DNA of 43,699 nt from Bacteroidota bacterium (lineage in GTDB: Bacteria; Bacteroidota; Ignavibacteria; Kapaibacteriales; UBA2268): NCBI GenBank assembly GCA_009777815.1, contig WRLB01000004.1:1-43699 (forward strand), written 5' to 3'. The translations under genes were made by a program, and so were the position numbers. Below are positions 1-43,699 of this stretch, in pieces; position 1 is the stretch's first letter; each line of letters begins with the position of its first letter. Under the pieces are notes generated by a model that was given only the letters and a program-made list of their open reading frames with translations, did no database searches and was not told where the DNA came from.

Positions 1-34
1 TATTTAAAATAATAATTATATTATAAAAAAACAT

Positions 35-42
35 TATATTTG
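35..42 (+). promoter_or_regulatory. Bacteroidetes-type -7 promoter element (TATATTTG) upstream of rpoC
   Basis: Matches TAnnTTTG; the same motif precedes most genes in the window. Confidence 0.55.
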
Positions 43-128
43 TATTCTTTAAAATGGAAAGGTGTCCGTTTTTTAGTTTTTTATAATTTTAAAACTTTAA
101 TTTAAGATAAAATTCAAGGAAAATATAT

Positions 129-3100
129 ATGACAACTGTGCAAGTTGCAAGCAACAGAATAAAAAATATTTCTATTAAATTATCATCACCTGACGATATC
201 CTAAATCGCTCAAAAGGTGAAGTGGTTAAACCCGAAACAATTAATCACAAGTCGTTTAGACCTGAACGTGATGGTCTGTTTTGCGAAAAAATATTCGGTC
301 CCGTTAGAGATTGGGAGTGCGCCTGCGGAAAATACAAGCGAATAAGATACAAAGGTATCATCTGTGATAAATGTGGTGTTGAAGTAACACAAAAATCTGT
401 CAGACGTGATAGAATGGGACATATTACGCTTGCTGTTCCAATAGTTCATATCTGGTTCTTACGTTCACAGCCAAGCAAAATAAAAGATGCACTTGGACTT
501 TCTTCAAAAGATATAGAACGTATTACTTACTACGAATCTTATATTGTAATACAGCCAGGTAAAACAGGTTGTCTAACACATGACCTACTTACAGAAGAAG
601 AATATAATAGAGTTCTTTCAGAAGCAGGTGCAATAAATGATTCATTAGATGATGACGACCCTAACAAGTTTATTGCTCTATCAGGCGGTGAAGCAGTAAA
701 AGAAATACTAAAGCAAGTAGATCCCGATAAAACATATAGAGAGTTAAAAGAACAATTAAGATTCGAAACATCTGCAACAAAAAAAACAGCAATATCTAAA
801 CGTTTAAGGGTCCTTGATGCATTCCGTCAAAGTGCAAAGAACCCAGGTCTAAAGAACGACCCACATTGGATGGTGTTAGATATAGTTCCTGTAACTCCTC
901 CTGATTTACGTCCATTAGTTCCGTTAGAAGGCGGTAGGTTTGCTACTTCTGATTTGAACGACTTGTATCGCAGAGTTTTAATAAGAAATAACCGACTAAA
1001 AAGATTAATGGATATTAAAGCACCTGAAGTAATTTTAAGAAATGAAAAAAGGATGCTCCAAGAATCTGTAGATGCATTGTTTGATAATTCGCGTAGAACT
1101 GTCCGTAGTGAAGCACAGCGTCCGTTGAAGTCATTAGCAGATAATTTAAAAGGAAAAACAGGACGTTTCCGCCAGAATTTGCTAGGAAAACGAGTTGATT
1201 ACTCGGGACGTTCTGTAATAGTTGTTGGACCTGAGTTGAAGTTGCATGAGTGTGGTTTGCCAAAAGATTTAGCATTAGAATTATTTAAACCATTCGTTAT
1301 TCGTAGATTGCTTGAAAGAGGATATGTAAAAACAGTTAAAACAGCAAAAAAAGTAATAGAAAGAAAAGATACTATTGTATATGATATTTTAGAACTGGCA
1401 ATAGAAGGACATCCTGTATTGCTGAATCGCGCTCCGACATTGCATAGATTAGGCATTCAAGCATTTCAGCCAAAATTAATAGAAGGAAAGGCAATTCAAT
1501 TGCATCCATTAGTTTGCACGGCGTTTAATGCTGATTTTGATGGTGACCAGATGGCAGTGCATTTACCTATTAGTTTTGAAGCACAATTAGAGGCATTTTT
1601 ATTAATGCTTGCTCCTAATAACATAATGCACACTCAAAATGGCGAACCAATTACGGTGCCTTCGCAAGATATGGTATTGGGTTGCTATTATCTAACAAAG
1701 ATGCGACCAGGTGCAAAAGGTGAAAGAAAGTTATTTGCTTCAAAAGATGAATTGTTAGTCGCTTATAATTTAAAACAAGTTGATTTGCACGCTAATGTAA
1801 AAATCCGATATAATGGAAAAATAATAGAAACTACCCCTGGTAGGGTGTTATTTAATGAAATAGTTCCTGATGAGTTAGGTTTCTTGAATGAACTTCTAAC
1901 AAAAACACGTTTAAAAGATATTATCGGTTTTTGCTTCAGAAAAGTAGGCTTGGATAAAACAGCAGCATTCTTGGATAATCTAAAAAATATGGGCTACAAA
2001 TATGCTACAATTGGCGGTTTGTCTGTAAATATATCCGATGTTATTATTCCAGTGGATAAAAACGATATCGTAAATGCAGCACAAAAAAAGGTAGATGCCG
2101 TTGAAAAAGCATACCGTAACTCTATAATATCAGCAAATGAAAGGTATAATAAAATAATAGATCTTTGGTCTACGGCTTCAAATAAAGTTGCAGATAGATT
2201 ATATAATGACTTGCAAAAATCTTATCAAGGGTTTAATTCTTTTTGGATGATGCTTGATTCAAAAGCAAGAGGTTCTAAAGAACAGATTCGCCAGTTAGCA
2301 GGTATGCGTGGTTTGATGGCAAAACCTAAAAAATCTTTGTCTGGTTCTACAGGTGAATTGATTGAAAACCCTATTATTGCTAATTTTAAAGAAGGATTAC
2401 CTATATTAGAATACTTTATTTCTACTCACGGTGCAAGAAAAGGTTTAGCCGATACTGCTCTAAAAACAGCCGATGCAGGATACTTAACAAGAAGATTGCA
2501 CGATGTTGCTCAAGACGTAATAATATCAGAAGATGACTGTGATACAATTCGCGGAATATGGATGACTGCTCTAAAAACAGGCGAAGAAGTAAAAGAGCCA
2601 TTGTATGAAAGGATATTAGGTAGAGTTGCATTGAACGAAGTAAAGGATCCTATAACAAGTGAAGTATTAGTAAAATCAGGGCAGTTAATTACCGAAGATG
2701 AAGCACGAACAATAGATTCTTCTGCAGTAGAAAAAGTTCAGATTCGTTCTGTATTAACTTGCGAATCAAGACGAGGCGTTTGTGCTAAATGCTATGGCAA
2801 AAATATGGCAACAGGCAAAATAGTTGATGTCGGCGAAGCAGTAGGAACTATAGCATCACAATCTATCGGCGAGCCGGGAACTCAGCTTACGCTACGAACA
2901 TTCCACACAGGCGGAACTGCTGCATTAGTAGCATCACAATCGGCTGTAAATGCTAAATTTAAAGGTATGATATTGTTCGAAAATGTAAAAACAATAAGTT
3001 ATCCCGGTGACGATGGTATGATTGACGTTGTTGTAAGCAGAAATGGTAATATACAAATTATAGACCCTGATTCTAATAATACATTAACAAAATATGATGT

Positions 3101-4484
3101 AACTCACGGTTCAGTTCTTAAAGTTGTTGATGGACAACCAGTAGAAAAAGAACAACTAATTTACGAATGGGACCCATATAATGCGTCTATTATAGCAGAA
3201 GTAAATGGTATGGTGAAATTTACAGATTTAGTATTAAATGTTACTTATAGAGAAATAAATGACGAACAAACAGGACATACTACTAAGTTAGTTATAGATT
3301 CACGAGATAAAACAAAAACACCTTCCATAGATATTATTGACGATGATGGCAACGTTCTTAAATCATACAGTATTCCAGCAAAAGCACAAATTAGAATAGA
3401 AGATGCAGAAATTGTTACTATCGGCACATCATTAGCAAAAATACCAAGAGACCTTGGAAGAACGCGTGATATTACAGGAGGTCTGCCACGAGTTACCGAA
3501 TTACTTGAAGCAAGAACTCCACAAACTCCTGCTGTTGTATCCGACATAGATGGCTATATTTCTACGGGAACACCGAAAAGAAATATGAAATGTATAGTAG
3601 TTACATCTCCTGATGGTGTTTCCCAAAATGATTACTATATCCCTAAAGGTAAATATATAATAGTTCAAGAAGGTGACTACGTTAAAGCAGGCGACAGAAT
3701 TACTGAAGGTTCAGTTGACCCACACGACATCTTAAGAATCAAAGGACCAAATGCCGTTCAAGAATACTTAGTAAACGAAATACAAGAAGTATATCGTATG
3801 CAAGGCGTTAAAATAAACGACAAGCATATAGAAGTTATAGTAAGACAAATGCTCCAAAAAGTTAGAATTGTTGATGCTGGTGACTCTACATTTATTGAAG
3901 GCGATTGTATAGATAAATTAAGATTGTTAGACGAAAACCAAGCACTGAAAAATATGGTCTGTGTGGAAGATAAAGGCACTACTAAACTTAACCAAGGTGC
4001 TTTGTATCCAAGGAAACAAATAAATACAATAAACAAAGAAATGAAAAATAAAGGCAAAAATCTTGCAGTAGTCAGACAAGCCGACCCTGCTATTTCAGAA
4101 CCTGTTCTACTCGGCATAACGCAAGCAGCAATAGCAACCGAAAGTTGGCTGTCGGCAGCATCGTTCCAAGAAACTACTAAAGTCCTATCACAAGTATCAT
4201 TATCATCCAAAAAAGATAATTTGGCGGGACTAAAAGAAAATATAATTATTGGACAACTAATTCCAGCAGGAACAGGATTACGCCATTATTATGATATGTT
4301 TATTGATAGCGAAATTGGAAATGTATTTGGCAGAGCATTCGAGGAAAAATTAGAAGAAGAACGAAAAACGAAAACTAAAATAGAACGAGATAGCATATTA
4401 GAAGACATACAATCTGAAATGACACAAAAGATAGGACAAACAGATATAGACGAAATGAACGACATTGACGAAAGCGAATTGTAG
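129..4484 (+). CDS. rpoC: DNA-directed RNA polymerase subunit beta'
   Basis: NADFDGD catalytic motif, N-terminal Zn finger (CACGKYK...CDKC), bridge helix [30 protein letters not shown]...DITGGLPRV trigger loop with insertion. Confidence 0.99.
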
Positions 4485-4506
4485 GAATATAGTTTTTTCT
4501 ATATCA

Positions 4507-4563
4507 TATCGCACTTGTTTCGGCATCTACTAATTATTAAAGAGATGCTGAACAAGTGCGATA
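4507..4563. repeat. Inverted pair of family-A palindromic repeats; probable bidirectional terminator
   Basis: TATCGCACTTGTTTCGGCATCT ... AGATGCTGAACAAGTGCGATA between convergent rpoC and PAS gene. Confidence 0.75.
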
Positions 4564-4583
4564 GACATTTGGGGGCAACATTT

Positions 4584-4940
4584 CTACTTATCTCTATTGT
4601 GGTGGGGCATATTATCAGGAAGGATAATTGATAACTCAACTAATCCTGCAATAGCACCGTTCTTATACCAAGGCGTTTGGTGAATAAGTTTTTTTACACC
4701 ATTCTTTTGAACGGTGTAAGTGTTAGAAATATTGTTTTCTAACATTTTGCTAATTATTTCATTTGATTGTTTAGAGTGACAATTATCTAATTTGTCGCCT
4801 ATATTTGTAGTAGGAAAAGTAGTTTTAGATTTGTCATTCATATAAATGATTTCGTTTTTTTTATCAGTAACAGTTATTGCTAAATTTAATTCTTTTGCCC
4901 ATTCTACAATGTTAGAAAAGTCGTTCACATTAGTATTCAT
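4584..4940 (-). CDS. Stand-alone PAS-domain protein
   Basis: AITVTD..NEIIYMN, G..L..CH, KKLIHQTPWY..G...GLVELSI..P..MPH pattern; ATG at 4940 preferred over TTG at 4952. Confidence 0.75.
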   Translation of the reverse strand: MNTNVNDFSNIVEWAKELNLAITVTDKKNEIIYMNDKSKTTFPTTNIGDKLDNCHSKQSNEIISKMLENNISNTYTVQKNGVKKLIHQTPWYKNGAIAGLVELSIILPDNMPHHNRDK

Positions 4941-5272
4941 AATAGTTTTCAAGTTTTTTTTTATTTAAAATATGTATAAAAAAAATAATTGTTGATATAA
5001 TTGAAATTTTTCGGCATTTTCCTTGTAAATTATTTATATGTATTTTGTAGTAGTAATTTTTATATAATATTTTAGAAAAAATTATATTTTTTGTTTTTTT
5101 TATAAAAAAAATATTTTTTTTATAAAAAAGTTGCTTTTTTTTGTTTTTTTTAATAAAAATAAATTATATTTAATTTTTTATAAAAGCCATTAACATAAAA
5201 TGTTTTTATAAAACAATAATTTTATGCTAATAATTTTAGTTTTGATTTAGAATTTTTTTTTAATAAATAGAT

Positions 5273-5293
5273 AACGGCGAAAGCCGTTGGAGG
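5273..5293 (+). promoter_or_regulatory. GNRA-capped 5'-UTR hairpin followed by Shine-Dalgarno GGAGG
   Basis: AACGGC-GAAA-GCCGTT (5273-5288), then GGAGG (5289-5293), 9 nt before ATG 5303. Confidence 0.65.
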
Positions 5294-5302
5294 TTTAATT
5301 TA

Positions 5303-7624
5303 ATGGGAAAAGGCAGTCAAGCCAAGGTCTATTTTGTGTTATACCTTGCCATTGTGGTGGAACTTCTGATCATTATCGTAGAGCGTGATGAGGCAGAAGA
5401 ACATCTACATAAAATGAACAACGAGACGATGAAAATCGTTGAGAGTATTTTATCTCAATTATATTCAGGTTCGGGTTCAGAAGGTATAAATACAAAACCC
5501 CAAGACGAGATTACTCTGCCCGCAGATGCCGATATGGCAGCAGTAAAAGAAATATTTGGTAGCGAATTGAAAACGTGGCGCAGATACCAAATAGACGTAG
5601 GTGTAACAGATGTAACACTTGCAATAAAGCGAAAAGAAGGTGAAAACGCAAAAGAATACGAGGAACGTTTATTCAATATGCTTTCACTTGCTAACGTAGA
5701 AGATTTAGAATACCAGATTTTCTTTATTCCTACGCAAAGCACAGATACTATGCCTTCTTTTCATTCAGATGACTATATCAGGACTAATGATATAGATTTT
5801 ATGTCTTTCCAGAATGGTCAAAGTTTTCCTGGTCCGAATGGTGAACCTTGGCAATTCATAGGAGCATATAAATTATCTATTGATAAGCAAGATGCATTTT
5901 CTAAATTAGACAGAAATAATCTGCTAACTACTTTAGATTTTGTGCCCGTGTATAAGCCCGTATCAAGAATCGGTAACGGTGCTTCACCGCGGGGACAAGA
6001 AGATTCTTCATTTTTCTATTCGGATATAAAAACGCGAGAATCGTTTGCGGCATCCGATGGCAAAGGGTCTCCTAAACGTTCTTTTTTAGTTGGTTTTGAA
6101 CCACCTGATAGAACAAAAGCAGGTCTATACAAACTACGTTTTGCGTCTAAAACTAATCGTATCCTCGGCGTAACAGTTTTAGAAGATGGACAAAGGCGCG
6201 GCTCCGATGAAGAAACAAAAGTTAATATCGGAACAGTGCAACTTACCGTTAAGGACTTGAAAAAAGTTGCCGTAGAGTTAAAGAAAAGGCATAATGAACT
6301 TGATAAAGTTCCAGCCGTAGATGACTTATCTAATGCATCAGGTTCAGAAATTGCAAGTAGATTAGATGCATTTAATGCAGCAATAGAAGATGCAAAAAGT
6401 AAAGCAGAAACAAGCGATAATTCTGCTGACTTAATTGCTAAAATAAGATTGTATGAATACATAGCACGGCTTGTAATTCCAGGACAATCTGCTAATTTTG
6501 ATCAAAATAGAAGCAATTTTGATATAAATGTTAGAGTCCAAACAGCAAAACCAAGCACTGCAAAACCATATGTTTCTATGCTCTCTGCTAATAAATGTTT
6601 CACAAATGCAAAACACGTATTAGAAATAGAAGCAGGTCCTTATAAGACAAATAATAAAGTAACAGGTCGGGTTCTTGGTTCTTATAATGCTGATATTACT
6701 TTCGTTCAAGATGGTGCTACGCCTGAACGAGATAAGCAATATAAACTGCGAGGAACTGTAAATAACGTGTTGCCTGCAGGTAAATATGTAATAGAAATTA
6801 CGCACGATATTGCAGGCAAGTTTGAAGTTTTTAGAGATACTTTGACCGTCTATGAGGCAGGTATCCAAGAAGAAACAAGAACTAATACAAGAGTCAGAAA
6901 CAGAATCGTATATGGAAAAATGCTCGCATTTGACCTATTTCCGAATTCTGGCAATGAAGTTCAAGCGAACCAATTTAAAACAATAGTTACGTTCGACGGC
7001 GGAAATGAACGAAGTGTTAATGGTTATAAAGTTACAAGAGATGCAGGAATTATGTGTAAAGCAGAATATAATACCGCAAGTGTAAAACTTGTATGGGTTC
7101 AACCTATTACTTACCAAGAGTTTGAACTTTATAGCACAAACGGCGACTTAAAATTAGAAGAACCATCAATATTTGGTGATATGATACCAAAATATTCAAG
7201 TAGTGGCAACAAAATAAAAATAGAAGCAACAGGATTACAAATACTTTCACCAGAAACAGGATTGGATGATAAAAATGCTGTATGCAGAATGCCAGAGCCA
7301 AAATTAAGAGATGGTTCTGCGGATGTAAATGGTTATAGTATATCAAGCCAGCCACAAATAGTAGGTGGCGATGCAAACAACGGATATATTATAGAATTAG
7401 AAATACAGAAAAATCCAGGTGTGAATGTTAAATCGGCAGAAGGTTCAATTACAATCCCTGTAACTGTTACAGCAACGCATCCTACAAATGGTAAAACATC
7501 TGTCGGAGAAAGTGAAATAATACTTAACATTAATTATACACAAAGTGCGGCTAGACCATCTTCTACACAACAAAAGAAAGGAACACCTGCTCCTAAAAAA
7601 GCACCTGCTCCTAAAAAGAAGTAA
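5303..7624 (+). CDS. Hypothetical single-pass membrane protein, possibly divergent GldM/PorM-like
   Basis: 773-aa ORF; N-terminal TM helix KVYFVLYLAIVVELLIII, helical region, then beta-rich (Ig-like) domains and a basic PAPKK tail. Confidence 0.6.
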   Translation: MGKGSQAKVYFVLYLAIVVELLIIIVERDEAEEHLHKMNNETMKIVESILSQLYSGSGSEGINTKPQDEITLPADADMAAVKEIFGSELKTWRRYQIDVGVTDVTLAIKRKEGENAKEYEERLFNMLSLANVEDLEYQIFFIPTQSTDTMPSFHSDDYIRTNDIDFMSFQNGQSFPGPNGEPWQFIGAYKLSIDKQDAFSKLDRNNLLTTLDFVPVYKPVSRIGNGASPRGQEDSSFFYSDIKTRESFAASDGKGSPKRSFLVGFEPPDRTKAGLYKLRFASKTNRILGVTVLEDGQRRGSDEETKVNIGTVQLTVKDLKKVAVELKKRHNELDKVPAVDDLSNASGSEIASRLDAFNAAIEDAKSKAETSDNSADLIAKIRLYEYIARLVIPGQSANFDQNRSNFDINVRVQTAKPSTAKPYVSMLSANKCFTNAKHVLEIEAGPYKTNNKVTGRVLGSYNADITFVQDGATPERDKQYKLRGTVNNVLPAGKYVIEITHDIAGKFEVFRDTLTVYEAGIQEETRTNTRVRNRIVYGKMLAFDLFPNSGNEVQANQFKTIVTFDGGNERSVNGYKVTRDAGIMCKAEYNTASVKLVWVQPITYQEFELYSTNGDLKLEEPSIFGDMIPKYSSSGNKIKIEATGLQILSPETGLDDKNAVCRMPEPKLRDGSADVNGYSISSQPQIVGGDANNGYIIELEIQKNPGVNVKSAEGSITIPVTVTATHPTNGKTSVGESEIILNINYTQSAARPSSTQQKKGTPAPKKAPAPKKK

Positions 7625-7665
7625 CTTTAATTTTTTATTAGAATAATATAAGGAAACATAAATTT

Positions 7666-9510
7666 ATGTTAATTAAAAAAAGAAACCTAATTCTTAGTGC
7701 AATATTAATCGGATTGATAGCGTTATTTATCACTCCTGCAAAAGCACAAGAATCCACCCAAAATAAAGTAAAATCTATTATGGGTAATTTTAGTAATATT
7801 CGTTTTTCTTCTGTGAACTATTATGAATTAAACGACAAAAGAGTTCGAGATTTAAAAGAAATTATTAAAAGCAAAATTGGTATGGAAGAAGATAATCAAG
7901 ATGATGGCAATCCAAACAATCAGATTATCGATTCTGCCAGATTAATGCCGATTGTCAATGAATTAAAAAGGTTAATTGCTCAAAATCCACAAAACAGAAC
8001 ATTACCTTTTGTCATTAGGCAAATGAATAGCGGTGTTGAACAATATGAAGAGTTAGTTGATTTGTTTGACCAAATTAATCCTACCGACCAAGAACAAAGG
8101 TTGGCTATGCAACTGGCGAATCCTGTTCAAAGAGCAAGGGCGGACATTTATAGAATGTTCATTATAACAACGCCCGTAGATAACCCTAACGACCTATACT
8201 ATGTGCCTGATATAATAGGACTCGTTCTATGTAAAGAACGAATAGATAAAGATGAGTTTGAAAACGAACTTATTAGTTATTACAATATAGTTATAGGTAA
8301 TTCGGTTGCTAATGAAAATAATATTATAACCTACAACCAACTTCAAAATTTAGTATATACGGATCCTAATACAAATGAGGATGTCAGTTTATACGACAAG
8401 TTAATAATGGAATATAGACAAAATAATTTTATTCCTGTCACTGCTGAAGTTAGAGGTATAGGCACAGAATTAGTGTTTATGAACACTTACGGAAAATCTA
8501 CTTCGTTAATATCTAATGAGAACGATATTGCCGAAGAAGACATCCAAAGTTTCATTAGAATCACTGAGGGACAACCATTTGATTACTTTAAAGAAAATGA
8601 AGTAATTGTAAGTCCTGATTATATAAGTTGGCGTAGATACCGAATAGATTATTATGAAGAAGAAGATTCATTGGGTAATATGGTTATGGTGCCAAGCGGC
8701 TTTGCTGCAAATTCTACGCTTCCATTATATGGAGTAGAACTTAAATTTGGGTTAGACGAAATAAACTATCCAAGTTTCTTCAGCGAAAGAATGATGGTTC
8801 GTGCCATTTGGGATAATATCAAATTAGGAGTCATATTACCTACTCCAGGCTGGTCTTCATTTACAAAAGATGTCTTTGATATAGACAGAAGATTCACATT
8901 CGGTGGATTAGGTATAACAGGTGCATTTGATTTTCCGATAAAAGTAATACCACAAAGCGGTGTATTCAGTATGAGTGCATCTTATTTGTTCGGTGATGCT
9001 AAAACTCCTTCATATAAAGATAGAAAAAAATTATATGATGAGGATGGCTTTAACTACATAGAAGACGACCTGTTTTACAACGACTACTTAATAAGATATA
9101 CTGCTCAAGCACACTATACTTTTGGTTTTGCTATAGACCAATCTTATTTATTTAGATTTGGAATAGGCGGAACTATATATGGTGCTGAAACTTGGCACGA
9201 CTACGAAGCAATAAACGATATGGACGAAGATATAGTCGTTTACAAGAAATCTGATAACGAAGCCGTAGGCGGTATATCTATGAAAGTAGAGTTTATGGCA
9301 AGGGATATTACTACACCTTTTGGCGTGTCGTTACAATACTTTGACGAGTCATTATTTGCTAATGCTTGGATACAAATACCGATAGTAGAAGATGCTTTCT
9401 TTTTAAGATTTGAAGCAAAAGGATGTGCTGCTGCTTTCAAAGAAACATTACATCCGTGGGAAAACAAAGCAGTTTTTATGCCGAGTGTACGACTTGTATT
9501 TAATTTTTAA
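7666..9510 (+). CDS. Hypothetical exported protein with predicted C-terminal outer-membrane beta-barrel
   Basis: Signal peptide ending AKA-Q; alternating aromatic strands in C-terminal half; ends RLVFNF (Bam-type terminal Phe). Confidence 0.65.
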   Translation: MLIKKRNLILSAILIGLIALFITPAKAQESTQNKVKSIMGNFSNIRFSSVNYYELNDKRVRDLKEIIKSKIGMEEDNQDDGNPNNQIIDSARLMPIVNELKRLIAQNPQNRTLPFVIRQMNSGVEQYEELVDLFDQINPTDQEQRLAMQLANPVQRARADIYRMFIITTPVDNPNDLYYVPDIIGLVLCKERIDKDEFENELISYYNIVIGNSVANENNIITYNQLQNLVYTDPNTNEDVSLYDKLIMEYRQNNFIPVTAEVRGIGTELVFMNTYGKSTSLISNENDIAEEDIQSFIRITEGQPFDYFKENEVIVSPDYISWRRYRIDYYEEEDSLGNMVMVPSGFAANSTLPLYGVELKFGLDEINYPSFFSERMMVRAIWDNIKLGVILPTPGWSSFTKDVFDIDRRFTFGGLGITGAFDFPIKVIPQSGVFSMSASYLFGDAKTPSYKDRKKLYDEDGFNYIEDDLFYNDYLIRYTAQAHYTFGFAIDQSYLFRFGIGGTIYGAETWHDYEAINDMDEDIVVYKKSDNEAVGGISMKVEFMARDITTPFGVSLQYFDESLFANAWIQIPIVEDAFFLRFEAKGCAAAFKETLHPWENKAVFMPSVRLVFNF

Positions 9511-9543
9511 TAACTATTTTTTAATAACAAAAAGATATAACAA

Positions 9544-11013
9544 ATGAATATAAACAAAATCATAACATCAATAATTACTATCTCAATACTATTTTTGTCA
9601 AGCATAGTAGTATATCCTCAGAGTTTTAGTTCTGACAAAGAGCAAAGAATATTAAACTCTTTAGAAACTTTGGATAATGAAATAGTAAAATACTTTCCCC
9701 GTTGGAAAGTATGTGAGCCAAACCTTCAATTGCATATATATAATATATTTAAGCAGGCGGGTTATCCAGCCGATAGGTTAAACTCAAGTAATATAGAAGT
9801 ATTAGCGGCACCAGGTCAATTTGATACCGAAAACGGCAATTATCAACTATTACTCGTCCAATGTGGCGATGCTGCAATGCAAACCTCAAAAATAAATCTT
9901 TACTTTACAGCACAATTAAGAAAAAAATTGTCAGGTGAAGAAAGTTATTCAGGCGTAGGAATAGGCAGAACATATTGCTATAAAGAAATTCCACCTGAAG
10001 CACCAGTTTCTACTTATCAAGCAGAAGCAATAATCAATTATTACCAGCCGACAGATGTCACGCACGCTATTTCACTTTCATTGTTTGAACAGGACTTAAA
10101 ACTCGGTGAAAGCGGCTTCTGGATAAAAAACGTGTTCGGAAATGATGATGCAGGATACCAATTCTGGGCATCGGGGCAAGTAGCAGTCCAACTGCAAAGA
10201 CCTTTATATGTAAATAAAGATATAGGAACAAGTAGAGCAATTCCTTATCTATTAAGTTTCTATATAGGTGGAGGCTACCGAATCTCATCTGGATTGCATC
10301 CCGAAGGAACAATGTTTTCATGGGTGCCAAAAAGAGTGCTAAACGCATCACAAAGCGGCGATTTTGTCGCAGGATTAGATTTCCATCTACCATTTGCTCC
10401 AGAATTCGGTATAAGTGCTTATGCAAGAGTTCCATTTGAATCGCCAAAGACAAAATCAATTAGATTAAGTGATTGGGGATATTACGATATAGAATCTTTA
10501 ATTAATGATGAGGAACGTGATGAAGTTATAGACACTTTGCCAGGTGACAAATATGGTAATACATATAATAATATAGTTCCTGTAATGCACTCATCAGGCA
10601 GAATATCATTGTTCTATAATTTATGGTTAGACAAGAAAAAACCAGAAAATTATTTTAGATTTGATTTAGGACTTAACTATGCCGAAACACGCGAAATGGC
10701 ATTAATTGGTGACCCTATTTCAACATCTAATGATTTAGAAGTCAGGGCAGATGATATCACGGGATTGCTAAATTATAAACCCGAAGGATTAGATTGGCTA
10801 TATTTCAAATTAGAATATAGAAACCAAGCAACTTGGCCCTTCGGAGCATCTTTGCAAATATCTAACCAGATATTGTTAACAAAAGTATGGGTTCCATTAT
10901 TAGGAAATTGGTTCTTGTTGGAGGCAAAATACTCTAATGTTTTACGTGATGCACGTCCATTTGAGTTAAAGAACTTTTTTATGATATCGCCTGTTATCAG
11001 GATAACGATATAG
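9544..11013 (+). CDS. Hypothetical exported protein, predicted beta-barrel, paralog of upstream gene
   Basis: Signal peptide; shares FGxDxxxY, PFGxSLQ, EAK and PxExKxxFM motifs with 7666..9510. Confidence 0.65.
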   Translation: MNINKIITSIITISILFLSSIVVYPQSFSSDKEQRILNSLETLDNEIVKYFPRWKVCEPNLQLHIYNIFKQAGYPADRLNSSNIEVLAAPGQFDTENGNYQLLLVQCGDAAMQTSKINLYFTAQLRKKLSGEESYSGVGIGRTYCYKEIPPEAPVSTYQAEAIINYYQPTDVTHAISLSLFEQDLKLGESGFWIKNVFGNDDAGYQFWASGQVAVQLQRPLYVNKDIGTSRAIPYLLSFYIGGGYRISSGLHPEGTMFSWVPKRVLNASQSGDFVAGLDFHLPFAPEFGISAYARVPFESPKTKSIRLSDWGYYDIESLINDEERDEVIDTLPGDKYGNTYNNIVPVMHSSGRISLFYNLWLDKKKPENYFRFDLGLNYAETREMALIGDPISTSNDLEVRADDITGLLNYKPEGLDWLYFKLEYRNQATWPFGASLQISNQILLTKVWVPLLGNWFLLEAKYSNVLRDARPFELKNFFMISPVIRITI

Positions 11014-11033
11014 TAAAAAACTACTTAAATTAT

Positions 11034-11062
11034 AAGGGAACGAGTAATCGTTCCCTTTTTTT
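11034..11062 (+). terminator. Rho-independent terminator of the three-gene operon
   Basis: AAGGGAACGA-GTAA-TCGTTCCCTT followed by T-run. Confidence 0.9.
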
Positions 11063-11120
11063 ATATGCTATCTGTAAGTGATAAATTGCACATTTCTTTT
11101 TATATTAAGATTTTTAAGCA

Positions 11121-11201
11121 TTTATATATCAATAACTTACGGCGTTGTTTTTTATCTTCCCAAAAAACTTCCCGTTTTTTTTTGCTAAAAATGATATATT
11201 T
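11121..11201 (+). repeat. ~80-bp dispersed module, copy 1, with IHF-consensus site
   Basis: Reverse-complement match to 16349-16427 (5 substitutions, one 2-nt indel); TATCAATAACTTA at 11127-11139 fits WATCAANNNNTTR. Confidence 0.85.
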
Positions 11202-11252
11202 TATTTACAAAAAAAATGTATATTGTATTAAATAATTAAAAAATTAATAGTT

Positions 11253-12524
11253 ATGAAAAGATTTTTAACTCTACTTACTCTAATTTTAGCAAGCCAAAAT
11301 GCAAATGCAGGTGTATTTGATGGCACACAAGGTGAAGGAACTGAAATTTCTCCCTATCTAATTTATAATATTACCGACTTAAAAGAAGTTGCAGATACTA
11401 TTAATCTAACAAATGTTTTTAATAGAAATTTTCATTTCAAACTAATGGCAGATATTACTACGCCCGTTGATTTTAGTATTGGACATAATAATCCACAAAT
11501 TACTCATCGTTTTAGCCATAGTTTTGATGGCAATATGTATAAGATTACAGTTGCAATAAATACATCGCAATATGTAGCATTATTTGGATTTATAGATAGT
11601 AATGGTGTTATTAAAAATTTAAGTGTAGATGGTGAAGTTATATCTGCAACAGGCGAGGTTGGGAGTATTGCAGGTAGGAATTATGGCATCATTCAAAATT
11701 GCACTAATTATGCATCAATAAACTCCTCACTTATTGCTCATGCTGGTGGAATTGTTGGTGTAAATTATGGCATCATTCAAAACTGCATTAACTACGGAGA
11801 AATTATAGGTAATTTATATGCAGGCGGGATTGTTGGTGTAATGTCTGCTGGTCTATTGTTTGGCTGCATAAATGCTGCTAATGTAACGGGAACAACTATT
11901 ACAGGTGGAATTGTTGGATATGCTACTGGCGCACAAGGTTACAACGATGGCGTTATTATTACTAATTGCCTAAACATTGGAACTATAATCTGCGATAATT
12001 ATGTAGGTGGTATTGTAGGACGGGCTGTAAGAACTGATAATAGAGACCCTGCTATGTTTATTCAGAATTGTGTTAATGCAGGTTTTATTAAAGGAACAGG
12101 TCAAAATAATGCTACCGCTGGGATTGTATGTATTTTTTTTGCTCCTTCTTCTGCTGGTGCTGATATCATTATATCTAACTCAATAAATACAGGAGTTGTA
12201 GAAGGGAATAATAATGTAAGTGCTATAATATCTTTCGTAGGGACATCTACATCACTCACACTTACAAATTGCCATTATGATAAGCAATTTTGCAATCATA
12301 AAGGTGTAAATGGCGTAGATATTATAGGACAAGCAGAAGGTCATTTAACAAGAAATATGGTTGGCAGAAAGTTAGCATCTTTGCTCGGCGATATTGATTG
12401 GACCTATGTAGAAAGAGCAACTTTAATAGAATGTCTTTATCCACAACTAAAAGTATTAGACAACACAGATGCAAGCAAAGTTGGTGCCACACCAATATTT
12501 TTATATGATGGGATAAAAGATTAA
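11253..12524 (+). CDS. Secreted GLUG-motif (beta-helix) protein, possibly C-terminally truncated
   Basis: Signal peptide (ANA-G), GxGTxxxPYLI, FDGNxxKI, repeated GGIVG / NCxNxGxI units; no T9SS CTD at the end. Confidence 0.75.
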   Translation: MKRFLTLLTLILASQNANAGVFDGTQGEGTEISPYLIYNITDLKEVADTINLTNVFNRNFHFKLMADITTPVDFSIGHNNPQITHRFSHSFDGNMYKITVAINTSQYVALFGFIDSNGVIKNLSVDGEVISATGEVGSIAGRNYGIIQNCTNYASINSSLIAHAGGIVGVNYGIIQNCINYGEIIGNLYAGGIVGVMSAGLLFGCINAANVTGTTITGGIVGYATGAQGYNDGVIITNCLNIGTIICDNYVGGIVGRAVRTDNRDPAMFIQNCVNAGFIKGTGQNNATAGIVCIFFAPSSAGADIIISNSINTGVVEGNNNVSAIISFVGTSTSLTLTNCHYDKQFCNHKGVNGVDIIGQAEGHLTRNMVGRKLASLLGDIDWTYVERATLIECLYPQLKVLDNTDASKVGATPIFLYDGIKD

Positions 12525-12527
12525 ATT

Positions 12528-12590
12528 GTCATATTGTACTTGTTTCATCATCTACATAATAAAGGGATGCCGAAGCGAGTTCGCCATGAC
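12528..12590. repeat. Inverted pair of degenerate family-A palindromic repeats
   Basis: GTCATATTGTACTTGTTTCATCATCT ... GGATGCCGAAGCGAGTTCGCCATGAC. Confidence 0.7.
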
Positions 12591-12644
12591 AACGTTACTT
12601 TATATGAAAAAAATAGTATTTTTGTAACAATCAAATTAGATATT

Positions 12645-13481
12645 ATGTTAAAAGCAGAAAAAAGAGGAAAATTATATGTCGTATCTACTCACATCGGAAA
12701 TATAGAAGATGTTACTATTAGAGCAAAAGAAGTATTAAAACTTTGCGACATTGTCGTCTGCGAAGAATTAAAAGTAGGTTCTGTTTTATTAAAAAAATTA
12801 CAAATAAATAAAAAATTATTAATACTTAACGAGCAAAATGAATCCGAAGTAGTATTAGAACTAATACACACTATCAAAGAAGACGATAAAAAAATATCTC
12901 TAATATCTGATTGCGGAACACCTGTTTTTGCTGACCCAGGATTCCAATTAGTAAAAACAGCGCTACTTTCTGATATAGATGTAATAGTTGTCCCCGGTGC
13001 TACAAGTTTGATGACCGCATTGGTCAGAAGTGGAATGGATTTAAATCAATTTTTATATGCAGGATTTCTCTCTCGCAAGCGTGAAGAAAGAATAGAACAA
13101 CTAATTTCTTTATCCAAAGAACCCCGCACTGTTGTTATTTATGATACGCCTTATCGTTTGCTACCCGTATTAGAAGATGCAAGCAAAGTTATGCCTAACA
13201 GAAACATATATATCGGTATGAACCTAACTATGCCATTTGAAACACATCATTACGGGACATTTGCCGAACTATTTAATAAGTTTGAAAAAGAGAAAACAAA
13301 AGCAGAATTTGTTATATGTTTCGAAGGAAATGATAATTCTGAACTTTCTATGCGTTTCGCACCTAAAAAGGAAGATATAATCAAAATAATTCCAAGAAAA
13401 GATACTAAATTTAAAACTAAAAATAATTTTAGAAAACAACAACCACCAAAATTTAGAAAAAGAGATAGAAAGATGAAGTAA
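12645..13481 (+). CDS. rsmI: 16S rRNA (cytidine(1402)-2'-O)-methyltransferase
   Basis: GKLYVVSTHIGNIEDVTIRA, ISDCGTPVFADPG, VPGATS motifs; start moved to ATG 12645 because the upstream extension is repeat-derived and a promoter motif lies at 12617-12624. Confidence 0.92.
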   Translation: MLKAEKRGKLYVVSTHIGNIEDVTIRAKEVLKLCDIVVCEELKVGSVLLKKLQINKKLLILNEQNESEVVLELIHTIKEDDKKISLISDCGTPVFADPGFQLVKTALLSDIDVIVVPGATSLMTALVRSGMDLNQFLYAGFLSRKREERIEQLISLSKEPRTVVIYDTPYRLLPVLEDASKVMPNRNIYIGMNLTMPFETHHYGTFAELFNKFEKEKTKAEFVICFEGNDNSELSMRFAPKKEDIIKIIPRKDTKFKTKNNFRKQQPPKFRKRDRKMK

Positions 13482-13510
13482 AAGTTTCTTCCTGTTACAT
13501 CTAAAAAATA

Positions 13511-15085
13511 TTACACCAATATATCAATTATTTCTATAACCTTATCAGTATAATTGCTAAACTTATCTGTATTTTTAAAATCAAGCAATGTATGTAATTT
13601 TATTAAAGTATTTTTAGCAATAAGAACATCATTATATTCTTCGTTTATAGTTATATTTTCTATATTTGTAAGTTTTTCGAGCCATCTATTTTTACCATAT
13701 CCGCCAATAATTCTATATTTATTAGCAACAGAAATTAGCGTAATTAAATTATATTTGATATTATCAACTTGGCTTTCTTTATTAAGATAATTAATCAGCA
13801 ATTTGCAATTATGTAGACGTTCTAAATCTGTTCTTCTCCATCTTCTAACAACTAATTCCAGCAAATAAAATATCTGCACAATATGATCGCTACTTGCTAA
13901 ATCATATCTATCAGATATATTTACAACAACTCCACTTTCACTAAAATACTCTCTAAATAGTTCAGCATAATTATCGGATTGGCGACTGCAAATACACATA
14001 TCAGAAAAAGGAATACCCTGCTTTTTATTTAAATCAACACACAGACGGACAATATTTTTAACTTCCTCTGCTTGATTTTCTGCTTCATAAATAGATATTT
14101 GTTTTTTTAGATTAGGGTTAAATAGTTTCACATTATCATTAAATAGCCACGTTTTTATGTTATTTACGATGCCATAAGTATTATCTAATTCTAAATTAGT
14201 ATTTAGTTCATTTGTTACTAATCTTCTAACATTTTGTGGCAAATTATCAATCATCGGACCGCTTTCTTTACTATAATCTATGCTAACTAAAACGGGAACA
14301 TTGCATTCACTAAACAGCGACACAAACTTTGCTTCGGGCATCTTAAATTCAGTAAAATCATAAAAATAAATCATACTATCTTTATCCAAAAAAGATAAAT
14401 CGTTCATATTGAATTGACTCTCAATAATAGCATTAAATATACCTACTTCATCAGTTTTATAATACTTTCTGTCATGCCGTGCTTGACTCGGCATCTCTTT
14501 ATTAGAATAATCAGGAGAATTAATCAAATATTCGTTATGACAATCGTTGCTGTTAGCCGCTAATAAATCCTCATATAACGAATATATTTTAGTTATATCT
14601 GAAAATCTTTTATCAGCCGATGTAATACCTTCCTGATAAACTAATTCATCTTGCATACTTTTAGAAGTAATTCCATCTTTTCGTAGCCCATTTACAACAT
14701 CAAAAATCTTTTCCAATATATTATAGGAAATACGATTATAATATACCAAACTTCCTTCGTTATGCAATATTTTCATTGCCTCTTCCATCAAACTTAACAA
14801 AGCAGCATCCGAATAACAACAGACATTATTATGTTTTTTTATTTCTTTAAGAACCAAAGTAGCAAAGTCAATTAAATTATAGATATGTAATTTAGTTATT
14901 GCTTTATTGTGGTGGGTGTAGTATTGTTTTATCCATTCTTTTTTTATGTAGTTGACGTATTTTCTTGTAGGAACGACTAAAACAGCCGATGAGCATTTAT
15001 CTTTTTTTATATAATATTCTAAAAATGCTTCGAGCGATGTCGGATAGATATTTCTATTATACGAACGATTATAAACTAATTGCAT
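13511..15085 (-). CDS. AddB/RexB-like inactive-helicase N-terminal half; lacks C-terminal nuclease (possible pseudogene)
   Basis: LVVPTRK, FYDFTEF...E, YEAENQAEEV..I, DMCICSR...Y motifs typical of AddB/PD-(D/E)XK family N-terminus; ends at ~525 aa. Confidence 0.6.
   Translation of the reverse strand: MQLVYNRSYNRNIYPTSLEAFLEYYIKKDKCSSAVLVVPTRKYVNYIKKEWIKQYYTHHNKAITKLHIYNLIDFATLVLKEIKKHNNVCCYSDAALLSLMEEAMKILHNEGSLVYYNRISYNILEKIFDVVNGLRKDGITSKSMQDELVYQEGITSADKRFSDITKIYSLYEDLLAANSNDCHNEYLINSPDYSNKEMPSQARHDRKYYKTDEVGIFNAIIESQFNMNDLSFLDKDSMIYFYDFTEFKMPEAKFVSLFSECNVPVLVSIDYSKESGPMIDNLPQNVRRLVTNELNTNLELDNTYGIVNNIKTWLFNDNVKLFNPNLKKQISIYEAENQAEEVKNIVRLCVDLNKKQGIPFSDMCICSRQSDNYAELFREYFSESGVVVNISDRYDLASSDHIVQIFYLLELVVRRWRRTDLERLHNCKLLINYLNKESQVDNIKYNLITLISVANKYRIIGGYGKNRWLEKLTNIENITINEEYNDVLIAKNTLIKLHTLLDFKNTDKFSNYTDKVIEIIDILV
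14471..14497 (+). repeat. Family-A palindromic repeat inside the AddB-like coding sequence
   Basis: GTCATGCCGTGCTTGACTCGGCATCTC; read on minus strand as EMPSQARHD. Confidence 0.75.
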
Positions 15086-15159
15086 ATACAAAAATAATGA
15101 AAAAAAGAGTATGTAATAAAGTCACCTCTAAAATTGTGACAATAACGCAAATATCTTTA

Positions 15160-16086
15160 TTATCTTTTTGGTCTTCTTTGGTCGTCTAATTTGTAAGTTG
15201 CGTAGCAGGGCACAAGACGTTTTGCTTGATAAGTATTTACGGCGACATTTTCTTTTTCGCAAAATGTTCCGAACCAGAATGGCAAATTCTTTTTATCATC
15301 TTGCAAATATAGACGCAAAGTAGTAATATAAGGGTATTCTCTCATTACAATAAATGATTGATGTGGCGGTTTAGTTGCAGGAATATATTGTCCCGTAGAA
15401 TCATTATAACCGACACGCAAAATCTTATAAAACTTTCCTTGAACTTGCGATAAATAACATATACCAATCGCTTTAGAATTGTCTTTAACATATTCTAAAA
15501 CAGAATCAGTTGTAGGCAATAATTTAGGATGATTAGAAACTTTTTTTTGCTTGCAAATAAGATTTACAAAGTTGCCATATTCTGAAGAGTTTTGCTCGGC
15601 AATTACAAATTCAGGTTCAAAAGTTAGATTGTTTAATTGACTTTGTAGCGATTTATGATTAGTAAAATGTTCTGTTAAAATATCAGTATTTATTGTGTCT
15701 AATGGGGAATCTGCTTGAACAAAGAAAACTATTCCATCATTTACAAGTTCCATTTTATAAAAGTCAGGAACATTATATTCATTTAATAGCGAATCTTCAT
15801 CTCGTAAATAATCTCGTCCTATAATTGCTACGCGTGTTTTACCTGATAGCAAATGCGATGTAGCATTTCGCGAATTAACATAATTGATTGCAAGTTCTAC
15901 TTTGGGATAACGCTCTTGATACATAAAAAATATAGAATCCATAGCAAATTGATAAGAAGCATCGCAATAAACTTCAATCCTGCCTGAATCTATTGTTTCA
16001 GTAGTTGGCACTTTGTTTTGCCTTTCACCACACGAGCAAAGCAAAATTACTACAAAAAGCAAAATAAGATTATTATTTTTCATCAT
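15160..16086 (-). CDS. PstS-like (PBP superfamily) substrate-binding lipoprotein
   Basis: Lipobox LLCS-C; ETIDSGRIEVYCDAS, YPKVEL, DGIVFFV, V.EYV....AIG motifs; start could be 16104, 16086 or 16083. Confidence 0.75.
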   Translation of the reverse strand: MMKNNNLILLFVVILLCSCGERQNKVPTTETIDSGRIEVYCDASYQFAMDSIFFMYQERYPKVELAINYVNSRNATSHLLSGKTRVAIIGRDYLRDEDSLLNEYNVPDFYKMELVNDGIVFFVQADSPLDTINTDILTEHFTNHKSLQSQLNNLTFEPEFVIAEQNSSEYGNFVNLICKQKKVSNHPKLLPTTDSVLEYVKDNSKAIGICYLSQVQGKFYKILRVGYNDSTGQYIPATKPPHQSFIVMREYPYITTLRLYLQDDKKNLPFWFGTFCEKENVAVNTYQAKRLVPCYATYKLDDQRRPKR

Positions 16087-16297
16087 TTTCATTCTTGTTT
16101 TCATTATTTTTAAAATTATATTCTTTATATTTCATTCTGTATAAAACTATTCTATAAACCCCAAATAAAACAAACACTCCGCCCATAACTCTAAAAAGGA
16201 CAGCATCTTCTTTTGCGGCAGGTATTACACCAATAATAAATACTATTCCTATGATAATTATAGAAATTTTAACAATGTAATTGATTATGTGTAGCAT
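16073..16297 (-). CDS. Small two-TM membrane protein
   Basis: Two hydrophobic helices, FGVYR motif; overlaps start of the PstS-like gene; promoter motif at 16319-16326. Confidence 0.75.
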   Translation of the reverse strand: MLHIINYIVKISIIIIGIVFIIGVIPAAKEDAVLFRVMGGVFVLFGVYRIVLYRMKYKEYNFKNNENKNENDEK

Positions 16298-16348
16298 ATT
16301 TTATTTATTATATTTTTACAAAAATAATGTTTTTTTTATTTGTAAATT

Positions 16349-16427
16349 AAATATATCATTTTTAGCAAAAAAATGGGAAGTTTTTTGAGAAGGTAAAAAA
16401 TAACGCCGTAAGTTATTGATATGTAAA
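16349..16427 (-). repeat. ~80-bp dispersed module, copy 2 (inverted)
   Basis: Reverse complement of 11121-11201; IHF-consensus at 16409-16421. Confidence 0.85.
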
Positions 16428-16466
16428 GAGATATTTTTTAGTATGCATTAGTTGTATTTACACTGA

Positions 16467-16733
16467 TGGCAATTCTATATTTACAAGCGTTATAGCAAGA
16501 CATTATTCGGTTGTGTCTGTCCTGCGGCTGGCGATTTGATAAGTCAAATATCAGAGCATGGAAATACAAAAACATTTTTTAGATTTTTATGTTCCGTAGT
16601 TCATAAGTATAGCGATAAGAAGGTTTATATGCTTAAAAGCATAGAAGAAAGGATTAACGGTTTTGAAAAATGGAGCAACGATATTGATAAAGAAAAAATC
16701 AAGAATATATGCAATCTTATTGTAAATCTTTAA
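16467..16733 (+). pseudogene. IS630-family transposase remnant
   Basis: Open frame reads KRYSKTLFGCVCPAAGDLISQISEHGNTKTFFRFL...YSDKKVYM, typical of the DDE_3 region before the second Asp; catalytic DN and PELNPIE segments absent. Confidence 0.6.
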
Positions 16734-16799
16734 AAGACATTATATTATTAATCTTTTTTTTCATTATTTTTGTGTTTTGTAAATAAATTAATTAGTAAA

Positions 16800-17894
16800 A
16801 TGAAATTAACAAAATTTAACGCTATACATAAAAAACTTAATGCAAAAATGGTAGAATTTGCAGGTTTTGAAATGCCAATACAATATCCTAATGGAATTAT
16901 CAACGAACATAAAATTGTTCGTAATAAAGTTGGTGTTTTTGATGTATCACACATGGGCGAGTTTGAAGTTAGAGGAAATGATGCTCTGAACTTCCTTCAA
17001 TATCTTACGGTAAATGATGCCGCTAAACTAAATTATGGTGAAGTCCAATATTCCTGTATGTGTTATGAAAATGGTGGCATCGTTGATGACTTCCTTGTTT
17101 ATAATATGGATGACCATTATATGCTGGTTGTTAATGGTGCCAATATAGATAAAGATTGGGAATGGGTAAATAAAATTGCTGCTAAATTTAGCGTAGAATT
17201 AAAAAATACTTCTGATGATTATAATCTATTAGCAGTGCAAGGTCCAATGTCTCGCCAAACTTTACAAAAACTAACAGATGTAGATATTTCAGATGCAAAT
17301 ATGCCATTCTATACTTTCAAAAAAGGTTCTATTGCAAATGTCAATGCAATCATTTCTCGCACAGGATATACAGGTGAGTTGGGCTATGAAATTTATTTCA
17401 AAGGAGACGAGCAAACTTGCGAAAAGATATGGAATGCTATATTTGAAGCGGGTGCAGAGTTTGGTATAGAGCCGACAGGACTTGGTTGCCGTGATACTTT
17501 GCGATTAGAAAAATGTTATTGCCTTTATGGAAATGATATAGACCAAACTACTAATCCTATTGAAGCAGGTTTAGGATGGATAACTAAACTTAATAAGGGG
17601 TGCGATTTTGTTGCATCCGATTTATTAAAGAAAGTAAAAGAAGAAAAACCTGCTCGTAATTTAGTTGGAATAAACATTTTAGCAGATAGATTTATTGCTC
17701 GTCACGGCTATAAAGTATTTGCTGATGGCAAAGAAATCGGTTATGTTACAAGTGGTAGTATGTCGCCAACATTAGAAAAACCTATTGCTATGGGATATGT
17801 AGCGGCTGCCTACAAGTCCATCGGAACAAAAATTGAAATAGAAGCAAGAGGAAAGTTATTTCCTGCCGAAGTGATAAAGATGCCATTTGTTTAA
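16800..17894 (+). CDS. gcvT: Glycine cleavage system aminomethyltransferase T
   Basis: FAGFEMPIQY, FDVSHMGE, SRTGYTGELGYE, GLGCRDTLRLEK motifs. Confidence 0.97.
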   Translation: MKLTKFNAIHKKLNAKMVEFAGFEMPIQYPNGIINEHKIVRNKVGVFDVSHMGEFEVRGNDALNFLQYLTVNDAAKLNYGEVQYSCMCYENGGIVDDFLVYNMDDHYMLVVNGANIDKDWEWVNKIAAKFSVELKNTSDDYNLLAVQGPMSRQTLQKLTDVDISDANMPFYTFKKGSIANVNAIISRTGYTGELGYEIYFKGDEQTCEKIWNAIFEAGAEFGIEPTGLGCRDTLRLEKCYCLYGNDIDQTTNPIEAGLGWITKLNKGCDFVASDLLKKVKEEKPARNLVGINILADRFIARHGYKVFADGKEIGYVTSGSMSPTLEKPIAMGYVAAAYKSIGTKIEIEARGKLFPAEVIKMPFV

Positions 17895-17959
17895 AATGAT
17901 AATCTCTGAATGTTATAATGAACTTGATGGGGCTTTTCCTTATTAGTTAATGTATATTT

Positions 17960-17983
17960 AACACGGGGATTCATCCCCGTGTT
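17960..17983. repeat. Family-B palindrome
   Basis: AACACGGGGAT-TC-ATCCCCGTGTT; further copies at 24585, 27330, 42598. Confidence 0.85.
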
Positions 17984-18175
17984 GTGTACATTTTTGTTAT
18001 TTTTTTGTATTTTTGCATTAATGTTTTATTTAAAAATTATGAGAGTGTTACTTACATAACATAAGCAATTTAATTGAATTTATAGAAAATACAATATAAA
18101 CCTTTTAAGTAATGCTCTCTTTTATAAAAAAAATTGTATATTTGTAAAAAATAAAATAATAAATTGTAAAGTATT

Positions 18176-18592
18176 ATGGAAAATGACAATAGTTTCTTCA
18201 GCGATGTAAACAATATAAAAACATCTAATATCAATGTTAATGCATTCGATAAAAATTATAGTAAACATTATTCTGAAGATGGAATATGGAATAAAATAAA
18301 AAAACATTATAAGAGTATCGGTAAAAAGTTTATTAAATTAGTTTTAGTTTTATACTATACTTTAAGAGATGATGATACTCCTAAATGGGCAAAAGCAATT
18401 ATATTAGGTGCGTTAGGATATTTTATTTTGCCATTAGATATTATTCCTGATTTTGTTCCTGTAATGGGATTTGCTGATGATTTAGTATCTATAACATTGG
18501 CTATTAGTTCTGTTATATTGCATATTAAAGAAGAACATAAAGAAAAAGCAGATAAAATGTTAGAAGCATTAAAAATTGATGCTAATGTTTAG
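18176..18592 (+). CDS. YkvA/DUF1232 family membrane protein
   Basis: TPKWAKAIILGALGYFILPLDIIPDFVPVMGFADD motif. Confidence 0.9.
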   Translation: MENDNSFFSDVNNIKTSNINVNAFDKNYSKHYSEDGIWNKIKKHYKSIGKKFIKLVLVLYYTLRDDDTPKWAKAIILGALGYFILPLDIIPDFVPVMGFADDLVSITLAISSVILHIKEEHKEKADKMLEALKIDANV

Positions 18593-18711
18593 TTTGCATA
18601 TAAATATAATTTTACATTATATAATTTTTTGTATAAAAAAAATTATATTTGTATATTGTAAAATGTAATTAATGATAATAATTTTATTAAATATTTGTAG
18701 AGGTAAATATC

Positions 18712-21700
18712 ATGATTAAAAAATCAGTTATTTTCATGTTTTTGATGGGCATGTTTGCTGCATCAAATTTGGCTTATAGCCAAGCAGTATCCGATACGTT
18801 TGTAAGAAGTATTGGATATACCCCCCCTAGTGGATGGACTCAAACTTATAAAGAGTTCAAGGGCAATTTGTCTTACGATGGCTTTATGGTTCGGGGGGAT
18901 CTAACAGGTACTAATAGTAATAGAAGTATGTTTGCCGCCTATTTTTGTGGTGGAATTTCAGGTGAAGGTTATGGTGCAAACGACACCAGTGCCGCTGTAA
19001 CCTGCCACTTTCCAGTAATAATGGAATCTAATAGGAGTTATACTCTTATTACTTATACACAATCAGAAATAGGGCTAAATGTTCCATGCGACATTATTAA
19101 AATTAGAATTCCTGTTTGGATGGACCCTGGACGTGGAGGTCCTGATTGTCCATATTTTGCATGCACTTGGGAGTTAGGTAGCTTTGGCCAAATATCTATG
19201 AGCGGTGTTACTTGGCCATCAAATTATCAAAATCGTAATCCGACCCCAATAAGGATTTACTTTAAGAATGGTGCCGAAATTAATGGTTTTGACACTATTT
19301 GGAACAGAGGCAACCAACCCGTAGATATATCACCAAGTAGTGGTTGGGTAAATGTTTTTGATGGATATTGGGATCCAGATTATCCTAATTATAATGGTCA
19401 ATTGGTATGGAATGGTATTTCTGATACTGCTACGCTTGTATTAGAATTTGAAACTCCATTTGCTTATACAGGAGGTCATTTAAGTGTAGTATTTGAAAAT
19501 CGAGTGGGTGTTACTGCCGGTGCTCCTTCATCTAATGTAATGGGACCTGATTGGGAACCATATTGGATTTATAGATTTAAATCTTTTCTATCTGTTCCTA
19601 CTACTACTACCGACAACACTGCTCCATATTATGGACCTTTAATAAGTTACTCTGACCATATGTTTGTGTCATATTGGTTTATGTATGATGATGGAACCAG
19701 AGTTTATGCTGGTGGTGCTACTCCTGCTGTTTTTGGACCTGAGCCGCCAAGAACGTGGGTAGTGAATTGGAATGGTGGTGGTGTCCAAGTTGGCGGAGGA
19801 CAAGGTGATATAAGTAATTATACTTTCTTTGCACCATTTAGTTATGCAGGAGTCAAAGGCCCCGGGGGTTCTCTTTTTGGTACAGGTACTCCTCCTGGTG
19901 GTCCTTGTCAATTTAATGCATCAATCCGTCCTAATATGCTATTAACAGGTAAGTTACAAACATTAGGCAATCCTGTTTATGCAACATCCACGGTAAATTC
20001 AGGAAGAGAGACAAGGTATGTAATGTCTGATATGAATATAAATATGGATGGGACAGGTTTTAAACTTAGATTAAAACGTCTAAAATTCACAATAGACGGC
20101 ACAAAACCAGGTATATATCCAACAGCAAGATTATATTATAGTCCAACGGGACTTTATAGTGATACACTTTTTTTAGGTTCTGTTCAGACCACTGCAGGTA
20201 ATAATGAACTTATTGTTACAACTCCGCATATACTTGAAAATGGGGACAACAATTTCATACTTGCTTACGATGTGCCAGAGCCAACAGTATCTAATGGTAT
20301 AGGTTGTAATGACCCGTTAGTATTCAATCTAACAGGTTATGTTTTGGGGAATAGAGAAAATGGTTCTTTAGTAGGTGATACACAAGACCACGAATTCATA
20401 GCAAGTCATACTTCCACAAAATATATGCAGTTTGCAGAGCCAATATTAGTATTAGGAGGTGCTGAAGGTCGGATTACAGACAAACGTTTTTGTATAGAAG
20501 AAACGGGCGACTTTATGAGCATTTCTATAATAGGTAATCTATATGGTGGTTACATATTAGGAAGATATTTTGGTTTCACTTGGGATAGGTCCACAGATGG
20601 TGGTCTGACTTGGGAAACAGGTGTGTCTACTGATTCAATATACGTTTTCCCAAAAGATTATACTTATAATGCTTATAGAGGTTCATTAGTTGGTCCTTCA
20701 AATTGTTCAAGCAATGCTTATTTTGTTTATAACATTATATGGGAAAATCAAAATACAGGTGTTTCTATAGATTACACTGGTACCCTAACTACGCCTGAAT
20801 TAGAAGCGGTAAGTCCGGGTTCAATATTAACATTTACGGCTACGCCTGAATTAGGTAATAATTCTATACCTGCTTATAATTGGCAATATACGTTAGATGG
20901 CGGTCTAACTTGGGGCGAGATAGTAGGTGCAACATCACAAGAATTGGATTACACAATCCCAGTAGGAATGTTTGGTAATGTCGGAGTTAGAGTCCGATTA
21001 AGCGCTCAAAGACCAGAATGTAATTGCCAAAATATAATAAATAGTAATGTTTTCTACTTTAATGTTATAGGCGGAGAAATTGGATTTATTTACGTTAATC
21101 AGCCGCCTGCGAATTTGCATCTATGTCCTAATGGCAGATTAGAACTAATGGTATCATATTCAGGCAGAATAGATGCAACAAGAAGTTGCTGGCAAAAAGA
21201 TGGCGTAGATTTACCATATACAGACAGAGTTTTAACTATAAATGGTTTAAATTTAAGCCATGCAGGTGTATATCGCTATAAAGCCGTAGATACTGCTACC
21301 GTTTTAATAAATGGAGATTATGTAACAATAACCGACAATATTAGTTATTCAAATGTTTGCAATGTAAATATCGTCCAACCATTAGAAATATATTATGTGA
21401 GCAACGCTCAGAACTACGCTGTGCCTGGTCAAAGCGTAGGATTTAAAGTTTATTCTTCTTTTGAAGGAGCAAATGGCGAGCAATTTAATGAAAACTCTAA
21501 TATTGGTTTCCAATGGTATAGGCATCAATCAAATGGCGGTGATGTAAAAATTGATGACAACTATTATTTCAAAGGGGCGCGTTCTAATGCTTTAGTTATC
21601 GTAAATATGCCTGAAAAAGGCGATAATATGTATGAACAACTTTATACTTTTGATGGCGCTTACTATTATTTAGAAATTACTGGTCCTTGTGGCACAGCAA

Positions 21701-22716
21701 ATTCGCGAACTACTCCTATATTTGTAAATCCTGGTGAAGGTATTGACTTTATTAAAAACAATACTAATTTTACAATTTGCGAGAACGATGTAAATGATTT
21801 TACTGCTACTTTTGAAGTTCAAGTGCAAACTCCAGACCTTGATTTAGTTAAATATCAGTGGTATATTGATGGAGTTGCTGCCGAAGATGGTCCAAATGTA
21901 GAAGGAAGCAAAACGCCAAAACTTACATTACATAATCCTAACTTATCAATAAAAACATACTGTGTAGTTTCTGCATTTGTTAATTACTATTTTTTAGATA
22001 TTAGTAGTGAAGAAGCAGAAATAGAAATTACTGATATGGAATTATGGCAGGTAGTGTCGCCAACTGCTGATTTGACATCAACGGAAATAAGAGGTTTCCT
22101 TGAGAATAATGGTGGTATATCAATAAGTATAAGGATAGAAACAAACAAGCCATCAAGCAGTTTTGTATTTGATATCAGTGTTAGTAATTCTGAAGAAACT
22201 ATTCCAATTTATACGGGAACAATTCCTGCAGGAACTTATTTTCAGTCGCAATTTGCTATTGACTATTCAGTAATAGGCGATGATTTACAAAAGATATTAA
22301 ATCTTTTAGAATATGAAGACACTGCCGTTCTAAAAATGAGTGTTACTAACGAGTGTGGTAGCGTTGTTAATGTAGAATGGAATATCATTAAGGTTGAAGA
22401 TGACGAGGAAGAAGAGGATGGTCCTGTAATAAGTAGTATTAAAGGAAATGCTATCGGCGATTTTTCATTAACTCCTAATCCTACAACTGGTATAATCAAT
22501 GTGGCATATAATTCAAATACAGAGATGGAAGTTTCTTTGCAATTATGCAACACAGCAGGAAGCACTATTTTCACATTACACGAAGGAATGGCAAATATTG
22601 GTGAAAATAAATTTGAATTTGATTTAGCAAAACTCAATCTTGCTGCAGGCACTTACACCTTAAAGATTGCAAATAAAAAAGGTTTTATAACCAAACAATT
22701 TGTATTTGTTAGGTAG
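18712..22716 (+). CDS. Large secreted multi-domain protein with Ig-like repeats and T9SS type-A sorting domain
   Basis: Signal peptide (AYS-Q), Ig-like units (YQWY, WQxxxDGGLTW), acidic linker, CTD TPNPT...GTYTLKI...TKQFVFVR. Confidence 0.85.
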   Translation: MIKKSVIFMFLMGMFAASNLAYSQAVSDTFVRSIGYTPPSGWTQTYKEFKGNLSYDGFMVRGDLTGTNSNRSMFAAYFCGGISGEGYGANDTSAAVTCHFPVIMESNRSYTLITYTQSEIGLNVPCDIIKIRIPVWMDPGRGGPDCPYFACTWELGSFGQISMSGVTWPSNYQNRNPTPIRIYFKNGAEINGFDTIWNRGNQPVDISPSSGWVNVFDGYWDPDYPNYNGQLVWNGISDTATLVLEFETPFAYTGGHLSVVFENRVGVTAGAPSSNVMGPDWEPYWIYRFKSFLSVPTTTTDNTAPYYGPLISYSDHMFVSYWFMYDDGTRVYAGGATPAVFGPEPPRTWVVNWNGGGVQVGGGQGDISNYTFFAPFSYAGVKGPGGSLFGTGTPPGGPCQFNASIRPNMLLTGKLQTLGNPVYATSTVNSGRETRYVMSDMNINMDGTGFKLRLKRLKFTIDGTKPGIYPTARLYYSPTGLYSDTLFLGSVQTTAGNNELIVTTPHILENGDNNFILAYDVPEPTVSNGIGCNDPLVFNLTGYVLGNRENGSLVGDTQDHEFIASHTSTKYMQFAEPILVLGGAEGRITDKRFCIEETGDFMSISIIGNLYGGYILGRYFGFTWDRSTDGGLTWETGVSTDSIYVFPKDYTYNAYRGSLVGPSNCSSNAYFVYNIIWENQNTGVSIDYTGTLTTPELEAVSPGSILTFTATPELGNNSIPAYNWQYTLDGGLTWGEIVGATSQELDYTIPVGMFGNVGVRVRLSAQRPECNCQNIINSNVFYFNVIGGEIGFIYVNQPPANLHLCPNGRLELMVSYSGRIDATRSCWQKDGVDLPYTDRVLTINGLNLSHAGVYRYKAVDTATVLINGDYVTITDNISYSNVCNVNIVQPLEIYYVSNAQNYAVPGQSVGFKVYSSFEGANGEQFNENSNIGFQWYRHQSNGGDVKIDDNYYFKGARSNALVIVNMPEKGDNMYEQLYTFDGAYYYLEITGPCGTANSRTTPIFVNPGEGIDFIKNNTNFTICENDVNDFTATFEVQVQTPDLDLVKYQWYIDGVAAEDGPNVEGSKTPKLTLHNPNLSIKTYCVVSAFVNYYFLDISSEEAEIEITDMELWQVVSPTADLTSTEIRGFLENNGGISISIRIETNKPSSSFVFDISVSNSEETIPIYTGTIPAGTYFQSQFAIDYSVIGDDLQKILNLLEYEDTAVLKMSVTNECGSVVNVEWNIIKVEDDEEEEDGPVISSIKGNAIGDFSLTPNPTTGIINVAYNSNTEMEVSLQLCNTAGSTIFTLHEGMANIGENKFEFDLAKLNLAAGTYTLKIANKKGFITKQFVFVR

Positions 22717-22738
22717 TAGTGTTTTACCCTAAATCCGT

Positions 22739-22766
22739 AAGGGCGAACATTGTTCGCCCTTTTTTT
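22739..22766 (+). terminator. Rho-independent terminator (REP-like sequence)
   Basis: AAGGGCGAACA-T-TGTTCGCCCTT plus T-run. Confidence 0.85.
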
Positions 22767-22832
22767 ATTATTTTAAATTGCTTTTTTTCATAAAAAATCC
22801 TTATTTTTGTATAAAAAAGTAAAGCGAATATT

Positions 22833-24284
22833 ATGATAAAGTTTGGAACTGATGGATGGCGTGCGGAAATTGCACGCGACTTTACATTCGAAAATATAAG
22901 ATATGTTGCATTAGCAACTGCTAAATATATCTTGCAAATAGCAGAAATTAAGCAAAAAAATAAACCACCCTCTAAAGCAAAAAGAACACGTCCTATACTC
23001 CCGTCTTGTGTTGTAGGTTATGATACGCGTTTTCTATCAAAAGAATTTGCCTATGAAGTAGCAATGGTGATTGCAAGCCAAGGTGTTGTTGTGCATCTTA
23101 CAGATGATTTTGCTTCTACGCCGCAAGTATCTTTTAATACTAAACAAAAAGGAGCAAACCTTGGAATAGTAATTACTGCAAGCCATAACCCTGCTCAATA
23201 TAATGGTTTCAAAATAAAAGGAACATTCGGCGGACCTGCTACTCCCGAACAAATAGAGGCAGTAGAACAAGAACTAAAAAAAATTGTTGCTAAACCACCA
23301 AATCTAAAATTGCTTCCTTTTGATGATTATGTAGAACAAAAAATGATTAAGTTTTTTGAACATAGAGAACCATATATTCGCACTATAAAAAAGAAAATTG
23401 ATGTTGATGCTATTAGCGATGCAAATCATAAAATTGTATTTGATATGATGTATGGTGCAGGTATGAAAAGTGTAGAGCCACTGCAACTTAATGCTACATT
23501 TATTCATAATGAAATAAATCCACTTTTTGGAAATTTAGGACATCCTGAACCTATTGCAGAAAATCTTACAGAACTATCTCATATTGTTAAAACAGGTAAT
23601 TATGATGTCGGTTTTGCTTTTGATGGTGATGCTGATAGATTAGGGGCTGTAGATCATTTAGGAAACTTTGTTGATTCGCAGAAAATTTTTATGATACTTC
23701 TAAAATATTTCGTTGAGGTTAAAAAGAAACGTGGTGCTGTTGTTAAAACCGTTTCGCTTACTTCTATGGTAGATAAGTATTGTGAAATGAAAAAATTAGA
23801 TTTGATTGAAACTCCTGTCGGATTTAAATATATTGCTGAAAATATGAACAAAACTTCTGTTCTTATTGGCGGCGAAGAATCAGGCGGACTTGCTACAAAT
23901 CTGCATATTCCTGAACGTGATGGAATATTTAATGCTATGTTGTTATTAGAGGTTATGACTGTAAGAAACAAATCTTTGTCCGAACTATGTAATGAATTAG
24001 ATAAAGAATTCGGTGCTTATCGCTTTATGCGAAGAGATAAAATTGTGTCTCAAAAGGTTAAAGATGCTATATTAAATGCCGCACAAAAAGGAATCACTAA
24101 AATAGGTAAAGATGATATTATTAAAACTAATACTAAAGATGGCTATAAGTTTTATGTAAATAATGGTTGGGTTCTTATTAGAGCATCGGGAACAGAACCA
24201 CTTATTAGATTTTATGCTGAATCAGATAGTATTGGTCGCGTTGCAGAATTGATAAATGAAGCAGAAAAGTTAGGGAAAATGTAA
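22833..24284 (+). CDS. Phosphoglucomutase/phosphomannomutase family protein
   Basis: FGTDGWR, TASHNP phosphoserine loop, DGDADR metal loop, GEESGG, RASGTEP. Confidence 0.95.
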   Translation: MIKFGTDGWRAEIARDFTFENIRYVALATAKYILQIAEIKQKNKPPSKAKRTRPILPSCVVGYDTRFLSKEFAYEVAMVIASQGVVVHLTDDFASTPQVSFNTKQKGANLGIVITASHNPAQYNGFKIKGTFGGPATPEQIEAVEQELKKIVAKPPNLKLLPFDDYVEQKMIKFFEHREPYIRTIKKKIDVDAISDANHKIVFDMMYGAGMKSVEPLQLNATFIHNEINPLFGNLGHPEPIAENLTELSHIVKTGNYDVGFAFDGDADRLGAVDHLGNFVDSQKIFMILLKYFVEVKKKRGAVVKTVSLTSMVDKYCEMKKLDLIETPVGFKYIAENMNKTSVLIGGEESGGLATNLHIPERDGIFNAMLLLEVMTVRNKSLSELCNELDKEFGAYRFMRRDKIVSQKVKDAILNAAQKGITKIGKDDIIKTNTKDGYKFYVNNGWVLIRASGTEPLIRFYAESDSIGRVAELINEAEKLGKM

Positions 24285-24305
24285 AATTAAATTATTAGAA
24301 CCTAT

Positions 24306-24343
24306 AAAATGTTATGCTGAATTAATACGGCATAACATTTTTT
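24306..24343 (+). terminator. Hairpin terminator derived from family-A repeat
   Basis: AAAATGTTATGC...GCATAACATTTT plus T-run, 21 nt after the stop. Confidence 0.65.
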
Positions 24344-24355
24344 ATATTTAATTAC

Positions 24356-24382
24356 GAGATTCCGAAACAAGTTCAGAATGAC
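24356..24382 (-). repeat. Family-A palindromic repeat
   Basis: GAGATTCCGAAACAAGTTCAGAATGAC. Confidence 0.8.
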
Positions 24383-24393
24383 AGATTTTTGTT

Positions 24394-24550
24394 CAGGTTT
24401 TTCTAATTATTTTTAGAAATTTCTAATTAGTAAACAGGTTTTTCTAATTTATTTTAGAAATTTCTAATTAGTGACAGGTTTTTCTAATTATTTTTAGAAA
24501 TTTCTAATTAGTAAACAGGTTTTTCTAATTATTTTTAGAAATTTCTAATT
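24394..24550. repeat. Tandem array, ~3.9 copies of a 40-41-bp unit
   Basis: CAGGTTTTTCTAATTATTTTTAGAAATTTCTAATTAGTAAA starting at 24394, 24435, 24475, 24516. Confidence 0.95.
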
Positions 24551-24584
24551 TATTTTTGCTTGGTTATATAATGTTTAGTTATAT

Positions 24585-24612
24585 TTAGCACGGGGATGAA
24601 TCCCCGTGTTAA
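24585..24612. repeat. Family-B palindrome
   Basis: TTAGCACGGGGAT-GA-ATCCCCGTGTTAA. Confidence 0.85.
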
Positions 24613-24627
24613 TTACGAGCAAAATCA

Positions 24628-24699
24628 AGTAAAATATGAGTAAATCCGAGTAAAAATTAGTAAAATTATGTAAAATATGAGTAAATCCGAGTAAAATCG
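24628..24699. repeat. Tandem array of seven 10-11-bp units with (A)GTAAA core
   Basis: AGTAAAATATG AGTAAATCCG AGTAAAAATT AGTAAAATTA TGTAAAATATG AGTAAATCCG AGTAAAATCG. Confidence 0.85.
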
Positions 24700-24816
24700 G
24701 CGAACCGCCGAAGGTAATTTGTTAGCAATAATTAGCATTCGGAATAACAAATTTTAATAGGTTACTCATTACATAAACTAATTTTTCTTATATTTGTGAA
24801 AATTAGAGATATTTGT

Positions 24817-25707
24817 ATGATAAAATATAAACAAATAACACAAATAGAACCATATATTTTAGAAAAAAATATAGACCAATGGTTAGATGAAGATAAAGCC
24901 GAAATAGATATGACTACTCGCTATTGCGTCCCTAATAAATCTATATGCAACGCTATTATTGAAGCAGAAAATGAATGCGTTTTTGTAGGAGAACAAGTAA
25001 TTAATTATATATTTAAAAAGTGTAAAATAAATATAAAAGTTAAAGATGGCGATATTGTGAAAAAAAACGAAATTATTGCTGAAATAAACGGCAAATCCAA
25101 ATATATTTTGTCTCGCGAAAGAGTTATGTTAAATATAATTCAGCGTCTATCGGGGATTGCAACCACTACCAAACAATATGTAGATATTGCCAAACCATAT
25201 AATGTTCAGATTTTAGATACAAGGAAAACTACGCCCGGCATGAGACATTTTGAAAAATATGCCGTGTATGCAGGAGGTGGAACGAACCACCGATTTGATT
25301 TGGCGTCTGCTATTTTAATTAAAGATAATCACATCGTGGCGGGCGGAAGTATTGAAAATGTAATTAAAAACGTCAATGAAAAAAATAAATATAACCTCCA
25401 AATTGAATTAGAAATCGATAATATAGAACAATTAAAAAATGCACTTAAACTCGGAGTTAAAGGGTTTTTATTGGATAATATGCCGCCTGATGAAATCAAA
25501 AAATGCGTAGAGTTAATTCGCAATAGCAATGATGATGGCGAAGATATATTTATTGAAGCATCGGGCGGAATTACATTAGAAAACTTGCCTAAATATCTTA
25601 CTACGGGCATAAATGCTATTTCTATTGGTGCTTTAACACATCGGATTGTATCGGCAGATATACATTTGAATTTTACGCATAGCACACTCGTTTCAGCATC
25701 TACATAA
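24817..25707 (+). CDS. nadC: Nicotinate-nucleotide diphosphorylase (carboxylating)
   Basis: ERVMLN, LSGIAT, DTRKTTPG, NHRFDL, LIKDNH, LLDNM, EASGGI motifs; ATG 24817 lies 20 nt after promoter motif. Confidence 0.96.
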   Translation: MIKYKQITQIEPYILEKNIDQWLDEDKAEIDMTTRYCVPNKSICNAIIEAENECVFVGEQVINYIFKKCKINIKVKDGDIVKKNEIIAEINGKSKYILSRERVMLNIIQRLSGIATTTKQYVDIAKPYNVQILDTRKTTPGMRHFEKYAVYAGGGTNHRFDLASAILIKDNHIVAGGSIENVIKNVNEKNKYNLQIELEIDNIEQLKNALKLGVKGFLLDNMPPDEIKKCVELIRNSNDDGEDIFIEASGGITLENLPKYLTTGINAISIGALTHRIVSADIHLNFTHSTLVSAST

Positions 25708-25781
25708 AATTAGGGGATGCTGAAATGAATTCAGCATGACAGAAGCAAAATATCCGTCATGCTGAACTTGTTTCAGCATCT
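25678..25781. repeat. Cluster of three alternating family-A repeats overlapping the nadC 3' end
   Basis: ...ACTCGTTTCAGCATCT / GGATGCTGAAATGAATTCAGCATGAC / GTCATGCTGAACTTGTTTCAGCATCT. Confidence 0.9.
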
Positions 25782-25845
25782 ACATAAAAGCATAATATTT
25801 CTTAAATGTTTTTCATTATTTTTGTAAAAAATAATATAAAAAAAT

Positions 25846-27291
25846 ATGAACCTACAACGACTATTTGCAAGAAAAGATATAAAAAAACTTATAGAAGAAG
25901 CAGGAACAGGGAATACTCTTAAACGAACCCTTACAACAACTAATCTCGTAGCACTTGGAATCGGTGCTATAGTTGGAACAGGGATCTTCGTAATTACAGG
26001 ACAAGCAGCAGCCGAATATGCAGGACCAGCATTAACTATTTCATTTGTTATATCAGCACTTGCGTGTGTATTTGCAGGGTTATGTTATGCTGAACTTGCA
26101 GCAATGATACCCGTATCGGGAAGCGTATATTCTTATTCATATGCTACTATTGGCGAATTTATTGCGTGGTTTATAGGATGGGATTTGATATTAGAATATA
26201 TGTTTGCTTGTTCTACGGTTGCTGTTGGATGGTCTGGATATATGAATAATTTATTAGCAAGTATTGGATTTATTATTCCACCACATTTAGCACAATCTAC
26301 ATTAGAACATACAAAAGATGGATGGTTCTTTACAGGAAGTATTATTAACTTTCCTGCAATGTTTATAATTGCAATTCTAACTACTTTTCATTTATTAGGA
26401 ACTAAAAACTCCGCTAAACTTAATAACATTATGGTTGTTGTTAAAGTCGCTGTTGTATTACTATTTATCGGTTTCGGATTATCTTATATAGATACAACAA
26501 ATTGGATTCCTTATATACCTGAAAATACAGGCGAGTTCGGACATTTCGGTTGGAGCGGTATTTTTAGAGGTGCTGCCGTTGTATTCTTTGCTTATATCGG
26601 ATTTGATGCACTATCAACAACAGCACAAGAAGCAATTAATCCACAAAAAACAATGCCACGAGGAATACTAATATCTCTTGCTATTTGTGTAGTTCTATAT
26701 ATAGCCGTAACAGCAATAATGACAGGTATAGTCCCATATTACGAACTCGGTGTTGATGCTCCCGTTGCATTAGCAATAGATAGAACAGACGGAGCATTAA
26801 GTTGGATAAGTCCGCTAATAAAACTCGGCGCAATAGTAGGAATGACATCAGTGCTATTAGTAATGTTATTAGGGCAAGCAAGAATATATTATGCAATATC
26901 ACGAGATCACTTATTACCTTCTTTTCTTTGCAAAGTAACAAAAAAAGGTGTTCCACGAAATGCACAAATTATTGCAGGAGTTATATCAGGTTTAGTCGCA
27001 GGAATATTCCCTTTGCACTCATTAGCAGAAATGGTATCAGTCGGAACATTACTTGCGTTTGCTATAGTATGTTTTGCTATTATATTTTTACGAAAAGCAC
27101 AACCCGATTTACAGCGTCCTTTTAAAGTTCCATTAGTTCCTTTTATTCCGATTATGGGAGCAACTATTTGTTTAATACAAATAGCAGCGCTGCCAATGAC
27201 AACAATACTACGATTAGTAGGTTGGGCAGCAATAGGTATAATTATCTATTTTATATACGGAATAAAAAATAGCAAATTAAATAAAATATAA
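25846..27291 (+). CDS. APC-family amino acid permease
   Basis: GIGAIVGTGIF, YAELAAMIPVSGSVYSY, FFAYIGFD motifs; ~12 TM helices. Confidence 0.95.
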   Translation: MNLQRLFARKDIKKLIEEAGTGNTLKRTLTTTNLVALGIGAIVGTGIFVITGQAAAEYAGPALTISFVISALACVFAGLCYAELAAMIPVSGSVYSYSYATIGEFIAWFIGWDLILEYMFACSTVAVGWSGYMNNLLASIGFIIPPHLAQSTLEHTKDGWFFTGSIINFPAMFIIAILTTFHLLGTKNSAKLNNIMVVVKVAVVLLFIGFGLSYIDTTNWIPYIPENTGEFGHFGWSGIFRGAAVVFFAYIGFDALSTTAQEAINPQKTMPRGILISLAICVVLYIAVTAIMTGIVPYYELGVDAPVALAIDRTDGALSWISPLIKLGAIVGMTSVLLVMLLGQARIYYAISRDHLLPSFLCKVTKKGVPRNAQIIAGVISGLVAGIFPLHSLAEMVSVGTLLAFAIVCFAIIFLRKAQPDLQRPFKVPLVPFIPIMGATICLIQIAALPMTTILRLVGWAAIGIIIYFIYGIKNSKLNKI

Positions 27292-27329
27292 AAAGAAAAT
27301 AATACTCTTCGCCATTGCGAGCAAGTTTT

Positions 27330-27390
27330 AACACGGGGATTCATCCCCGTGCTGAAAAAAATGGGGATGCTGAAACGAGTTCAGTATGAC
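27330..27390. repeat. Family-B palindrome followed by family-A repeat between convergent genes
   Basis: AACACGGGGATTCATCCCCGTGCT (27330-27353) and GGATGCTGAAACGAGTTCAGTATGAC (27365-27390). Confidence 0.85.
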
Positions 27391-27431
27391 AGAAGATGGA
27401 ATATGTGAGTTTTTATTCATAGATGTTGTAT

Positions 27432-28628
27432 TTAATTAACTTTTTTTAGTTGAATTTTAAATGTAGTGCCTTTTTGGTCAGAGTATATAGAAATCTTTCC
27501 TTTGTGTCCAATAATTATATTTTGAGCAATCTTATATAAAAGATGTGATTTAATTTTTTGATTAGATAGGTCAAGATTAGCAATAATGCTTCCTTCAAAT
27601 TCATTTTCTTCAAAACCAACTCCGTCATTAGAAACAATAATATTTATTATTTCAGCATCTAATTTTTGAGTAGTATTGTCATTTTTGAAAATATTAATGT
27701 TAATAGTGCCTCCATTTTGCATAGAGTAAATAGAACTTGAAATAAAATTATAAATAGCAAAAATAATTTGTATTTTGAAACAATTAATAAGAATATTTTT
27801 GTCTATATTTTCTTTTATATTAGTTAATAAAGTGATGCCGTGTTTGTTTAGAATCGGGTTGGCTATTGAAATTGTTTCTTCTATAATATCAAAAACATTA
27901 TAATTTTGAGGCGAATTATTAATTTCGTTAGATAATTCTTGTATTTTATTTTGGATATTAGTTATAGAGTTAAATTGTTCTTCTATAATACTTATTCTTC
28001 TTTTATTATCGCCGATGTTTTTTTGAATTAGTTCTAAATTTGTTTTAATTATTTTTTGTGGAATATCTAAACCATTATTTAGTGCAACCAACAATTCACT
28101 AATAGCAATTTGATTAGACGCTAAAATAGTTTGCTGTTTCAATAAATTATATTTTTTCTTGCTATTATTTTTATCTGTAATAGATTGGCAAGTATTAATA
28201 AGTGCAAAAGAATGTTTGGCAATAAGATGTATATTATTTATGTTAGAAGTATCTATATTAGCAGTATTTAATGGGCTATTAGCAATAAAATAAGCACTAA
28301 TTTTATTCATCAAAATAATAGGAATAATAATAATGGATTTAATTTTTTCTATATTATCATCTATATTAGGAATAATTTTTATTTGGTTTGTATTAACAGC
28401 AAAATCAAGTAATCCTCTTTCTTCAAGTTCATTATAAATATTTTCTAAAGTAACCGAAGAACTTATATTATCTAATTTACTTATTTTATTTTCATCTACT
28501 AAAAATAAATCCATTTCAACAATTTGCCATTCTTGTGCTAATACTTTATACAAATTATCAAAAATACATTCTATAGAACTATCTTTAGAAAACTCATTTA
28601 TTAAATCATTATTAATATATTCTTTCAT
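27432..28628 (-). CDS. GAF-like + HisKA/HATPase-like protein with degenerate catalytic motifs
   Basis: Layout of an NtrB-type kinase (GGTINI, DGVGF, II.GHKGKI...S...GTTFKIQL) but no H-box His. Confidence 0.7.
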   Translation of the reverse strand: MKEYINNDLINEFSKDSSIECIFDNLYKVLAQEWQIVEMDLFLVDENKISKLDNISSSVTLENIYNELEERGLLDFAVNTNQIKIIPNIDDNIEKIKSIIIIPIILMNKISAYFIANSPLNTANIDTSNINNIHLIAKHSFALINTCQSITDKNNSKKKYNLLKQQTILASNQIAISELLVALNNGLDIPQKIIKTNLELIQKNIGDNKRRISIIEEQFNSITNIQNKIQELSNEINNSPQNYNVFDIIEETISIANPILNKHGITLLTNIKENIDKNILINCFKIQIIFAIYNFISSSIYSMQNGGTININIFKNDNTTQKLDAEIINIIVSNDGVGFEENEFEGSIIANLDLSNQKIKSHLLYKIAQNIIIGHKGKISIYSDQKGTTFKIQLKKVN

Positions 28629-28720
28629 ATTATAATTATCGGCTATTTTTGTATATTTTTTATTGTTAAAAAATATATTTTGCTATTCCGTATTTAAATA
28701 TTTATTATTTTTGTATAAAT

Positions 28721-30301
28721 ATGGATATGAAATTATTAAATATTAAAGAAGCAAGTGTATGGGCTACAAATTGGACGGAGAAAAATATAACTCCGTCTAA
28801 TATCTCTTATCTTATACAATATGGGCGTATAAAAAAGTTCGGTAATAATGGCACTACGCAAGTTTCAGAAGCAGATTTAATAGAGTATTATGGAGAATAT
28901 AGCGTTTGTAGAGAAGCGTTTTTTAAAGAAAAATTAGGTGAAAATTTAAATTGGGCATTGTCTTTTGAGCAGTATAAAGAAGCAGAAACAACAAAACATA
29001 TTCATCGTTTGCATCCGTATAAGGGTAAGTTTATTCCGCAATTAGTAGAATATTTTTTAGATAATCATACTGATAATTTTAAAACGCAAACTTATTTTAA
29101 GTCAGGTGATATTGTTTTAGATCCATTTTCAGGGAGCGGAACAACGATGGTGCAAGCGTGTGAATTAGGTATGAATGCAATAGGAGTTGATGTTTCGGCG
29201 TTTAATACTTTGATTGCAAATTGCAAAATTGCTCGCTATGATATTGCAGATGTTTTAGATGAAATAAAACATATTACTTTAAGTTTAGAAAAATTTGTTA
29301 ATGATTTTAATGTTATTGATTTTGAATATAAACTTTTACAAGAATTAAACACATTTAATAGTAAATACTTCACTGTTCCTGATTATAAATTTAATGTTAG
29401 AAAAGGCAAAATTGATGAAAAAGAATATGGATTAGAAAAAGAAAATCAATTTTTGCCAACTTATGAAAAACTAATAGCGAAATACAACATAAAATTAAAA
29501 CAAGAAAAAAACGAAACATTTTTAGATAAGTGGTATTCGCAACATATTAGAAATGAAATTGACTTTGTTTTTGAAAAAATAAAAAATATACAAAACACTA
29601 ATACAAAAAAAATAATTAGTATAATTTTAAGTAGAACAATTCGTAGTTGTAGAAGCACAACACACGCTGATTTAGGAACACTTTTAGAGCCAATTACTAC
29701 CACTTATTATTGCAAAAAACACGGAAAATTATGTAAGCCATTGTTCTCTATTTTGAAATGGTGGAAAACTTATTCTAAAGATACAATTAAAAGATTGCAA
29801 CAATTTGACAAATTAAGAACAAATACATTTCAACTTTGTTTGACAGGAGATAGCAGGAATATTGATATTTTAGAGCAAGTAAAAAAGAAAAATGCTGTGT
29901 TCGGAAGGTTATTAGAAGAACAAAAAATAAAAGGAATTTTTTCTTCGCCGCCTTATGTTGGCTTGATTGATTATCACGAACAACACGCTTACGCCTACGA
30001 TTTATTTGGTTTTGAAAGAAATGATGAGTTAGAAATTGGTCCGCTTTTTAGAGGACAAAAAAAAGATGCACAGCAAAGTTATATACAAGGAATTTCTGAT
30101 GTGCTAAATAATTGCAAGCGTTTTTTAGTAGATGATTATGATATATTTCTTGTAGCAAACGATAAAAATAATATGTATCCAACTATTGCAGAAAATACAG
30201 GAATGCAAATTATAAATCAATTTCATCGTCCCGTATTAAACAGAACAGAAAAAGATAAAACCGCATATTCAGAAACAATATTTCATTTGAAAAAGAAGTA
30301 A
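28721..30301 (+). CDS. Type II R-M amino-methyltransferase (likely N4-cytosine) with N-terminal HTH
   Basis: HPYKGKFIPQL, motif I DPFSGSGT before motif IV SPPY; adjacent to endonuclease gene. Confidence 0.9.
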   Translation: MDMKLLNIKEASVWATNWTEKNITPSNISYLIQYGRIKKFGNNGTTQVSEADLIEYYGEYSVCREAFFKEKLGENLNWALSFEQYKEAETTKHIHRLHPYKGKFIPQLVEYFLDNHTDNFKTQTYFKSGDIVLDPFSGSGTTMVQACELGMNAIGVDVSAFNTLIANCKIARYDIADVLDEIKHITLSLEKFVNDFNVIDFEYKLLQELNTFNSKYFTVPDYKFNVRKGKIDEKEYGLEKENQFLPTYEKLIAKYNIKLKQEKNETFLDKWYSQHIRNEIDFVFEKIKNIQNTNTKKIISIILSRTIRSCRSTTHADLGTLLEPITTTYYCKKHGKLCKPLFSILKWWKTYSKDTIKRLQQFDKLRTNTFQLCLTGDSRNIDILEQVKKKNAVFGRLLEEQKIKGIFSSPPYVGLIDYHEQHAYAYDLFGFERNDELEIGPLFRGQKKDAQQSYIQGISDVLNNCKRFLVDDYDIFLVANDKNNMYPTIAENTGMQIINQFHRPVLNRTEKDKTAYSETIFHLKKK

Positions 30302-30303
30302 TT

Positions 30304-31077
30304 ATGGCATTAACAAAAGAACAAAAACAAGATATACAAGAAGTAATTAAAACTTGTTTAAGAAATAAATTCAAAAATTATAACCCTGAAAGCAATAATA
30401 TGCCTTTTCATTTTCGTTTGCTTGGGCGAGATAGGATGGCTTTATATTCGTTTATTCAATCGTTAAATACAACTTTTGGCACGTCCATTTTTGAACCTGT
30501 TGCTGTTGCTTTGGCTAAAAATAATTTTGTAAAAGTAGCATCACAATATATTGTAGGTGATACAATTTTTGAAAATTGTCAACAAAGTATTCAACATATT
30601 ATAAATCAACTCACTGTTGGTGCTACTCCCGATAAAAATAAAGAAATTGAAATATTAAAGAAATCATTAAAAGGAAATAAAAATCAAATAAAAACTATTA
30701 AAGTTGATTTATTTGTTGAAAATAAAAAAGGAGAAATGTTTCTATTTGATTTAAAAACTGCTAAACCAAATATTAGTAATTTTAAAGATTTTAAGCGGAC
30801 ATTATTAGAATGGGCTGGTATTGCTTTAACGCAAGATAGCAACAAAAATATAAATACTTTGGTTGCTATACCTTACAATCCATATCATCCAGAACCTTAT
30901 GCTCGTTGGACGATGAAAGGAATGCTTGATTTAGAAAAAGAATTAAAAGTTGCTGAAGAGTTTTGGGATTTTCTTGGTGGCGAAGGGGCATATCAGGAAT
31001 TACTTGACTGCTTTGAAAAAGCAGGCATAGAATTAAGAACCGAAATAGATAATTATTTTAATAAATTTAATTACTAA
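30304..31077 (+). CDS. TdeIII/MjaII-family type II restriction endonuclease
   Basis: MPFHFRLLG, SLNTTFGTSIFE, VDL...DLKTAKPN, IPYNPY, EEFWDFLGG; starts 2 nt after MTase stop. Confidence 0.85.
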   Translation: MALTKEQKQDIQEVIKTCLRNKFKNYNPESNNMPFHFRLLGRDRMALYSFIQSLNTTFGTSIFEPVAVALAKNNFVKVASQYIVGDTIFENCQQSIQHIINQLTVGATPDKNKEIEILKKSLKGNKNQIKTIKVDLFVENKKGEMFLFDLKTAKPNISNFKDFKRTLLEWAGIALTQDSNKNINTLVAIPYNPYHPEPYARWTMKGMLDLEKELKVAEEFWDFLGGEGAYQELLDCFEKAGIELRTEIDNYFNKFNY

Positions 31078-31115
31078 ATTACATAAAATAATACTAAAAT
31101 AAAAAGAGAATAACT

Positions 31116-31649
31116 ATGATTTTATCATTAAGAAATATAAATAAAAAATTAACACAAAATAAATATATAAAGTATTCTATTATTTTAATACTGATATCCA
31201 TTTTAAACTTTTCATTTATCAATTTTTTTTCTATATTCAATGTTACGCCTGATATATTTTTAATTTTTGTTGTCTGGGCGGCTATAAAAGAAGGAAGGTT
31301 GTTTGGTATTTTAGCAGGATTTGTTATCGGTTTATATTTAGATTTTATTAGCGGCGATATAATGGGGACAAATGCTTTAACTAAAACTATTTCGGGATTT
31401 ATTGCTGCTGGTTTTCATAAAAAAGATGCAACCAGACAGATTGTTAATGAATGGAAATTTGTTTTTGTGGTATTTATTTGTGCAGTAGTGCATAACTTAA
31501 TATACTCATTGTTTTTTATAGAAATAAGTAGACATAATTATATGTTATCTTATTTACGATTTGGTTTTGCATCGTCATTTTACACTGCTTTTTTATCTAT
31601 TTTTGTTTATTTATATCAATTACGTCCGAAATCAAAATACTATTCTTAA
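31116..31649 (+). CDS. mreD: Rod shape-determining protein MreD
   Basis: Hydrophobic 177 aa; PDIFLI, G...GFVIGLYLD...G..GTNAL.KT pattern. Confidence 0.85.
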   Translation: MILSLRNINKKLTQNKYIKYSIILILISILNFSFINFFSIFNVTPDIFLIFVVWAAIKEGRLFGILAGFVIGLYLDFISGDIMGTNALTKTISGFIAAGFHKKDATRQIVNEWKFVFVVFICAVVHNLIYSLFFIEISRHNYMLSYLRFGFASSFYTAFLSIFVYLYQLRPKSKYYS

Positions 31650-31667
31650 CATATAAATTAAAATTAC

Positions 31668-31733
31668 TCATTCCGAACTCGTTTCGGAATCTCCTAGCAA
31701 AATTAGTAGATGCTGAAATAAATTCAGCATAAC
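31668..31733. repeat. Inverted pair of family-A repeats
   Basis: TCATTCCGAACTCGTTTCGGAATCTC ... AGATGCTGAAATAAATTCAGCATAAC. Confidence 0.85.
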
Positions 31734-31738
31734 ATTAT

Positions 31739-31771
31739 AAAAAAACAGCAAAGCCGGATCCCTGCTGTTTT
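31739..31771 (-). terminator. Probable thrS terminator
   Basis: Minus strand AAAACAGCA...TGCTGTTTTTTT. Confidence 0.6.
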
Positions 31772-31839
31772 AAATCGCTAAAACTTTTTGTTCTAAAGTA
31801 AAAATACATTTTTTTATAGGTTTCATATTTCATAAAATA

Positions 31840-33768
31840 TTACTTCTTATTTACTATCAAGTCGGTAAATAGGTCAATTATTTCGGCTTGTGTTTTAGTT
31901 CCGATGTCGCCTTTTGTATGTTCGCGGACGGATAAAGTATTATTATCCATTTCTTTTTGACCTATAATTAGTGCAAACGGAATTTTCTTTTGTTCTGATT
32001 CTGCGATTTTTCTATTTATTTTTTCATTGCGGGTATCTACATAAGTTCTAAAACCGAGTGCATCAAGTTTTTCATAAATAGCATTAGCATAATCGTGCTG
32101 ATTACTACCAATAGGCAGAATACTAACCTGTATAGGTGCAAGCCAAAACGGAAAATTCCCCGCATAATGTTCTATCAAAATTGCCATAAATCGTTCCATA
32201 GAACCAAGCGGCGCCCTATGTATAATAACGGGACGATGTGCTGAATTATCAGAACCAATATATTCTAATTGAAAGCGTTCGGGCATAACATAATCAACTT
32301 GAACGGTGCCAAGTTGCCACTTACGACCAATTGCATCTTTAATTATAAAATCAATTTTTGGTCCATAAAATGCGGCTTCACCTTCGGCGATTACAAAATT
32401 AAGACCAAGTTCTTCGGCTGCTTCGGTAATTTCTTTTTGTGCTTTATTCCAAAGCGTAATATCGCCGCCGTATTTATCTTTTTCATTGTCGCGGAATGAA
32501 AGACGGGTCTGAATTGCATCTGCCATACCGAATGTTTTGAATAAATAGTGAATTATTTCCACAACACTTTTTATTTCATCTTTAAGTTGTTCGACTGTGC
32601 AATAAATATGTGCATCGTCTTGCGTAAAACCGCGAACCCTTATCATTCCTGACAACTCGCCTGATTGCTCATAACGATATACAGTTCCATTTTCAAATAA
32701 TCTTAATGGCAAGTCCTTATATGAGTGCGGACTATTTAGATATATTTGATGATGATGCGGACAATTCATCGGCTTCAATAAATATTCTTCATCATCTATT
32801 ACTATTGGTGGATATTGCGAATCTGCATAATAAGGATAATGCCCCGATGTTTTATACAAATTAAGATTGCCAAGATGCGGAGTTATTACTTCTTTATAAC
32901 CTCTTTTTATATGCTCTTTGCGAATAAAATCTTCTATAATTCTTCGAATGATTGTGCCATTTGGAAGCCAAGTTGGCAATCCACCACCAACATTCGGCGT
33001 AAGCATAAATAATTCCAATTCCTTTCCTAATTTTCTATGGTCTCTTTTTTCTGCTTCTTCTCGCATTTGTATATAATCATCAAGCATTTTCTTTTTAGGA
33101 AACGAAATTCCATAAATACGCGTCATCATTTTTCTGTTCGAATCGCCACGCCAATACGCCCCCGCAATAGAAAGCAATTTAACCGCTTTTATTAAACTTG
33201 TATTTGGAAGATGCGCCCCACGACACAAATCCGTAAAACTTCCATGCTTATAAAACGATATTTGCTGCCCTTGAAAACCTTCTAATAATTCTGTTTTATA
33301 TTCATCTTTTACTTCATCACGCCAATGTTTTATAGCATCTTCCCATTCCACTTCTTCACGAACATAATCAGAATTAGTTTTAGTTAATTCTAACATTTTG
33401 TTTTCAATTTTAACCAAATCATCGGGCGTAATTTTTATATCATCGGGCAAATCCACATCATAATAAAAACCATTTTCTATTGCAGGACCTATTCCAAATT
33501 TAATTCCAGGATAAAGTTGTTGCAATGCTTCTGCCATAAGATGTGCTGATGAATGCCAATATATTTGCTTTCCTTCTTCATTATCGAAGGTTAAAATTCG
33601 CAAATTACAATCTGCATTAATTGGACGATTTAAATCATATCCTTCGCCATTTACTAAAACTCCGACTGCATTTCTTGCAAGTCCTTCGGATATTGATTTT
33701 GCAATATCTAATCCTGTGCTATTATCAGGATATTCTTTTATATTACCATCGGGGAAAGTTATTTTCAT
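31840..33768 (-). CDS. thrS: Threonine--tRNA ligase
   Basis: TGS domain, HSSAHLMA, DLCRGAH, RDHRKLG, KPMNCP, RVRGFTQDDAH, AFYGPK motifs. Confidence 0.99.
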   Translation of the reverse strand: MKITFPDGNIKEYPDNSTGLDIAKSISEGLARNAVGVLVNGEGYDLNRPINADCNLRILTFDNEEGKQIYWHSSAHLMAEALQQLYPGIKFGIGPAIENGFYYDVDLPDDIKITPDDLVKIENKMLELTKTNSDYVREEVEWEDAIKHWRDEVKDEYKTELLEGFQGQQISFYKHGSFTDLCRGAHLPNTSLIKAVKLLSIAGAYWRGDSNRKMMTRIYGISFPKKKMLDDYIQMREEAEKRDHRKLGKELELFMLTPNVGGGLPTWLPNGTIIRRIIEDFIRKEHIKRGYKEVITPHLGNLNLYKTSGHYPYYADSQYPPIVIDDEEYLLKPMNCPHHHQIYLNSPHSYKDLPLRLFENGTVYRYEQSGELSGMIRVRGFTQDDAHIYCTVEQLKDEIKSVVEIIHYLFKTFGMADAIQTRLSFRDNEKDKYGGDITLWNKAQKEITEAAEELGLNFVIAEGEAAFYGPKIDFIIKDAIGRKWQLGTVQVDYVMPERFQLEYIGSDNSAHRPVIIHRAPLGSMERFMAILIEHYAGNFPFWLAPIQVSILPIGSNQHDYANAIYEKLDALGFRTYVDTRNEKINRKIAESEQKKIPFALIIGQKEMDNNTLSVREHTKGDIGTKTQAEIIDLFTDLIVNKK

Positions 33769-33992
33769 TTTACTTATTAAATTATTAAAAGCAAAAATAA
33801 GTATTTTTTGTTAGAATATTGCTAAAAAAAGAGCATTATAATGCATTAAAACAATAATACACCGAAGTAAATTCAGCAGGACAGGTTTAAATGTTTGTCA
33901 TTACGCATAATAGCAAAATCATTTGATTTAATAAGTAAATATAAAAAAATGTTTATATTTATACAATTTTTCAATAATTACAGTAAAATACT

Positions 33993-34487
33993 ATGGAAAG
34001 AATTTGGTCTCCATGGCGTTCTAAATATATAAAAACGCTTAATAATAAAGAACATAAAAACGAATGTTTTGTATGTAATGCTATAAATTCAAAAAATAAA
34101 GACAAAGAGTTTCTTATCGTTACAAGACGTAAAAAATGTATAGTTATTATGAATAAATACCCCTATAATAGCGGGCATACACTTGTTTGTCCTTTAAAAC
34201 ATATTTCAAAATTCGAAGAGTTTGAAACAGACGAACTACTAAGCATTATGACTACATCACAAGAAATTATTGTCGTAATGAAAGAATTATTTAATCCACA
34301 TGGCTTCAATTTTGGTCTGAATGTTGGACAATCTGCGGGTGCAGGATTGCCAGGTCACCTCCATTTTCACATAGTTCCACGTTGGAACGGCGATGCTAAT
34401 TTTACAGCAACTATTGCTGAAACGAAGTTCTTTCCTGATGCATTAGAGGATACTCGAAAAAAAATATCTAATATGTTGAACAATTAA
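33993..34487 (+). CDS. HIT family hydrolase
   Basis: WSPWR, CFVC, NKYPYNSGH, HLHFHIVPRW histidine triad. Confidence 0.93.
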   Translation: MERIWSPWRSKYIKTLNNKEHKNECFVCNAINSKNKDKEFLIVTRRKKCIVIMNKYPYNSGHTLVCPLKHISKFEEFETDELLSIMTTSQEIIVVMKELFNPHGFNFGLNVGQSAGAGLPGHLHFHIVPRWNGDANFTATIAETKFFPDALEDTRKKISNMLNN

Positions 34488-34574
34488 AAGTAATACTGGC
34501 TGTTCTTTACTTTATACCTGCATAGTTGGATACAATTTAGTAACATAGTGTTTAGTTTTTTATGTATTTATTAT

Positions 34575-34600
34575 GGGATACAGAACGAGTTCAGCAGGAC
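34575..34600 (-). repeat. Degenerate family-A repeat
   Basis: GGGATACAGAACGAGTTCAGCAGGAC. Confidence 0.55.
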
Positions 34601-34619
34601 ATTTTAGAGTTGCCATATA

Positions 34620-35756
34620 TTAAAGCGTAATATTTCTAACATAATGCTTGCCGGGGAGTTGGCGGACTAATTCTTCGAATTCCATATCTATGAGTTGGAC
34701 TAATAATTCTGAAATATCTAATCCTGTAAGACCTATAAGTGTATCTATATGTATAGGTTCGTTGGAAAGATTATTATATATTTTTTCTTCGGCAGGATTG
34801 CTGAAAGTAATATTTTGTTCAAATGTGTTTTTATTTTGGTTGTCTACAACGGATTTATCATCTATTTCAAGGATTCCCATATCTTCTAACATAGTTTTAG
34901 GACTAATAGCAATAATTGCTTTGTGCCTTCTAATTAGGTTATTTGTGCCTAAACTTTTTTCAGAAGTAATATTTCCTGGTATCACAAAAACATCTCTACT
35001 GTGCATATCGGCAAACTTTGCAGTATTCATCGCACCACCTTTATATGCCGATTCTACGACTAATGTTGCTTTAGAAATGCCACTAATAATTCTATTTCTA
35101 TGCAAAAAATATCCTTGCATAGCAGGAGTTCCGAACTTATATTCAGTAATAACTGCACCGCCTGATGTTACAATATCATTAGCAGTTTGGTTTGCTACCT
35201 GCGAACTTATTTTATCTAATCCGCTTGCAATTAAAGCATAAGTTATTCCGTTATTTTTTATTGCTGTTCCGTGGGCGATAGAATCAATTCCATTAGCCAT
35301 ACCGCTTGTAATTAATATATTTTGTTTAACAAACTCGGATACAAATTGTTCGGTGACCATTTTGCCGTAGTATGTACATTTTCTTGTTCCTACTACCGAG
35401 ATAGATATAGCATCGGCGGGCTGTAAGTCGCCCCAAATATAAAGGACAATCGGCGGATAATCTATTTGTTTCAGCAATGATGGATAAGCATCATTCCAAA
35501 CAGTTATTATTTTATAATCATTTTTTTCTGCAAATTCTATTTGTTCTTCTGATTTTTGTATTACACTTATGCCATTTTTATCTTTACTTTCATTCTCAAA
35601 AAAATCTCCTTGCCGTAAATTAAAAGCATTTTTAGAAAAATCATCAAAAGATACATACTTATTTATTATCCGTGTGCATTCATTATAAGTCAATCCTTTA
35701 ACAAATGTTAACGAAATAATAGATGCCAAATCCCAACCGTTAGGTATATTTTCCAC
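34620..35756 (-). CDS. dprA: DNA-processing protein DprA
   Basis: YPSLLKQI..PP, VVGTRK, SGMANGIDS, RNRIISG, VVES..KGG; C-terminal winged helix; GTG start overlaps nusB stop. Confidence 0.95.
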   Translation of the reverse strand: MENIPNGWDLASIISLTFVKGLTYNECTRIINKYVSFDDFSKNAFNLRQGDFFENESKDKNGISVIQKSEEQIEFAEKNDYKIITVWNDAYPSLLKQIDYPPIVLYIWGDLQPADAISISVVGTRKCTYYGKMVTEQFVSEFVKQNILITSGMANGIDSIAHGTAIKNNGITYALIASGLDKISSQVANQTANDIVTSGGAVITEYKFGTPAMQGYFLHRNRIISGISKATLVVESAYKGGAMNTAKFADMHSRDVFVIPGNITSEKSLGTNNLIRRHKAIIAISPKTMLEDMGILEIDDKSVVDNQNKNTFEQNITFSNPAEEKIYNNLSNEPIHIDTLIGLTGLDISELLVQLIDMEFEELVRQLPGKHYVRNITL

Positions 35757-36376
35757 TATTGCAACCCTCTATCTGATTTGTGAATTAATTTTTTATCTTC
35801 AAATATACCTTTTATTTTTTCTAACATACCATTAACAAACGCAGTTGATTTTTCGGTAGAATAATTTTTTGCCAACTCTAATGCTTCATTTATACTCACT
35901 TTTACTGGCACATCAGGTATAAACAAAAATTCTGACATAGCAATCATCATAATTATTCTATCAGTTGTTGCAATTCTGTTGAAATCCCAATTGTCTGCTG
36001 TTTGCCTAATATATTCAACAAATGAGTTATAATTTTTAATAGTAGCATTTATTATTAACATAGCAAATTCTTGGTCTTGCTGTCGCCAAGAAATTAAAGA
36101 ATCTAAGTTTGCATCTGCTAATCTTTCTTCATCTACTACTACTTTATTATCGCTTAATTTATCGTTCTTATTAGCATCTTCATATTCGTTTTCAACGTTA
36201 AAAGAACGATTAAAGATATGGTCTATTAAAAAATCAATAGATATATCTGATACGAAATGAGCCATCAGTATTTGCAAAACTTTTTCTCTTACTAATCTGC
36301 GAGTTCCTTTGACTATTTTTTTAGTATTTAGTGCAAAACCTATTTTTTTTTCTTCAGTAATTTGTTTGGTATCCAT
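35756..36376 (-). CDS. nusB: Transcription antitermination factor NusB
   Basis: RR..RE..LQ, NWDFNRI...DR, P.KVSINEALELAK.YS...S..FVNG.L. Confidence 0.93.
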   Translation of the reverse strand: MDTKQITEEKKIGFALNTKKIVKGTRRLVREKVLQILMAHFVSDISIDFLIDHIFNRSFNVENEYEDANKNDKLSDNKVVVDEERLADANLDSLISWRQQDQEFAMLIINATIKNYNSFVEYIRQTADNWDFNRIATTDRIIMMIAMSEFLFIPDVPVKVSINEALELAKNYSTEKSTAFVNGMLEKIKGIFEDKKLIHKSDRGLQ

Positions 36377-36463
36377 ATATAAATAACATATAAAAGATTA
36401 CAAAAATACAAAAAAATATTGTAAAAATTATTATTTTTGCATATATATATTAAAATAAAAATT

Positions 36464-37813
36464 ATGGCATATAATATTGGTATAATTGGAACGGGCTATG
36501 TAGGGCTTGTTACAGGGAATTGCTTCGCTTCCGTAGGCAATAATGTTTGGTGTATTGATATAGACCAAGAAAAAGTTAATAAATTGCAAAAATCTATCTG
36601 CACAATTTATGAACCCGGATTAGATAAATTACTCACTTCTAATAACGCAAATGGCAATATAAATTTTACCACTGATCTTGAAGAATGTGTTAAAAATTGC
36701 AATATAATATTTTTATGTTTGCCTACTCCTCCCGGCGAAGATGGTTCTGCTGACCTTCATTATGTATTGCAGATGGCAGATTCATTGGGACAGTTAATTA
36801 AAAAATTAGATAGCAATAACAAAACAAATAGCAAAAAAATAATAATAAATAAAAGCACTGTTCCCGTAGGCACTGCCGATAAAACAACAGAAATATTGCT
36901 AAAATATCTGCCAAAAGATAGATTTGCAGTTGTAAGCAATCCTGAATTTTTGCGAGAAGGAGTAGCAGTAGAAGATGCACTTAAGCCCGATAGAATAGTT
37001 ATTGGCACCGATGATAACGAGATTGTTGCGATATTTAACGACCTATATGCACCTTATGTTCGCAATGGTAATCCAATTATATTTATGGATACTAAAAGTG
37101 CTGAAGTCACTAAATATGCTGCGAATTCATTTCTTGCTACAAAGATTTCATTTATGAACGATTTATCGGCGTATTGCGAAGTAGTAGGAGCAGATATAGA
37201 AAAAATTAGAATCGGGATAGGAACTGATTCGCGTATAGGAAATAAATTTTTGTATCCTGGAATTGGATATGGTGGTTCTTGTTTTCCGAAAGATGTCCAA
37301 GCACTATCTTTTTCTGCAAACAGCGTGGGTTCTCCATTAAGTATTGTTGATGCTACCCAACGTGTAAATTATGAACAAATAAATAGATTTTTTGCTCGTA
37401 TAGAAAAACGATTTAATCATTTAAAAGGACTAAAATTTGCTATTTGGGGACTTGCATTTAAGCCGAATACTGACGATATTCGCGAAGCCCCTTCACATAA
37501 ATTAATTAACTTTTTACTTAATAAAGGAGCATCCGTATCCGCATTTGACGAAGAAGCAACCGAAACTACAAAAATAGTATTCGGCGACAAAATACATTAT
37601 GCCGAAAAAATGTATGACACTTTAGACAATGCAGATGCACTGATAATATGCACGGAATGGATAAGTTTTAGGAATCCTAATTTTGATTTAATTAACGAAA
37701 AATTAAACAACAAAATTATTTTTGATGGCAGAAATTTATATAATTTATCTGATATGGAGAAACTTTGTTTTGAATACCATTCCATCGGCAGAAAAACAAT
37801 CATTAACCACTAA
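36464..37813 (+). CDS. ugd: UDP-glucose 6-dehydrogenase
   Basis: GTGYVG, KSTVPVGT, SNPEFLREG, GYGGSCFPKD, GLAFKPNTDD, DGRN. Confidence 0.96.
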   Translation: MAYNIGIIGTGYVGLVTGNCFASVGNNVWCIDIDQEKVNKLQKSICTIYEPGLDKLLTSNNANGNINFTTDLEECVKNCNIIFLCLPTPPGEDGSADLHYVLQMADSLGQLIKKLDSNNKTNSKKIIINKSTVPVGTADKTTEILLKYLPKDRFAVVSNPEFLREGVAVEDALKPDRIVIGTDDNEIVAIFNDLYAPYVRNGNPIIFMDTKSAEVTKYAANSFLATKISFMNDLSAYCEVVGADIEKIRIGIGTDSRIGNKFLYPGIGYGGSCFPKDVQALSFSANSVGSPLSIVDATQRVNYEQINRFFARIEKRFNHLKGLKFAIWGLAFKPNTDDIREAPSHKLINFLLNKGASVSAFDEEATETTKIVFGDKIHYAEKMYDTLDNADALIICTEWISFRNPNFDLINEKLNNKIIFDGRNLYNLSDMEKLCFEYHSIGRKTIINH

Positions 37814-37895
37814 AAATAATATATTACGTGTTTTGTTATGCCAAATTTATTTTGGATAAAGATGTAGAAATGTTATAACATTAAAATAAACAACA

Positions 37896-38258
37896 CTATA
37901 TAACATTTTCTAAATGTGTAATATCAGGTAAATTAGTTATCATATCTATGGCTATAAAATCTATTCTGCATTCTTGGTTTGTGATATTATGTTTTAGCAT
38001 ATAGCCATTAGCAGCAAAACGAATACTGCGTTTTTTCTTTTCAGTAATAGATAAAAGTGGATGTCCGAAATTATGATTAGTTCTTGTTTTTACTTCAATA
38101 AAAACAAGAACATTGTTTTTATCGGTAGCAATTATATCTATCTCACCTTCTTTTCCAAAATGGAAGTTCTTTTCAATAATGCTATATCCTTTATCTATCA
38201 GATACTTTTCAGCAATACTTTCTCCTTTATTTCCGACATTTTTATTATGTGTATTCAT
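37896..38258 (-). CDS. yraN: YraN (UPF0102) family endonuclease-like protein
   Basis: G..GE..A..YL...GY, GEIDII, VFIEVKTR, RIDFIAI. Confidence 0.92.
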   Translation of the reverse strand: MNTHNKNVGNKGESIAEKYLIDKGYSIIEKNFHFGKEGEIDIIATDKNNVLVFIEVKTRTNHNFGHPLLSITEKKKRSIRFAANGYMLKHNITNQECRIDFIAIDMITNLPDITHLENVI

Positions 38259-40531
38259 TACATTTTAACGACTTTTTGTATTGATTTTGCTTTGTGGTTA
38301 TGTAGTTTTATAAAGTAAGTGCCTGTAGTAAGTTTAGATAAATCTATTTGTTTTTCTGTATCTATTGATGATAAATAAACTAACCTTCCTGTTTCGTCAT
38401 AAACATTTATAATATAAGGCATTTCTGTTGTATTTTCTACTTGTATATTCGCATTTCCGTTTGTTATTGGATTAGGAAAAATGTTAAATACGAAATCTTG
38501 TTCATCGTCTTCTATACCTAATGTTAGATGCTTCATTATTTCGTGTGCATTAATTTTGCCCCATCCCCAGATAGTAGATTTATTTTCTTTAGCATTTCCT
38601 GTATATTCGTCATTAATTGCTGTGATTCGCAATATATCTTTAATTTCAGAATGCGTAAGTTTTGGATTTACTTCGAGCATAAGTGCAACAATTCCTGTTA
38701 CCATTGGCGAAGACATAGATGTTCCTTGTGCGGCAATAAATTCGTATGTAGCGTTAGGAGTTTTGTCTGTAACATATAAATCCTTATAAGCATTAGAGAT
38801 ACCTACAAAACTATGAAGTGCAGAATACAATATACTGCCAGGTGCTGTAATATCAGGTTTAATTCTTCCGTCAGTTAATGGACCTTTAGAACTGAAATTT
38901 GCAATGTTATTAATAGTTTGCGAAGTTGGAGTTTTGTTGCCTGCAAATGGAACTATTGTATCTCGTGTAACATAAGCACCAACAGATATTACTTCCTCTT
39001 CTGTTCCCGGTGAACTAATTGTATAATTTGCATCGGGTTCAATTCCTTGAGTTTTAACTATAAAAGGATGACCATGCGGAGATGATTGATTCCAACAATG
39101 TATTATACCTGAATCTGAAAATATTCTAACAGACATATATGCATCCGCATTCTCTATACCAGATACATAAATGGGGATTATTCTACCGACAATTAAAGGT
39201 TTTTTATTTGTTATATATGGCTCCAAATAAGATTCATAAGCCCACACGTGAACATAAAACCTTCTTGCAGGATTATTAAAAGAAGATATCATTGTATCTA
39301 ATAATAATCCCGAAGAACCTACGGTAGATATAGTAAAAGAATCTGTTAATATCTCAAAATCTTTATCTAAAATTTTAGTTGTTATAGAAAACTCTTTGTC
39401 TATTTCGCCCATCGCATAAAAATAAGCGTAACCCCACTCTAATGTAGATAAAAGGCATTCTACAGATTTAATTGTGTTAGAAAAATTATTTTCAAGATGT
39501 GCTTTTGTATTTCCTACATTTCCTGCTGAAGCAACTAATATTCTGCCTTCAGGATTTTCATTAACCATTTCTTTTATCATTATTCCTGCAGAATGTGTAC
39601 CGTCATTAGGGTATCCTATTGTTCCAAAACTCATATTAATAACTATAGGTTTGCCAACAGAGTCCGCATAACTGAATAAATAATCAATACCTTCAATATA
39701 AGTAGGGCTGTCGTACTTACTAGTTGCATAACTATGTATACCTAATTCAACGATAGCAATATCTGACTTTGTTGCTATTCCCGAATGTGTATACTTTTGT
39801 CCTTCAACTTTTGAACCCGCTGCAATAGCAAGAACATGTGTCCCATGATACTCAGTATTTGAACTATAATCTGAAATAAATTTAATGTCAAAGTCATGAA
39901 GGTCAGTTAAAAGGAAACCAACATCAGAATTTTTAGGTGGCGGAAAAAATTCCAACAAGATATCATCATCAATATATGCATAAGGCACCCAAGCCCGCTT
40001 AATGCGTCCCTTTCCGTTTTCATCTGAAAACATTGGATGAGTAAAATCAAAACCATAATCTAAAACGCCAACAATTACACCTTCACCAAAATAAGAACGC
40101 TCAAGGTCTATACCTTGATGAACCTTATCTACATTAGAAGATTGCAATGCCTTATCTAAAAGTGGCTGTGGCTGTTTTGCAATCTCAATAAGTTCTACAA
40201 AATTAAAAGCAGATAATTGCTCTATTTTATCTATCGGAACAGACAGCAAAGCAACGCTTTTAGTTTTTACTAACTCTTTGCAACCAAGATTTTCAACTTG
40301 CAATTTGGAATAATTTTCGTTTACTTTTATATAAAGTTTAGTATATTCAATTCCATTTTTGGATTGCAAAAAGTAATCTTTTGATTTGATTTTATTATTT
40401 AAGATACTTTTATTTTCGTGCATTTTTAGGAACACATAAGTATCTGCGGTCAGTTTATTATTATAGTTTTCTGCGAACACATTGGCAGAAATCCAAACTG
40501 ATAAAATTAAGATAATAAATATATTTTTCAT
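38258..40531 (-). CDS. S8 subtilisin-like serine protease with T9SS type-A sorting domain
   Basis: Signal peptide; triad VLDYG, HGTHV, GTSMS; KPDITAPG; CTD IFPNP...GTYFIKL...QKVVKM. Confidence 0.93.
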   Translation of the reverse strand: MKNIFIILILSVWISANVFAENYNNKLTADTYVFLKMHENKSILNNKIKSKDYFLQSKNGIEYTKLYIKVNENYSKLQVENLGCKELVKTKSVALLSVPIDKIEQLSAFNFVELIEIAKQPQPLLDKALQSSNVDKVHQGIDLERSYFGEGVIVGVLDYGFDFTHPMFSDENGKGRIKRAWVPYAYIDDDILLEFFPPPKNSDVGFLLTDLHDFDIKFISDYSSNTEYHGTHVLAIAAGSKVEGQKYTHSGIATKSDIAIVELGIHSYATSKYDSPTYIEGIDYLFSYADSVGKPIVINMSFGTIGYPNDGTHSAGIMIKEMVNENPEGRILVASAGNVGNTKAHLENNFSNTIKSVECLLSTLEWGYAYFYAMGEIDKEFSITTKILDKDFEILTDSFTISTVGSSGLLLDTMISSFNNPARRFYVHVWAYESYLEPYITNKKPLIVGRIIPIYVSGIENADAYMSVRIFSDSGIIHCWNQSSPHGHPFIVKTQGIEPDANYTISSPGTEEEVISVGAYVTRDTIVPFAGNKTPTSQTINNIANFSSKGPLTDGRIKPDITAPGSILYSALHSFVGISNAYKDLYVTDKTPNATYEFIAAQGTSMSSPMVTGIVALMLEVNPKLTHSEIKDILRITAINDEYTGNAKENKSTIWGWGKINAHEIMKHLTLGIEDDEQDFVFNIFPNPITNGNANIQVENTTEMPYIINVYDETGRLVYLSSIDTEKQIDLSKLTTGTYFIKLHNHKAKSIQKVVKM

Positions 40532-40690
40532 AACACGTTAATTATTTATTTTACAAATATAAAGAAAAGATTTTAATTATCAACCTTTAGGTAAAATTAT
40601 ACAAAAATAACAAATGTGACAATTTTTCTAAATATATTTTTTAATAAAATATGTGGATTAATTCCTACTAAAATAGAAAACAGGTCTCCA

Positions 40691-41425
40691 TTAATAATAG
40701 TATTCGTCAGGCAACTCAATTAAATTGAATAAGAAATTCAATCCTAATTGAATAGAAGCAGGGCGAGGATTATAGTAATTTGTAATTATTTGATTCCCTA
40801 ACGCCGGAACTACATTCTTTAACGGATCGTTATTAACAAAATCAGTATATACACCATTTAGCGCATAACTTGCATTGAAAAATATATTTAATCTTCCAAC
40901 CTTATCGTAATACAACGGATGCGTATAACCTGCTTTAAACTCTATTAAGTTCTGCAACTTATCTGTATTTATATTAATTCCTATCCAATCGGCAGAAACA
41001 GGGAATCCAACAGAAAAACCAAGTTTAATACCGCAATGACTAAAAGTCGGACTAATAGTTATATAACTAAAACGCATTCTATCTTGCGTTAAATAATTTT
41101 TTGTATCAGCATCGTAGTTATATTTCATCAGAAAACTATTGGTATTATATCCAATATCAAGATACAAACCCAAATTATATTCAAAATCTAAAGGAATATA
41201 AGTTGTAATTCCAACATCGGGAACATTGTTAAATGCGAAACCATTTTTTCGTCCTTGTGGATTAGGGAAGCCATTGATTGCACATTTATAGCCAATAGAA
41301 AGTCCTAACTCAGGCGGAAAATATTGTTCTTCTTGGGCTGTTAGTTTAATACTTGAAATGCAAAACAGCACTAAAATTAAGGTTATTACTATTTTTTGTA
41401 GCATATTTTTATTCTTATTTTTCAT
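40691..41425 (-). CDS. Predicted outer-membrane beta-barrel protein
   Basis: Signal peptide (LTA-Q), alternating strands, final strand SIQLGLNFLF; start may be the second Met. Confidence 0.65.
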   Translation of the reverse strand: MKNKNKNMLQKIVITLILVLFCISSIKLTAQEEQYFPPELGLSIGYKCAINGFPNPQGRKNGFAFNNVPDVGITTYIPLDFEYNLGLYLDIGYNTNSFLMKYNYDADTKNYLTQDRMRFSYITISPTFSHCGIKLGFSVGFPVSADWIGININTDKLQNLIEFKAGYTHPLYYDKVGRLNIFFNASYALNGVYTDFVNNDPLKNVVPALGNQIITNYYNPRPASIQLGLNFLFNLIELPDEYYY

Positions 41426-41490
41426 TAATTATCGGATATAAAGTGTTATTTCTTTATAATGAACTTATAAAAATTGTGCCAAAAAATGCA

Positions 41491-41516
41491 GTTATGCTGA
41501 ATATATTAAGCATAAC
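41491..41516. repeat. Family-A-derived hairpin
   Basis: GTTATGCTGAATATATTAAGCATAAC. Confidence 0.55.
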
Positions 41517-41729
41517 GCAAAAATTGAAAAAACATTTTTTACATTATTTTTGTAGAATACTGCAATTTGATGCTATAAAAAGCATTATTGATGTATTTTT
41601 AATAGCGAATTTGAAATCGGTAGACACCAAATTAGAATAAATTAAAATACATATTTTAACAGGGAATTAGTTCATTAATTACATATATTATACTGTGCTT
41701 GATGCGGCATATTATAATTATGTGCTATT

Positions 41730-41762
41730 GTCATTGCAAGACGATTTATTGACGTGGCAAGT
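41730..41762 (+). repeat. Family-C palindrome (GTCATTGC...GCAA)
   Basis: GTCATTGCAAGACGATTTATTGACGTGGCAAGT; partial relative GCCATTGCGAGCAA at 27311. Confidence 0.45.
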
Positions 41763-41846
41763 TGCATTAAAAAAATAATATAAAAATTGCTATCTAAATA
41801 AATAAATCGGAAATCATTATATTTGCAAATAATATCTTATAATAGT

Positions 41847-42563
41847 ATGTTTGTTCTTAATACAGATACAATTAATGAAATAAATAATTTTTCGGTTTGG
41901 ATAGATATATGTAATACATCAGGGAGTGCTATTCTTATTAATAAAAGTGCAAATTGGACATCCTTTGATGTTGTCGCTAAAATGCGAAATATAACTAAAA
42001 TAAGAAAAATAGGACATTGCGGAACACTTGATCCTTTTGCTACGGGCTTGCTGATTCTATGTTTAGGAAAAGGAACAAAACAAATATCTACTTTCCAAAA
42101 TCTTCCCAAACAATATAATGCAACTATTAAAATCGGTGCTACTACTAAATCAAGTGATATAGAACAACCCGAAGAAAATATTTGCGACATTTCACATATA
42201 AAAAATAATGATATTGAGGATGTTATTAATTCTTTCAATGGTATTATTATGCAAGTTCCACCGATGTTTTCTGCTAAAAAAATTAAAGGACGTAAATTAT
42301 ATGAACTTGCTCGTAAAAATATAGAAATAGAACTTCCTGCTGTAGAAGTTAATATTCATAGTATTGAAATTAGTAAAATTGATTTGCCTTCAATTAATGT
42401 TATAATTGATTGTTCTAAAGGGACATATATTAGAGCATTAGCAAGAGATATTGGAATTAAATTGGGAGTTGGTGGTTATCTTACGCAACTTAAACGAACC
42501 AAAATTGGCGAACATAATACTACTAATGCCTTCACTATTGATGAGTTGCAATCTATAATTTAA
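41847..42563 (+). CDS. truB: tRNA pseudouridine(55) synthase
   Basis: GHCGTLDPFATGLL, QVPPMFSAKK..G.KLY.LAR, CSKGTYIRALARD. Confidence 0.97.
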   Translation: MFVLNTDTINEINNFSVWIDICNTSGSAILINKSANWTSFDVVAKMRNITKIRKIGHCGTLDPFATGLLILCLGKGTKQISTFQNLPKQYNATIKIGATTKSSDIEQPEENICDISHIKNNDIEDVINSFNGIIMQVPPMFSAKKIKGRKLYELARKNIEIELPAVEVNIHSIEISKIDLPSINVIIDCSKGTYIRALARDIGIKLGVGGYLTQLKRTKIGEHNTTNAFTIDELQSII

Positions 42564-42655
42564 GAGATGCTAAAACAAGTTCAGCATAACTAATTTCTAA
42601 CACAGGGATTAATCCCCGTGCTAAGTGTATATTATGCCGAACTTATTTCAGCATA
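42564..42655. repeat. Composite A-B-A repeat cluster between convergent genes
   Basis: GAGATGCTAAAACAAGTTCAGCATAAC, TAACACAGGGATTAATCCCCGTGCTA, TTATGCCGAACTTATTTCAGCAT. Confidence 0.85.
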
Positions 42656-42725
42656 TCATTATTTATGTGGACGTTATTGATTGCTTTTTGTCGCTAATAT
42701 TTCACCTACGGTAGAACCATAGAAA

Positions 42726-43250
42726 CTATAAACTTTTTAAAGCAACCATATAAATTTGTGCTGTTTTTGCCGGTTTAGATTCCATAATATCTAATTGAAT
42801 AGCGTATTTGGGAGTATCAAAATTCCACAATGGCATTAATATTCCCATCATTGTAGGAATTTCTTCTATTGTGCCATCGTCATCGTAATTTCCTTTTGAA
42901 GGAACAATTGATGCTGTTAAATCAAAAATATACTGCACAAATGCTAAATACTCAGCATCAAAATCTTCCGCAGTTGTTGTAAACTGAATAGAATAAGAAG
43001 GAGCAGAACTTTGTCTTTTACCTTCTTTAAACGTCCAACCTACAGGGGCAGTGATGTCAAATCCATAAACATCTTTAATTACAGTTTGCCAATTGCTTGC
43101 TGTTAGGTCTGATGTATTGTTATCACCAGTGGGATTATTTGGCTTTTCATTTTCGCTACAAGCCGTAGCAATAAACAAAACTGATAGAATTGCTATAAAG
43201 TTTTGTTTAAACAGGTTCGTTTTGCCTGAAAATTGATTTAAATAAAACAT
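42726..43250 (-). CDS. Hypothetical lipoprotein
   Basis: Lipobox ATA-C followed by a low-complexity N/P/T linker. Confidence 0.75.
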   Translation of the reverse strand: MFYLNQFSGKTNLFKQNFIAILSVLFIATACSENEKPNNPTGDNNTSDLTASNWQTVIKDVYGFDITAPVGWTFKEGKRQSSAPSYSIQFTTTAEDFDAEYLAFVQYIFDLTASIVPSKGNYDDDGTIEEIPTMMGILMPLWNFDTPKYAIQLDIMESKPAKTAQIYMVALKSL

Positions 43251-43325
43251 AAAATTTAATAATTTATTTTATAAAAAAATGTTCGTTTTTATAGAATGCA
43301 ATAATAAGAAAAATAAATGAAAAAA

Positions 43326-43697
43326 TTATAAAGCAACTTGTGGTTCTTCTGTTAATACGTCTTTGTTTTTAAAAACATCAGTTATTTTATTTATTATTTC
43401 TTTGAATGTATTTTGTTGTTCTTTAAGTTCAGTTTTAGTTTCAGTTTCTAATTTATCTATTCTTTTATTAGTTGTAGCAATTTGTTGGTTAGTAGCAGTA
43501 ATTTTTTCTTCTACTTTTTGATTAAGATTAGTATGCTTATCTTCTAATCTATCAAATTTAGAGTTTAATTTTTCTATTTCTACTTTTACATTAGTTAATT
43601 CGGTTTTAACATCATCAATTTTATTAGATTGATTAATATGCAAAGCAATTATTACTGCAATTATACCTATGGCAATAGTGATATTAGTAGAAATTAT
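43326..43697 (-). CDS. Membrane-anchored coiled-coil protein, 5'-truncated by window edge
   Basis: Frame stays open to window end (IISTNITIAIGIIAVIIALHINQ...), giving a TM helix before heptad repeats. Confidence 0.7.
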   Translation of the reverse strand: MISTNITIAIGIIAVIIALHINQSNKIDDVKTELTNVKVEIEKLNSKFDRLEDKHTNLNQKVEEKITATNQQIATTNKRIDKLETETKTELKEQQNTFKEIINKITDVFKNKDVLTEEPQVAL

Positions 43698-43699
43698 AA

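Follow-up and report, generated by a model that had tools for sequence, protein, structure and literature searches.

A conserved gene cassette of Kapaibacteriales as candidate component of an ion-coupled trans-envelope complex

Results

The window analysed here is a 43,699-nucleotide stretch (contig WRLB01000004.1, assembly GCA_009777815.1) of a Bacteroidota bacterium of the order Kapaibacteriales, class Ignavibacteria, whose genome is a 73%-complete MAG in 121 contigs. Three consecutive open reading frames lie on its plus strand, g1 (5303..7624, 773 aa), g2 (7666..9510, 614 aa) and g3 (9544..11013, 489 aa), with intergenic gaps of 41 and 33 nt. A terminator-like hairpin on the same strand (11034..11057; 10-bp stem, 5 G-C pairs and a T run) closes this three-gene unit of the source genome. 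Neither Pfam nor NCBIfam gave an above-noise match to any of the three products, and the initial annotation's picture of three co-oriented, unannotatable genes followed by a terminator was reproduced in every part. Elsewhere in the window, the T9SS sorting domain PF18962 was matched in two minus-strand proteins (18712-22716 and 38258-40531), in line with the two T9SS-CTD cargo proteins listed earlier. We also agree with that annotation that no GldK-, GldL- or GldN-like gene adjoins g1-g3 in the window.

The g1 product is an N-in single-pass inner-membrane protein, in which a basic N-terminus of 7-8 residues precedes one membrane helix (codons 9-27, plus strand 5327..5383); this region reads as it had been quoted. 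The AF2 model (pLDDT 79.6) builds the periplasmic part of ~720 residues from two alpha/beta regions, a helical hairpin and, at the end, three Ig-like beta-sandwiches. Residues ~417-604 match Ig/filamin-like folds, and fold searches with the whole model returned generic Ig proteins only. None of the 538 homologues found carries an informative name.

The best-conserved stretch of g1 is the membrane helix: averaged over positions 9-27, the majority residue has a share of 0.97 among 48 homologues, versus 0.54 over residues 73-773. The intramembrane Tyr and Glu residues to which the initial annotation had drawn attention prove invariant, Y10, Y14 and E20 being unchanged in 48/48 homologues; F11 and L15 are invariant as well. 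Across 80 loci, 75 of 76 g1-family ORFs carry this helix motif, and the module heads 197 representative proteins out of 1.84 billion searched; a g1 relative is encoded in 193 species genomes.

A proposed kinship of g1 with GldM/PorM did not hold up. No match at E<=1 was obtained between g1 and the GldM models (NCBIfam TIGR03517 and the Pfam GldM domains), PF12081 found nothing in the source genome, and the GldM domains were absent at E<=1 from 8 g1-like proteins. TIGR03517 matched 0/5 genomes of the source order versus 5/5 positive controls. Searched by HMM against every PDB sequence, g1 gave no match, and reciprocal g1 and GldM HMMs gave no cross-hits in the top 45. With hhalign, the g1 alignment A1 matched a 10-sequence GldM alignment at chance level only, while a comparison of the N-termini aligned 5-6 columns around the Tyr (P 0.11), pairing g1 Y14 with GldM Y17.

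The K-x5-YL spacing on which this kinship had been founded occurs in g1 itself and in the GldM sequences that we fetched, but it is not conserved across the wider g1 family. K8 is found in 47/48 g1 homologues within a pre-helix consensus G/A-G-K that holds no Arg; R9 and Y17 are each present in 10/10 GldM sequences. In the available part of the preprint on the F. johnsoniae motor (bioRxiv 10.1101/2022.01.28.478170), GldM Arg9, at the cytoplasmic start of the helix, is reported to be needed and to pair with GldL Glu49, and Tyr17 is not mentioned. The g1 homologues show no counterpart of Arg9, the position correspondence coming from a by-eye alignment that lacks statistical support. Homology of g1 to GldM/PorM is therefore not supported by the sequence comparisons.

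Read by eye, both g2 and g3 begin with a signal peptide. According to its AF2 model (pLDDT 82.0, pTM 0.65), g3 consists of an alpha/beta periplasmic domain (residues ~31-165) and a FadL-like outer-membrane beta-barrel (residues ~163-489). Every top Foldseek match of g3 is an outer-membrane barrel. VIA-align places residues 163-489 on 3dwo_X (Z 13.6, 234 aligned, rmsd 4.8), with further matches to 1t16_A (Z 12.3) and to 6h3i_F, a chain of a T9SS translocon entry (Z 11.7). The g3 model thus resembles the 14-stranded outer-membrane barrels of the FadL/PorV type.

The secreted g2 protein, which ends in Phe, joins a large N-terminal portion to a C-terminal region with homology to the barrel of g3; it is probably the second outer-membrane barrel of the cassette. 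The barrel-like C-termini previously ascribed to both genes are borne out for g3 by the model and both fold comparisons and made likely for g2 by its homology to g3. The two genes had also been called paralogous, but the similarity is confined to the ~145 residues at their C-termini, which are 26% identical (E 2e-5) and hit each other in HMM searches at 3.8e-6 and 0.0099. Against NCBIfam at E<=1, including PorV NF033710 and PorP/SprF TIGR03519, g2 and g3 gave noise only.

The order g1-g2-g3 is retained in 63/63 related loci with enough DNA to check, a co-occurrence which, together with the 193 species genomes, places the cassette far beyond chance. The three genes thus make up a conserved cassette of envelope proteins for which no characterised counterpart was found. 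In 59/59 loci the next gene after g3 encodes a vWA-OmpA protein, whose VWA and OmpA domains were confirmed by Pfam; the source genome carries this gene on its own on another contig (C86:2130-3572). The protein scores on the PorE model over its OmpA domain only (80 bits against a cut-off of 600), and the same domain gives a Pal-like score.

In other families of the same class the cassette extends in the 5' direction. In loci L115, L116 and L117, a small membrane protein, a g1-like protein, two barrels and the vWA-OmpA protein are encoded in this order, tightly packed on one strand, and the gene of the small membrane protein, hereafter the partner, lies directly 5' of the g1-like gene in operons L115-L118 and L121. 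What is new here is the finding that g1-like genes immediately follow the gene of a small membrane protein whose buried Glu is invariant, in a five-gene operon. Across 101 genomes of the class, a partner gene stands <=1500 nt upstream on the same strand in 29 of 68 g1-module genes. The module is found in 47 of these genomes, all 47 of which, in exactly the same families, also encode the partner; outside them the partner gave only 2 matches, both weak and in stop-containing frames.

A GldL-like partner, sought elsewhere after none was seen in the window, was thus found upstream of g1-like genes in relatives and unlinked to g1 in the source genome, where it is a 446-aa protein (C1:30536-31876). 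In the source order the partner adjoins g1 in 0/21 long forms and has two additional N-terminal helices. Because the two genes are never adjacent there, their pairing in this order rests on orthology: in 5/5 cases the operon-linked partners score 61-77 bits with the unlinked 'a' copy of this lineage and <=45 bits with its 'c' copy.

Within the last two helices of the partner lie an invariant Tyr, a buried Glu and a G-A motif: 14/14 sequences keep all four of Y, G, A and E, and 21/21 keep the Glu. The tail gave weak coiled-coil-type matches only. The similarity of this protein to GldL appears reciprocal and weak. With an HMM of the GldL N-terminus the top non-GldL match is a member of the partner family (E 0.0054), and with the partner HMM the top outside match is a GldL (E 0.054), 8/10 GldL sequences falling within the top 45 of about 3650. 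The alignments place the partner-family Tyr and Glu on GldL Tyr13 and Glu49. Comparison of trimmed cores by hhalign, over 56-62 columns, gave P 0.0012 and a probability of 19%, below usual significance, where three cross-controls gave P 0.24-0.56. Full-length alignments of the two families yielded nothing across the membrane region, and the NCBIfam GldL model TIGR03513 matched 0 of 14 partner-family members at E<=10.

Finally, we ran the cassette's phylogenetic profile against T9SS genes. SprA is present in 5/5 genomes of the source order and PorV above cut-off in 4/5, while GldL (0/8), GldM (0/5) and GldN (0/21) went undetected and PorP (0/21) and GldK (0/5) did not rise above cut-off; the GldM, GldN and PorP models each match 5/5 Bacteroidia controls. 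Class-wide, SprA occurs in 100/101 genomes but module and partner in only 47. Eight module-less genomes, from eight families, have neither module nor partner even at E<=1, and lack canonical GldL and GldM as well. Half of the class thus has SprA without the cassette. Each genome of the source order also contains a second pair, the 'c' partner and a ~490-aa module protein, which comes closer to GldL/GldM in size and has the highest GldL score. In the loci read, no cassette gene stands beside a T9SS gene.

Discussion

The initial annotation had proposed a divergent energy-transducing complex linking the two membranes, possibly a non-canonical T9SS motor or gliding apparatus. A conserved envelope cassette is upheld; the reading as the T9SS motor is weakened, because SprA occurs in 100/101 genomes and the cassette family in 47. 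The operon of relatives, with its buried-acid membrane protein and its cell-wall anchor, makes a new and possibly ion-driven machine probable, and we read the cassette as an undescribed, probably ion-coupled trans-envelope complex, with a possible role in T9SS.

More specifically, we propose that g1, g2 and g3 belong to a lineage-specific, envelope-spanning machine of five parts, and hold the chances of this scheme, ion coupling included, to be about evenly balanced. Part 1 would be the small inner-membrane protein and part 2 g1, which would bring a second buried Glu (E20); parts 3 and 4 would be the outer-membrane barrels g2 and g3, and part 5 the peptidoglycan-binding vWA-OmpA protein. The partner and the g1 helix may form an ion-conducting inner-membrane core like those of GldL-GldM, MotA-MotB, ExbB-ExbD and TolQ-TolR, in which protonation and deprotonation of the buried Glu residues would set the long stalk of g1 in motion. 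With its Ig-like end, this stalk may contact the periplasmic domains of the g2 and g3 barrels, and the OmpA domain would tie the assembly to the cell wall.

A buried Glu may alternatively aid helix packing or oligomerisation without ion flow. This leads to a passive structural module, in which g1 would be a scaffold or ruler linking the inner membrane, the barrels and, through vWA-OmpA, the cell wall, so as to keep the envelope intact or the outer membrane organised, its helix serving for oligomerisation only. An outer-membrane barrel plus a peptidoglycan anchor of the OmpA type, with neither an ATPase nor a recognised motor family, would suit such a module, as would the separation of g1 and partner in the source order. 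We nevertheless consider it unlikely: the strongest constraint falls on the membrane helix and not on the periplasmic part, an invariant charged residue lies within the bilayer, and the partner, with an invariant buried Glu of its own, co-occurs strictly and shares an operon with g1-like genes in relatives, an arrangement of stator-type motors rather than of scaffolds. A farther-reaching reading, to which we give similarly little credence, would make partner and g1 an unrecognised branch or convergent analogue of GldLM-type motors. Together with the barrels and vWA-OmpA, this unit would replace the GldKLMN/PorP/PorE core in Kapabacteria and part of Ignavibacteria and pass proton-motive force to the outer membrane for T9SS or surface movement; it would have a buried acidic residue on both subunits and lack the Arg-Glu pair.

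A stand-in T9SS core proper, with partner and g1 for GldL and GldM, g2 and g3 for PorP/PorV-type barrels and vWA-OmpA for PorE, would power SprA-dependent secretion of CTD proteins such as the two in the window. The SprA and PorV content of the order, its lack of detectable GldK/L/M/N and PorP alongside positive controls, the weak GldL likeness of the partner, the fold class that g3 shares with the 6h3i chain and the PorE score of the OmpA domain all point this way. We judge this quite improbable, since SprA far outruns module and partner in the class, eight genomes from eight families do without these and without canonical GldL/GldM alike, and cassette and T9SS genes are not neighbours; moreover, the 'c' pair, by virtue of its size and its GldL score, is the better motor candidate. 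Least credible, with only a slim chance, is a machine for surface motility or adhesion, comparable to Agl-Glt, with which Myxococcus glides. Agl-Glt combines a proton motor in the inner membrane with proteins that span the periplasm, paralogous barrels in the outer membrane and a protein with a vWA domain, a list that the cassette parallels, and related loci L041, L069 and L077 carry record titles of Chloroherpeton, a gliding green sulfur bacterium. Such MAG titles are, however, unreliable (several read Hyphomicrobiales), no adhesin or track protein is linked, and the vWA protein is expected in the periplasm rather than on the surface because its OmpA domain binds peptidoglycan.

Among known systems, GldL-GldM (PorL-PorM) is the proton-driven motor behind type IX secretion and gliding, described as GldL5GldM2 (bioRxiv 10.1101/2022.01.28.478170). 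The cassette resembles it in the gene order of relatives, a small membrane protein followed by a single-pass protein whose long periplasmic part, in the g1 model, ends in Ig-like domains; in the partner's two helices with conserved Tyr and buried Glu ahead of a putative cytoplasmic coiled-coil tail; and in a lineage with SprA, PorV and CTD cargo. It differs in that no family model matches partner or g1, and that g1, at 773 aa, has alpha/beta domains ahead of its Ig string and, instead of an Arg to pair with GldL Glu49, a buried Glu of its own. Two FadL-like barrels and vWA-OmpA, not GldK/GldN, are its operon companions, and the partner of the source order is unlinked and longer by two N-terminal helices. 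With the 5:2 motors at large (MotAB, ExbBD, TolQR, GldLM), in which five copies of a multi-helix subunit surround a dimer of a single-pass one, the cassette shares adjacent genes, the multi-helix one first, in relatives (29/68) though not in the window, and a buried protonatable residue, here a Glu on both partner and g1.

In Tol-Pal and TonB-ExbBD, a protein that spans the periplasm connects an ion-driven inner-membrane unit with outer-membrane proteins and an OmpA-like anchor. Likewise, the cassette with its partner offers a buried-acid inner-membrane unit, a single-pass protein that crosses the periplasm, outer-membrane barrels and an OmpA-type anchor. Unlike them, it has no MotA/ExbB/TolQ or ExbD/TolR family match, its g1 stalk consists of Ig-like domains where theirs is a Pro-rich or helical linker, its anchor bears a vWA domain, and its FadL-like barrels have no TonB-dependent plug. 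The FadL-type fold of g3 and the OmpA-like domain of the fourth gene recall the FadL/PorV barrel family and PorP/SprF-PorE, which attaches T9SS at the outer membrane; g2 and g3, however, match neither the PorP nor the PorV model and have large N-terminal periplasmic domains, and a vWA domain takes the place of PorE's other domains.

To our knowledge, few carriers of energy from the inner to the outer membrane have been described, namely Ton, Tol, flagellar stators, Agl-Glt and GldLM. With five genes, compact and strictly conserved, the cassette is a candidate for a further one, with a charge layout in its membrane core that differs from the known ones, in a lineage that keeps a type IX translocon but no motor or ring gene that can be recognised. 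Should the coupling prove real, the cassette would show how motors of this kind diversify and make the powering of SprA-type secretion outside Bacteroidia testable. Even a passive cassette gives names and context to four families of public 'hypothetical proteins', of which g1 alone spans 193 species genomes.

Conservation of the cassette

The three co-oriented genes, for which the initial annotation had found no family, were recovered with their spacing and strong terminator. g1 (5303-7624, + strand) is an ORF of 773 aa, g2 (7666-9510, +) one of 614 aa and g3 (9544-11013, +) one of 489 aa; 41 nt separate g1 from g2 and 33 nt separate g2 from g3, and a terminator-like hairpin with a 10-bp stem and a T run lies 3' of g3 at 11034-11057. 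Scans of the three products against Pfam and NCBIfam returned no family above noise. An RpoC gene lies upstream of g1, with a small PAS-protein gene on the opposite strand between them. The source genome is a MAG of 1.94 Mb in 121 contigs, 72.9% complete.

Scoring 8000 candidates, we obtained 538 homologues of g1 at E ≤ 0.001, the best 120 of which have the same length and are either 56-100% or 36-43% identical. Among the matches listed, named homologues are hypothetical proteins, save one bearing the JGI label 'CheC', which we take for a mis-annotation. A scan with one genome per species found g1 relatives encoded in 193 species, and 80 loci were retained. The taxa in the titles of these 80 loci are Kapabacteria/Kapaibacterium, Ignavibacteria, Chlorobiota and Chloroherpeton, and some titles are plainly wrong. 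Loci L005, L010, L013, L017, L020 and others are titled 'uncultured Hyphomicrobiales', 'Chloroflexota' or 'Desulfobulbaceae' despite having the cassette in the same order; the record titles of these related MAGs look unreliable.

The cassette is strictly conserved. With ORFs called by a simple longest-ORF script, the succession g1-g2-g3 is seen in 63/63 loci having at least 3600 nt downstream, and a fourth gene of ~448 aa with VWA and OmpA domains, the presumed anchor, comes next in 59/59 loci having at least 5200 nt; these counts, like the genome counts below, are samples of kin and not independent observations. The sequence flanking the cassette varies between loci. In literature searches on Kapabacteria type IX secretion, Ignavibacteria GldM, Ignavibacterium T9SS/PorM and Chloroherpeton gliding/gldL, we found no description of the cassette.

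The present genome is the exception. An unrelated 423-aa gene lies 3' of the terminator instead of the vWA-OmpA gene, whose orthologue stands alone on a 7-kb contig (C86:2130-3572, E 1.5e-99) and has a lipobox-like start. The cassette is broken here in the region 11014-11252, g3 having its own strong terminator, perhaps through insertion of a member of an expanded family.

The 423-aa secreted protein (11253-12524, +), encoded directly after the g3 terminator, contains repeated G-G-I-V-G-type motifs and has no Pfam match at 1e-3. BLASTP against all genome ORFs of at least 60 aa identified about 50 more members (E ≤ 1e-3), many of which share 30-54% identity over the full length; one copy, at C40:8700-10682, adjoins a second g1-like paralogue. 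We rejected this gene as a cassette member, since it is one of these scattered paralogues and vWA-OmpA takes its place in all 59 relatives.

The g1 protein is not a detectable GldM homologue

The g1 product starts with a short basic stretch followed by a single hydrophobic helix. Judged from 48 aligned homologues, this membrane helix with its buried Glu is the most constrained part of the protein: the mean share of the majority residue is 0.97 in the helix (residues 9-27), 0.89 in residues 28-72 and 0.54 in the rest. Invariant positions are Y10, F11, Y14, L15, E20, R28 and D29; K8 occurs in 47/48 homologues. The N-terminal helix segment, hereafter the module, gave 197 matches at E ≤ 0.001 and 107 at E ≤ 1e-10 among 1.84 billion representative proteins. 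In nearly all matches listed it occupies the extreme N-terminus, in host proteins of about 200, 480-560, 600-650 or 720-830 aa. By these searches the module family is narrow and lineage-specific.

The AlphaFold model of g1 (pLDDT 79.6, pTM 0.46) places a long helix at residues 5-54, mixed alpha/beta regions at 67-315, a helical hairpin at 316-391, three Ig-like sandwiches at about 406-746 and a disordered basic tail at the end. In fold searches with the whole model (Foldseek against the PDB; VIA-align wide), the matches listed are all generic proteins of Ig, filamin and cadherin type, over residues ~417-604, and GldM/PorM is absent among them; these searches barely covered the N-terminal 400 residues. 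The best ESM Atlas score for g1, 0.76, is uninformative.

The initial annotation had proposed that g1 is GldM/PorM-like, on the basis of a K-x5-YL spacing. Using canonical gldK-gldL-gldM loci from Bacteroidia as a comparison set, we confirmed that the motif is present in their GldM sequences; the wider g1-helix family does not keep the spacing. Neither TIGR03517, which is positive in 5/5 control genomes, nor the Pfam GldM models match g1, and the g1 profile run against all PDB sequences gave one chance match (E 0.94). Comparison with the GldM alignment by hhalign returned nothing meaningful for full-length g1, and 5-6 columns around the Tyr (P 0.11) when the N-termini only were aligned. GldM Arg9, invariant in 10/10 GldM sequences, has no counterpart in g1; this Arg pairs with GldL Glu49, according to a preprint (bioRxiv 10.1101/2022.01.28.478170). 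Pfam scans of the g1-like proteins of ~490-560 aa and of their partners (see below) identified no GldM or GldL domain, with weak PKD/filamin hints in one protein. g1 failed every homology test run and so cannot be recognised as a GldM-family protein; the proposed homology is not upheld.

g3 is modelled as a FadL-like barrel and g2 is related to it

In the g3 model (pLDDT 82.0, pTM 0.65), an alpha/beta domain at the N-terminus precedes a barrel at the C-terminus. The leading Foldseek matches are without exception outer-membrane barrels, and two reach E ≤ 0.001. VIA-align matches the model to the FadL homologue 3dwo_X at Z 13.6 (234 aligned, rmsd 4.8), to FadL itself (1t16_A) at Z 12.3, to FadL-like chains in BAM complexes of Bacteroidota at about Z 12, and to 6h3i chain F, a T9SS translocon component that we take to be PorV, at Z 11.7. 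The barrel-like C-terminus first read from the g3 sequence is borne out by its model, which shows a FadL-like barrel.

Signal-peptide-like segments open both g2 and g3; signal peptides, lipobox and topology were all read by eye. The description of g2 and g3 as paralogous holds for their last ~145 residues (26% identity, E 2e-5; HMM cross-matches 3.8e-6 and 0.0099) and fails beyond them, where we see no resemblance. Because g2 has this C-terminal region in common with g3, a signal peptide and a terminal Phe, we predict that it is a barrel as well. Its nearest ESM Atlas clusters are unnamed proteins of ~450 aa (0.92, 0.91), barrel families first appearing at 0.85-0.86; the Atlas contains a structure of neither g1 nor g2.

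A small membrane partner with its own buried Glu

When the phylum was searched with the g1 profile, full-length matches were confined to the window's order, Kapaibacteriales (8/8, this genome among them), and a single additional family; elsewhere in the class Ignavibacteria, families gave short, helix-only matches in ORFs of 200-440 aa. In the loci read, each short g1-like gene has a small membrane-protein gene immediately 5'. This partner has two helices, the first with a conserved Tyr-x-Gly-Ala and the second with a conserved Glu, followed by a coiled-coil tail, and the buried Glu is invariant (21/21 aligned sequences). Partner and module strictly co-occur: of 101 class genomes, 47 have the module and 49 the partner, in exactly the same taxonomic families, and the two surplus partner matches are weak and interrupted by stops. 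The two genes are often co-operonic: 29 of the 68 module genes have a co-oriented partner gene no more than 1500 nt upstream.

Three loci (L115, L116, L117) encode, on one strand and with short gaps, a partner of 235-282 aa, a g1-like protein of 534-557 aa, two successive g2/g3-like proteins and a vWA-OmpA protein. L118 has the first four of these genes and then an opposite-strand gene; in L121 the first four run to the end of the locus, and another partner-module pair lies immediately upstream of them. L119 combines a g1-like gene with two barrel genes and has neither partner nor anchor adjacent, and L120 has only a second type of pair.

A short-form operon is seen in another family of the class, at L081 61-9054 (-), L083 5931-11021 (+) and L084 4013-12314 (+). 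It encodes, in this order, a membrane protein of ~520 aa resembling DUF2254, a partner (160-180 aa), a g1-like protein (200 aa), a secreted protein of ~360 aa and two or three of ~460-520 aa, some of the latter with a C-terminus weakly similar to that of g2. The arrangement resembles the cassette in a split or reduced form.

In the window's order, the long form of g1 has an adjacent partner in 0/21 cases, and each genome carries unlinked partner copies: type 'a' (~445-510 aa, with two extra N-terminal helices), 'b' (~325 aa) and 'c' (~270 aa). Here the 'a' copy is unlinked at C1:30536-31876, and 'b' was not found in this 73%-complete genome. In relatives the 'c' gene is followed by one for a second module protein of ~490 aa; here the 'c' partner (C7:10015-10842, -, of the ~265-aa type) and the second module protein (C40:7065-8558, -) are on separate contigs. 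This second pair is adjacent at L111 8151-10408 (-) and L120 4655-7069 (-), where the ~265-aa 'c' partner precedes a ~490-515-aa protein with a diverged g1 helix, the L111 copy of which has no buried Glu.

By BLAST, operon-linked partners score higher against 'a' (61-77 bits) than against 'c' (≤ 45 bits) in 5/5 cases, so the C1 protein is likely to be the g1 partner in this genome; 'c'-type pairs of other families best match 'c' (2/2). The GldL-like partner that the initial annotation had suggested seeking elsewhere thus has a candidate, co-operonic in relatives and unlinked here. A complex prediction with four copies of partner residues 285-385 and two of g1 1-60 scored 0.00 in both runs, which were made without controls, and speaks neither for nor against binding.

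At E ≤ 10, none of 14 partner-family members matched GldL in NCBIfam, and full-length hhalign of partner against GldL found nothing in the membrane region. We also searched models of the two-helix cores against about 3650 sequences, comprising both families and all ORFs of this genome. The best non-GldL match of the GldL core model is a 'c' partner (E 0.0054); the best outside match of the partner core model is a GldL (E 0.054), with 8/10 GldL sequences within its top 45. These alignments cover both helices and place the partner Tyr and Glu on GldL Tyr13 and Glu49. With trimmed cores, hhalign gave P 0.0012 (probability 19%, 56-62 columns), compared to P 0.24-0.56 for three cross-controls. The likeness is suggestive of remote kinship or convergence and falls short of proof. 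No comparable signal was obtained between g1 and GldM.

Type IX secretion and the role of the cassette

As had been noted before, the window encodes two T9SS cargo proteins, and the C-terminal sorting domain was matched by profile in both, at 18712-22716 and, in a subtilase, at 38258-40531 (-). In the order, SprA is present in 5/5 genomes and PorV in 5/5 (4 over cut-off). GldL (0/8), GldM (0/5) and GldN (0/21) were not detected, and neither PorP (0/21) nor GldK (0/5) passed the cut-off, the sub-threshold GldK matches being of a kind that also arises in unrelated control genomes; the GldM, GldN and PorP models are positive in 5/5 Bacteroidia controls. No class genome of the phylum sample has a canonical GldL over cut-off. 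GldL and GldM alignments searched at E ≤ 5 against five class genomes, four of them among the eight module-less genomes considered next, gave nothing real.

Based on these results, we consider an ion-coupled trans-envelope complex to have about even chances of being the correct reading of the cassette and its partner. The five proteins would assemble into one envelope-spanning complex, in which an inner-membrane core would conduct ions and move the g1 stalk. The same proteins could also form a passive scaffold, which we regard as unlikely.

That GldL, GldM, GldN, PorP and GldK go undetected in an order possessing SprA and PorV raises the possibility that the cassette is the T9SS core that seems to be missing. 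Against this, SprA is found in 100/101 class genomes and the module in 47, and eight genomes from eight module-less families show no partner match even at E ≤ 1, so that SprA is present in the class without the cassette. In addition, the 'c' pair, GldL/GldM-like in size and with the best GldL score, is a motor candidate no weaker than g1. We therefore think it rather improbable that the cassette is the T9SS core. A motility or adhesion machine, close to the gliding apparatus of the initial annotation, appears very improbable.

Restriction-modification genes in the window

At 28721-31077 (+), the gene for a DNA methylase (N6_N4_Mtase) adjoins that for a restriction endonuclease of the TdeIII type. 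This is the most AT-rich stretch of the window, with a GC content of 0.255-0.272 compared to about 0.30-0.35 elsewhere, and is probably an acquired restriction-modification island.
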